From contig NC_092676.1 of assembly GCF_964355755.1 (NCBI RefSeq), positions 5,185,888 through 5,249,887 on the forward strand: a stretch of DNA of 64,000 nucleotides. The letters run 5' to 3'. Position numbers and translations under genes: made by a program. Position 1 is the first letter of the stretch, and each line of letters starts with the position of its first letter. The stretch comes from Antedon mediterranea (Eukaryota > Animalia > Echinodermata). The notes below the pieces were generated by a model that saw only the letters and a program-made list of their open reading frames with translations, ran no database searches and was not told where the DNA came from. Positions 1 to 64,000 of this stretch are shown here, piece by piece.

Positions 1-231
1 TGCAACTTAAGTTTATAAGGAAATGTACAATTAAATTGAGGCATTATATTTAGTTATGACACTTTAAATATTTTAGGATTGTGCTGTTTAGGATGAAAGT
101 ATTTGTAGTGTTTGGAATCCCTTGTAAAAGCCTGATTGTTGTTGGTAAATAATAGTTGTCAGTGTTGTCAATATAGATTATTCTTGTAGTATTAAAGATG
201 TTTAAAAATATTTGGGAACTGGAATGTCAAA

Positions 232-748
232 ATTGGCTCAACTATGAACTGAACGTACCCTTTAAATAATCTCAGCTATAAAGTGAACCTAACCGTCTTA
301 ATGATCTAAACTATGAACTGAACCCTCTATATAATCTCAACTATCAACTGAACTTAACACTGTAATAGTTTTTTGGTTTGTTCCTTAATAATCTCAACTA
401 TGAACTGAACGTACCGTTTAAATAATCTCAGCTATGAAGTGAACCTAACCGTCTTAATGATCTAAACTATGAACTGAACCCTCTATATAATCTCAACTAT
501 CAACTGAACCTAACACTGTAAATAATAGCAACTATGAACTGAACCTCACCCTCTAAATAATCTGAAACATCAACTGAACCTCACCCTCCAAATAATCTAA
601 ACTATGAACTGAACCTAACCCTTTAAATAATCTCCACTATGAACTGAACCTTACCATTTAGAAAACCTCCACTGTGTCAACTAAACCTTCTTTAAGTATC
701 CTAACCTTCTAAATAATCTGAACTTAGAACTTACCCTTTAAATAATCA
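232..748. repeat. Degenerate ~33-bp minisatellite
   Basis: Recurring aataatctcaactatgaactgaacct(a/c)accc motif. Confidence 0.8.
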
Positions 749-3700
749 TGTAAAACGCCTGACGTGTATACCCTTTAAAAAAAACATTAATCCTGACATA
801 AACCGCCAAGATCTAACCACCCTCATGTGAACCGCCTGACATGTATACCCATAAAAAAAACATCACTCCAGATGTAAACCGCCAAGATGTGACCACCTCA
901 TGTAAAATGCCTGACGTGTATAACCTAAAACAAAACATCACTCCAGATGTTAACCGCCAAGATCTAACCACCATAATGTAAAACGCCTGACGTGTATAAC
1001 CTAAAAAAAAAAACACTTCAGATGCAAACCACCAAGATCTGACCACCCTAACTGATCATGTAAAAAACGCCTGACGTGTATAACCTAAAAAAAAAAAAAA
1101 ACATCACTCCAGATGTAAACCGCCAAGATGTAAAACGCCTGATGTGTAGAACCTTAAAAAAAACCATCACTCCAGATGTAAACCGCCAAGATCTAACCAC
1201 CGTCATGTGAAACGCCTGACGTGTATACCCATAAAAAAAAACATCACTCCAGATGTAAACTTCCAAGGTCTGACCACCCTCATCTAAAACCCCTGACATG
1301 TATACCCTAAAAAACATCACTCCAGATGTAAACCGCCAAGATCTGACCACCCACATGTGAAACGCCTAATGTGTATAACCTAAAAAAAAAAACAATCCAG
1401 ATGTAAACCGCCAAGAACACCCTCAGGTAAAACGCCTGACGTGTATAACCTAAAAAAAAAGTCACTCCAGTGTAAACCGCCAAGATGTAAAACGCTCCTG
1501 ACATAAACCGCCAAGATCTAACCACCCTCATTTGAAATGCCTGATGTGTATACCTTTAAAAAAAAACATCACTCCATATGTAAATATTTAGTTATGCCAT
1601 TTAAATATTTTAGGATTGTGCTGTTTAAGATGAAAGTATTTGTAGTGTTCGGAATCCATTGTAAAAGCCTGATTGTTGTTGGTAAATAATAGTTGTTGTT
1701 GTCAATATGGATTATATTGTAGTATTAAAGATGTTTAAAAATATTTGGGAACTGGAATGTCAAAAATGGCTATATAGTTTTCTGGTTTGTTCCTTAATAA
1801 TCTCAACTATGATGTTGTAAACCGCCAAGATCTGAACAGCCTCATGTAAAACGCCTGACGTGTATAACCTATAAAAAAAAAATCACTCCAGTGTAAACCG
1901 CCAAGATGTAAAACGCTCCTGACATAAACCGCTAAGATCTAACCACCCTCATGTGAAATGCCTGACGTGTATACCCATAAAAAAAAAACATCACTTCAGA
2001 TGTAAACCGCCAAGATCTAACCACACTCGTATAAAATGCCTGACATGTATACCTTTAAAAAAAAACATCACTCCTGATGTAAACTGCCGAAATGGATCCA
2101 CCCTCATGTAAAACGCCTCACGTGCATACCCTTAAAAAAAACATTACTGCTGATCTAAACCGGCAAGATCTAACCACCCTCATGTGAAACGCCTGACGTG
2201 TATAACCTAAAAAAAAACATCACTCCAGATGTAAACCGCCAAGATCTAACCACCCTCATGTGAAACGCCTGAGGTGTATAACCTAAAAAAAAACATCACT
2301 CCAGATGTAAACCGCCAAGATTTAACCACCCTCATGTAAAACGCCTGACGTGTATACCTTTAAAAAAAAACATTAATCCTGACATAAACCGCCAAGATCT
2401 AACCACCCTCATGTGAAACGCCTGACGTGTATACCCATAAAAAAAACATCACTCCTGATGTAAACCGCCAAGATCTGAACACCCTCATGTAAATCGCTTG
2501 ACGTGTATAACCTAAAAAAAACATCACTCCAGATGTAAACCGCCAAGATCTAACGACCCTCATGTAAAACGACTGACGTGTATAACCTAAAAAAAAACAT
2601 CACTCCAGATGTAAACCGCCAAGATCTAACCACCCTCATGTAAAACGCCTGACGTGTATAACCTAAAAAAAAACATCACTCCAGATGTAAACTGCCAAGA
2701 TCTAACCACCCTCATGTAAAACGCCTGACGTGTATAACCTAAAAAAAACATCACTCCAGATGTAAACCGCCAAGATCTGACCACCCTCATGTAAAACGCC
2801 TGACGTGTATAGGCCTACCCTTAAAAAAAACATTAAAGCTGACATAAACCGCCAAGATCTAACCACCTTCATGTGAAACGCCTGACCTGTATACCCATAA
2901 AAAAAACATCACTCCAGATGTAAACCGCTAAGATCTGACCACCCTCATGTGAAACGCCTGACGTGTATAGGCCTACCCTTAAAAAAACATTAATCCTGAC
3001 ATAAACCGCCAAGATCTAACCACCTTCATGTGAAACGCCTGACCTGTATACCCATAAAAAAAACATCACTCCAGATGTAAACCGCCAAGATCTGACCACT
3101 CTCATGTAAAACGCCTGATGCGTATAACCTTAAAAAAAACATCACTCCATATTGAAACCGCCAAGATCTGACCACGCACTTTCATGTAAAACGCCTGACG
3201 TGTATAACCTAAAAAAAAACATCACTCCAGATGTAAACCGCCAAGATTTAACCACCCTCATGTAAAACGCCTGACGTGTATACCTTTAAAAAAAAACATT
3301 AATCCTGACATAAACCGTCAAGATCTAACCACCCTCATGTGAAACGCCTGACGTGTATACCCATAAAAAAAACATCACTCCTGATGTAAACCGCTAAGAT
3401 CTGAACACCCTCATGTAAATCGCCTGACGTGTATAACCTAAAAAAAAACATCACTCCAGATGTAAACCGCCAAGATCTAACCACCCTCATGTAAAACGCC
3501 TGACGTGTATAACCTAAAAAAAAAACATCACTCCAGATGTAAACTGCCAAGATCTAACCACCCTCATGTAAAACGCCTGACGTGTATAACCTAAAAAAAA
3601 CATCACTCCAGATGTAAACCGCCAAGATCTGACCACCCTCATGTAAAACGCCTGACGTGTATAGGCCTACCCTTAAAAAAAACATTAATCCTGACATAAA

Positions 3701-6297
3701 CCGCCAAGATCTAACCACCTTCATGTGAAACGCCTGACCTGTATACCCATAAAAAAAACATCACTCCAGATGTAAACCGCTAAGATCTGACCACCCTCAT
3801 GTGAAACGCCTGACGTGTATAACCTAACAAAAAAAAACATCACTCCAGATGAAAACCGCAAAGATGTAAAACGCCTGACGTGTATAACCTTAAAAAAAAC
3901 ATCACTCCAGATGTAAACCGCCAAGATCTAACCACCATCATGTGAAACGCCTGACGTGTATACCCATAAAAAAAACATCACTCCAGATGTAAACTGCCAA
4001 GATCTGACCACTCTCATGTAAAACGCCTGACGTGTATACCCATAAAAAAAACATCACTCCAGATTTAAACCGCTAAGATCTGACCACCCTCATGTGAAAC
4101 GCCTGACGTGTATAGGCCTACCCTTAAAAAAACATTAATCCTGACATAAACCGCCAAGATCTAACCACCTTCATGTGAAACGCCTGACCTGTATACCCAT
4201 AAAAAAAACATCACTCCAGATGTAAACCGCCAAGATCTGACCACTCTCATGTAAAACGCCTGATGCGTATAACCTTAAAAAAAACATCACTCCAGATGTA
4301 AACCGCCAAGATTTAACCACCCTCATGTAAAACGCCTGACGTGTATACCTTTAAAAAAAACCATTAATCCTGACATAAACCGCCAAGATCTAACCACCCT
4401 CATGTGAAACGCCTGACGTGTATACCCATAAAAAAAACATCACTCCTGATGTAAACCGCTAAGATCTGAACACCCTCATGTAAATCGCCTGACGTGTATA
4501 ACCTAAAAAAAAACATCACTCCAGATGTAAACCGCCAAGATCTAACCACCCTCATGTAAAACGCCTGACGTGTATAACCTAAAAAAAAAACATCACTCCA
4601 GATGTAAACTGCCAAGATCTAACCACCCTCATGTAAAACGCCTGACGTGTATAACCTAAAAAAAACATCACTCCAGATGTAAACCGCCAAGATCTGACCA
4701 CCCTCATGTAAAACGCCTGACGTGTATAGGCCTACCCTTAAAAAAAAACATTAATCCTGACATAAACCGCCAAGATCTAACCACCTTCATGTGAAACGCC
4801 TGACCTGTATACCCATAAAAAAAACATCACTCCAGATGTAAACCGCTAAGATCTGACCACCCTCATGTGAAACGCCTGACGTGTATAACCTAACAAAAAA
4901 AAACATCACTCCAGATGAAAACCGCAAAGATGTAAAACGCCTGACGTGTATAACCTTAAAAAAAACATCACTCCAGATGTAAACCGCCAAGATCTAACCA
5001 CCATCATGTGAAACGCCTGACGTGTATACCCATAAAAAAAACATCACTCCAGATGTAAACTGCCAAGATCTGACCACTCTCATGTAAAACGCCTGACGTG
5101 TATAACCAAAAAAAAAACATCACTCCAGATGTAAACCGCCAAGATTTAACCACCCTCATGTAAAACGCCTGACGTGTATACCTTTAAAAAAACCCATTAA
5201 TCCTGACATAAACCGCCAAGATCTAACCACCCTCATGTGAAACGCCTGACGTGTATACCCATAAAAAAAACATCACTCCTGATGTAAACCGCCAAGATCT
5301 AACGACCCTCATGTAAAACGCCTGACGTGTATAACCTAAAAAAAAACATCACTCCAGATGTAAACCGCCAAGATCTAACCACCCTCATGTAAAACGCCTG
5401 ACGTGTATAACCTAAAAAAAAACATCACTCCAGATGTAAACTGCCAAGATCTAACCACCCTCATGTAAAACGCCTGACGTGTATAACCTAAAAAAAAAAT
5501 CACTCCAGATGTAAACCGCCAAGATCTGACCACCCTCATGTAAAACGCCTGACCTGTATACCCATAAAAAAAACATCACTCCAGATGTAAACAGCTAAGA
5601 TCGACCCCCCTCATGTGAAATGCCTGACGTGAATAACCTAAAAAAAAAAACATCACTCCAGATGTAATTCGCCAAGATGTAAAACGCCTGACGTGTATAC
5701 CCTAAAAAAAATATCACTCCAGATGTAAACCGCCAAGATCTGACCACCCTCATGTAAAACGCCTGACGTGTATACCCTTAAAAAAAACATCAATCCAGAT
5801 GTAAACCGGCAAGATCTGAACACCCTCATGTAAAACGCCTAACGTGAATAACCTAAAAAAAACCATCACTCCAGATGTAATTCGCCAAGATGTAAAACGG
5901 CTGACGTGTATACCCTAAAAAAAACATCACTCCAGATGTAAACCGCCAAGATCTGACCACCCTCATGTGAAACGCATGACGTGTATAACCTAAAAAAAAA
6001 AACATCACTCCATGTGTAAACCGCCAAGATCTAACCACCCTCATGTAAAACGCCTGACGTGTATAACCTAAAAAAAACATCACTCCAGATGTAAACCGCC
6101 AAGATGTAAAATGCCTGACGTGTATAACCTTAAAAAAAAATCACTCCAGATGTAAACCGCCAAGATCTAACCACCATCATGTGAAACGCCTGACGTGTAT
6201 ACCCATAAAAAAAACATCACTCCAGATGTAAACCGCCAAGATCTGACCACCCTCATGTAAAACGCCTGACGTGTATACCCTAAAAAAAACATCACTA
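748..6297. repeat. ~76-bp satellite array with a ~1065-bp higher-order repeat
   Basis: Unit catgtaaaacgcctgacgtgtataacct(a)ncatcactccagatgtaaaccgccaagatctaaccaccct (e.g. 2561 to 2637 = 76 bp). Identical translated blocks 3335-3550/4400-4615 and 3721-3924/4787-4990 give the higher-order period. Interrupted at ~1585-1812. Confidence 0.95.
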
Positions 6298-6837
6298 AAA
6301 TGCCTCTTTATTAAAAAAATTTGTGTACAAAAGAATTTAGAGATTTTACTGTGTAATTTGAACTATCCCCCACTGATAAGAAAGTGGTTATTTTCAACAA
6401 GCTTGTGTAACACAAAGAAAATCCCAAAAATTATGAAACATAGGGGAAACTATAGGTCGATGATTATTGGAATGTATGATCAATAGAAATTTCTTGCCCG
6501 CACCTGGCCTTTAAGTATACACAGTTTAAGTGTAGCATTGTGTAATTGTTATATTATTTGGCTTTAACTATGGTATGGTGTAGTTGAAATATAGCAACTA
6601 TAGCAGCTATAGCTGAGGTTTCAGGCAAGTGACCAATGTGTCACAGTAGGATAGTGATATAACAGCTATCCCAAGGCTATTTGCAGCCTGTTTTGTATAG
6701 ATGATGTGAAGCAATTGCAGAGGTATTTGTTTGCTGTTTATAATACCAAAGCTATCCCAAGGCTATTTTCAGCCTGGCTATATCAATTATAGCAACTGCA
6801 AGTTATTTCCATGTTATTTATGTTGTATAAAATACAG

Positions 6838-8078
6838 CACTTACACAGCTATTTAATTGCTATTATTTGCTATTATTGCTGTATCAGGTATAGCAATTAT
6901 ACAGCTATTTGTTTGCTATTATTTGCTATTATTGCTGTATCAGGTATAGCAATTACACAGCTATTTGTTTGCTATTAATTGCTATTATTGCTGTATCAAG
7001 TATAGCAATTATACAGCTATTTGTTTGCTATTATTTGCTATTATTGCTGTATCAAGTATAGCAATTATACAGCTATTTGTTTGCTATTATTTGCTATTAT
7101 TGCTGTATCAGGTATAGCAATTATACAGCTATTTGTTTGCTATGATTGCTGTATCAGGTATAGCAACTATAGCAGCTATAGCTGAGGTTTCAGGCAAGTG
7201 ACCAATGTGTCACAGTAGGATAGTGATAGAACAGCAATAGCAATTACACAGCTATTTGTTTGCTATTATTTGCTGTTATTGCTGTATCAGGTATAGCAAT
7301 TAAACAGCTATTTGTTTGCTATTATTGCTGTATCAGGTATAGCAATTATACAGGTATTTGTTTGCTATTAGTTGCTATTTTTGCAATATACACAGCTATT
7401 TGTTTGCTATTAATTGCTATTATTGCTGTATCAGGTATAGCAATTACACAGCTATTTGTTTGCTATTATTTGCTATTATTGCTGTATCAGGTATAGCAAT
7501 TACACAGCTATTTGTTTGCTATTATTTGCTATTATTGCTGTATCAGGTATAGCAATTACACAGCTATTTGTTTGCTATTAATTGCTATTATTGCTGTATC
7601 AGGTATAGCAATTATACAGGTATTTGTTTGCTATTAGTTGCTATTTTTGCAATATACACAGCTATTTGTTTGCTATTAATTGCTATTATTGCTGTATCAG
7701 GTATAGCAATTACACAGCTATTTGTTTGCTATTATTTGCTATTATTGCTGTAAAAGGTATAGCAATTACACAGCTATTTGTTTGCTATTATTTCCTATTA
7801 TTGCTGTATCAGGTATAGCAATTACACAGTTATTTGTTTGCTATTATTTGCTATTATTGCTGTATCAGGTATAGCAATTACACAGCTATTTGGTTGCTAT
7901 TATTTGCTATTATTGCTGTATCAGGTATAGCAATTACACAGCTATTTCATTGCTATTATTTGCTATTATTGCTGTAAAAGGTATAGCAATTACACAGCTA
8001 TTTGTTTGCTATTAATTGCTATTATTGCTGTATCAGGTATAGCATTTACACAGCTATTTGTTTGCTATTTATTGCTAT
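6838..8078. repeat. ~56-bp minisatellite
   Basis: Unit gctatttgtttgctattatttgctattattgctgtatcaggtatagcaattacaca repeated about 20 times. A copy of ~6590-6665 is embedded at ~7160-7235. Confidence 0.93.
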
Positions 8079-8446
8079 GACCAATCCTGCGCCTTAGTGG
8101 GCCTAGCTAGATACTACCTAGGGCCTAGTACCATTTTGGTACAGTAGGCCAGGGTGCTCCAATGCGATCTAGGCCTAGTAGGTAGGTCTATCCTAGCTAC
8201 CCTACTATAATAATAGGCTCTAGGCCTAGGCCTCTAGCCTAAGGTAGACAGAATCTAATTAGTTTTCTTGGCTAGGTTGAAGCCCAACAACAAAAAGACC
8301 TCAATAAATCGATTCTGTGAATATGTTGAGCATGAAATAGACTATGCGTCGCAACGCAAAGTTAATTTTTATAATGTGAACCGGGATGTGAACAATAAAG
8401 AAATACAATTTTGTGTAATTTTTCATGTAATAATAGTTTAATACAG

Positions 8447-9513
8447 GGGTGTCACGAAAGCTCAGACCACGAAAGCTCAGACCCCCTAAGACCTAAGATC
8501 ACGAAAGCTAAGACCCAACACCTAAGATTACAAATATTTATCTTTCGCACCTGCCTTGTATTTTAACTCCCAACATTTATTCTGAATACCAAACCTTAGA
8601 ATTGGCACTTTCATGAAAAAGAATCACATAAAAAGTAACAAATACATTTTTAAATTGATGATTTTACAGACGTTTTTCTCGCACACAAAATGACTAGCCT
8701 ACACAGTACAGTAGGCCTACCCCATGGGCCATGTTCAATGTTTTTGTTTCTATGGAACGTCAAAAGAGCAAAAATTATATAGAGGGCTGAAAACTCTGTG
8801 GAGTCCATCTACAGTGTGGATGGAACAATGTAAAATTAAAATTGTAATGATAATAGTATAATCATGCAAGTACGAAGAAATAAATACTGGCAAATAAATT
8901 TTAACTTAAAAGTTTTTTTGTTTCGTTTTCTTTCTGTTTTTATACTTGTACTATTATTGTTGCTCTTTTGGCGCTCCATAGAAACAAAAACATTGAGCGG
9001 GGAGCTCGAGGAGTTACATTACAGTATACAAAGAAACACGCCTGTAAAATCATCAATTTAAAGGATTTATTTATTTGTTATGTGTTTCTCCTTCTGAAAG
9101 TACTTATAAGTCCTAATTTTAAAGTGTGGTGTTCAGGATAAAGTTAGTCAACAAATTTGGAGTCAAAATACAAGAAAGGCAGGTGCGTAAGAAAAACATC
9201 CTCTGAAGCAACACAATGGAGTAAATATATACCAACAAACAACCCGTCAAGTTTGTTTGTTGTAAAGAAAAAATATACATTTACTCAACGGGCGAAAATA
9301 ATGTGAGTTTATCTATGTTTTGCGGTAGTATTAAATTATATTTATGGTAATAAATGAAACCTACTGTGTTTAAAATTATGTATGGATAAACAAGTATTGT
9401 TTTTAAGCTGTAGTATATCTTAGTATTTGTAATCTTAGGTGTTGGGTCTTAGCTTTCGTGATCTTAGGTCTTAGGGGGTCTGAGCTTTCGTGGTCTGAGC
9501 TTTCGTGACACCC
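8447..9513. mobile_element. Non-autonomous Mutator-like (MULE) foldback element
   Basis: ~90-bp TIRs GGGTGTCACGAAAGCTCAGACC... / ...GGTCTGAGCTTTCGTGACACCC. Perfect 10-bp TSD TTTAATACAG at 8437-8446 and 9514-9523. Further imperfect inverted repeats at ~8540-9195. Confidence 0.88.
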
Positions 9514-10189
9514 TTTAATACAGTTTGTATGTAAATGTGTAGCAATTCTCGAGCGTTTAGATTAGTGCGCCCTCTATTGTACAAAATGCCTGAATTCATT
9601 TATATGGCGGCCCTGCTATCACGGTGCGATAATAAGAGTGGGCTAGTAAAATAATGTATGGGCTAGTGAAATCTACAGTGAACTAGCCCAGTGGGCTAGC
9701 AATATGAAAAAGATAAATCGAGCCCTGAAAAGTATTTCCGTTTTGGATGAACGCCAAAACTTTGATTACCAATTGCGTAACTGACAATTGGTGGTGGACA
9801 TGCGAACACCATTTGAAGACAATATGTTCCGCCATTGATTACAATTTTATAGAGGCGGAGGCCTACTAATTTATTAGAACATTACGTCGCGATGTTGCAC
9901 CTCTTCATTTGATAAATTGTTATTTTTGCGGGAACGCATCCTAGTGCGGCGTCCTTTAGCTGCTTCATGTGTGAAGATGAAAACTTTGAGTAATGGCAGT
10001 TATCATTACACTTTCAGTTAAACGTATATGCTGCTAAGGTAAAACATTGTCTTTTCACACCTCTTTGGAAATACTCCTTCAGATCGGTCGGTCTATAAAA
10101 ATGGAGCGCGCGGTAGCAAGGACTTTGCATGCAAAGTCTGTGTGAGTGTATTGACTGTATGCCAATGTGATATACTGTATATGCCTGGT

Positions 10190-11795
10190 AGGGTTCTAGG
10201 ACACCTACCCCCTAGACAGTTACCCCCCGGATGTTTACCACCCGGACAACTACCCCCCGGACAACTACCCCCTTAGGACAACTACCCCCTTAGGATAACA
10301 ACCCCCTGGACAACTACCCCCCGGACAACCACCCCTTAGGACAACTCCCCCTTAGGATAACTACCCCCCGGTCAACTACCCCCCCCCCCCCCCCCCAATC
10401 CAAAAGTAGACAAATAATAGGACCGGTTTCTGTAAAAATGAAATCATCTGTTTTTAACGGGTGTTTCGAAACTAGTATACTAGTGTTTCGAAACGCAAAC
10501 TAGTATTAGGGAGACCCTAACATACGAAAAGGGAGACCTAAATATACGAAACGGGAGACCTATATTTGGGTCTCCCTTTTCGTATATTAGGGTCTCCCTT
10601 TTCGTATAGTGTGGTCTCTCTTTTCGTATAGTGGGGTCTCCCTTTTCTTATAGTGGGTCTCCCTTTTCGTATATTTGGGTCTCCCATTTTGTATATTTGG
10701 GTCTCCCTTTTCGTATATTTGGGCCTCCCTTTTCGTATATTTAGGTCTCCCTTTTCGTGTTGTGGGGTCTCCCTTTTCGTATAGTGGGGTCTCCCTTTTC
10801 GTACGTGCGTCTCTCTTTTCGTATATTTAGGTCTCCCTTTTCGTATTGGGTCTCGGGTCTCTAGTTTCGAAACACTCATTTTTAACCGATTATTCTGTTT
10901 AACAGCACGCTAGACCTTAGATGTGCTAGATTTAAAGTACCGTATTTATTGAAAAAACGGCCTGGGCTGTTTATTGTTTAGGTGGTTTTGGGGTGGACAT
11001 TTATTGGAAGAAAGTTGTTTATTCAATGGGAGGGGGTATAATCTAATGGAAATAGACGCCGATTGTTCCATATGATGTTTCATGGGAGTGACATGGTCAC
11101 CGTTTATTTGAGGGGAATTTATTTAAAGATCGACGTTTATTCGGTGAGTGAACATTGAGGTCAAATTTCAAAAGTGATATTATTCTTCAAGTGTACAAAA
11201 ATACATATATGACAAATTTGAGACAAAAAGTAATTCTTTTAAGACCAGTGGTTATCGAAGCATTGTCCTGACGCAAAAATTATTATTATTATTAGCGAAC
11301 CAAGTCTTTACAGTAAATACAGGGAGTACTATATAATACGTTCGATCGACTATCCTATGATCATGTGTGACAATCTTCAGTTTATACCAGGCTATATTTA
11401 TGTTCAATCTTTTACTTTTGTTTACAATAATGAATAGTAATTCGTCAAAGTAACGAATTAAAATATAGTTATTAATTCCTATTATACACTGTTGCAGAGT
11501 CAGGTTGTTGAATGGTCTGGGTGGTTAGGGTGTTCTAAAGGGATAGTTTTCTGGGTGGTAATTGTCCGGGAGGTAATTGTTCCTAGGGGGTAATTGTCCG
11601 GGGGGGGTAGTTGTCCAGGGGGTAGTTGTCCTAAGGGGGTTGTTGTCCTAAGGGGGTAGTTTTCCGGGGGGTATTTGTCCGGGGGGTAGTTGTCCTAAAG
11701 AGGTAGTTGTCCTAAGGGGGTAGTGGTCCAGGTGGTGGTTGTCCGGCGGGTAGTTGTCCGGGGGGTAAATGTCCAGGGGGTGAATATCCGGATAC
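10190..11795. mobile_element. Degenerate TIR element with GGACAACTACCCCC subterminal repeat arrays (MULE-like)
   Basis: Array of ggacaactaccccc at ~10200-10380 and its reverse complement gggggtagttgtcc at ~11555-11780. Exact ends and TSD not resolved. Confidence 0.65.
10459..10877. mobile_element. MITE nested in the previous element, with internal ~22-bp repeats
   Basis: TIR GGGTGTTTCGAAACTAG / CTAGTTTCGAAACACTC. 9-bp TSD gtttttaac / atttttaac (1 mismatch). Internal gggtctcccttttcgtatattt repeats occur in both orientations. Confidence 0.75.
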
Positions 11796-11917
11796 GGATA
11801 ACGACGTACAATATAGTGATGGTATGGATTTGGTTATTGATAACGATAATTGATTATGTAATAACGACGTTGAACGATATTGATGGTATACGGATTGGTG
11901 ACATTGATTTCAATACA

Positions 11918-12236
11918 GTTAGTTCATTGTGCGCATGCGGGCATATTGTGACGTGTGTCCTCGCTCCCCACCACGACAATGTTTGATGGTTACTAGTTCC
12001 AGGTGACGACCACCGGCGACCAAAACTACGTCATGTTAGTTCATTGTGCACATGCGGGGATATTGGGACGCGTGTCATCACTCCCCACCTACCTCGACAA
12101 TTTTTGATGGTTAGTAGTTCCATGCGATGACCGGCGACCAAACTACGTCATGTTAGTTCATTGTGCGCATGCGGGGATATTGGGACGCGTGTCCTTGCTC
12201 CCCACCTCGACAATGTTTGATGGTTAATAGTTCCAG
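11918..12236. repeat. ~117-bp tandem repeat, about 3 copies
   Basis: gttagttcattgtgc(g/a)catgcggg... recurs at 11918, 12035 and 12152. Confidence 0.85.
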
Positions 12237-12764
12237 AAAACGACACAGCGATTGACCTGGCCTAGATTGGTCGTTGTCGGTCGTCTCAAATCGAAGATCC
12301 CTATTGACAACGATACTTGGTGACGATCAGTAGGTCCCACTGATGATTATGATGATAAACAATTATGATGATGAATTTATGAAAAAATCTCTGATTCATA
12401 GACTTTCAACTTGTGTTAATGAAACAGTACAAAAGTGAATATTGTGTTTGTTTAATATTGACAAATGTTTCGTTATTATTGTAGGAGATGATAATATACG
12501 TCGAATAAGCACATATTTCGCACGTGAAGGATATTCTTGGCAGCCATCCAATTATCCAGTGCAAGATGAAATACGACGTTCGTCAGATCCTAGACTCCGC
12601 CCTAAACAAACGCATTACATTTACAATTACATTAAGTTTCCGAAACCCCCGTTCGTAAACGTGAAATACAAATAGTCTCCCTCTTGTCAAATATTTCAAC
12701 CAACTTTGGTTAAAAAATGATATAAATTTCAAAAGATTATAGGTCCTAGCCTGGCCGCAGCCTG

Positions 12765-14160
12765 GCCAGGACGCGATTTTTTTTTTCGTACATAAGTTGG
12801 GGACCCCCTCATGAAACGTCACAAAATAAACATGAATAATTCATCAGTTAAATGTTCTTGTTCCGTGTGCACCCAAGCGTATAGCAACAAGAAGTGATTA
12901 CACAAGTGCGGCGGTACGATTCTAGGCCTATCTCCGCGCTGTTGTTGCGGCGTGGGATTTCATAGAAGAATAGCGGCGTTTTGTGTGGATTGTCGAAATA
13001 ATCAGCCTTTAGTTTATGATAGTGTTTTTAATATAATGTATTACTAAAGAATTACGTGTTAAAATTATAGTTTCTATTATACTATTAGGCCTAGGCCTAA
13101 TTATTAGTCTCTAAACATAATGTCTATTCTAGTAGAGCTGTGTGTGTTTGTGTGTGTTATAGGTATGACACAATCCGAGTAATACGGTCAGCAAAATTAA
13201 ACAATAAACATTACACAAAAATACATTTTTTATTCTCGTGGGTCTAATCTTCCCATCTCATGTGTTCATATACGCGCATTTTTAAAGTTCCTTTGAGTAC
13301 ATGCATTGTTAATAAAATCATCAGTTAAATTTTCTTGTTCCGTGTGCACCCAAGCGTATAGCAACAAGAAGTGATTACACAAGGTACGATTCTAGGCCTA
13401 TCTCCGCTGTTGTTGTTGCGGCGTGCGATAGCGGCGTTTTGTGTGGATTGTCGAAATAATCAGCCTTTAGTTTATGGTGTTTTTAATATAATTTATTACT
13501 AAAGAATTACGTGTTAAAATTATAGTTTCTATTAATACTATTAGGCCTAATTATTAGTCTCTAAACCCATGTCTATTCTAGTAGTAGCTGTGGGTGTGTG
13601 TGACGTGTGTGTGTTAGGTATGACCAAAGATAGATTTATCTTTGGTATGACACAATCCGAGTAATAAGTCAGCAAAATTAAACAATAAATTACACAAAAA
13701 TACATTTTTTATTCTCGTGGGTCAAATCTTCCCATCTCATGTGTTCATATACGCGCATTTTTAAAGTTCCTTTGAGTACATCATGCATATTGTTTGATAA
13801 TAAAATAGCAGAATTAAAAAAATACAGTACAAAAATTATACACATTCTTTATTCTTGTGGGTCTAAGATTTCTTTGGGCTATGTCCAATGAATTACTACT
13901 TAGTTTAATGTCTTGCCTAGCTGTCGATTAGCCTCGACTCGACACATTTTGTGTGAAGAAGAGTGCGCGAAGGCAATCACGTTAGAATCCTAGGCCTACG
14001 TAGGTATCGTATCGCAGTTGTGTAATCACTTCTTGTTGCTATACGCTTGGGTGTGCCCACGGAACAACAAATTTAACTGATGAATTATTCATGTTTATTT
14101 TGTGACGTTTCATGAGGGGGGTCCCCAACTTATGTACGAAAAAAAAAATCGCGGCCAGGA
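12765..14160. mobile_element. Long-TIR non-autonomous DNA transposon with an internal ~480-bp tandem duplication
   Basis: ~135-bp inverted repeats (cgcgattttttttcgtacataagttggggacccc... at ~12772-12905; reverse complement at ~14018-14152). Internal block ~12840-13315 is repeated at ~13318-13800. Related ends at 14160-14450 and a partial copy at ~39486-40145. Superfamily not determined. Confidence 0.75.
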
Positions 14161-14564
14161 CGCGATATTTCTTTTCGTACATAAGTTGAGGACCCCTCAT
14201 GAAACGTCTCAAAATAAACATGAATATTCATTAGTCATACTCATAAGGTGCTGCAAACGCTTTCTACGGTGTAGTCGAGTGGAGTAGACTAGAACTTCGA
14301 ATCCCACCGTGAGCAACTTCTTTTTACTTTATAGTGAGAGAGAGAGATTATTTACATGGTTAGGTTTAGTTATATGTTTAGGAAGTAGTTCGGCTATCTT
14401 TCACATAAAGGGTCCCCAACTTAATCTACGAAAAACAAAATCGCGTGCCAGGACATTATCGTTTGAAAGTACATGCATTCATTAGTGTACGTCTATATCA
14501 CGTTGCCATGAATGAACTATTCATCATAATGCTCATGTTTGTTTGTTTGTTTGTTTGTTTGTTT

Positions 14565-14745
14565 GTGCACAAACAACCCCAGTAGATTTCGAAAGAGGGC
14601 TAACCCGGTATTCTAGTAGGCTACACGCCACGGCCCTGTTTAATAGGCTGGTGGAGTCACTCCTGGAGTGGCAACCTCAGATCCATTGCCTGTAGTAACT
14701 GAATGACGAAACAATTGAGATCATTTCGTCACCCTCATAATCGTC
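14565..14745 (+). mobile_element. Possible degenerate SINE fragment (Deu-like central domain)
   Basis: gtgcacaaacaaccccagtagatttcgaaagagggctaacccggt resembles, from memory, the conserved SINE central-domain motif tgcac..aaagaaccc...ttcgaaaagagtagggg..cccggt. Adjacent to a (GTTT)n tract. Confidence 0.3.
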
Positions 14746-14993
14746 ATAATTGACTTATTTATGACCCGGACCAAAACTGTATAGATACAGTGTCCAACCT
14801 GTACCTACTTTGGTGATTGTCCAACAAAGTGGCTGAATTGAGTCGGTACTCAACTGAAGTCATTTCTTTATTCAGGTGCAGATGTCGTTTATTCTTTATT
14901 GATCGTGTATAAATATTATATATTTATATATATATATATTATATATATAGCTCATGTAATTATTTTCAAGTTGAATCATCGTAAATCGTTTTA

Positions 14994-15129
14994 AGCTTGG
15001 TTCCCACTAGGACGCAACGCAAGTAATTTGACCAATCACAAGCGATGGATTATTCGAACTATTGCTTGTCATTGGTCAACTCGGTTGCGTTGTTCATACG
15101 TCCTTGCGTTGATGTGGGAACCATGAAGC
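14994..15129. mobile_element. PIF/Harbinger-type MITE (AGCTTGGTTCCCACTAG family)
   Basis: Same TIR as the clean copy at 26989-27147. Related copies at ~15248-15440, ~27716-27835, ~41228-41395 and ~41450-41600. Confidence 0.75.
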
Positions 15130-15859
15130 TTTATATGTATAATATTTATATGTACATACTGTATTAACAATATTTGTAATTTAATAAGAGCCGAACGATT
15201 CTAGACTAGTACCACAGGCAAATTCCGTATACAGCATCATTTATTAAAGCTTGGTTCCCACTAGCGACGCAACGTAACGCAATCTCCTCAACGTAAGAAA
15301 ATGCCCTTCCAATAATTGTGTTTTCCCCCGCCTGCGTGAAATTAAACCTGCGATAGATACAGCACTCTTGCGTCGTCGGTTCCCACTTGTTGACGCAATA
15401 CAGCACTTTGCGTCAATACGTTGTTGCGTTGCGTTCTAGTCATATTCGTAACTACAAAACGAGTATAGTTTTTGATCTATTTTGCACATTTTGCTTTTGA
15501 ATCAGGAATGATTCATGATCATAATATAATTATACTTTTATTGAAAGTAATCTACTAAAAAGTAATTTACTAAAATGCCAAGTCAATTTTGATAAATAGC
15601 AGTTTTTAAAGTCCTCATTCGCTTTGATGTTACGCTAGGCCTAGGCAGCCAAGCACCAAGCTACACGTACCTGCGCTTCGCTCAAATTTAACGCAGTCAT
15701 ATTTTGGACGGCCCCTCAATATTTCTTTGCCAGGCGAAACAGATTTTTACTTGCTTACGAAAAACGAATACGTGTGCGTGACGTATTCGTTTTCGTTATC
15801 GTATTCGTAAGGTTGCGAAAACTCCCTAATATCAATTTCTTATAATGAATATTCATTTT

Positions 15860-16711
15860 TTAATCTTCGATCTTTATTTTCATAGCTGCTAGCTTTTCGT
15901 AGTATGGCGTACTATCTTCCACTAATTTCCTTACTTCATCGCTTAGTTCCGAAAACGGCGTTTCTGTTCCCGTACCAGGAGCGCGTGTTGTGAAACCAGT
16001 GCTACTGTAAGAATTGTTGTGCGCGTCAGTCATACCAGCGAACAACGATTGGACACTCTCTGCCCTCCGCCAACGTGGATCAGGACCAGGCTTCCACTTT
16101 AGCATACTCTCACTATACTCAAGGCCTACAATACCACAAAATTTCTTCAAAATTGTACCGGGTGATATTGTAAGATCGTCCGCATCAATGACAACAGGTT
16201 TCTGACCTAAGACGTCCCGAACGTGCTCCAGTAACTCTAGCAAATTCCGATAAGGTGATCCCGGCAAACATTTTTGATCTTTATTGTAGAAACTAGCTTT
16301 GTCTACTCCTATTCCTTGAGCGGTGGCCCTAAGTTTTTCAACAGAAACGTGCACCTTGCTAGGCTTGCGAATCAGAAAAACATGTTGGTACCCTTGAGGG
16401 ATGCATTCGAAGCGGCCATATATCGCCTTTGCCCCATCTTTCGTGAACACCAGGTCTTTACCAGGGTAATCCATCTCTAATGTATTTTTTACGTGCTCGT
16501 ACGTGTAATTCTTTACATCTGGGAGATTTTCAAAAATTGAATCAAATTGTGGAATGATCACTGTTCTTTCAGGACCAAACATTTTCGCTGTGAAGAAAGG
16601 CTCTTGAAAAAGCTGCGCCTTCTCAAACGTAGACATACACTTCAGAAAGGCTGTCGACAAAGAGCGTGGAGTTATCCAAAGTGCTATACGAACTTGACGC
16701 TTTGGTTCCAT
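15860..16711 (-). CDS. Sulfotransferase-like P-loop protein (family often annotated as 'branched-chain aminotransferase-like' N-terminal domain), 283 aa, uninterrupted CDS
   Basis: ORF carries the family motifs IALWITPRSLSTAF, QEPF, HVFLIRKP, PVVIDADDL and FCGIVGLEYSESMLKW. A polypyrimidine tract plus AG (ttttacttttag) sits one base before the ATG, implying a 5'UTR intron. Confidence 0.85.
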   Translation of the reverse strand: MEPKRQVRIALWITPRSLSTAFLKCMSTFEKAQLFQEPFFTAKMFGPERTVIIPQFDSIFENLPDVKNYTYEHVKNTLEMDYPGKDLVFTKDGAKAIYGRFECIPQGYQHVFLIRKPSKVHVSVEKLRATAQGIGVDKASFYNKDQKCLPGSPYRNLLELLEHVRDVLGQKPVVIDADDLTISPGTILKKFCGIVGLEYSESMLKWKPGPDPRWRRAESVQSLFAGMTDAHNNSYSSTGFTTRAPGTGTETPFSELSDEVRKLVEDSTPYYEKLAAMKIKIED

Positions 16712-16857
16712 TCTAAAAAGTAAAATGAAAAATGTGAACTGATTATTATTAACTGAATTAGTCTATATTAGAATTCTGAGTATAAATATACATTTACGCT
16801 TTAATTATTGTCAGCGTGCGCAAGTAATTTGTATAAATAGGTTCAAGTTCAATATCA

Positions 16858-17215
16858 ATATACGGCTTTACCACGTTGAAACACCGGTTCTCGTCAGATC
16901 ACCGAAGTTAAGCAACGTTGGGCCTGGTTAGAGCTTGGATGGGAGACCATCTGGGAATAGCGGGTGCTGTATACGGAGCTGGGGTCCCGTTAAGCATTTG
17001 AAATCAGCACTGCTGACTCTTATGGCAGCCCCTGCATCTAGTATCTGCCTCAGACCTCTGGTCAAGGTGGGCACTGGACGAGAGAAGCCCTTGATCAATG
17101 TCAGGACCAATCAAGGTGCTTTAAACTCTCCTGGCTTTGTTTGTATCAAACCTGTTAGTGGCGGTAATTATCGCTGTTGGTTTCGATTGAATAAAATAAA
17201 ATAAATAAAATAAAT
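16858..17215 (+). mobile_element. 5S-rRNA-derived SINE (SINE3-type)
   Basis: 16858-16975 is a near full-length 5S rRNA homologue (tacggctttaccacgttgaaacaccggttctcgtcagatcaccgaagttaagcaacg...ttggatgggagacc...tgggaatagcgggtgctgta). There is no oligo-T terminator. It continues into a ~215-bp unrelated body and an (AAAT)n-like tail. Confidence 0.8.
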
Positions 17216-18199
17216 ATATTATCTCAACAATACGCTAACATTTAAGTCCTCCACGCTCTGTCGGCAAAAGACATGGAACGTTTGATCTCGGACTGATTCA
17301 AGTCCTTGTATTTTTGTCCATTTATATAACGCCCTTTTCCTTAAAAAAAAAACATGGTCAAATGCGCTTTACATATTTACATAAACAATTAGATAAAAAG
17401 TTACATAGATACATAGATAAATAAAAGTACGGATACAATTTAAAATAAATCTATAATAATACAGAACAAACAAATTTTGTAGTTCTACTTCTTTCGGAAA
17501 TTCATTGCTCGTTTTACAAATATATAAAAATGTATAACAATATAGAAGGTAAAAAATTTACAAAAAAAGAAGAAAACGCCACAAAACAGGAGTACAAATT
17601 TAACAATGAATCGTCAATTACGTTTAAAAAATGTGTTAAAAAGAAGAAGGTACCGGTTGGTGCGAGAGGTCCAACAATTCAGAAGAAGAGGATTCGGATG
17701 GCATTAACTATGTTTAGAATAGAGGCTAACACTTTCCTAAAGTTTGCTATTGTTCCTTAACACTAGTATGATTTTAAAATGAAAACTACTTATCAATAAA
17801 TATTGTAGGCCTAGGCCTACCTTTTGCACATGTGAATAACACAAATGGAAAAGGAACAAGTACCTGTATAGGCCTACACGAATAACAAAAAAGTCTGTTC
17901 CAAATAGGAAGGTGTTTATCCAGCCGAAGAAGTGAGTGTTCTTTAAATACATTTAAGAAGTACCTGTAAGACTGCGATATCCGGAATATTATATCCTAAA
18001 GAGATATTTACACGACCAGTAGATTTAGCCTACTAACTGCGGTTTTTGCACGTGAACGATCGTGTATGGTAAAGCTTATACCGTTATAATGCAAACACAA
18101 TCGTAATACAAAACTAGATTTGAATATTACACCACACCTACGTTAAACAAATTTAAAAAAAATAAAAAGGTACTTTAGTTTAGTTGTTTTGGTAATTTG

Positions 18200-20680
18200 T
18201 AGTTTGGATCTTAATGAAGGGTCAAAATTTTGTCATTTAAACAAAAAACTGTCGAAAAATGATCGAAGTTTTATTTTTGACATAACTGGTTATTATAATA
18301 TTATAATTGACATGCAAAGAATCATGTGTGTTCTGTGCAGGTTACTTCAACGTCAATATTTTGGAAATTTTTTGAGAAAAAAAAACATCAAAACAAATTT
18401 TAACAATGACAATTTTTTTAATACATTTTTAATCTGTTCGACGCTTGTTACCTCAATACTTAATTAATTTGTGACCACTTTTCGAAAAACAATCCGTGTA
18501 CAGGGAAATTTTTCGAAAAATTGCAAAATTTCGACCCTATTATTTTGTGATGATAACAACCGTATGGACAAATAAAATGAACTATTTTAAAAGGTCGATA
18601 TTTTGGGCATTTTTCGAAAAAGTCCATGTACATGGATTTTTTCAGAAAATGGCAAAATTTCGACCCTTTTACTATTTTTCGACAAAACTGTGTATTATGG
18701 TTCCACAAGTTGTTGCAAAGCAACATATGCGCACATATGGCAATATTATCGCATAATTATTGAATTTTAAAAAGTCGATATTTAGGGCGTTTTTCGAAAA
18801 AATCCATGTACTATAGGCCTAGTACATGGATTTTTTTCAGAAAATGGCAAAAATTTTGACGCTTTTATTTTTTGACAAAACTGTGTATTATGACTCTATA
18901 AGTTGTTGCAAAGCAATATATGCGCACATATAGCGATCTTATTGCATAATTATTGAATTTTAAAAAGTCGATATTTTGGGAATTTTTCGAAAAAATCCAT
19001 GTACTATTAGTACATGGATTTGTTCAGAAAATGGCAAAATTTCGACGCTTTTATTTTTCGACAAACCTGTGTATTATGACTCTATAAGTTGTTGCAAAGC
19101 AATATATGCGCACATATAGCGATCTTATCGCCTAATTATTGAATTCTAAAAAGTCGATATTTTGGGCATTTTTCGAAAAAATCCATGTACTATAGTACAT
19201 GGATTTTTTCAGAAAATGGCAAAATGTCGACGCTTTTATTTTTTGACAAAACTGTGTATTATGGCCCTATAAGTTGTTGCAAAGCAATATATGCGCACAT
19301 ATAGCGATCTTATCGCATAATTATTGAATTTTAAAAAGTCGATATTTTAGGCATTTTTCGAAAATGGCACAATTTCGACCCTTTTATTTTTCGACAAAAC
19401 TGTGTATTATAGCTCTACAAGTTGTTGCAAAGTAATATATGCGCACATAATGGCAATATTATCGCATAATAATTGAATTTTAAAAAGTCGATATTTTGGG
19501 AATTTTTCAAAACAATCCATGTACTATAGTACATGGATTTTTTTCAGAAAATGGCAAAATGTGGACGCTTTTATTTTTCGACAAAACTGTGTATTATGGC
19601 CCTATAAGTTGTTGCACATAGTGCGATATTATTGCATAATTATTGAATTCTAAAAAGTCGATATTTTGGGAATTTTTCGAAAAAATCCATGTACTATAGT
19701 ACATGGATTTTTTCAGAAAATGTCAAAATTTCGACGTTCTGATTTTTCGGCAAAACTGTGTATTATGGCCCTATAAGTTATTGCAAAGCAATTTATGCGC
19801 ACATATTGCGACATTACCGCATAATTATTGAATTTTAAAAGGTCGATATTTTGGGCATTTTTCGAAAAAAATCCATGTACATGGATTTTTTCAGAAAATG
19901 GCAAAATTTCGACCCTTTCATTTTTCGACAAAACTGTGTATTATGGCCCTATAAGTTGTTGCAAAGCAATATATGCGCACATAATTGCGATACTATCGCA
20001 TAATTATTGAATTTTAAAAGGTCGATATTTTGGGTATTTTTTCAGAAAATGGCAAAATTTCAACGGTTTTATTTTTCGACAAAACTGTGTATTATGGCTC
20101 TATAAGTTTTTGCAAAGCAACATATGCGCACATATAGCGATATTATCGCATAATTATTGAATTTTAAAAAGTCAATATTTTGGGCATTTTCCGAAAAAAT
20201 CCATGTACATGGATTTTTTCAGAAAATGGAAACATTTCGACGCTTTTATTTTTCGACAAATCTGTGTATTATGGCCCTATAAGTTGTTGCAAAGCAATAT
20301 ATGCGCACATATTGCGATATTATTGCATAATTATTGAATTTTAAAAAGTGGATATTTTGGCCATTTTTCGAAAAAATAACTGTACTATTATTAGTACAGG
20401 GAAGTTTTACAAAAATTGCAACATTTGGACCCTTTTATTTTATTTTTTAAAATGGCATCCGCAGAATCACATAATCTGCGCATGTTACCTCAATATTATA
20501 ATAAAGTCAATTTTTCTTTCAATTTTTCGAGAAAAAAAACCCTGTACTATATTATGCATAGGTTACCTAAATACAAACAAAAAACTCCGTAATATAATTA
20601 GTACAGGGACATTTTCGAAAAATTGACAATGTGTTCTGCGCATGTTACCTCATTACACAATTCTGTATGTCGATATTTTT
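18200..20680. repeat. ~150-190-bp satellite, about 10 well-conserved units plus degenerate flanks
   Basis: ttttaaaaagtcgatattttgggcatttttcgaaaaaatccatgtac...gcataattattgaa recurs at ~18766, 18958, 19145, 19330 and onward. Each full unit holds the palindrome aaaatccatgtac(tatagtac)atggatttt. Confidence 0.92.
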
Positions 20681-21260
20681 TAAAAAGATCAACAAACTGC
20701 ATATCACACGTGTGACAGTAAACTACAAATTTGAGACAATTCACACACTGCAAGAAAATGAAGCTATTTTTGAAAATCTGTTCTCATATAATTAGCCATA
20801 TTATAATTGTCACCAAATCCTAGCAACAGCAAATGGATCCACTTCTCTGCAACTATTTGTAAAATATGCATTGGTCTTCATCCTTTCAAAATATTTTGGT
20901 CAAAGCATTGTTTACTTTCTCTGCACTATCAAATGTAAACTTACTAAGTCCTCCTTAATTAGGTCAATAAAGTCAAGTTCAAAGTGTCAATCCAATCCCA
21001 GTGCATTTAACATTTATACGCATAATACTATAGGTGCGGATACAGAAGTTCCAATAGAGGAAACGCAAGAAATTCAAGAAAATTATGTAAGACATTGTTT
21101 TTTTTTTAAATAATATTATTTTATTTTGAGAGCAAAACGAATCGTACAATATATTTCAGGTAGGGATCTGTTTTGCAAATCGATCCTTACCAATTACACA
21201 GCCTTTTCTAAAAAAACGATCAAATTTTCCTCTTATTAGATTTCACCGTTCATTGTTATA

Positions 21261-22637
21261 ACCGTAAATCTTCTGGGTTACTATTAGAATGGGTTACTAT
21301 TAGATTGGGGTTACTATTAGAGTAGTGGGTTACTATTAATAATCTTAAATTAGGCACTTGAAAATAGTAACCCACCCCCAACTTTTCAGGTCAGCAAATC
21401 ATAGCAAAATAATAAAACAGTACGAATAAACAAAATTGTTTGAACTCTTTGAACTTTATCTTATAAACTCAAAAACACTCAATCCTGCATGCATTAACTC
21501 CTTATTTTCAAAATACGGCTGCATCATAGGCCCCGTTTCTGCTGCCAAGAAAATACCGTATTTTATACGGTATTTCTTTAATACCATATATATACCGTAT
21601 TTTTTTGGCAGCGGAAACTGCGCTCATAAAAAAAATACCGTATTTTGTATACCATATTTTCCCCACAAAATGTGTGGATAAAATACGATATTTACAAATT
21701 TATACCGTATTTTTTGTACCCTTTTCTGCTGCCAATAAAAAATACCATATTTTTTTTTTACCTGTGACATGAGGTCAACATCGTGTTTTTATTCTGTCGC
21801 TGTCAGCTGTTTTACACACGTGTATATTAGATAGATATATTCGGCGAAAATGTGTAGCGAAGACGTCACAGTATTTACTATATAAATCTGTGTGGGGAAG
21901 GGGGAAGCTAAAATGTCCGGCCAACTAAAAGGTAATAAAAGGGACAACCACATTTATAAAGACATTTCTAAAAAAAATAAAGCAGGAGTACGGAATAGAG
22001 TTGTCTCCAAAGCAAGTAAACTCAAAGCTGAAGAGCCTGCGAAAGCAGTACAACATTGCAAAATACAATAACTCGGGGAGGGAACGAATTACTTGTCCCC
22101 ATTGCGATGTTTTCTGTTCTCTCACAACATCTCTATCACTAGGGCTAGGCTGTTGAAAGTGAGAGGAAAAACTTCCTTTATTGCGACTTTTAATTATCGA
22201 CCAAATAAATGAATGGCAATTTGGATAAAAAGGATGAAATTTAACACGACCACCCAAGAAGTATTGTTAGCAGAAACGGGGTACTAAAAAATACGGTATA
22301 AAAAATACCGTATTTTATACCGTATTTTTATACCGTATTTTGAGCAGTTGCAGCAGAAACAGGCCCATAAACGACCAGTCTTCAAAACGTCATGTTGTCA
22401 ATAGTTTTTGTGACTCTAATTAAACCCCATGGGTTACTTTAGTGGGTTATTATTATAGATTGACTTTGGGGTGGGTTACTATTAGAAGGGGGTTACTATT
22501 ATAAGGGGGTTATTATTAGAGTGTGGGTTACTATTAGAAAGGGGTTACTATTAGAAGTGGGTTACTATTAGAAGGGGGGGTTACTATTAGAAGGGGGTTA
22601 TTATTAGAGTGTGGGTTACTATTAGAAGATTTACGGT
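21261..22637. mobile_element. Tc1/mariner-like non-autonomous element with GGGTTACTATTAG subterminal repeats
   Basis: TIR ACCGTAAATCTTCT / AGAAGATTTACGGT(A). gggttactattag repeats lie near both ends. Interrupted by the Harbinger derivative below. Confidence 0.65.
21529..22366 (+). mobile_element. PIF/Harbinger deletion derivative carrying a frameshifted Myb/SANT-like ORF fragment
   Basis: TIR GGCCCCGTTTCTGCTGC / GCAGCAGAAACAGGCCC and 3-bp TSD ATA. Region ~21925-22110 translates LKGNKRDNHIYKDISKK/(+1 frameshift in A-run)/IKQEYGIELSPKQVNSKLKSLRKQYNIAKYNNSGRERITCPHCD. Confidence 0.8.
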
Positions 22638-22851
22638 ACTCTATTACTCTGATCGTTGCCATATTGCCACGACGATCCGATGAAAAAGCTATTAGACTTA
22701 GATTATCTTTACAAAGATTGCCTTGTTGGAAAGCCTTGTACGTATCAGTGTGAAATCATGAATGATACCAACTCGCGCAAACAAAATTACGTTGCTCCAT
22801 AGTCCTTTCCTGAAAACACATTAATGTCAATCATGTCTCCTCCATAGGAGC

Positions 22852-25839
22852 ATGTCTTCCCAGAAAGGAACCGCCCATTCAGCAGGTCAATACCGAAGGG
22901 TCACAGTCGAACCGGTATTGTTACTGGGGACGTTCGCATTGTCTATGGTCGTCACATTACGCACTCAATACACAAACCTCCGAGTGGCCGAAAGTCACAA
23001 CGTCACGTCATCAACAAATCAGAATGTAATATGTTACCCGAATGAAAGTGATTCTACTTCTATAAATGATGAAATCCAATCAGAAACATCACTCTTAATC
23101 ACGTATATGTCGGTTGCCGAATTTCTTCCACCGTTGTTTGTTTCGATGATTGTGGGCTCGTGGAGTGAATCTCACGGGCGTAAATTTGCAATGGTAATTC
23201 CGTCTGTGGCATTTGTAGTTGCGTGTGCACTATACCTTATTTTTGTATACATGGAGGCACCTGTTTACTATCTAATCGGCGTTAACTTTATCCAGGGTCT
23301 TGGTGGTGACGTGGGCTTGTTCCAGGCAGCGTGTTTTGCCTATATGGCTGACATCACTCACAATAAACCACGAATGTTTCGCATGGTAATCTTGGAAACA
23401 ACCATCTACGCAGGGTCTGGACTCTCCCAGGTTTGTTTAGAGTACCTCCTAAAATCTAAGGGCTACAAAGCTTCATTTTGGCTCGCATTTGCTGTAGGTC
23501 TATCTACCATAATTTGGATTATAACGCCGGGCCTACTTAAAGAATCAATTCATAACAGAATGGAAAACAGCGGCACTCTAAACCTCCCTTCTGATGAAGA
23601 TTGTAAATCTCAAACCACAGTTCTTTACAAGCTTCAACAAATTCCGAAATTGTTTACCAAAAGAGAAAACGAGCCTAGGCGTCAATTCAGACTGATTGTC
23701 ATACTGACTATTTTCTTCTTATTTGTTGTGTTGTGGACAAGTTTTGTTTCACTTGTAGCTCTGTACGGTCTTGGACAACCGTTTTGTTGGGCACCAGTAA
23801 CACTCGGGTACTACACCGCAGCCGGAGCCATCTTTCCAGGACTTGGTAACTATGCTTATACAAAGTGACCCATCATACCATAATCTACGTTTTTATTTTA
23901 AAAATATAATTGCGCTAAAAGCGAAGTCTTATTAAGCGTATACCTTTGGGATACCAAGAAACTTAATTGAAGTTTCTCCGGAATAAGTTTCTCGTAGTTT
24001 CGTTTACATTATATATATATATATACATATAATTTTCAGTGTTCAAGTGAAATTTACTGGAATCCATCTCGGCCACTTAGTGTGTGGTTTGTATTAAATT
24101 CGGTGGGACGTCAGGTCCACTACATGGAGTCTATACCATTGAGCAACACAGTCACAAAAATACGTGTAATTTTATCTTAAATATTATTAGGCTTATATCA
24201 TTAATTTTCTTACAAATACTGTTATTATAGGAATGCTAATCGGTGGAAAATTGTTGGGGCTATGCTTGAGTAAGTTATGGATTATACAAATAAGTTTCAT
24301 CTCTTCAGTCACACAGGCAATGTTAACAGCTGTTGCACCAAACACTTTGTGTTTACTACTGTGTAAGTATAACCGATACATTAATTAATTATCCTGTTTG
24401 TTACGGAGCTTGAGCTTCGATTTTTCGTCGACATAGGACAATGAAGGTACAGCTATTCGCATATGTTGAAATTGGTTTGGCCATTTTTGGAAGTCGTCTT
24501 CGGACCTAATTTCGTCGATTTTAATTCCGGGTGACGACATTGGATTCTGCGCATTTTAACCCTTTTTGGGGTAGACCTACGGTCTTTGCTAAAATATCAA
24601 TTTCGGATAAAACTAACAAAGCAAGCTTTTACTTAGAAGTGAGGCGTGGAAGAAATAAAAACGTAGGTCTTGCGATGTGTTTTAAATAGCATAAAACTTG
24701 GTGAATTTTTGTTTTTTCTTGCTGAGGCAGGTAGAACTTCTCCCCTTTCCACCCTCCCCAGTCATAATGCATTATACGTTTCCTTAACAGCCACAGCTGG
24801 AGGATCATTACGGACTCTAGCAGCACCGATGACGAAAACATTGACAGCTGATCTCGTGTCGGAAAATGAACAAGGTATAGGCCTATTAACATTTATTACA
24901 AAATAATCTGAACAATAAATAACGATGGAGATCGATATTGTCCACTTTCTACATTCATTCATTCGTTGGCTAGTACCACTTACATCGTTCTGGGTCTAGC
25001 GGATAATTAATCGAACTCGTCAATAGATACCAAGGTGATTTGCCGATCCAGCTGATCTGGCTGCACCCTCATTTCTACCGAAGTCGAACTTTCTCGAACT
25101 CTGAAGTAAGAGTGAAATTGGCCGATTGGCCAAATCTAGACATTCAATAGTTTCTCACCTAAACCCGAATTGTTGAACAATTGTGTACGGAAAATAGCTC
25201 TGGATACTGCTCATTTTTAGGTATAGCATTTGCAACTATAGCCTGTCTTCAATCAATCGGCGGATTGATATCACCACTTCTGTTGTATTCTATATACTCA
25301 GCGACCACATCACTTCTTCCTCAATTCACGTTCTACTTTGTTGCATCAATGTGTTTGATTCCAATGGGACTGACAAGGTACACATCTTTAAAATATGTTT
25401 TAAGTCATTAAGCTCTGTCTACACTATTAAACTTCATGTGACAACAAAATGTGATGTGCCTATATATGGACATGATGTCATATCATTACCATATTTGACC
25501 ATATCACTACTATATTTGGGCACATCACACTTTTTTTCAAAACTAGTTTGATAGTGTAGACATAGCTTTACGACACACTTACAAAGTAATCAACGGTGTA
25601 TCGTACCGATATCAATTGGTCGTTTGAAAAGAGCTTTGGCGAATCTACTATAAACTCGTACCACTAACTTTCACTGTCTGCGCAATGCCGAAATCCCAGC
25701 GCAGAATCTTAAACATTCTTTTTTTTTTTAATTCATAGGCCTATATTGTTTTTTTTTCAATAGCGTTCTACAGTGTACATGGAAAACAACCACGGAATAC
25801 AAGGTGATCAATGACGGAAGGACTGTACCCTCAAATTAG
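22852..25839 (+). CDS. SLC46-family (PCFT-like) MFS transporter, paralogue A, ~480 aa; coding exons 22852-23845, 24231-24362, 24791-24874, 25221-25377, 25764-25839
   Basis: Family motifs VTVEP, QY, GSWSESHGRK, AYMADIT, RMVILE, PFCW and VSENEQG-IAFA. All junctions are GT-AG and the joined frame is open (1443 nt). C-terminal YKVI. Confidence 0.9.
25411..25567. mobile_element. PIF/Harbinger-type MITE in intron 4 of paralogue A
   Basis: TIR AGCTCTGTCTACACTAT / ATAGTGTAGACATAGCT, flanked by TTA on both sides. Confidence 0.8.
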
Positions 25840-26530
25840 TTAATGCTCCAGATTCTCGGATTTATCTACAAATCTACATAAATGTGTAAAGTATAAGGTA
25901 TATTCCGTAATATAGCACGTGTGTGCCTCACATGTGACTGTAGTGTATCATGGAAGGTTACGTTATGGATTACGAGTCAGATAATGTGACAGGCCTACAC
26001 ATGCGATGATGTGTCACTGATTTTGGCATAATTAATACAGGACGATCGGCTGGTAAATAATAAAATACTAAATAATAGTTCATCAAATCAAACTGATCTG
26101 GAACGACCTTTATTTATATATATATATATTAATATATAATTCTAACAAACAAGATAAAATAGTGGTAGTACTATAAGTTGTATCTCAACATTCATTAGCC
26201 TATATAATGAAATGTCTCCAATTACTGTTCTGTTTTGCACTAAGATAAAATCCAGGCCTCTTCATAGTGACACAGAACCTATATTCATTCCCTATTGATA
26301 ATTACGGCACAGGTATTCACACAGCCTGTTTCCACTAGGCGAATCTAGAATTACTCTCCGCATAAAAACGCTTCGATAATAACGCAAATAAACATTGTTT
26401 TGTTCTGATTGCTTGCGCAGTTTTTTCACGTCACAAACAGTGGATGAAAATATTATTACGCATGCGCACTAGTCAACTCTCTCGAGAATTCGCCCAATGG
26501 AAAAGAGGCTTTTCCCGCGCGTATACTCCG

Positions 26531-29500
26531 TTATTGATGATCCATCGAATCGTCTGCACGAGCGTTTTCATTACCATCATCCTCTGCTTGAATTGTATTA
26601 TCAGACGAATCTAGTCGTGTATAGAATGATCCATGACGCAATTCTAAATATTTCAATACGCTTAAGAGTAAGAACAAAATTGTAGTTAGTAACGTAGTAA
26701 GAATAACCAGCAATATCACGTGGTATCTTTTCATCACTTCACACATTTTGGCCTTTAAAGTACAAGTACTGTAGTCTATTTTTAATTGGGTGATGGAAAA
26801 TTGACTAATTTATTATATAAATCATATGTCATTATCTTCAACTCTTCCTCTGATGCTTCTTGCCTGTTCATTTAGTTTTCGCGTTTGAGTAAACTTTCAA
26901 AACTACGGATAACCAAATACGTAGGAGGCCCACTTACCTACCCGCGCCTACACTAAGCTTTAGTGAGCAAATTGGAACTTCTTCCTTAAGCTTGGTTCCC
27001 ACTAGAACGCAACGCAAGGACGTAAACCGCAACCTATGCGAATTGACCAATCAAAGCGATGGATTATTTGAACTGTCGTTTGTGATTGATCAATTCGGTT
27101 ACGTTACGGTTTACGTCCTTACTTTGCGTCCAAATGGGAACCAAGCTTTATGCCTATGTTACTTGCTAATTAATTCTACTTACCAAACTAAGCAAACGCT
27201 TATTAGCAATATTCCAGTCATGGTGATAAACACAGTTGCAGGGTACGTCTCAACAGTCACCTTGTACAGACTACCAAGGGTTATGGGGCCTAGAAATAAT
27301 CCTAAACCTTCCAATGCGCCGACAAATGCAAACAACGTACCTGCGTGCAAAAATGACCATCGTTAATTGGCGAAAAGTCGTTACAATGACAAAACCATAG
27401 TTACCATACGTATACACTATTCTAATATCTAATAAGGCATATATGTTTGTGTACGATGGCGACAACTTGTTGGTTCAATTATGCTAAATGTTTCCAAATA
27501 AATTCTAGAAATAGTGCTATATTTGGAAATATTATGCATAACTTGACTATTCAGAATTATGCCAGATTATGCTAGATTAAACCAGGGAAGAGTTAAATTA
27601 CAAATTGTAATTTAACTCTTCCCTGATTAAACAATGATAGTTAGCATTATGTTTGATGTTAAATGGGTCAACATTATGCTAGATAGGATATGCCAGATTT
27701 GTCCACTTATACTAAAGCTTGGTTCCAACTTGAATTGGATGCAACAGAACGACTTTGGCCAACGCAAGTGAGTTGACCAATCACAAGCGAGTGATCTATC
27801 ACGTTGTGGTTTCAACAGATTACTTGCGTTCCTATCTATACAAACGTTAAAATACACGAAGTATTATCTATACAAACGTAAAAATACACTAAGTCTTATC
27901 TATACAAACGTTAAAATACACCAAGTCATATCTATACAAACGTTAAAATACCCCAAGTCCTATCTATACAAACGTTAAAATACACCAAGTCATATCTATA
28001 CAAACGTTAAAATACTCCAAATCATATCTATACAAACGTTAAAATACACCAAGTCTTATCTATACAAACGTTAAAATACACCAAGTCCTATCTATACAAA
28101 CGTTAAAATACACCAAGTCTTATCTATACAAACGTTAAAATACACCAAGTCATATCTATACAAACGTTAAAATACATCAAGTCCTATCTATACAAACGTT
28201 AAAATACACCAAGTCATATCTATACAAACTTTAAAATACTCCAAGTCATATATCTATACAAACGTTAAAATACACCAAGTCCTATCTATACAAACGTTAA
28301 AATACACCAAGTCATATCTATACAAACGTAAAAATACACCAAGTCATATCTATACAAACGTTAAAATACACCAAGTCATATCTATAGAAACGTTAAAATA
28401 CTCCAAGTCATATCTATACAAACGTTAAAATACTCCAAGTCCTATCTATACAAACGTTAAAATACTCCAAGTCCTATCTATAGAAACGTTAAAATACTCC
28501 AAGTCTTATCTATACAAACGTTAAAATACCTTGTTCTTTGTCATCAACCGTCTTAGAAAGTAAGGCCATTAAAACAGCAAACGGAATATTTCGAAGAGCT
28601 CCGATTCCAGCCACTACGAATTAAATAAGAGAAAGGCTAGAAAGACATTGATACGCAATTGCATGGAATAATGTAGTATCTAGTGTATAGGCTTACGATA
28701 TCCTTTTAGAATAACTGCCCTCTTCCTTACCAATAAACATCTCTTCAGTCGTGGTGGCAATTCCGACTCCAATCATTAACAGGATACCTGACAACAGGCC
28801 TACGATTATCATTCCATAGTCTCCTAGGCACTGTTTTAAGATATAACCACCACAAAGCAGACCTAATGAAGATAACAGTTGTTAATCAGAGTTTTATTCA
28901 AATTCAAATTCAAATAAACATTTATTTCTTTCATTCATATTTGAGTAAAAAACATTATAATTTCTGATATTTTATAAATAAATATTTTTTTTTTTTTTAG
29001 AGATATAATACAGTAAATCATAATGTATAAAAAGATGATTCAGTTATATACAAAATGAAAGAGGCAAAAAAAACCAAGAAAGTATCGATCAATTGGAAAA
29101 AAAAAATCCAATTGAAACTTGTATGTTGGGAAGCCATGTAAGAAGATTATATACTTATATATATAAATGTAAACATATAACTACACAAACACATATAGAT
29201 CAACAGACACACACACACACACACACCAACATTGCGTGAATGTCTCGATCGCTATGTAGTTTTTTGTCATCCGGGTTAGCTGTCACTTTCATGGAACGAA
29301 AGTAATTTGACCAATCACAAGCGGTTTGTTGATTGTTCAAAATATTTATGTTAATAGTGCGCGGTACGTACTTCCGTAACGAGAGCACCAAGCTGCATCG
29401 TGATACGGCAACTACACGTAAAATTAACTAGACTATCTTTCTATCATCCAAGTATATCTCGACTCATAGTAAATGAATACAATTGCACATAATGGTCCGT

Positions 29501-30606
29501 TCTGGCTTAGTTATTTAGCCTGCTAAATTGGTTGCCTAGCCACCAAAGTAAGCGAGAATTGGCCCATGAAACCAACATTTCCGGGTACAATAACTAAGTC
29601 TGAACGGCCCCCACAATGGCCTTGAAAAGACCAGCACACAGTTCTTACCAATTCCTGCAAATATCGGCTGTGACGCAGAGTAGTAGCCAATCAAAACGGA
29701 GTTCCAGCAAAACGGTTTTGAAAGCACCTTCAAGTACACGACAGGCATGAAGTACATGACGGTAGTAAACACAAGAAAATGACAAAGAAACAGCAAAATA
29801 ATCTTAATTCGTCTCTGAGATTTGGTGGAAGTAAACAATATTCTTACAGAAGAAAAGAACTTGGTAAGACCAAAGCAAATAGATTGTTTTGTTGTGACCG
29901 TTTCTGGTATAATAAATATTATGTATGGAACAACTATCATAAAGAGGCCAGCTGCAAGACAATATGGCGGAATAAATCCTGTAGCATCGACCCAGTATCC
30001 GACCCCAACTTGTGCAAGGCCAGAGCCACACATTACTAACGTCTGTAGTATTATAAATTTCATAGTGCGTTGGCGCTTTTTGGCAGTGTCAGCCACAATG
30101 GCTAAAGACACGGAAAAGAACAACTGGTATCCACCAAAACAGTTCCAGACAAAGTTTCCGATCACCAGATATGTCAAAGGCAAGGACAAATATGCCACAG
30201 TTATAACAGTCAGACATTGGGAAATTATTCCAAAATTTGATATTAATAGAGGTATTTTCCGTCCGATGGTATCACTAATAGTGGCGAATATTGTTGTTGA
30301 AATTAGCATAGGGAACGCGCCACATGCTCCGTATGCTAGGCTCCATGCTGTAACCTCTTGTTGTACTTGGTCCTGTAGTGAACTATCATTGGCATCATCT
30401 GAATCGTTCAAACAATTCGATTTGCTTGTCTCCGATGTCAGGTTGTATTTCTGACGTACTCGATGGTTAACATACTGTATTGTGATAGGCGCAGTTAGCC
30501 CAACACCGATCATTACAAGAAGCATAGCTGGTTCGATAAAGACACGACGTGGTCGATTGGCACCAGGTCTTCTGACAATTGGCGGTTCTTTTTCTGTCGT
30601 ATCCAT
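26531..30606 (-). CDS. SLC46-family (PCFT-like) MFS transporter, paralogue B, ~486 aa; coding exons 30606-29649, 28862-28731, 28613-28530, 27340-27184, 26660-26531
   Basis: Family motifs VFIEP, QYV, SDTIGRK, IVADT, PFCW and LSKTVDDKEQG-TLFA. GT-AG junctions and an open joined frame (1461 nt). Acceptor ttcttgcag lies just upstream of the ATG. C-terminal YTRL. Confidence 0.9.
26989..27147. mobile_element. PIF/Harbinger-type MITE in intron 4 of paralogue B
   Basis: TIR AGCTTGGTTCCCA / TGGGAACCAAGCT, TSD TTA (26986-26988 and 27148-27150), internally palindromic. Confidence 0.85.
27833..28529. repeat. 30-bp minisatellite (~23 units) at the start of intron 3 of paralogue B
   Basis: Unit tatctatacaaacgttaaaatacaccaagtc(a/c/t). 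The array abuts the exon 3 donor. Confidence 0.95.
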
Positions 30607-30659
30607 AATTGAAATTCCTGCAAGAAACAAACTGACAATACTAATAGTGTTTTAGCGTA

Positions 30660-30980
30660 AGCGCTAGGCCAGGTCATAGCATGAAATCAGCACCGGGCTG
30701 AGACTCTCCTCGACCATGTCCATATGCTGGTGGTAGGTCTTCTTTATAAAGGACAGAAACAGACTGGATTTCGAATGTGCCTCAAAGAACCCATCTTTCG
30801 GAAGAGTAGGGGTTGGTTATCCTACTGAACCACCTACATCTCCTGTCGTTGAGTACAGACGAAGACGAATGAGCGCCGTTTAGATTGGCAGCTCGAAATG
30901 AATAACCATTTGGGCCGCAAGAAGTCCAGATCTGTACGTCAGCCGAGCCCAGTAGGCTGTAAGACACGGGTTATTCCCAC
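30660..30980 (+). mobile_element. Possible degenerate SINE (Deu-like central domain)
   Basis: ggtcttctttataaaggac... and aaagaacccatctttcggaagagtagggg resemble remembered SINE central-domain motifs. GC-richer than its flanks. Confidence 0.35.
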
Positions 30981-31857
30981 ATTTATATATAAAGGAATTA
31001 TAATAATATTCACAATAACGTAACACACTTACTATGCAACATACCGTATGTAATGTGTACGCACGTGCTTAATACGTTAGCTAATTATTCTAAACTTTCA
31101 CAAAAGGTCTTTCTCATTTTGTTACTCCCCATCTCGTTCGAGAAAGTATCATATATTAGTACGTGTACTCACCTTAAATGAATATGTTACTTTATACGCC
31201 GACACCATCTGTTCTAACCAATATAGAGCGGCTAAATGATGGAATGCATCGAACTTTGTCGGCCTACCTGTAAGAAAATATAGCCTCCATGACACTTGAG
31301 TATGCCCACCTATAAAGTAAACATAAAATAACATGCGATGTAACTTAACGATACCTGCACATGTGTTTTATTGCATATAGGCTACAGTAATAAAGATTTG
31401 CGCTCATGTTCATAAATCCCGATCAGGTACGAGAATGTCTCTACACATTCTCAATTTGACTTCCGACGATCAACCCCAACTCCCACCCCCACCTCAATCT
31501 TATTTGAGTAGTAGTTTACAGTAATGCATGATGGGCAAGGAAAAACAATGCTACAAAACGGCCAGATGTTTTATATATAAATCCTAGACCCACATGTTGA
31601 AAACGGATGTTGTGATCGTCGAGCTGTAAGGCGATGCAAACGCATATAAGTGCGATGTATTAAATCGCCAACTGGCTTAGCTTTATTATACTATTGAACT
31701 GGGTCCATCGTATAAATTCATACCATTCTAAAGCTCTGTCTACACTATCAAACTTTATGTGACAACAAAATGTGATGTGCCCATATATGGACATGATGTC
31801 ATATCACTAGTTACATTTGGACATATATCACTACCACCATCATGGAGTAAAGAATGC

Positions 31858-34800
31858 TACTGTTATGCGCGATTTGAACGATTTGCGAAATTTGAAATTG
31901 CGCAAAAAAATCCTTGCGCAATTTGAAATTGCGCAAAGAATTCTTGCGCAATTTAAAATTGCGCAAGGATTTTTTTGCGCAATTTCAAATTGCGCAATCA
32001 ACTTGCGCAATTCCAAATTGCGCAAGAAAATCTTTGCGCAATTTTAAATTGCGCTGCACAATTTGTAAATTGCGCAAGATAGTTCTTGCGCAATATGACA
32101 CCTTTGCGCAATTTGAAAACGAACTGTAAATTTTCAAATTGCGCAACAAAATTCTACCAGACAATCGGTATTAATAATTTATTGGAAACTAAATAACTCA
32201 AAATAAAACATAATAAATGCGAAGGTGTGTGTAATAAATACATAACATTTATTATACAATTAAATAATATTATCACTGTAACTTGAAATAAATCAAAATA
32301 AATGTAAAAACTAGATTTAATTCGTCACTATGACGAATTATAGGTTATATGCATTGATTTTAATAAAGATAATTGATTTTTAAAAGATATTTTGATTCAT
32401 TGATTTTCTCAGATTCTTTAATTATTTATAATATATGATAGGACCTTGCTAACGCGAATACAATAGCCGGTATCACAATCCGATCAAAGATCCCTCTGCG
32501 TATAATGTCATAAACCACATTTGCTGTTACATAATAATAAAGACATAAGTTATTTTTTATCTAGATTTCATTATAAATCATGTGTATAATATATACACTA
32601 AGAAATAAATTTGAACAAACAATACGGATAATAAAAAAAAAATCTTATTTCGTTTCCCAAGGTGAGACTCGATCTCGGTACCTTGAGTGCCATAGACACG
32701 AGCACACACCACCGAGCCATACACAACTGTCTAAAAATTGTAGAAAAATTCCTCCGTGTATTTACTATGCAGTAACCACTTTGGTGCAGATAGATTATTA
32801 CATACCGCAATGAATTATAATTTTTTACTATGATGACATCTCTAAAAATGTACAAAAATGATGCACAGTCAAACTATATACTTTTAACTTTAATATATGA
32901 ACTTTTGGAGGAAGAAAGTTAATGTTAAGTTTGTTATTTTGGCCTAAGAAAATGTCATAATTTGTTTGATTGTCGAAATGAATTTTTTTAAATTTAATAT
33001 GCAATTAATTATGGCTTAATCAACTTTTGTTCCCTTAGTTTAATAATAAATCATACATAAGATACATACACTTCAAGAAAATGAAATAAAAAATATGTGT
33101 TCCCGAGCATTCTGACGATCTATATTAATTTTAAAATTTAGCATATTTTCACCATTTTGTTAACTTACACGTGCGTAGCCTGTCACTTTTGACGTGCTCG
33201 TATAAGGCAATTACGCGTTGAAAAGTGAATAAAATATGATGATATTATTAAAGAAAGGTTGTACAACCGAAATCGGACAAAAAGAGTGCGCATTAACGTA
33301 TAACGCGCAGTGCGCGTGCAAAAATCTGCGCACTCATGGCAATTTTTAAACGCTTAAAATTGCCTGAAACGTACTCTAATTTCATCGAAAATAAATTTTG
33401 ACAATTTTGAACATTTTAAGCGCGCGTACGCAAGCGTTATATGCGCTACGCACGTAATTGTATTGCCATATGATGAAATATGACCTGAAATTTATGAGTA
33501 CCAAATTTTGTTTAATTGTGATTCATGCTTGTGAAGATATGATTACAAACGTGATTTCGTAAAATCGCGCGTAGACCGCGTAATTTTTGATTACGCATCG
33601 TGAAAATATAACCACATCGATTCCTGGCCATAAGGAATATACTCTGAAAAATTGACTTAGATAGATGAAACTGATATCAAGATAATTCACGGACAAAATA
33701 GTGCTAAGGAAAGAATAAATAAATAAACTAGATTTAATTCGTCACTATGACGAATTATAGGTTATATGCATTGATTTTAATAAAGATAATTGATTTTTAA
33801 AAGATATTTTGATTCATTGATTTTCTCAGATTCTATAATTATTTATAATATATGATAGGACCTTGCTAACGCGAATACAATAGCCGGTATCACAATCCGA
33901 TCAAAGATCCCTCTGCGTATAATGTCATAAACCACATTTGCTGTTACATAATAATAAAGACATAAGTTATTTTTTATCTAGATTTCATTATAAATCATGT
34001 GTATAATATATACACTAAGAAATAAATTTGAACAAACAATACGGATAATAAAAAAAAAAATCTTATTTCGTTTCCCAAGGTGAGACTCGATCTCGGTACC
34101 TTGAGTGCCATAGACACGAGCACACACCACCGAGCCATACACAACTGTCTAAAAATTGTAGAAAAATTCCTCCGTGTATTTACTATGCAGTAACCACTTT
34201 GGTGCAGATAGATTATTAAATACCGCAATGAATTATAATTTTTTACTATGATGACATCTCTAAAAATGTACAAAAATGATGCACTGTCAAACTATATACT
34301 TTTAACTTTAATATATGAACTTTTGGAGGAAGAAAGTTAATGTTAAGTTTGTTATTTTGGCCTAAGAAAATGTCATAATTTGTTTGATTGTCGAAATGAA
34401 TTTTTTTTAATTTAATATGCAATCAATTATGGCTTAATCAACTTTTGTTCCCTTAGTTTAATAATAAATCATACATAAGATACATACACTTCAAGAAAAT
34501 GAAATAAAAAATATGTGTTCCCGAGCATTTTGACGATCTATATTAATTTTAAAATTTAGCATATTTTCACCATTTTGTTAACTTACACGTGCGTAGCCTG
34601 TCACTTTTGACGTGCTCGTATAAGGCAATTACGCGTTGAAAAGTGAATAAAATATGATGATATTATTAAAGAAAGGTTGTACAACCGAAATCGGACAAAA
34701 AGAGTGCGCATTAACGTATAACGCGCAGTGCGCGTGCAAAAATCTGCGCACTCATGGCAATTTTTTAAACGCTTAAAATTGCCTGAAACGTACTCTAATT

Positions 34801-35690
34801 TCATCGAAAATAAATTTTGACAATTTTGAACATTTTAAGCGCGCGTACGCAAGCGTTATATGCGCTACGCACGTAATTGTATTGCCATATGATGAAATAT
34901 GACCTGAAATTTATGAGTACCAAATTTTGTTTAATTGTGATTCATGCTTGTGAAGATATGATTACAAACGTGATTTCGTAAAATCGCGCGTAGACCGCGT
35001 AATTTTTGATTACGCATCGTGAAAATATAACCACATCGATTCCTGGCCATAAGGAATATACTCTGAAAAATTGACTTAGATAGATGAAACTGATATCAAG
35101 ATAATTCACGGACAAAATAGTGCTAAGGAAAGAATAAATAAATAAATAAATAAATAAATAAAGATTTTGACAGAATCAAGAGGTTATATGCATATCATGC
35201 ATATAACCTAATAAAGATTTTGACAGAATCAAGAGGTTATATGCATGATAATGCATATAACCTAATTAAGTTTTTAATATTAGTTTAAGCTAGGCCATGT
35301 AACCTAGTCAGTATCAGTAGTCCAGACCCTAGCTAGGCTAGAGTAGTATAGCCGGCCGCCCGCGCCGCGCCCGCCTGGTGGAACACCACCGCTTCGTTTT
35401 CCTTCGTCGGTTCTTCGACGGTATGCTAACTTATAACAATATTTGCACTACTAAAATAAGGAAATGCGATATTTATCTTTAATTTTGAATCATTCTTAGA
35501 AATTACTATAAAAATATGGGTGTGCATGATTTCACAATCTGTCGAAAAACCTTGCGCAATTTGCAGATTACTTGCGCAATTTAATACGTTGCTTGCGCAA
35601 TTTGAAACACATGTTTCAATTCAAATTGCGCAAGGATTTTTTTTGCGCAATTTCAAATTGCGCAAATCGTTCAAATCGCGCATAACACTA
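31858..35690. mobile_element. TIR element with AATTGCGCAA subterminal repeats (hAT-like ends), interrupted
   Basis: TIR tgttatgcgcgatttgaacgatttgcg...aaattgcgcaaaaaaaatccttgcgcaatttgaa, with its reverse complement ending ...aaatcgcgcataacacta. TSD not clear. Confidence 0.7.
32309..35266 (-). mobile_element. Helentron-type non-autonomous element (HINE/DINE-1-like, ~1.47 kb) with a second copy (33726-35212) inserted into its own microsatellite
   Basis: On the minus strand: 5' subTIR plus palindrome (taggttatatgcat...atgcatataacct), (TTTA)n, body, then 3' subTIR plus stem-loop (ttcgtca-tag-tgacgaa) ending ctagtt. Two near-identical bodies and two stacked 5' ends are present. Confidence 0.8.
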
Positions 35691-36449
35691 CTACCATACT
35701 TGGGCGTGACATCACACTTTTTTTGTCAAACTAGTTTGATTGTGTAGACATATCTTTAGAATAAACTACTGGATTTATTTCCTTGATAAACTCTGATAAT
35801 TTTAAAATTCTGGTCTAGTCAATGATTTTATATAGCCTTCGGCTTATAAGATCTTGCTGGGTCTAGTAGGATCACAGAGTTCGTGTACCACAAGTTGCAA
35901 GATATTAAGATTAAATATTCATTGTCAAGATATAGGCTACAGCTATGCACTTCTAAATACCTTAGCCTATAAATAGCATGTATTTGCAATTCCAGAGAAA
36001 TATTATATATAAATTGACCAACTGCGTAAGTTCTACTAAATTCTACTCCCCCTCCCCCTCCCCCTCAAGTAAGCACAGTCTCAGCCTAGTTAAAACTTAA
36101 AACAACACAGTTTGTACAGTATATACAGTACAATAGGCCTACTAACCTCGGTTTCACTAGAACTAGGTCATGTTATTCATCTGTTTTGGACTCATATCAC
36201 AGTAAGACCAGGCCAGCTCTACGTGTAACATTTTCCAACTTGACGCAGTCAACGGTTCTGTACTAGGCCTAGCTTCAAGGTCTTCTGAATATGATTCGTA
36301 CTTTAACAATGCCTTTTTAATATTAGGATCACCAGACTGGTTTGGAGTGGAGGAAGTAAAATTTTGTCCGAGAATTAAGCAATAATGAGTCATGGTTCAT
36401 TTAATTAGAAACAATCATTCGAAAACGATTGTCGCTCCGCGTTGTTAAT

Positions 36450-36731
36450 TACGGGGCGCCGTCCGACACACTACATAATTATTCTGTCATACAAAACATA
36501 TTATGATGTGTATATATTATAGACAATGTAAAAGACAAACAAAATGGTTTGTAAAAGATAATGGTTTGTAAAAGATAAATCATTGTTTGTCTTTTCAAAC
36601 GATATAGTTTGTTTTTATAGACAAGCTATTTTTACAATCAATGATTTGTCTTTTACAAACCATTTTGTTTGTCTTTTACAAACCATAGGACCATAGTTTT
36701 TCGGACAGAGTGTGTCGGACGGCGCCCCGTG
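36450..36731. mobile_element. MITE with TACGG-type ends (IS3EU-like)
   Basis: TIR TACGGGGCGCCGTCCGACACACT / AGTGTGTCGGACGGCGCCCCGTG and 6-bp TSD gttaat/gttcat. A longer degraded relative lies at ~38600-39250. Confidence 0.7.
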
Positions 36732-39485
36732 GTTCATTCTAAATTCTGATTCATGATGAATGCTAAACACGGAAAATAAGGTGAAGATCAGAAGATCATC
36801 TTTGAATAGACCGGGATTTTTTTTTTAGTTTCAATAGGCCAAAAAAGTTATTCACTTTATTCATTGAACAATATTTCGCTTATTAAAAGACAACATATGC
36901 TTAAACATCAATCAGTTAGACAACAAGGATTTAGTGATTTTTTTTTTCTAATCCCCAGGTCAATGTAATGTTGTGTGACATTAAATACGGCGGCAAATAG
37001 ATCTAGGTGATGAGTTAGATATAAAGCGGCAATACAGTGGGTGACAGAGCCAACTCATTGGTCAGAAAATTTAGATGGACCAGAGATTCCGAAATAAAAG
37101 ATTGAATGAATATTAAGAATACAAAAATAATGCTTAAAAAATACTAAACAAACACATTAACAAAACAATAAACAAGAAATATTTCTTACCAAAAACGCCG
37201 CTCGAATTTTTGACTGTTTATGATTGTCTTCATTAAATGATGTTTTTTTTTATGATATTCTATTTAATAATTTAGGAAATAATGATTTATTATAGCAGAA
37301 TGACAATCCAAAAAACCCAAACTGACATGGTTGAAAATGATTCAACAACAATTAAATGAGTTAGGTTAAGAATATCAACTACACCGACATCTAAACTTTG
37401 GCAAAGTGACAGAGCAACTCAAAACAAATAATTAAGGGCGCTATGTAGAGAAAGACGAGCGTCGGAGGGAGGGGGTGGGGGTTCGGATGTTATGTCAAGA
37501 CAACCTAATAGAAGTACATAATGACTAATTTCCAACAGGATTGGAATATTATCACCTATAAAAGAAAGGACAGCTCGTAAGAACTATAAAGAAGATATCT
37601 AATTGAAAAGAATAATATTTACAATTTAAAGCACACAAATCTAGGAATTTTTGCTAACAAAACTCTTATTTTATCTTAAGCATGAAAACAATTCATTAAA
37701 TATATCAAATCAATAATAATATGTTGATTTAATACAGTTGTAGCACAAGAGAAATAATAATAATGTAGGCCTAAGTGCATTGTTATCAATTATGCATATG
37801 CCACAGTGGCTTAGATAATGATCGTAATATATTTCACTAAAAAATTAAACAAGCTTCAACTTAGATTTGATTGGCTGAACTGTTGTGAGTCGTTGATTTT
37901 GATTGGCTGACTTGGCAATGTCGTTCCACTTGCGTATTTTGAACTTCCTGCACAACGACCGTTGCTGCATCAAATCCATTATGATATATGCATAATTCAT
38001 AACAATACTTAGAAATACACATGGTGTGATTATTAGTATTGTTTCAACTATATTTATTATATTGAATTCAACTTGTTTTCCTTTTCTGTTAATATTTGTT
38101 ATTGAAGGTTTGAGTTTTGCCAAGCCAACCAGTTTTGGGCTTTTTTCGGATTTATTTTCTTTTTCACACAGGAACCGTTGTTTTAAAGTAAAAAGTATAA
38201 AATAAGTTTTAAATAACGAAAAACGTTCAGTAAAAAATACAGTTGTTATAATCTGTTTATTGCTCCAATAATTTTCGTATTCCACCTTTGCACAGAAAAA
38301 TCATTATGTCCACTGTACTTTTATTGGCCATAAAACTTTATAAAAAATAACCAAACCCTTTACAAAAAACAATTGACAGCAATTCATAGAAATTATATTA
38401 CATTTAGATTGCCAGATATAATAATTATTCCTAAGTATGTAATATTTTTTTTAACGTAAAAAGATTTATGAAGAGTAAAAGTGGAGGAAAGATGACAGAA
38501 ACCAATTATAGGATTTTGCATTTGTGAGGAGCCTTTTCAGTTAGTTACCAACATATATATTATTGTTATTTGTCATGTTGTGTTGTTGTACAGTACGTTA
38601 CTTGGGTCGTGACATTCACGTTCCCAAAGGAGACGTTTGTCTATAATAAAAAGACAAACTGTGGTTTGTAAATGACAAAACTATGGTCTGTCTTTTTATT
38701 GAAAGACAAACCAAATTGTTTGTTTTTTTTTACAAATCATGGTTTGTCTTTCAATAAAAAGACAAACCATAGTCCGGTTTGTCTTTTCATCGAAAGACGA
38801 ATGCAATTATAAATATATTTTATTTATATATTACGAGCCAGCCCTGTTAGCTAAATTGTGGGTACGAGTTGTAAAAGAAAAATGGCCCATAAAAGACAAA
38901 CCATAGATTTTTTTTTTACCCTTGGCTTTTTATTATAAACAATTGAAAAGACAATTGATAAATGGTTTGTAAACGACAAATCATTCTCTTTTACAAATCA
39001 AAGTTTGTCTTTTTATTAATGACAATTGAAAAGACATCAAATGGTTTGTAATTGTTTGTCTTTTACAAGCCATATAGGTTGTCTTTTACAAACCACAGTT
39101 ACGGTCTTATTATTATAGACGAACAATTGTTTGTCTTTCTTTGAACAAAAAAATGGTTGGTAAAAGACAAACTATAGGCCTATGGTTTGTCTTTTACAAA
39201 CCATTGTTTTTAGGACAGAATAGGTTGTGTGTGTCGGACGGGACCCCGTAGTTCATACTAAATTCTGGTTCATGATGAATGCTAAACATGGAAAATAAGG
39301 TGAAGATCAGAAGATCATCTTTGAAGAATAGACCGTTATTTTTTTAGTTTCAATAGGCCTATAAATTAATCACTTTCACAAAAAAAAAACCACAAAATAT
39401 TTCGCATATAAAAAGACAAAATAGCCTTAAACATCAACCAGTTAGACAACAAGGCTTCAGTGATTTATTTATTTTTTCTAATCCC

Positions 39486-40145
39486 CGGGCCGCGATTTTT
39501 TTTCGTACATAAGTTGAGGACCCCTCATGAAACGTCACCAATTAAACATGAATAATTCATCAGTTGTTCTATGTGCACCCAAGCGTATAGCAACAAGTGA
39601 TTACAACTGCGATATGATTCTAGGCCTAAGATTAAATTTCTAGATCAATTCACGTGATTGCCTCCGCGCACTCTTCTTCATGTGTCGAGGCTAATCGACA
39701 GCTAGGCAAGACACATTCGGGGACACATTGGACATAGCCCAAATAAAGCTTAGACCCAAGAGAATAAAGAATGTGTATAATTTGTGTACTGTAATTTTGT
39801 AATTCTGCTATTTTATTATTATTATTTAATTAAACAATATGTATACTAAAAGGAACTTTAAAAATGCGCGCATATGAACACATGAGATGGAAAGATTAGA
39901 CCCACGAGAATAAAAAATGTACATACTACATTTTTGTGCAATGTAATTGTTTAATTTTGCTGACTTACTCGGACTGTGTCATACCTAACACACACACGTC
40001 ACACACACAGAGACTACTAGAATAGACATGGGCTAATAGTATTAATAGAAACTATAATTTTAACACGTAATTCTTTAGCAATAAATTCCATTAAAAACAC
40101 CATCAACTAAAGACTGATTATTTCGACAAAATCCACACAAAACGA
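39486..40145. mobile_element. Partial copy of the 12765-14160 element, opposite orientation
   Basis: Begins ggccgcgattttttttcgtacataagttgaggacccc and matches the reverse complement of ~13435-14155. Confidence 0.8.
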
Positions 40146-41743
40146 AAGAAAGGAAAGCTCGTAAGAACTTTAAAGAAAATATGTAGGGCCTAGGCCTAAT
40201 TGAAAAGAATAATCTATTTACGTAAGGGCAAAATTCGCCCTTACTTCTTGAATATTTACTCGATGGTATATAAAGTTGGTTCGTACTTTCGGTACTGATT
40301 TTAACCACCTTTTAACCACCCTGTTTACTAATCAAATTGAGTTAGATAATTAGTTATTGACAATTAAAACGAATTTAGGTTCAAAGATTTGCCCCAAATA
40401 GGGGTGTTTTCCGAATGTATAATATACACTGTCTAATAATAATAATAATAATAATAAGATGTCCATCTTGAAAAATACCCGCACACAATAATACGAGGAT
40501 GTTTCGCATTTTCCTATCTCCTCCTACGATAATTGTTTTCAATAGCTGAAAACCGGTTGAACAGCTTGAGTACAGAATCATAATGTTGAAATGTGTTACT
40601 GTATCAAGTGGTATATTATTTATAGGCCTATAAAACATAAACAAAATATTTCGTTAATGAGTAGATAAAGAATATATTTAAAAATTGTTCTTCTTTGTAC
40701 CCATCCTCTTTCCCATCCCTCAACCCTAATGTTACACACAAAACACACATTGAGTTTGTTGAAATGAGTCCAAATAAAAAATGTGAACTCATTTTGTGAC
40801 AAGTTTCTCTTTCGGAAGTAATTCCCAGGGTGCTAATTTTAGTTGACTACATAAACATCGTGTCTATTTATTGGTTTTTGTAAACGCCAATAACTATTAT
40901 AGTCCTGCGGTATACGTACATTTGAAAAAAAACCTCCTTTTTACGCTGAAATTACTGTGTATTCGAGAACCACCTGTGTGCACGATCATCTAATATTTAC
41001 AATTTAAAGTACACAAATCTAGGAATTTTTGCTAACAAAAGCTCAATTTTATCTTAAGCATGAAAACAATTCATTAAATATATCAAATCAATAATAATAT
41101 GTTGATTTAATACAGTTGTGACACAGGAGAAATAATAATAATGTAGGCCTATTATATTTATAGGATTTTGCATTTGTGAAGGGTAAATGATAAACCATTT
41201 CAGAGGGTATTTTCTTGTTATTTGTGATTTCCCATTAGCAACGCAACGACGTATTGACGCAAAGTATTGCGTATCACAAGTTGGAACCGATGACGCAACA
41301 TTTCACGCAGGCAGGAAAAACACAATAATATAGGAAGGGCATTTGCTTACGTTGCGTAGTTTGCGTTACGTTGTGTCGCTAGTGGGAACCAAGCTTAACG
41401 TGGTACAGTACGTTACTTTGGTGGTAGGAAGCATAGGATTCACGTTCCTAATGAGAGACGCAACCAGAGAAGGACGGAAGAGCAATGTAAGAAATTCAAC
41501 CAATCACAAACGATGAAATAACATTCGAACTGTCGCTTGCCATTGGTCAATTCGCTTGCGTTGCTAAGATCTTGCGTTGCGCTCACGTTCTTTTGTTGCG
41601 TCATAGATGGATCGTCACTATACTTCACACAGCTTTCAACGTTGGACGAGGGTGTCTTTATTCAATATAGAGTAAAAGTATGTTAAGGAAAAGACAAAAA
41701 AAAAAACCCCTGAAATGAATCAATTTATGCAAACCGTAGTGGC

Positions 41744-41885
41744 ACAGTAATATGCAATAACATGTATACAGTAGTAATATGCAATAACATGTGACAGTAA
41801 TATGCAATAACACGTATACAGTAATATGCAATAACACGTATACAGTAATATGCAATAACATGTATACAGTAATATGCAATACATT
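41744..41885. repeat. ~24-bp minisatellite, about 6 units
   Basis: cagtaatatgcaataaca(c/t)gtata repeats. Confidence 0.9.
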
Positions 41886-42315
41886 ACTTTAAAAGGGTAT
41901 GGGGTGTACACGTTAAATTTTGTTTTTAAATTTAAAAAATTTCTTCTTTGGTTAATAATGAAATTAATTAGTATGATCTTAGTTTTTAGTAATAGCACAA
42001 ATCATGGATGGATTTGGTTGTATGTATCACATGACGTCATGACGTCGTCAGTTGAACTGTAAAGTTCAGTTTAGTATTCCCTTTCAACAATCCTAGTTGA
42101 TAGTCTATGTGTTTGATAAATCTTGTGCTTATTACATGAATATCAATTATATTAAGTATTCTTACGAAGAATTCTTAATTGTATTAATGCATCATCTAAA
42201 TATTTAATATCTAAAAGCAATATCTACAGGTAAATGAAGATAGTAACAAAGTATATTGTTCATATGCTGAGCGGACTCGCAGAAGTAAAGTTTACGAGTG
42301 AATTAAGAAGTTAAG

Positions 42316-43063
42316 ATGTTCATCTTAAGAGGAATCATACTACTGTTTTCTATTGCTGCTATATTGATTGCATTGTTATTTTCTCGCTGTTTTAGTATCA
42401 GCTTCACTGACGTTAATGTTACCGATCATGTCACCGATTCCGTTATCGATCCTGTTAGCTTTCCGGTTACTGATACCAGTCCTGCTATCGATCATGTTGC
42501 CTTTCCAGTTAACCAGACGAATCCTGTCAGCGATCATGTCACCGATACTGTAACCCATCCTGTCACCTTTCCGGTTGCCGAGACGAACCCAGTTGCTGAT
42601 CATGATGTTACCGATTCTGTTGATCGTGTTATCAATCCTGTTACCGATCATGATGTTACCGATTCTCTTGATCGTGTTACCAATCATGTTACCGATCATG
42701 ACGTTACCGATGCTGTTGATCGTATAATCAATCCTGTTACCGATTCTGTTGATCGTGTTACCGATCATGATGTTACCGATTCTGTTGATCGTGTTACCAA
42801 TCATGTTACCGATCATGATGTTACCGATGCTGTTGATCGTATTATCAATCCTGTTACCGATCATGATGTTACCGATTCTGTTGATCGTGTTACCGATCAT
42901 GATGTTACCGATTCTGTTGATCGTGTTACCAATCCTGTCACCGATCATGATGTTACTGATTCTGTTGACCGTGTTACCAATCCTGTTACCGATCATGATG
43001 TTACCGATTCTGTTGATCGTGTTACCAATCCGGTTACCAAGACCAATCCTGTCACCCTTCCCG
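42316..43063 (+). CDS. LRR gene exon 1: signal peptide or signal anchor plus VTDHDVTDSVDRVTNP-type repeats
   Basis: MFILRGIILLFSIAAILIALLF followed by ~220 aa of T/D/V/P-rich repeats. Donor CCCG|gtatga. Confidence 0.78.
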
Positions 43064-46000
43064 GTATGATTTCTTTACCTAATTTGTTAGCCGATTAATT
43101 TTAATTGTTATAAATTGGGCTGGCACACAACTAGATATATTTATTTTACTTGGACTGTCACAGCTAAGTAGACACGTCTGACTAGAGGTACATATTGCAA
43201 TAGGCCTGTGTCACAACCAAAGATTGAATAGCGCTATAGTATCTTGGTCACAGAGGTAGTCTGAACTGACACGTCTAACTAGATTGCAATTGGGCTGTCA
43301 CAGTTTAGATAGACATGTCTGAGTGTAGATTGCATTTATTAGTGCTGTCACAGCTAGGTAGACGTGTCTGACTGTAGATTGCATTTATTAGTGCTGTCAC
43401 ATCTAGGTAGACATGTCTGACTGTAGATTGCTTTTATTAGTGCTGTCACAGCTAGGTAGACATATCTGACTGTAGATTGCATTTATTAGTGCTGTAAAAG
43501 CTAGGTAGACATGTCTGACTGTAGATTGCATTTATTATAGCTAGGTAGGGTCTACTTGGGCTGTCACTGACATGTCTGACTAGATATTGAATCATTTGTA
43601 GTTTGAAAACAAAGGTTTCCCCTCTGTCCCCGTTTTGCACAATGTCAGCCCTATGTGATTATTCTTTACAAGAGATATATATATTATATATGGTGATTAT
43701 ATCTCTGTCTTTACAGCTGAAGCAGAATGTCCAACCGGCTGCAAATGTGTTGCGCCTAGGTGGTCTACTGACGGTCACAGAGTGCGATGTCGTCCTCCAT
43801 GGAGTATTAATAACATCTCAACTATCAACGAGTATAATGATCATGTTCCAATAACAGAATTGTAAGTATGGGTTATTGTGAGGCGAACATTCATTGTTGT
43901 AGGGCTAAGTCTATTTATAAATTTTAAAACTATATTTAAAAATATATAAAAGATTATAAATATATAATTAGTGGCACCGATTAATAAAAATATCAAAAAT
44001 AATTTCATTTCCTGGTTTCTATACCCCAACACCAATCACTACATCACTGTACCTATAAGCGTAGAACATAACGAAATAAGTACATTGCCAACCCATGTGT
44101 TTGATAGTTTGACAGCACTGACAAAACTGTAGGCCTAAATATTAATTTCAATGTTTAACTTTCTTCTAAATAAATAATAAATTATTCATTCTTTAAGGAT
44201 TTTTAGGATGAATCGGTTAAAGATATTAATAGTTGAATTGGTCATTTAAGAGCCTTTAAAATTACTATATCATCATAAACATTAAGATGTTAGGGAATAT
44301 TCAGCATTCTCACATAAAAATTATTCAAAATGTATAGGCAAAAAAAAATAAAAATATAGAAATATTTTAAAATTTGCTATAGAAAATGTTTTCATGAACA
44401 ATAATAGTTTATTTTACTGTAGTCTAATTAAAGTATACTCATCAGCATTTACATATCAAACATCTTGAATATTGTAATTACACTGTACATTGTTTTTACT
44501 TTGAAGGGATTTGTACGGAAACCAAATAAGTACATTGCCAGCCAATGTATTTGATAGATTGACAGTATTGACATGGCTGTAAGTATTTTGCTAATAATAC
44601 TTTTTTAAATTTTTTTAAACAAGAAATAGTACATTAATTTATAATAATGTATGATATGCATTTAATCATCTCTTAATGAATAATAATATAATTCATAACA
44701 ATGAATATTATGCATTGTATCATTTTGTAATGTGATCAATACATACAGTATTAATATTAAAACGACTTAGTGTTAATATTTAATTTAAATATTATCAATT
44801 CATTTTTTTAAAAGATTTTACATCTCATGGTATTTATTTTTTTTGTTTAAAGATGTATTGTCCCTTGAAACACAAAAAAATGAATGAAAAAAAAATATTT
44901 TAAATTTAAATTGGCCATATCAAAGTAATATTAAAGTTATTCACTTTAAGTCGAAAATTCCAGCCAAAAACAACAATTTTACGTAATTAACAGGTAAATT
45001 AATTAGATTACATTTCATCTGGGAAATCGTCGCAAGCGAAAGTAAACAAAGATTTCAAACCATGAGTATGCATTATGCATGATGCTAATTAGGATTGTTT
45101 ACAACTTGTCACGGTTGAGAAGGTGTTTTCACACAGATCGCGAGGAAGTTTTATGATTATGCATACAGAGTAGCCAAATAAGTGCGTTGCATTATGAGAT
45201 ATGTTTTGATTGAAAACTTTGACTGGAAGTCAAAGTTATTTTTTGAACAAAAAAACATCTGTATTTCGGTTAAATTCTTTTTTTTTTTCGACTAATTTTT
45301 GGTGAAAGTTAATAACTATTATGATATTTCCAAATGACCAACTTTTTTTCAAAATGAAAAAAAAAATTTTTTTGGAATTAGTCAAAGGGACAATACATCT
45401 TTAATTTGTTTTAACAATAAATAATGAATATTTAAATGCATTGTATCATTTCATAATATAATCAATATATAACAGTATGTATTTCAAAAACCACTTTTAA
45501 AAAGCTTAAAATTAATTTAAAAAGAAAAACAATATTAATAGGAACAATATGTATGTTAATAATTAAATGTGTAAAGAGAGAAAGAGAGTACAAAATAACA
45601 ATGTGAAGAGAAATGTATGGAAATAAAAGTGGGACAAAACTTAGGTAAAAGACACAAAAAAAACACTTAGCATTAGTGAAATACTTAACCATACTCAATC
45701 AATTATTTGTTTAAAATTTTAAAATATTATTAATTGTTAATTGGTCATTAAATAAAGAGATTTATTGTTATTATTATGTTATTAAATGCATTAAGATGAT
45801 AAATAATAATTAGAAATCAATCCTCATTTAAAAAAAAAAATAATGAAATGAAATTCATAACAATGAATATTATGCATTGTAATCAATACATTCAGTTTTT
45901 TCAATCATTTAAAAGACATTCATTGTAATATTGTTTTTATTTAAAGAGATTAATTATCATATTACTAAAACATTTAGGAAAGGAAATTTACATGAAAGTA

Positions 46001-49000
46001 TTAGTATTATGCTATTATCACTTGATAGTGTGATACTATAACATACACACTGTATGATATGCACTAGAGAAAACAAATATTGCTTTAGAGTAATAATAAA
46101 ATAAATATTGGTTATCTTATAACAGGGATTTACAGAAAATGTTTATGTTTGCCTAAATAAAGTATACTCATCAGCATTTACTATGTAGATAATGTCCCTA
46201 TCATTGACTGAAAGACTATATATTTCAAAATGTATTGAAAAATTAAAAGTCTAGATATCAAACAGCTTGTAATTGTTACTGTACATTGTTTTTACTTTAA
46301 AGGAGTTTGAGCGGAAACCAAATAAGTACATTGCCAGCCAATGTATTTGATAAATTGACAGCATTGACATACCTGTAAGTATTTTGCTAATGATACTTTC
46401 TTCTTTTAATTTGTTTTAAAAAGAAATAATACATTAATTTATAATAATGTATGATATGCATTTAATCATCTCTTAATTAATAATAATATAATTCATAACA
46501 ATGAATATTATGCATTGTATCATTTTGTAATGTGATCAATACATACAGTATAGATTTATAACCACTTAGTGTTAATATTTAATTTAAATATTATCAATTC
46601 ATTTTTTTTTAAAGATATTAACAACTCATGGTATATTACATTTTGTTTGTTTATTTTGTTTTAACAATAAATAATGAATATTTAAATGCATTGCATCACT
46701 TCATAATATAATCAATATATACAGTATGTATTTAAAAAAACACTTAAAGCTTAAAATGAATTGAAAAAGAAAAACAATATTAATAAGAACAATATGTATG
46801 TTAATAATTAAATGTGTAAAGAGAGAAAGAGAGTACAAAATAACAATGTGAAGAGAAAAGTATATGGAAAAAAAAGTGGGACAAAACCCAGGTAAGACAA
46901 AAAAAAAACACTTAGCATAGTGAAATATTTAACCATACTCAAAACATTATTTGTTTTTAATTTTAAAATATTATTAATTGTTAATTGGTCATTAAATAAA
47001 GAGATTTAATCATTATGTTATTAAATGCATTAAGATGATAAATAATAATTAGAAATCAATAATACCTGTAAGTATTTTCCTCATTTCTAAAAGAAATAAT
47101 GAAATGAAATTCATAACAATGAATATTATGCATTGTAATCAATACATTCAGTTTTTTTAATCATTTAAAAGACATTCATTGTAATATTGTTTTTATTTAA
47201 AGAGATTAATTATCATATTACTAAAACATTTAGGAAAGGAAATTGACATGAAAGTATTAGTATTATGCTATTATCACTTGATAGTGTGATACTATAACAT
47301 ACACACTGTATGATATGCACTAGAGAAAACAAATATTGCTTTAGTAATAATAAAATAAATATTGGTTATCTTATAATAGGGATTTACAGAAAATGTTTAT
47401 GTTTGCCTAATTAAAGAATACTCATCAGCATTTACTATGTAGATAATGTCCCTATCATGGACTGAAAGACTATAACAAATAATTCAAAATGTATAAGAAA
47501 AATAAAAATTGAAATACCAAACAGCTTGAATATTGTAATTGTTACTGTACATTGTTTTTACTTTGAAGGGGTTTGAGCGGTAACCAAATAAGTACATTGC
47601 CAGCCAATGTATTTGATAGATTGACAGCATTGACACACCTGTAAGTATTTTGACTCATATTAATTCCTTCGTTTAATTTGTTTTTAAATAAATAATAAAA
47701 TAATTTATAATACTAAATATTATGCAGTAACATTATTTAACCATTATTAATAAATTATTCATTTTTTAAAGATTATCAATAATTGTTCATTGATCATTTT
47801 TTAAAGAGATTTAATTAAATACATAAAAATGGGAAATACATAAAGATGATAATAAATATTTAGAATTTACTATAGAATTTGTGATAATAAATAACACATT
47901 ATTATTTTAACAGTTACTTTTTGCCTAATTAAAGAATACTCATCAGCATTTAGTATGTAGATAATGTCCCTATCATGGACTGAAAGACTATACAAAATAA
48001 TTCAAAATGTATAAGAAAAATAAAAGTTGACACATCAAACAGCTTGAATATTGTAATTGTTACTGTACATTGTTTTTACTTTGAAGGGATTTGGGCTGGA
48101 ACAAAATAAGAACATTGCCAGCCAATCTATTTGATAGATTGACAGCATTGACAACACTGTAAGTATTTTGCTAATGATACTTTCTTTGTTTAATTTGATT
48201 TAAAAAGAAATAATACATTAATTTATAATAATGTATGATATGTATTTAATCATCTCTTAATTAATAATAATATAATTCATAACAATGAATATTATGCATT
48301 GTATCATTTTGTAATGTTGATCAATACATACAGTATATATTTATAACCACTTAGTGTTAATATTTAATTTAAATATTATCAATAAATTTTTTTTAAGATA
48401 TTACATCTCATGGTATTTAATTGTTTTGTTTAATTTGCTGTAACAATAAATAATGAATATTTAAATGCATTGCATCACTTCATAATATAATCAATATATA
48501 CAGTATGTATTTAAAAAAACACTTAAAGCTTAAAATTAATTTAAAAAGAAAAACAATATTAATAAGAACAATATGTATGTTAATAATTAAATGTGTAAAG
48601 AGAGAAAGAGAGTACAAAATAACAATGTGAAGAGAAAAGTATATGAAAATAAAAGTGGGACAAAACTCAAGACAAAAAAACACTTAGCATAGTGAAATAT
48701 TTACCAATCTCAATAAATTATTTGTTTTAAATTTTAAAATATTATTAATTAGTCATTAAATAAAGAGATTTAATCATTATGTTATTAAATGCATTAAGAT
48801 GATAAATAATAATTAGTAATCAATAATACCTGTAAGTATTTTCCTCATTTCTAAAAGAAATTAAATGAAATGAAATTCATAACAATGATAATTATGCATT
48901 GTAATCAATACATTCAGTTTTTTCAATCATTTAAAAGACATTCATTGTAATATTGTTTTTATTTAAAGAGATTAATTATCATATTACTAAAACATTTAGG

Positions 49001-52000
49001 AAAGGAAATTGACATGAAAGTATTAGTATTATGCTATTATCACTTGATAGTGTGATACTATAACATACACACTGTATGATATGCACTAGAGAAAATAAAT
49101 ATTGCTTTAGTAATAATAAAATAAATATTGGTTATCTTATAACAGGGATTTACAGAAAATGTTTATGTTTGCCTAATTAAAGAATACTCATCAGCATTTA
49201 CTATGTAGATAATGTTCCTATCATTGACTGAAAGACTATAACAAATAATTAAAAATGTATATGAAAAATAAAAGTTGACATATCAAACACTTTGAATATT
49301 GTAATTGTTACTGTACATTGTTTTCACTTTTAAGGTATTTGAGCTGGAACCAAATAAGTACATTGCCAGCCAATGTATTTGATAAATTGACAGCATTGAC
49401 ACACCTGTAAGTATTTTGCTAATAATACTTTCTTTGTTTAATTTGATTTAAAAAGAAATAATACATTAATTTATAATAATGTATGATATGTATTTAATCA
49501 TCTCTTAATTAATAATAATATAATTCATAACAATGAATATTATGCATTGTATCATTGTGTAATGTGATCAATACATACAGTACATATTTATAACCACTTA
49601 GTGTCAATATTTAATTTAAATATTATCAATTCAATTTTTTTAAGATATTACATTTTATGGTATTTAATTTTTTTTTAAATTTGCTTTAACAATAAATAAT
49701 GAATATTTAAATGCATTGTATCACTTCATAATATAATCAATATATACAGTATGTATTTATAAAAACACTTAAAACTTAAATTAATTTAAAAAGAAAAACA
49801 ATATTAATAAGAACAATATGTATTTTAACAATTAAATGTGTAAAGAGAGAAAGAGAGTACAAAATAACAATGTGAAGAGAAAAGTATATGGCAACAAAAG
49901 TGGGACAAAACCCAGGTAAGACAAAAAATAAACACTTAGCATTAGTGAAATATTTAACCACACTCAATAAATTATTTGTTTTAAATTTTAACATTTTATT
50001 AATTGTTAATTGGTCATTAAATAAAGAGATTTAATCATTATGTTATAAAATGCATTAAGATGATAAATAATAATTAGATATCAATAATACCTGTAAGTAT
50101 TTTCCTCATTTCTAAAAGAAATAATGAAATGAAAATCATAACAATGAATATTATGCATTGTAATCAATACATTCAGTTTTTTAAACCATTTAAAAGACAT
50201 TCATTGTAATATTGTCTTTATTTAAGAGATTAATTATCATATTATTAAAAACATTTAGGAAAGGAAATTTACATGAAAGTATTAGTATTATGCTATTATC
50301 ACTAGATAGTGTGATACTATAACATACACACTGTATGATATGCACTAGAGAAACCAAATATTGCTTTATTAATAATAAAATAAATATTGGTTATCTTATA
50401 ACAGGGATTTACAGAAAATGTTTATGTTTGCCTAATTAAAGAATACTCATCAGCATTTACTATGTAGATAATGTTCCTATCATTGACTGAAAGACTATAA
50501 CAAATAATTAAAAATGTATAAGAAAAATAAAAGTTGACACATCAAACAGCTTGAATATTGTAATTGTTACTGTACATTGTTTTTACTTTGAAGGGATTTG
50601 CAAATTAACCAAATAAGTACATTGCCAGCCAATGTATTTGATAAATTGACAGCATTGACAAAACTGTAAGTATTTTGCTAATAATACTTTCTTTGTTTAA
50701 TTTGATTTAAAAAGAAATAATACATAATGTATGATATGTATTTAATCATCTCTTAATTAATAATAATATAATTTATAACAATGAATATTATGCATTGTAT
50801 CATTTTGTAATGTGATCAATACATACAGTATATATTTATAACCACTTACTGTTAATATTTAATTTAAATATTATCAATTCATTTTTTTTAAAGATATTAC
50901 AACTCATGGTATTTATTTTTTTTGTTTAATTTGTTTCAACAATAAATAATACTTAAATGCATTATATCACTTCATAATATAATCAATATAGGCATATACA
51001 GTATGTATTTATAAAACCACTTAAAACTTAAAATTCATTCAAAAAGAAAAACAATATTAATAGGAACAATATGTATGTTAATAATTAAATGTGTAAAGAG
51101 AGAAAGAGAGTACAAAATAACAATGTGAAGAGAAAAGTATATGGCAATAAAAGTGGGACAAAACCCAGGTAAGACAAAAAATAAACACTTAGCATTAGTG
51201 AAATATTTAACCATACTCAAAACATTATTTGTTTTAAATTTTAAAATATTATTAATTGTTAATTGGTCATTAAATAAAGAGATTTAATCATTATGTTATT
51301 AAATGCATTAAGATGATAAATAATAATTAGTAATCAATAATACCTGTAAGTATTTTCCTCATTTCTAAAAGAAATTAAATGAAATGAAATTCATAACAAT
51401 GAATATTATGCATTGTAATCAATACATTCAGTTTTTTTACTCATTTAAAAGACATTCATTGTAATATTGTTTTTATTTAAAGAGATTAATTATCATATTA
51501 CTAAAACATTTAGGAAAGGAAATTGACATGAAAGTATTAGTATTATGCTATTATCACTTGATAGTGTGATACTATAACATACACACTGTATGATATGCAC
51601 TAGAGAAAACAAATATTGCTTTAGTAATAATAAAATAAATATTGGTTATCTTATAATAGGGATTTACAGAAAATGTTTATGTTTGCCTAATTAAAGAATA
51701 CTCATCAGCATTTACTATGTAGATAATGTCCCTATCATTGACTGAAAGACTATAACAAATAATTCAAAATGTATATGAAAAATAAAAGTTGACATATCAA
51801 ACACTTTGAATATTGTAATTGTTACTGTACATTGTCTTCACTTTTAAGGTATTTGTACAGGAACCAAATAAGTACATTGCCAGCCAATGTATTTGATAAA
51901 TTGACAGCATTGACATACCTGTAAGTATTTTGCTAATGATACTTTCTTTGTTTAATTTGATTTAAAAAGAAATAATACATTAATTTATAATAATGTATGA

Positions 52001-55000
52001 TATGTATTTAATCATCTCTTAATGAATAATAATATAATTCATAACAATGAATATTATGCATTGTATCATTTTGTAATGTGATCAATACATACAGTACATA
52101 TTTATAACCACTTAGTGTCAATATTTAATTTAAATATTATCAATTCAATTTTTTAAAGATATTACATTTCATGGTATTTATTTGTTTTTTTAATTTCCTT
52201 TAAAAATAAATAATGAATATTTAAATGCATTGCATCACTTCATAATATAATCAATATATACAGTATGTATTTAAAAAAACACTTAAAGCTTAACATTTAA
52301 AAAGAAAAACAATATTAATAAGAACAATATGTATGTTAACAATTAAATATGTAAAGAGAGAAAGAGAGTACAAAATAACAATGTGAAGAGAAATGTATAT
52401 GGAAATAAAAGTGGGACAAAACTTGGGTGAGACAAAAAAAAACACTTAGCATAGTGAAATATTTAACCATACTCAAAACATTATTTGCTTTAAATTTTAA
52501 AATATTATTAATTGTTAATTGGTCATTAAATAAAGAGATTTAATCATTATGTTATTAAATGCATTAAGATGATAAATAATAATTAGAAATCAATAATACC
52601 TGTAAGTATTTTCCTCATTTCTAAAAGAAATTAAATGAAATGAAATTCATAACAATGAATATTATGCATTGTAATCAATACATTCAGTTTTTTCAATCAT
52701 TTAAAAGACATTCATTGTAATATTGTTTTTATTTAAAGAGATTAATTATCATATTACTAAAACATTTAGGAAAGAAAATTTACATGAAAGTATTAGTATT
52801 ATGCTATTATCAGTTGATAGTGTGATACTATAACATACACACTGTATGATATGCACTAGAGAAAACAAATATTGCTTTAGTAATAATAAAATAAATATTG
52901 GTTATCTTATAACAGGGATTTACAGAAAATGTTTATTTTTGCCTAATTAAAGAATACTCATCAGCATTTACTATGTAGATAATGTCCCTATCATTGACTG
53001 AAAGACTATACAAAATAATTCAAAATGTATAAGAAAAATAAAAATTGAAATACCAAACAGCTTGAATATTGTAATTGTTACTGTACATTGTTTTTACTTT
53101 GAAGGGATTTCAGCTGGAACCAAATAAGTACATTGCCAGCCAATGTATTTGATAGATTGACAGCATTGACAAAACTGTAAGTATTTTGCTAATGATACTT
53201 TCTTTGTTTAATTTGTTTTAAAAAGAAATAATTCATTAATTTATAATAATGTATGATATGCATTTAATCATCTCTTAATGAATAATAATATAATTCATAA
53301 CAATGAATATTATGCATTGTATCATTTTGTAATGTGATCAATAAATACAGTATTAATATTAAAACCACTTAGTGTTAATATTTAATTTAAATATTATCAA
53401 TAAAATTTTTTAAAGATTTTACATCTCATGGTATTTAATTGTTTTGTTTAATTTGTTTTAACAATAAATAATGATAATTTAAATGAATTGTACCACTTCA
53501 TAATTATTCAATATAAACAGTATGTATTTAAAAAACCACTTAAAGCTTCAAAATAATTTAAAAAGAAAAACAATATTAATAGGAACAATATGTATGTTAA
53601 CAATTAAATGTGTAAAGAGAGAAAGAGAGTACAAAATAACAATGTGAAGAAAAATGTATATGAAAATAAAAGTGAGACAAAACTCAAGACAAAAAAACAC
53701 TTAGCATAGTGAAATAATTAACCATACTCAATAAATTATTTGTTTTAAATTTTAAAATATTATTAATTGGTCATTAAATAAAGAGATTCAATCATTATGT
53801 TTTTAAATGCATTAAGATGATAAATAATAATTAGAAATTGTTAATACCTGTAAGTATTTTCCTCATTTCTAAAAAGAAATAATGAAATGAAATTCATAAC
53901 AATGAATATTATGCATTGTAATCAATACATTCAGTTTTTTAAACCATTTAAAAGACATTCATTGTAATATTGTTTTTATTTAAGAGATTAATTATCTTAT
54001 TATTAAAAACATTTAGGAAAGGAAATTTACATGAAAGTATTAGTATTATACGGAAGCCCGTTCGGGCCACAAGATAACTATATTTAAAAAGCTGTTATCT
54101 GGCGGCCGCCACTTAATTATCTGGCAGCCGCCACTTAATTATCTGGCGGCCGCCACTTAATTATCTGGCGGCCGCCACTTAATTATCTGGCGGCCGCCAC
54201 TTAATAATTAGTACATGTCCCGTCACGTGACATGTACGTGCATTGGATCAGAGGCGATGTTGCATATGGAACGCCATCGCTGCCTCCGGCAGCAAACTTT
54301 AATTCTATTCGGCTCTTTTACAACCATTACGTTCGGCTCTTTTAGCATTCGGCGCATTTCTATTCGGCCCATTTACCATATTTACGATTAAAGATGTGTT
54401 GAATACCCTAAATTAATTCATCTTTTTCCAAATTTTGAGAGAGAAAGGGTAAATTATTATTGCTAAAAGTTAGGCTGACACTAGACTAGGTCTAGCTAGC
54501 CTAGGCCATAAATCAAACCTTTTCTCTTTCAAAATAGTCAATAAGGTGGGACAAGTTCTCTATAACACATTAATCATGTCAATAAAATGATTAGTCATAT
54601 TGAAATAGCCTTCAAATTTATTTAATTCAACCAACCAAACACTCTACATGCTGCATCTATATGTTTTGTAAACTTTTCATAGACTTATTTCCAGCCGTTA
54701 ATTTTCTTCCATTTGACCCCATGTTAAAGGTTAGAATTTAATTGCGCCGTATAAAAAAATCAAAGAGAGCCGAACGTAATGGTAAATGGGCCGAATAGAA
54801 ATGCGCCGAATGGTAAAAGAGCCGAATAGAATTAAAGTTTGCTGCCGGAAGCAGCGATGGCGTTCCATATGCAACATCGCCTCTGATCCAATGCACGTAC
54901 ATGTCACGTGACGGGATATGTACTAATTATTAAGTGGCGGCCGCCAGATAATTAAGTGGCGGCCGCCAGATAATTAAGTGGCGGCCGCCAGATAATTAAG

Positions 55001-58000
55001 TGGCGGCCGCCAGATAATTAAGTGGCGGCCGCCAGATAATTAAGTGGCGGCCGCCAGATAATTAGGTGGCGGCCGCCAGATAATTAGGTGGCGGCCGCCA
55101 GATAATTAGGTGGCGGCCGCCAGATAATTAAGTGGCGGCCGCCAGATAATTAAGTGGCGGCCGCCAGATAACAGCTTTTAAAATATAGTTATCTTGTGGC
55201 CCGAACGGGCTTCCGTAGTATTATGCTATTATCACTTGATAGTGTGATACTATAACATACACACTGTATGATATGCACTAGAGAAAACAAATATTGCTTT
55301 AGTAATAATAAAATAAATATTGGTTATCTTATAACAGGGATTTACAGAAAATGTTTATGTTTGCCTAATTAAAGAATACTCATCAGCATTTACTATGTAG
55401 ATAATGTCCCTATCATTGAGTGAAAGACTATAACAAATAATTAAAAATGTATAAGAAAAATAAAAGTTGACATATCAAACAGCTTGAATATTGTAATTGT
55501 TACTGTACATTATTTTTACTTTGAAGGAGTTTGAGCAGAAACCAAATAAGTACATTGCCAGCCAATGTATTTGATAGATTGACAGCATTGACACACCTGT
55601 AAGTATTTTGCTAATGATACTTTCTTTGTTTAATTTGTTTTAAAAAGAAATAATACATTATTTTTATAATAATGTATGATATGCATTTAATCATCTCTTA
55701 ATGAATAATAATATAATTCATAACAATGAATATTATACATTGTATCATTTTGTAATGTGATCAATACATACAGTATAGATTTATAACCACTTAGTGTTAA
55801 TATTTAATTTAAATATTATCAATAAATTTTTTTCAAGATATTAACTACTCGTGGTATTTCATTTTTTTGTTTATTTTGTTTTAACAATAAATAATGATAA
55901 TTTAAATGCATTGTATCACTTCATAATATAATTAATATATAAAGTATGTATTTAAAAAACCACTTAAAGCTTAAAATGAATTTAAAAAGAACAAAAAATA
56001 TTAATAGGAACAATATGTATGTTAACAATTAAATGTGTAAAGAGATAAAGAGAGTACAAAATAACAATGTGAAGAGAAATTGTATATGGAAATAAAGTGA
56101 AATATTTAATTCAACCTACTGAATAAATTTTTTTTTTTTAATTTAAACATATTATTTATTGTTAATTGGTCATTAAATAAAGAGATTTAATCATGATGTT
56201 ATTAAATGCATTAAGATGATAAATACTAATTAGAAATCAATAATACCTGTAAGTATTTTCCTCATTTTTAAAAAGAAATAATAAAATTAAATTCATAACA
56301 ATGAATATTATGCATTGTAATCAATACATTCAGTTTTTTTAAACCATTTAAAAGACATTCATTATTAAATTGTCTTTATTTAAGAGATTACTTATCATAT
56401 TATTAAAAACATTTAGGTAAGGAAATTTACATGAAAGTATTAGTATTATGCTATTATCACTTGATAGTGTGATACTATAACATACACACTGTATGATATG
56501 CACTAGAGAAAACAAATATTGCTTTAGTAATAATAAAATAAATATTGGTTATCTTATAACAGGGATTTACAGAAAATGTTTATGTTTGCCTAATTAAAGA
56601 ATACTCATCAGCATTTACTATGTAGATAATGTCCCTATCATTGACTGAAAGACTATACAAAATAATTCAAAATGTATAAGAAAAATAAAAATTGAAATAC
56701 CAAACAGCTTGAATATTGTAATTGTTACTGTACATTGTTTTTACTTTGAAGGAGTTTGAGCATTAACCCAATAAGTACATTGCCAGCCAATGTATTTGAT
56801 AGATTGACAGCACTGACAGACCTGTAAGTATTTTGCTAATGATACTTTCTTTGTTTAATTTGTTTTAAAAAGAAACAATACATTAATTTATAATAATGTA
56901 TGATATGCATTTAATCATCTCTTAATGAATAATAATATAATTCATAACAATGAATATTATGCATTGTATCATTTTGTAATGTGATCAATACATACAGTAT
57001 AGATTTATAACCACTTAGTGTTAATATTTAATTTAAATATTATCAATTCATTTTTTTAAAGATATTAACAACTCATGGTATATTAAATTTTTTTTGTTTA
57101 ATTTGTTTTACCAATAAATAATGAATATTTAAATGCATTGCATCGCTTCATAATATAATCAATATATACAGTATGTATTTAAAAAAACACTTAAAGCTTA
57201 AAATGAATTGGCTACTTAATTTTTTAAAAGATAGAGAACAGCGTGTTAAGCTTAATCACACGTTGTCCTCGTTGTTGAAAGTTAACACGGGTGTTCCACA
57301 AGGTTGTGTGTTATCACCTTTATTGTATACAATATACACAAATGATTGTAAGTCAAATAATACAAAAACTGAGATTATTAAATATGCAGACGACACTGCT
57401 CTGATTGGTTATCTGGATTCAAAAGATGATTCAATGACAGGCTTCTTAGACAGTATTAATATTTTTCACAAATGGTGTAAAGATAATTTTTTAGATCTAA
57501 ATATAAATAAAACTAAAGAGATGGTTTTTGATTTTCGGAAGAAGATAAACTACCTTCCCAAGATCAAAATCAATGGTGAGACCATTCTGGAAGTTAAAAC
57601 TTACAAATATTTAGGGGTTGAAATTGATAATAAACTTAAATTTGATGCAAATAGTAGGTGCATATACAATAAATTACAAAAACGTCTCTTCTTTCTACGC
57701 AAATTAAACTCTTTTAAGATTGACCGTACTATTTTACAACTTTTTTATACTTCTATCTTAAACAGTGTACTTAGTTTTTGCCTAATATGTTATTATGGTA
57801 ATTCACGTTTTAAAGATAGACTTTTACTTAATAAAATAGTTAAACAAGGCAGTAGAATAGTAGGCTCTGAACAAATTCCCCCTGAATATTTACATTTTTT
57901 TTTATTAGTTCTATGTGTAAATATGTTAACTGCACACTACAAAGTTGTGGATGACAGTGTGGTGTAATGGTTATGTATCCAGCCTCTCACAGTTGAGATC

Positions 58001-61000
58001 GCTGGTTCAAGTCCCACTGAGGATTTTTTTTTTTTTATTATTATTATTATTTTTTTTTTTGTGGACCTTGATCTTTGACCCTGACCCTTCAAAATTTAAC
58101 CACAATTATATGATGTGTCATTGATCATTGTGGCTAAGTTTGGTGAGAATCGGATCAAAACTGTGGTCTCTAGGCAGTAAAATAGTTTTTTGTTAGTTGT
58201 GACCTTGACCTATGACCTTTCCCCCTCAAATTTGAACTCGTCCGAGCTTTTTGGGCATAGATCATTGTGTCAAAATTTGGTTAGAATCGGATAAAAACTG
58301 TGGCCTCCAGGCTGTTCACAGACACACACACAAACACACACACATACACACACAAACACACAAACATACAGGGGTGAAAACATAACCTCCTTGGCGGAGG
58401 TAATAAGAACAATATGTATGTTAATAATTAAATGTGTAAAGAGAGAAAGAGAGTACAAAATAACAATGTGAAGAGAAAAGTATATGGAAATAAAAGTGGG
58501 ACAAAACCCAGGTAAGACAAAAAAAACCCACTTAGCATAGTGAAATATTTAACCATACTCAAAACATTATTTGTTTTAAATTTTAAAATATTATTAATTG
58601 TTAATTGGTCATTAAATAAAGAGATTTAATCATTATGTTATGTTATTAAATGCATTAAGATGATAAATAATAATTAGTAATCAATAATACCTGTAAGTAT
58701 TTTCCTCATTTCTAAAAGAAATTAAATGAAATGAAATTCAAAACAATGAATATTATGCATTGTAATCAATACATTCAGTTTTTTAAACCATTTAAAAGAC
58801 ATTCATTATTAAATTGTCTTTATTTAAGAGATTAATTATCATATTATTAAAAACATTTAGGTAAGGAAATTGACATGAAAGTATTAGTATTATGCTATTA
58901 TCACTTGATAGTGTGATACTATAACATACAGACTGTATGATATGCACTAGAGAAAACAAATATTGCTTTTAGTAATAATAAAATAAATATTGGTTATCTT
59001 ATAACAGGGATTTACAGAAAATGTTTATGTTTGCCTAATTAAAGAATACTCATCAGCATTTACTATGTAGATAATGTCCCTATCATTGACTGAAAGACTA
59101 TACAAAATAATTAAAAATGTATAAGAAAAATAAAAGTTGACATATCAAACGGCTTGAATATTGTAATTGTTACTGTACATTGTTTTTACTTTGAAGGATT
59201 TTGGGCTATAACCAAATAAGTACATTGCCAGCCAATGTATTTGATAGATTGACAGCACTGAGAGAACTGTAAGTATTTTGCTAATAATACTTTCTTTGTT
59301 TAATTTGTTTTAAAAAGAAATAATACATTAATTTCTAATTATGTATGATATGCATTTAAGAGCCATTGTCTGTAAAAATCAAAGATTTGGTGGCAGATGT
59401 AAAAAATGGATTTCTCTAACATTTTTACCATGAATAGACATTTCAATAAAAAGCATATCTACAACATTCATTTTAATTTTTAGCCTCTGTTGCCATGACA
59501 ACGGTCAATTATCCAAATGTTGATGTTTTTGCCATTTTTCACAGATTTTCTAGGCCTATAGTGAAAAAGTACAAACTTGTATAGGCCTACTTATTTTAAC
59601 CAAAAATACTTACAGTATACAGTTTTTGTTTATAGCAGTGTAAACAACATGTATTGAGTTCCATTTAATGTAGAAAAAAAAATAAAAAAATGGAGTTTGG
59701 TTGATACCATTATTTTAAAAAGGGGTGTTTTTAAAAAATATTTTTTTTATAAAAGTATACCTCATAAACGTACCTATAACTTCCAAAGTGGTGTTTTTAT
59801 ATCAATGAGGTTTTTTAATTTGATAGTCAATAGGTTTGTCAACAATAATCACGAAAAAAACACTGGGGTAAATTTTGTACATAGGTTTTGTGTTGCCAGG
59901 AAAATACGAAAAATACAAAAAAATACAAACAAAATATCAACAAACAAAACACATGAAACACAATTTAAATATGGCTAATCCAATAATAAAATGTATATGT
60001 GGCTTGTCATAATGCTACTAGAGTCATAGTTTAGATAAAATAGGAGAATGTGTTGCCAGGTTTATTTAAATTAATTGCCTGAAAAACAGTATTTTGCATT
60101 GAAATATTTAGTTGATGGAAAATAATGTTAAACTTTGAAATAATTGCGTGAATGGTTTTTATAAATTTTTAAATCTATTTTGTGTAAAGAGATACAGAAA
60201 GACCTCCCAAAAAATCTGACCTTGTAAATAGGTCATTTGAGGTCAAAAGGGGTCAGAATGCAAAACAGGACAGGTCCCCACTTTACTAAAACTATTAATG
60301 TTTGATCAAAATTTACAAGATAGTTAAAAAAATTCTCAACAATTTTCATTTTTTACCTATAGTGTTACCTTAGCAACCATTTATATATGTGTATATTGCA
60401 TTTATAATTTTTCTCAATTTGACTTCTACTGCATTTTATTAATCTTAAAGTGATGACAAACTTGACCTTGTAAATTCATTCATTTTGAGGTCAACATTTT
60501 ACCATAGTAACTGTTTTTATGCGAAAATATTTAAAAAATAAGGGGTTTTTCATAAATACAAAACATTTTTTCTACATAGTTTTACATTTCTACTTTTTGC
60601 CAAATTTACTTTAAATACTGAATCCTAATAATCTCAGAAAGAAAGTCTTGACAAATCTTAATAAAGGTAACAAATTGACCTTTAGTGTTATCTTAAACCT
60701 GTTTACGTAACTAAGGATATTTAAATAAAATTTGGAGTTTTCATGAAAAAAAAAATTTACATATTAAGGTCAAATGACATCAACATTTTACCTATAGTGT
60801 ATTGTAGCAACTGTTTCTATACGTAACTAAGTACAATATTTTTAATATGGGGTTTCATGAATACAAACAATTGATTACATAGCTTTACTATTTTTTTCCC
60901 AAATTTACTTATCTACTGAATCCCAGAAAATGTCTGACCTTGTGAAAGGGTCATTTGTTGGGTCAAGTTATGTCAAAATGTATTATTTATGTTATCTTAG

Positions 61001-63113
61001 AACCGGTTTCTATGCGTAACTAAGGATAATTGTTTTTTTATATACAGTTGAACCTCCCGTAAGTGGCCACCCTCGGGACCTGGAAAAGTGGCCGCTTACG
61101 GGCGGTGACCCCTTACCGGATAATTATTATCAGATAATTATTAATTAATAATTAATACTGAATCCAACCATCACAGTAAAAAAAAATATAGAATTTAAAA
61201 CCAATATTTAAAAATAAAGTGTGATATTTACATGCTGACCTTAAATGAAATGAAATTTCACATCAGGGCTTCAATATTTGTTGTGTAGCATTAACATACC
61301 TGAGTATATCATTGACTTTTGATTGGTTCTATTTTGGGGAGGGGAAAGTGGTGGATCCAGGAGGCGAGGGTCTAAAAACTTTATGTCCTATCTTTTGCAT
61401 TGCAATGTTTAACTTGGGGTGGGTGGGGGCTTGGAGAAAGGGGGAGGGGGTGGGATGGAGGAGTTTGAATCCGTCTATTTGTTGGGGCGATGGTAGCGGC
61501 AGTGTGGGTGGTGCTTGAATGCATGCATTTGACACTCTATAGTGGATGATCGACCAAAGTGTTACAGTTTATCTTTTTGTGATTATAGTCGGGGTAGGGT
61601 GGGGTGGGGGGGGGGGGGGTGGTAGTCGAAAGTGGTGGTGGATGGGCATGTGGGATCTGCTTAGGTTAGCAAATAAAAGAAGTAAACAAATGAAAGAGGA
61701 GCTTCAAAATAAGAGAGGAGTAATCTGTTGCAGAGATTAAAATTCACAACGATCTGATAATTTATTCAAATTTCCAGAAGATATAACTTATAAAATGACA
61801 TTAAAACCGGGAATTACAGAATCTATAATTAAAAACATTTTTTTTTTTTCTCACAACACAACTAGAACTATAAAACATTCAGAATTTTTCTGACCAATGA
61901 GTTTCAAATCAAAAAATCAAAGAAAATAAAATGTTTTTACTAATATACCATGTGTTTTTTTTTTATAAAAATGCCTATGTTTCTCGCAACACTGCTTGTA
62001 GATTTTTAAATTACCCCAGTATTTTATTTTAGAAATCAATTATTAAACATTAGAACTACCTATTTGTAATAAATCAGCTAAAAAAATACACCACTTTGGG
62101 CGTTATGGTGAGTTAAAGTTTAGTTGCATTGAACAATTTAAAAAAAGTGAAAAACACCCCCTTTTTAAATAAATGGTATCTCCCTAAGTATGAAATAAAA
62201 AAAAATAAAAAAATATGGAACAGGTACACAATGCATTGTTATTATGCATACACTAATTATTTTTTATAATTAAATGAACAAAACAAAAATATCGTTCATG
62301 AAAGTAGTACCAATATCCATTTTAAAAAACCTTAAAAAAGGACAAAATTTGTCAAAAACACAAATTTGGTCGTTGCCATGGAAGTATAGGTGTGAAATAA
62401 AAAATACTTCATATTTGATTTCTCTCAACACATATATAGACATGTGCAAAATTTGAAATTATTTGTTTTTAAATTTTAAAATATTATTAATTGGTCATTA
62501 TTAATCAATTTGTTATTAAATGCAATCAATAATACTTGTAAGTATTTTCCTCATTTCTAAAAAGAAATAATGAAATGAAATTCATAACAATGAATATTAT
62601 GCATTGTAATCAATACATTCAGTTTTTTCAATCATTTAAAAGACATTCATTGTAATATTGTTTTTATTTAAAGAGATTAATTATCATATTACTAAAACAT
62701 TTAGGAAAGGAAATTGACATGAAAGTATTAGTATTATGCTATTATCACGTGATAGTGTGATACTATAACATACACACTGTATGATATGCACTAGAGAAAA
62801 CAAATATTGCTTTAGAGTAATAATAAAATAAATATTGGTTATCTTATAACAGGGATTTACAGAAAATGTTTATGTTTGCCTAATTAAAGAATACTCATCA
62901 GCATTTACTATGTAGATAATGTTCCTATCATTGACTGAAAGACTATAACAAATAATTAAAAATGTATAAGAAAAATAAAAGTTGACACATCAAACAGCTT
63001 GAATATTGTAATTGTTACTGTACATTGTTTTTACTTTGAAGGGATTTGCAAATTAACCAAATAAGTACATTGCCAGCCAATGTATTTGATAAATTGACAG
63101 CATTGACAAAACT
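42316..63113 (+). CDS. Multi-exon extracellular leucine-rich-repeat protein (hydrophobic N-terminus + T/D/V-rich stalk + LRRNT + at least 12-13 single-exon VLR-like LRRs); 3' end outside window
   Basis: Exon 42316-43063 (phase 1) joins in frame to 43717-43861 (phase 1-2), then to a series of 72-bp phase 2-2 exons with ttttacttt(g/t)aag acceptors and gtaagt donors. No stops in any exon. Confidence 0.88.
43160..43585. repeat. 49-bp intronic minisatellite
   Basis: gctgtcacagctaggtagacatgtctgactgtagattgcatttattagt at 43344, 43393 and 43442, with degenerate flanking copies. Confidence 0.88.
43717..43861 (+). CDS. LRR gene exon 2: LRRNT cap
   Basis: ctttacag|...|gtaagt. Translates AEAECPTGCKCVAPRWSTDGHRVRCRPPWSINNISTINEYNDHVPITEL (CPxxCxC...VxC pattern). 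Confidence 0.88.
44057..44128 (+). CDS. Divergent first LRR exon (SVEHNEISTLPTHVFDSLTALTKL) with an atypical acceptor
   Basis: Homologous to the downstream exons. Donor gtaggc. The expected acceptor reads ctAT, but an in-frame AAG acceptor 3 nt downstream would give a 69-bp exon (44060-44128). Confidence 0.55.
44507..44578 (+). CDS. LRR cassette exon 1: DLYGNQISTLPANVFDRLTVLTWL
   Basis: 72 bp, ag|...|gtaagt, phase 2-2. Confidence 0.9.
44851..45400. mobile_element. TTAA-targeting MITE with AG-initiated TIRs (Kolobok-type)
   Basis: TIR AGATGTATTGTCCC / GGGACAATACATCT with TTAA on both sides. The empty site ttttgtttaatttg is visible in sister repeat units. Confidence 0.85.
46303..46374 (+). 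CDS. LRR cassette exon 2: SLSGNQISTLPANVFDKLTALTYL
   Basis: 72 bp, ag|...|gtaagt, phase 2-2. Confidence 0.9.
47569..47640 (+). CDS. LRR cassette exon 3: GLSGNQISTLPANVFDRLTALTHL
   Basis: 72 bp, ag|...|gtaagt, phase 2-2. Confidence 0.9.
48087..48158 (+). CDS. LRR cassette exon 4: DLGWNKIRTLPANLFDRLTALTTL
   Basis: 72 bp, ag|...|gtaagt, phase 2-2. Confidence 0.9.
49335..49406 (+). CDS. LRR cassette exon 5: YLSWNQISTLPANVFDKLTALTHL
   Basis: 72 bp, ag|...|gtaagt, phase 2-2. Confidence 0.9.
50594..50665 (+). CDS. LRR cassette exon 6: DLQINQISTLPANVFDKLTALTKL
   Basis: 72 bp, ag|...|gtaagt, phase 2-2. Confidence 0.9.
51849..51920 (+). CDS. LRR cassette exon 7: YLYRNQISTLPANVFDKLTALTYL
   Basis: 72 bp, ag|...|gtaagt, phase 2-2. 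Confidence 0.9.
53105..53176 (+). CDS. LRR cassette exon 8: DFSWNQISTLPANVFDRLTALTKL
   Basis: 72 bp, ag|...|gtaagt, phase 2-2. Confidence 0.9.
54049..55217. mobile_element. Foldback element with TACGG...CCGTA ends and 6-bp TSD (IS3EU-type, non-autonomous)
   Basis: TIR begins TACGGAAGCCCGTTCGGGCCACAAGATAACTAT and extends over 300 bp. TSD GTATTA (54043-54048 and 55218-55223) is confirmed by empty sites in sister units. 22-bp subterminal repeat atctggcggccgccacttaatt, 5 copies left and ~11 right. Confidence 0.9.
55527..55598 (+). CDS. LRR cassette exon 9: SLSRNQISTLPANVFDRLTALTHL
   Basis: 72 bp, ag|...|gtaagt, phase 2-2. Confidence 0.9.
56752..56823 (+). CDS. LRR cassette exon 10: SLSINPISTLPANVFDRLTALTDL
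   Basis: 72 bp, ag|...|gtaagt, phase 2-2. Confidence 0.9.
57209..57885 (+). mobile_element. Truncated non-LTR retrotransposon reverse transcriptase fragment (Rex1/Babar-like, CR1 group)
   Basis: Motifs GVPQGCVLSPLLY, KYADDT, WCKDNFLDLNINKTKEMVFDFRK, YKYLGV and RLFFLRKL. The first ~12 codons of the listed ORF are host intron repeat. Confidence 0.9.
57890..58403 (-). mobile_element. Helentron-type non-autonomous element fragment with a tRNA-like Pol III segment
   Basis: Minus-strand 5' end ATTACCTCCGCCAAGGAGGTTATGTTTT followed by (GT)n, with tgaccttga repeats. tRNA-like segment on + at ~57953-58030 (TGGTGTAATGG ... GGTTCAAGTC ... T-run). Confidence 0.72.
59197..59268 (+). CDS. LRR cassette exon 11: ILGYNQISTLPANVFDRLTALREL
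   Basis: 72 bp, ag|...|gtaagt, phase 2-2. Confidence 0.9.
59360..62455. mobile_element. ~3.1-kb intronic DNA-transposon insertion (TTAA-anchored, imperfect long inverted repeats, right end deleted) with a nested Tc1/pogo-like end at ~61043
   Basis: Host repeat breaks at gcatTTAA|gagcc. Inverted pairs include gataccattattttaaaaaggggtgttttt / aaaaacacccctttttaaataaatggtatc and gttgccatgacaacg / cgttgccatggaag. TA-CAGTTGAACCTC plus a hairpin at ~61041-61115. Confidence 0.6.
63042..63113 (+). CDS. LRR cassette exon 12: DLQINQISTLPANVFDKLTALTKL (identical to exon 6)
   Basis: 72 bp, ag|...|gtaagt, phase 2-2. Confidence 0.9.
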
Positions 63114-63476
63114 GTAAGTATTTTGCTAATAATACTTTCTTTGTTTAATTTGATTTAAAAAGAAATAATACATAATGTATGATATGTATTTAATCATCTC
63201 TTAATTAATAATAATATAATTTATAACAATGAATATTATGCATTGTATCATTTTGTAATGTGATCAATACATACAGTATACATTTTAAACCACTTAGTGT
63301 TAATATTTAATTTAAATATTATCAATTCATTTTTTTAAAGATATTACATCTCATGGTATTTAATTTTTTTGTTTAATTTGTTTTAACAATAACTAATGAA
63401 TATTTAAATGAATTGTATGAATTCATAATATAATCAATATATACAGTATGTATTTATAAAACCACCTAAAGCTTAA

Positions 63477-64000
63477 AGCTCAGCTACAGGCATGAATTTT
63501 GAATATAATATCTGGTTAATTGTACATAAATCAAATATTTGTAACAGAAATCAAGACGAAAAACATGAATTTCCCTTAATATGGCCAAATACAAAATTTG
63601 GAAAAATTCTGCTATAAAAACCAGGAAGACTTTTTTTCAGTAGTTAGGTAGTTGAACCTAATGTAATAACATGTCTGATGACTCCCTAGAAGGTGAAAAA
63701 AGATGGTGGATATACGGTGGATAATTTTTGCTATAGCATGAAAATAAAAATCTGAAGTTGAAAAAAAATACCAGAAATGTAAAATTCAAGTTATATTACC
63801 TATATTTTAGTCATCTGATAACATTTTTTACCAAACCGTTTATTTTTTTATAGCTTTTTAAAATTCCTCTCTATTTACAAAATTTGTGTACAAAAGAATA
63901 GAGATTTTACTGTGTAATTTGAACTGATAAGAAAGTGCTTATTTTCAACAAGCTCGTGTAACAAAAATAGATCGTTAATTATTGATTAATTATTTTTTGC
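63477..64000. mobile_element. Start of another TTAA-anchored insertion, related to 6298-6512
   Basis: Host repeat breaks at gcTTAA|agctcagctac. ~63865-63965 matches ~6302-6412 (aaaatttgtgtacaaaagaat...gagattttactgtgtaatttgaact...gataagaaagtg). Confidence 0.55.

Follow-up and report, generated by a model that had tools for sequence, protein, structure and literature searches.

LRR modules encoded one by one in 72-bp phase-2 exons are found in ordinary animal genes such as SLIT and LGR, which have old, divergent introns and fixed repeats, and the VLRB receptors of agnathans have a C-terminal stalk and a GPI anchor. The same exon size (72 bp) and phase are cited for gonadotropin receptor genes (in PMC11378527). 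The germline genes of agnathan variable lymphocyte receptors (VLRs) are incomplete and are assembled somatically by cytidine deaminases in lymphocyte-like cells, according to the accessible parts of two sources (PMC13428168, PMC7768089), and the concave LRRV face is the binding surface of repebodies (PMC7485979). Amphioxus Bf66946 (PMC4731796) and crab VLR2 (PMC10045472), which are also invertebrate proteins, have an extracellular LRRNT-LRR architecture with VLR-type repeats and bind bacteria; ten splice isoforms are described for crab VLR2 (PMC10045472). The LRR exon number of zebrafish NLRs varies, and the LRRs themselves are described as not very variable in the part of the paper available to us (PMC4852459). 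In sea urchins, the SpTransformer (Sp185/333) family is an echinoderm immune family diversified via repeats, duplication and recombination (PMC13428168).

Shuffled exon+intron LRR designs are described from outside animals. The brown-algal ROCO and LRR-only genes carry one LRR per 72-bp phase-2 exon, undergo intragenic and intergenic recombination, have splice variants and shuffled LRR exons, and have a proposed immune role (PMC3341825, PMC11378527). Their exons have four positively selected concave sites (PMC11378527). The group III LRR genes of Tetrahymena are built of tandem exon+intron units visible in the DNA, with phase-2 introns, ectopic recombination or conversion, and identical exons at separate places (PMC6564038). 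Open questions are by what means recognition is diversified in invertebrate deuterostomes and which kind of germline gene could come before a VLR-type system.

The window analysed here is a 64,000-nucleotide stretch of contig NC_092676.1 of the feather star Antedon mediterranea (assembly GCF_964355755.1, positions 5,185,888 to 5,249,887, forward strand), and it contains the 5' part of a gene whose LRR exons recur together with their introns in an array that extends to the window end (Table 1). The preliminary description had listed twelve LRR exons, and all twelve (12/12) were confirmed at their starts, with AG/G...CT/GTAAGT borders, a length of 72 bp and an open, stop-free phase 2-2 frame. 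When both strands of the window were searched over their full length for AG, 72 nt and GT with an open LRR motif, exactly these 12 exons were recovered, and none on the minus strand. Donor positions +1 to +12 are the same in 12/12, and 11 of the 12 exon sequences are distinct. The exon product is xLxxN(Q)ISTLPANVFD(R/K)LTALTx, the junction codon being Leu in every case. The list had overlooked a shorter thirteenth copy, which is also matched by a contig from another DNA sample and whose inclusion would preserve the reading frame.

Table 1. Features of the predicted LRR receptor gene and its array, in window positions
Feature	Position	Strand	Basis
Coding exon 1: hydrophobic N-terminus and V/D/T-rich repeat stalk of about 220 aa, phase-1 donor	42316..43063	+	hydropathy, frame joining
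LRRNT-like exon with 4 Cys, entered in phase 1 and left in phase 2	43717..43861	+	CxxxCxC...C motif
13th LRR copy, 69 bp, in frame; read as degenerate or optional first repeat	44060..44128	+	shortened acceptor, GTAGGC donor
Array of exon+intron units of about 1.25 kb	44507..63476	+	introns 2.9-6.9% divergent, 9 full-length units
LRR exon 1	44507..44578	+	splice-site and frame check
Non-autonomous DNA element of high copy number, private to this unit, with terminal inverted repeats	44851..45399		very high depth in 4/4 runs
LRR exon 2	46303..46374	+	splice-site and frame check
LRR exon 3, followed by the 518-bp deleted unit	47569..47640	+	splice-site and frame check, unit comparison
LRR exon 4	48087..48158	+	splice-site and frame check
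LRR exon 5	49335..49406	+	splice-site and frame check
LRR exon 6, within the identical 463-bp tract common to exons 6 and 12	50594..50665	+	splice-site and frame check, unit comparison
LRR exon 7	51849..51920	+	splice-site and frame check
LRR exon 8	53105..53176	+	splice-site and frame check
Private insertion with long inverted repeats, 8-bp target duplication	54050..55216		sequence
LRR exon 9	55527..55598	+	splice-site and frame check
LRR exon 10, N-P replacing N-Q	56752..56823	+	splice-site and frame check
Private insertion with LINE-type reverse-transcriptase fragment	57205..58400	+	RVT_1 E=4.7e-16
LRR exon 11	59197..59268	+	splice-site and frame check
Unclassified private insertion of 3.1 kb in place of part of a unit	59360..62457		unit comparison
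LRR exon 12; gene beyond continued or interrupted	63042..63113	+	splice-site and frame check

The tandem unit of about 1.25 kb described earlier is seen directly in just 6 of the 11 exon spacings (1225-1266 bp) and in three more after subtraction of a private insertion (1247-1256 bp); a 518-bp deletion form and a unit that retains just 747 bp of unit sequence deviate from it. Private insertions, all of them intronic, occur in four units, and one has taken the place of part of its unit. As each of the four is confined to one unit, whole-unit duplication and turnover appear slow relative to the insertions, or since them, and exchange of the conversion type seems to matter no less than expansion.

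Comparison of the units indicates that they are likely recombinant mosaics which have swapped DNA. Among 57 informative sites of nine units, four-gamete incompatible pairs increase from 21% at less than 10 bp to 54% at more than 100 bp, counts that are inflated by recurrent mutation in A/T tracts, and adjacent sites conflict less often than under permutation (0.34 vs 0.52, p=0.0014). An identical tract of 463 bp is common to exons 6 and 12, which are 12.4 kb apart, the next longest tract being 87 bp. Reassortment of modules by crossover or conversion between homologous units, as first proposed for this locus, is supported by the mosaic pattern, the four-gamete trend and this tract. Incompatibility affects 45 of the 91 informative pairs in exon and acceptor, in some of them surely via recurrent change. 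The trees of intron halves are almost star-like (1/12 inner branches well supported) and yielded no duplication order. An assembly artefact, in which a shorter array was falsely duplicated, would agree with the identity of exons 6 and 12 over 463 bp, and none of the listed reads or contigs crosses the array; it was nevertheless rejected as very improbable, because the exons are distinct in all but one case, divergence among the units is 3-7%, some have insertions of their own, and independent runs show many exon variants.

The distribution of differences within the units is highly uneven. The intron p-distance has a mean of 5.0% (2.9-6.9%) in the nine full-length units, three short or cut units being excluded, and is 6.3% with all 12. 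In the same unit comparison, the 12 nt of four codons differ by 53.9% and the other 60 exon nt by 3.3%. These hypervariable codons are x3, x5, x7 and x8 of LxxLxLxxN, positions which, by the standard LRR register, we take to form the concave strand; the assignment is based on this register and on PDB alignments, and the same columns are variable in VLR-type repeats aligned by the PDB profile search. Since the four codons were chosen post hoc, the neutral simulation scored the best four of 23 codons, and change at the intron rate gave a mean of 0.13 and a maximum of 0.21 in 2000 simulations, against an observed 0.54. For six concave positions fixed by structure, pN is 0.43 and pS 0.19, and for the framework pN is 0.030 and pS 0.026. 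Variable bases occupy 14/18 concave positions versus 6/54 elsewhere (Fisher p=2.6e-7). None of the 23 distinct hypervariable codons is a stop, but a hand calculation puts the chance of this at about 0.33, so it carries no significance.

Selection likely keeps the four predicted ligand-facing codons diverse. Synonymous divergence at the four is high as well (pS 0.34, about 1.8 sites per pair), and part of the diversity could therefore come from targeted mutation or imported old codons, with no selection at this locus; the value suggests either that old codons persisted or were brought in as homogenisation proceeded around them, or that mutation was targeted. The earlier proposal of a candidate diversified recognition receptor is strengthened in this part, as the concentration of variation on the predicted ligand-binding face is evidence that it did not include. 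The intron interrupts the concave strand, in that x3 ends one exon and x5, x7 and x8 open the next. A crossover, a deletion or a skip would therefore each yield a new strand, beyond a new order. The 7 and 11 variants present in the window allow 77 possible strand types, of which 11 are used in genomic order.

Upstream of the array, the two exons described as a hydrophobic N-terminus with stalk and an LRRNT are indeed in frame: exon 1 (748 nt), the LRRNT-like exon (145 nt) and the 12 LRR exons, whose phases fit, give a model of 585 aa with 0 stops, the C-terminal end of the protein falling beyond the window. The best 19-aa hydropathy of exon 1 is 2.75, at residues 3-21, and its stalk part holds 12/48-bp internal repeats. 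The hydrophobic stretch could be a cleaved signal peptide or a type II anchor, which together with the stalk would hold the LRR domain off the membrane. The name LRRNT, in turn, has to be narrowed to a Cys motif (CxxxCxC...C), as the exon matches 0 Pfam families and its sole PDB match, a VLR LRRNT, is weak (E=1.1). As far as sequence can tell, the LRR region is probably extracellular, given the hydrophobic N-terminus and the Cys cap. Homologue searches gave eight matches for the LRRNT-like exon and one for the stalk exon, all of them unrelated repeat proteins and no genuine homologue, and the LRR exon core is absent from the metagenome contigs searched. Protein searches found no annotated model that contains the first two exons, and no annotated full-length protein either; members of the family may thus have been passed over as satellite DNA in annotation. 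A plain satellite was rejected for the array itself.

Evidence for splicing comes from run X5, which is guessed to be RNA and from a second sample, none of the runs being on record as RNA; three DNA-like runs were compared with it. When aligned to a single exon, X5 gave two exon-to-exon joints of 72-nt period. In the first, a 97-nt contig that shows one difference from exon 6 over 57 nt runs straight into another exon, and it is readable as the exon 6-exon 7 junction of the window with one difference, other pairings fitting equally. The second, from a related subfamily, goes back 34 letters, with 38 letters between. Several loose ends of X5 resemble exon-to-exon junctions by eye, and one of them enters a different LRR type. 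Joints of 72-nt period were found in 0/3 DNA-like runs; AG acceptors and GT donors are seen at loose ends listed for them. As the X5 joints are missing from these runs, transcription of the LRR family, and its splicing in the predicted manner, are very probable on the evidence of one study in which the RNA status of X5 is guessed; the open 585-aa model and the exon joints agree with the spliced gene of the preliminary description. X5 also covers intron edges. The X5 joints may derive from paralogues or from another allele. Among the 15 of 55 joints listed none connects exon 1 to the LRRNT-like exon, and an X5 loose-end consensus (6 contigs, agreement 0.63) was rejected as an LRRNT-to-LRR junction, as the end of an LRR exon fits it equally by eye.

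A decaying or inactive copy, in which an exon+intron macrosatellite inherited its variable codons from active paralogues, would account for the four or five transposon insertions, the deleted unit, the degenerate thirteenth copy, the N-P change in exon 10 and the failure of protein searches to find an annotated protein with the LRRNT-like exon or the stalk. This reading is quite improbable, because no stop or frameshift occurs in 14/14 coding exons, the insertions have spared them, the donors have stayed identical against 5% intron divergence, and the 97-nt contig of X5 joins a near match of exon 6 to another exon.

The DNA-like runs also inform on family size. A stretch of 171 bp is matched by 121, 172 and 142 contigs in the three runs, all three alternative bases are found at five hypervariable positions, and related exons sit in other intron contexts. 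One 99-nt contig has a depth of 558, compared with 43-58 for apparently single-copy contigs of the same run, these tool depths not being copy numbers and serving as a hint. Together, these sequences point to a multi-locus or multi-copy gene family with several exon subtypes.

Such a family could also make its repertoire within the individual, through Dscam-like exon skipping or through somatic crossover or conversion in coelomocytes. The phase 2-2 exons with identical donors would leave every in-order subset (4095 from 12 exons) in frame, homologous introns would be templates, the codon-scale incompatibilities noted above fit short-tract exchange, and alternative splicing is known for brown-algal LRR exons (PMC11378527) and crab VLR2 (PMC10045472). 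This alternative is held to be rather unlikely, as the best X5 joint fits exon 6 to exon 7 of the window (other pairings being equal), the uniformly strong splice sites favour constitutive inclusion, somatic rearrangement is unreported for the algal genes in the available part of a 2024 paper (PMC11378527), and echinoderm diversity is presented as germline-encoded in that of a 2026 review (PMC13428168).

With respect to agnathan receptors, the VLR-like 24-aa module recognised in the preliminary description is upheld: the 12-exon profile matches 46 PDB sequences, which are mostly VLRs and VLR-derived designs (SLITRK1 has E=7e-5), and the array exons encode the 24-aa VLR LRRV consensus XLXXLXXLXLXXNXLXXLPXXXFX. 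The PDB ranking favours proteins with many similar repeats and so shows module likeness, not descent; the VLR-like modules arose through retention or convergence. The module, the predicted binding by the concave face and the likely conversion-like exchange among cassettes are shared with VLRs (PMC13428168, PMC7768089, PMC4731796, in the parts available). In contrast to VLR genes, the feather-star gene is open and carries its cassettes in line as spliceosomal exons, with the stalk-like part N-terminal to the LRRs; in VLRs, stalk and anchor come after LRRVe, a connecting peptide and LRRCT. The frame of the model is open, free cassettes are absent elsewhere in the window on both strands, and where an LRRNT cap with an 18-aa LRR1 would be expected there is the 4-Cys motif discussed above. 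Membership among the VLRs was rejected, since the germline gene is complete in the part seen and is split by introns. For amphioxus Bf66946 and crab VLR2, the accessible parts of the papers describe no near-identical unit array and no within-gene concave hypervariability (PMC4731796, PMC10045472).

In its design, the feather-star array resembles the brown-algal genes. All 12 LRR exons are of equal length, in phase 2 and encode one LRR each, the exon+intron units have signs of recombination, and the concave sites, as placed by the standard LRR register, appear to be diversifying; the four selected algal sites have the same spacing as the hypervariable codons, and their match to x3, x5, x7 and x8 is our own reading. 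Brown-algal ROCO genes carry a ROC-COR tandem behind the LRRs, and their shuffled type I exon has another boundary, whereas the algal type II exon (xLxxN...LxxL), which shares the feather-star boundary, showed no shuffling (PMC3341825, PMC11378527, as far as the available parts go). Inverted intronic exons are present in brown algae (PMC3341825, PMC11378527), but the scan of both strands found 0 intact inverted exons in the window, the single inactivated candidate being the degenerate same-strand copy at 44060-44128. Alternative splicing is known in the algae; here splicing is seen in one run, the short contigs of which cannot distinguish skipping. The feather-star gene further differs from the algal genes in being animal and in its hydrophobic N-terminus, stalk and LRRNT-like cap. 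The Tetrahymena group III genes, which are similar in their units and recombination, have 90-bp exons in units of about 347 bp, belong to a ciliate and are described without a VLR-type module (PMC6564038, part available). SpTransformer genes are not LRR genes and have two exons, with the mosaic inside one exon (PMC13428168). From ordinary LRR genes the locus is set apart by introns that are about 95% identical and by binding codons that vary ten times faster than these introns.

The novelty attributed to the locus is therefore reduced in one respect and kept in another, as near-identical shuffled exon+intron LRR units are known from Tetrahymena and brown algae, but an echinoderm case that is extracellular and has the VLR consensus was not found in print. 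The locus is probably an animal variant of the already known exon-shuffling LRR design. No such array was found described for echinoderms or crinoids in the literature searched, although subscription journals or genome-paper supplements could list one. What the locus adds is an animal that reaches a VLR-like module and hypervariable concave positions by another route, with spliceosomal exons in homologous units.

The explanation that we consider fairly probable is that the window holds the 5' part of a crinoid LRR receptor gene, predicted to be secreted or membrane-anchored, which belongs to an immune-recognition family and has one-exon cassettes exchanged in the germline and selected ligand-facing codons. 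Unequal crossover between homologous introns would change repeat number, and conversion would homogenise introns and framework and spread new binding codons. The homologous introns and the near-invariant exon middle would permit frame-safe change in the number and order of repeats, and selection would favour new residues on the binding face. The ligand would be microbial or parasite-derived, and the immune role is suggested by analogy with the systems above. A diversified surface for self/non-self or gamete recognition, instead of antimicrobial defence, is an unlikely alternative. Concave hypervariability and repeat shuffling leave the ligand unnamed, and broadcast spawners have repeat-built, intron-recombining gamete proteins, such as oyster bindin and abalone VERL. 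The apparently multi-copy family, in which several exon subtypes seem to occur, is, however, a better fit to pattern-recognition expansion than to a single locus, and the VLR-like LRR proteins of amphioxus (PMC4731796) and crab (PMC10045472) bind bacteria. A bolder version of the immune reading, which is speculative and to which we give little weight, would make the gene a feather-star VLR analogue: an extracellular LRR family with a large genome-wide pool of one-repeat cassettes and an intron-split strand, in which skipping or somatic crossover creates new surfaces per animal or cell. If true, a basal echinoderm would possess a receptor repertoire that is combinatorial and perhaps anticipatory.

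Two neighbouring genes were also noted. A sulfotransferase-like ORF has no exact sequence match in the protein collection. The crinoid origin of the window agrees with a transporter ORF (22825-23865) that matches an Antedon mediterranea protein at 100% over 96% of the query, with Anneissia relatives at 64%.

Every full unit of the LRR array, in addition to its 72-bp exon, carries a perfect second donor-like site with an AG 15 nt upstream of it. An in-frame stop would fall inside the 15-mer between this AG and the donor-like site. The site and its 15-mer are probably what remains of an exon that a shorter ancestral unit carried and that has since been lost; possibly the 15-mer is a poison micro-exon. 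Two non-autonomous DNA elements are inserted inside the array, and the one with TTAA on its flanks is very abundant in all four public sequencing runs (the DNA-like X1-X3 and X5, RNA by guess).

In the 5’ part of the gene (window 42231-44400), X1-X3 show fixed differences from the window sequence within introns that appear to be unique. Of the words of the whole window, only 25-37% are present in these runs. On both counts they seem to come from a different individual or a close relative. This source likewise seems to have exon 1, the LRRNT-like exon and the 69-bp degenerate LRR copy. The stalk encoded by exon 1 is itself made of repeats, and contig coverage of it is poor; its length may therefore differ among alleles.

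Features of the window and their positions
Feature	Position	Strand	Description
Stalk repeats	42417-43060		12/48/117/132-bp periods
Non-autonomous DNA element	54050-55216		22-bp GC-rich subterminal repeats, 8-bp target duplication
Non-autonomous DNA element	44851-45399		TTAA on flanks
AG-to-donor 15-mer, one unit	47053-47067		
15-mer, seven further units	48817, 50078, 51331, 52587, 53835, 56234, 58678		equivalent place
Tandem duplication	32297-35193		~1.42 kb, 98% identity
Minisatellites	746-8078, 18584-20441, 27830-28529		periods across the three: 76/152, 56, ~180, 32 bp
SLC46/PCFT-like MFS transporter gene	22825-23868	+	long first exon
SLC46/PCFT-like MFS transporter gene	29536-30651	-	long first exon
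Sulfotransfer_5 family ORF	15860-16762	-	apparently one exon

Elsewhere in the window, the tandem duplication has no convincing ORF. The two transporter genes are in convergent orientation.

Follow-up and report, generated by a model that had tools for sequence, protein, structure and literature searches.

Tandem LRR cassette exons with four hypervariable codons in a homogenised exon-intron array of a candidate recognition gene from a feather star

The ROCO genes of brown algae encode one LRR per 72-nt phase-2 exon and have four selected concave sites, according to the available text of PMC11378527. The LRR gene described here, which lies in a 64-kb window (the whole stretch of DNA analysed), likewise encoded one LRR per 72-nt phase-2 exon in 12 of its 12 cassettes, and its four variable positions corresponded, with the same spacing, to the selected concave sites 14, 16, 18, and 19 of the ROCO exons (PMC11378527). 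In the type II exons of Ectocarpus LRR-kinase genes, the selected sites 3 and 23 given in the accessible part of PMC3341825 show the same ends-of-exon register as that found here. However, ROCOs are described as GTPases of the LRR-ROC-COR type in whose genes LRR copies also occur within introns and in inverted orientation, whereas all LRR copies in the window (13/13; 12 cassettes and the first LRR exon) were on the plus strand and in frame, and neither inverted nor orphan copies were found among these 13. The present gene also differed from the brown-algal genes, as far as they are described there, by a hydrophobic N-terminus, a stalk, and a cysteine cap, and by introns homogenised along with the exons.

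A second parallel is provided by the repeats of the fungal HNWD genes, which, in the available text of PMC13449251, are 80-100% identical, have four hypervariable positions under diversifying selection, and evolve in concert by unequal crossover with exchange between paralogues. Our cassettes resembled them in these respects, and their pairwise differences (0-14 per 72 nt) fell within that range of identity. On the other hand, HNWD-type genes are reported there to carry WD40, ANK, or TPR repeats in intracellular NLRs, while the repeats here were LRRs of a predicted extracellular protein, with one exon per repeat and 1.2-kb introns within the unit. Receptors of the HNWD type are also marked by repeat numbers that differ between individuals and by a NACHT or NB-ARC ATPase N-terminal to the repeats. 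No Pfam match to NACHT or NB-ARC was found upstream of the repeats here, where the predicted exons encoded a hydrophobic segment, a stalk, and a cap.

The likeness at the protein level was to lamprey and hagfish VLRs and the amphioxus VLR-like protein Bf66946, which share with this gene a first LRR, 24-residue repeats of a very similar consensus, and, as predicted here, a cap, judging from the accessible portions of PMC3900441, PMC5395774, and PMC4731796; their variation lies on the concave sheet, as predicted here. VLR cassettes are, however, assembled by a somatic, conversion-like process, whereas those described here were exons with splice sites on either side and lay within the gene; the stalk of VLRs is C-terminal (PMC5395774, available text) but the stalk-like region was N-terminal here. 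Instead of the incomplete germline gene with outside donors that is typical of VLRs, the window contained in-frame, splice-flanked cassettes downstream of the cap in one array. VLRs are further characterised by deaminase-linked assembly in lymphocytes and by an LRRCT that precedes the C-terminal stalk and a GPI or membrane anchor. The gene behaves as an HNWD or ROCO repeat array and resembles a VLR at the protein level.

Modular LRR exons have also been described elsewhere. The LRR domains of Slit-type and human NLR genes are exon-modular, and in the human NLR genes the LRR exons keep the frame and the exon border lies at a fixed place in the beta-sheet, as here (PMC6642158, available text); in Tetrahymena, arrays of 90-bp exons consist of phase-2 LRR exon-intron units shuffled by unequal crossover (PMC6564038, available text). 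Near-identical units with four hypervariable codons in one gene were not described in the accessible parts of these accounts. Among echinoderm LRR receptors, the sea urchin TLRs show positive selection mainly on the concave strands, but they are mostly single-exon genes with a TIR domain and are diversified between paralogues, not between tandem exons as here (PMC3367398, available text). An intron that splits the LRR strand is already known from human NLR genes and the brown-algal type II exons (available text of PMC6642158 and PMC3341825). Searches of a literature that lay largely outside the subscription journals brought up no account either of the gene itself or of a crinoid family of this type; as far as these searches reached, the gene is new for its lineage, while concerted repeats in which four sites are hypervariable are a kind known from brown algae and fungi.

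Table 1. Positions of the LRR gene, its cassettes and introns, and neighbouring genes in the window
Feature	Position	Strand	Remark
Sulfotransfer_5 gene and two MFS transporter ORFs	15860-16762, 22825-23868, 29536-30651	-, +, -	
First visible exon, 748 nt	42316..43063	+	predicted; phase-1 donor at 43064
Cysteine-rich LRR N-terminal cap exon, 145 nt	43717..43861	+	predicted; 47 full codons, four Cys; phase 1 to 2
First LRR exon, divergent	44060..44128	+	84% to cassette 1 over 62 nt
LRR cassette exon 1	44507..44578	+	
LRR cassette exon 2	46303..46374	+	
LRR cassette exon 3	47569..47640	+	followed by a short 446-nt intron of different type
LRR cassette exon 4	48087..48158	+	
LRR cassette exon 5	49335..49406	+	
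LRR cassette exon 6	50594..50665	+	
LRR cassette exon 7	51849..51920	+	
LRR cassette exon 8	53105..53176	+	
LRR cassette exon 9	55527..55598	+	
LRR cassette exon 10	56752..56823	+	
LRR cassette exon 11	59197..59268	+	
LRR cassette exon 12	63042..63113	+	identical to exon 6
Eleven introns	44579..63041	+	nine share a ~1.18-kb unit with 2.8-6.9% pairwise divergence; four carry insertions
463-nt tract	50370..50832	+	identical to 62818-63280; spans exons 6 / 12

All twelve cassette exons in the window (Table 1) were 72 nt long, of phase 2, and flanked by AG and GT, and contained neither a stop codon nor an indel; AAG stood directly 5' and GTAAGT directly 3' of each, and all shared one open frame. 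The donors were identical and strong in 12 of 12 (GTAAGT) and the acceptors were nearly identical. When the window was searched for 72-mers that fit the cassette pattern and have AG/GT borders, the search returned only these twelve, of which 11 were distinct because exons 6 and 12 were the same. Unit homology past exon 12 stopped near 63477, and the 3' part of the gene was not identified between the array and the end of the window. The sulfotransferase-domain gene, 26 kb upstream, was 100% identical to a protein recorded for Antedon mediterranea, with those of other echinoderms next, so this feather star is very likely the source of the DNA. No sign of a link between the Sulfotransfer_5/MFS neighbours and the LRR gene was seen in the window. 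The remaining upstream sequence contained a near-perfect tandem duplication of ~1.4 kb (about 32310-35140; matching rows 1417 nt apart, by eye) and long satellite arrays (240-8078) with periods of ~35, 76, and 56 nt.

Variation among the cassettes was concentrated at codons 1, 3, 4, and 23. The residues that the earlier note had listed were correct at codon 1 (DSGDYDYDSSID; 12/12 exons), at codons 3-4 (YG,SG,SG,GW,SW,QI,YR,SW,SR,SI,GY,QI), and at codon 23 (WYHTHKYKHDEK; 12/12 exons), 17 of the 48 variable residues being Y, W, or D. We also confirmed that exon 4 alone departs from the common block of codons 7-16 (S>R and V>L), and that silent variation beyond the four codons is limited to TTG/CTG at codon 21 (2/12). 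The description of the variability as confined to these codons was overstated, because eight further replacement variants occurred elsewhere in the exon; in addition to the two in exon 4, they were an R/K split of 7:5 at codon 17, L>F at codon 2 (exon 8), Q>K (exon 4) and Q>P (exon 10) at codon 6, A>V at codon 20 (exon 1), and T>R at codon 22 (exon 11), all of which had been missed. The intron does split the beta-strand, as had been noted, with the cut falling inside the Leu codon (between CT and G, phase 2) and not after it.

The invariant core (codons 7-16; e.g. 46322-46351) had the potential to form a hairpin in which 11 bp enclose a loop of 5 nt (-8.4 kcal/mol). This stability was equalled in 2 of 5000 synonymous recodings, while 7-bp arms were also present in 3 of 39 intron tiles and all copies of the core derive from one event; the two changes in exon 4 disrupted pairs of the hairpin without compensation. 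We regard this hairpin as no more than a lead, towards either a recombination site or a control of splicing.

The mean pairwise diversity was 0.539 over the 12 nt that make up the four codons (0.527 when exon 12 is excluded), compared with 0.033 in the other 60 nt of the exon and 0.050 in the introns. The latter value was obtained from 9 of the 11 introns (~1.18 kb aligned, with insertions cut out of three); intron 3, which is of the other type, and intron 11, which is broken by a large insertion, were left out. Therefore, the diversity at the four codons exceeded the intronic background, as the earlier note had expected of it. Among 988 gap-free intron triplets, the numbers as diverse as codons 1, 3, 4, and 23 were 1, 2, 0, and 0, respectively. 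Variable sites accounted for 11 of 12 positions in the four codons and for 159 of 1057 in the introns (Fisher p 1e-8; 9 exons). The edges of the introns were not elevated: diversity was 0.043 in the last 25 nt and 0 in the first 12 nt.

Site models were run in our own implementation (M1a/M2a and fixed-site models; 11 distinct exons x 23 codons). The comparison of M1a with M2a favoured a selected class (2dL of 77.9 on a star tree and 47.4 on the exon ML tree), with a posterior of 1.0 at codons 1, 3, 4, and 23 and at most 0.3 at every other codon, in a small sample in which recombination violates the single-tree assumption. Since few silent sites inform these models, we added a fit in which silent and replacement rates were separated and trees were rescaled to the intron divergence. 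At codons 1, 3, and 23, replacement was 22-24-fold the intron rate and silent change 0-1-fold (upper bounds of 4.5 and 7.4), while the codons neighbouring the variable ones were at 1.2-2.2-fold. No silent variants were present at these three codons, and the third base of codon 1 was T in 12 of 12. An equal-rate model was rejected for this subset (p<0.001 on the star tree and 0.004 on the exon tree), from which codon 4 had been split off after the data were seen; for the four codons jointly, it was rejected on the star tree (p 0.002) but not on the exon tree (p 0.079). Two silent pairs occurred at codon 4, where the silent rate was elevated (p 0.002-0.007 against 1x). The Nei-Gojobori pN/pS ratio at the four codons was 0.574/0.339 = 1.7, calculated on 1.8 silent sites.

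The remaining 19 codons taken together showed no slowdown relative to the introns (replacement of 0.9-1.25x), and because their rate was close to that of the introns, their uniformity is explained by homogenisation. Within this scaffold, the core residues alone appear constrained (pN of 0.009 vs 0.061 for the other scaffold codons). The absence of exon indels (0 vs 2.6 expected) was non-significant (P 0.08). Of the two processes proposed earlier, diversifying selection on a homogenised background was supported by the diversity contrast, M1a/M2a, the calibrated rates, and the mosaic units described below. Targeted mutation was disfavoured at codons 1, 3, and 23, where replacement was high and the silent rate unraised, and was ambiguous at codon 4 and for the four codons jointly on the exon tree. 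Regional hypermutation was ruled out by the neighbouring codons and the intron edges, both of which were at background.

Exchange between units was apparent in the introns and around the exons. The incompatibility between intron sites grew with distance, from 0.22 within 10 nt to ~0.5 beyond 80 nt, and a PHI-like permutation test was significant in the introns (p 5e-5; 61 sites) and in eight exon-centred units (p 0.007; the other four units, which lacked a homologous flank on one side or the other, were omitted), although homoplasy in AT-rich DNA may contribute to this signal. The 463-nt tract shared by units 6 and 12 was bordered by flanks differing at 13/296 and 13/183 nt (4-7%), and such an identity may have been left by a recent conversion or crossover. 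A duplication of these units in the assembly was considered and rejected, because the identity stops after 463 nt and the flanks have diverged; no other pairs of at least 250 nt with 97% identity or above were found. Exons 2 and 7, and exons 3 and 9, had the 3' 59 nt of the exon in common, with different 5' heads. The earlier proposal that a crossover creates new strands was borne out by a D-Q-I head that is preceded by His at one junction and by Glu at a different one. A special role of the junction position was rejected, since 5' and 3' halves reassort inside exons as well. Strands have been recombined across introns, and neighbouring strands have also been recombined via the exon core.

The introns themselves had several further features. 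Intron 3 (47641-48086, 446 nt) contained short stretches closer to the intron that follows the first LRR exon than to the 1.18-kb unit, and represents a second intron type, perhaps an older one. Eight introns carried a copy of the motif of exon end plus donor in their middle (47063, 48827, 50088, 51341, 52597, 53845, 56244, and 58688); no open exon preceded it in the three copies viewed, and it is perhaps a cryptic donor, or else what remains of a unit that was older and shorter. The insertions in introns 1, 8, 10, and 11 (44851-45399, 54050-55215, 57205-58400, and 59360-62457) were of several kinds. Terminal inverted repeats were present in two of them, the first of which was very deep in DNA contigs, and the second of which also had 22-bp subterminal repeats; another contained a fragment of a reverse transcriptase (RVT_1, E 1e-15), and the remaining one was large and unclassified.

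Upstream of the array and on the same strand were predicted exons for a hydrophobic segment, a stalk, a cap, and a first LRR. The N-terminus of the first visible exon, ahead of which a further exon may lie, consisted of ~24 hydrophobic residues (hydropathy up to 2.75), predicted to be a signal peptide or a type II anchor, followed by a repetitive stalk-like region of ~220 aa (22% V, 21% D, and 17% T). The cap exon sits in the LRRNT position; it had no Pfam match, and its sole match in PDB was weak (E 1.1), to a VLR cap. The first LRR exon had AT instead of AG at the 72-nt register (44055-44060; register 44057); the next AG, 3 nt downstream, gives an in-frame exon of 69 nt with a first strand one residue shorter. 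The exon phases were compatible along the gene (1, then 2, then 2-2), and the exons are probably spliced into one solenoid of 13 or more repeats. Because the stalk-like region comes after the hydrophobic N-terminus and before the cap, the sequence makes a type II topology plausible, in which a membrane anchor would be followed by the stalk, the cap, and then the LRRs; a cleaved signal peptide would be the alternative.

The repeat was of the 24-residue LRRV type, close to the VLR LRRV consensus. Against PDB, the cassette aligned in register with 126 chains at E values up to 10, and the best matches were VLRs and VLR-derived or designed LRR proteins. Codons 1, 3, 4, and 23 are predicted to line the concave binding face, on the basis of the alignment to solved VLR and repebody chains and of the published LRR consensus, the x positions of which are assigned to the concave face in the available text of PMC3138743, PMC5395774, and PMC3900441.

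Paralogues of the gene exist. DNA contigs from four sequencing runs of one sample, which were short and covered introns as well as exons, contained cap exons that differed by 21-23 letters from the copy in the window, and a divergent cassette 3' end was present in 9 contigs of X2 and 9 of X4. The summed depth at the cassette bin was >100x that of single contigs on unique flanks (X1: 3879 vs 12-22); although not a copy number, this hints at many paralogous copies. Given the diverged copies of both cap and cassette, the gene is likely one member of a family, among which cassettes may be exchanged. Word-based searches with the cap exon and with the open frame containing exon 7, which covered longer proteins, found no database protein sharing three 5-residue words, which is weak evidence. 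A phmmer search of the cap against 1.84 billion representatives gave eight matches, the five scanned being unrelated domains with no LRR; an ESM Atlas search returned unnamed matches of 0.82 or lower, and the core 30-mer had no exact match in metagenome contigs.

We consider it probable (roughly 0.7) that this is a spliced gene for an extracellular LRR recognition protein, the units of which are homogenised in the germline while four binding-face residues are under diversifying selection. Units of exon plus intron would likely be copied and homogenised by unequal crossover and gene conversion. Introns and exon cores are near-identical, so the substrates for mispairing are long, and exchange therefore alters the number of repeats and re-pairs variable residues; within a single strand, this re-pairing would take place across the intron, and between neighbouring strands it would take place across the exon core. 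Replacement changes at the four predicted binding-face residues are likely maintained by diversifying selection, which probably favours novel specificities of binding in a recognition protein, the ligand of which may be an innate-immune or other non-self one. The same germline mechanism might also serve a non-microbial ligand, in self/non-self, gamete, or symbiont recognition. This is a real, if minor, possibility, since the fungal HNWD genes, the closest mechanistic analogue, work in allorecognition (PMC13449251, available text) and nothing in the window identifies a ligand or a tissue; the analogies with echinoderm immune TLRs selected on the concave face (PMC3367398) and with the amphioxus VLR-like protein that binds bacteria via concave Asp residues (PMC4731796), each as given in the accessible text, would point to microbes instead. 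A mutation process targeted to the four codons, with selection in a minor role, appears improbable: the raised silent rate of codon 4, the joint result on the exon tree, the many multi-base differences, and AGC as the commonest codon 3 are in its favour, but such a process would need to pass over the Leu codon as well as codons 2 and 5, and would have to produce codons 1, 3, and 23, at which equal rates were rejected.

Other alternatives concern how the cassettes are used. All of them being of 72 nt and phase 2-2, any skip preserves the frame, and regulated exon skipping or mutually exclusive splicing of the Dscam type, with a subset of the cassettes used per cell or transcript, could create a new hybrid strand each time (43 strands are reachable through skipping, vs 11 native ones); skipping of LRR exons is known in brown-algal ROCO genes and in human NLRP3 (available text of PMC11378527 and PMC6642158), and the core hairpin is compatible with such control. 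Nevertheless, splicing is unlikely to be the main diversifier, because the twelve strong donors and their acceptors show no sign of grading and the diversity of the four codons in the germline cannot be accounted for by splicing itself. The two explanations are compatible with each other. That the cassettes are donors for somatic assembly, as in lamprey VLRs, is hardly credible in spite of the close match to the LRRV consensus and of the contig depth, which suggests many more genomic cassette copies without being a copy number: they are part of the gene, where all are in frame on a single strand and each has splice sites, none of the 13 copies in the window is inverted or orphan, and the N-terminal stalk is unlike that of VLRs (PMC5395774, available text). 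A decaying or mis-assembled array without present function is very improbable. The scaffold codons at the intron rate, the altered acceptor of the first LRR exon, the four intron insertions, and the identity of exons 6 and 12 would fit it, but twelve exons have no stop, indel, or broken splice site, the end of that identity after 463 nt argues against a collapsed or duplicated assembly, and decay would not focus change on four predicted exposed positions.

A more far-reaching idea, which we regard as quite doubtful, is that feather stars possess an overlooked family of stalked type II LRR receptors of the cell surface with hundreds of interchangeable VLR-like cassettes, the repertoire being multiplied somatically in each animal by skipping or by conversion, the latter possibly helped by the core hairpin. 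If true, a VLR-like combinatorial receptor would have evolved independently in an echinoderm. On the germline explanation that we prefer, the introns travel with the exons and therefore offer an unusually clean internal neutral control for selection and gene conversion per repeat. Because the two word-based searches brought up no database protein for its exons while a neighbouring gene was annotated, repeat-like genes of this type may be missing from annotations. Few diversified receptors are listed for echinoderms, and the gene is a candidate for a crinoid one; a VLR-like binding surface that is diversified by ordinary germline recombination in a deuterostome would be a useful comparison for the origin of VLRs.
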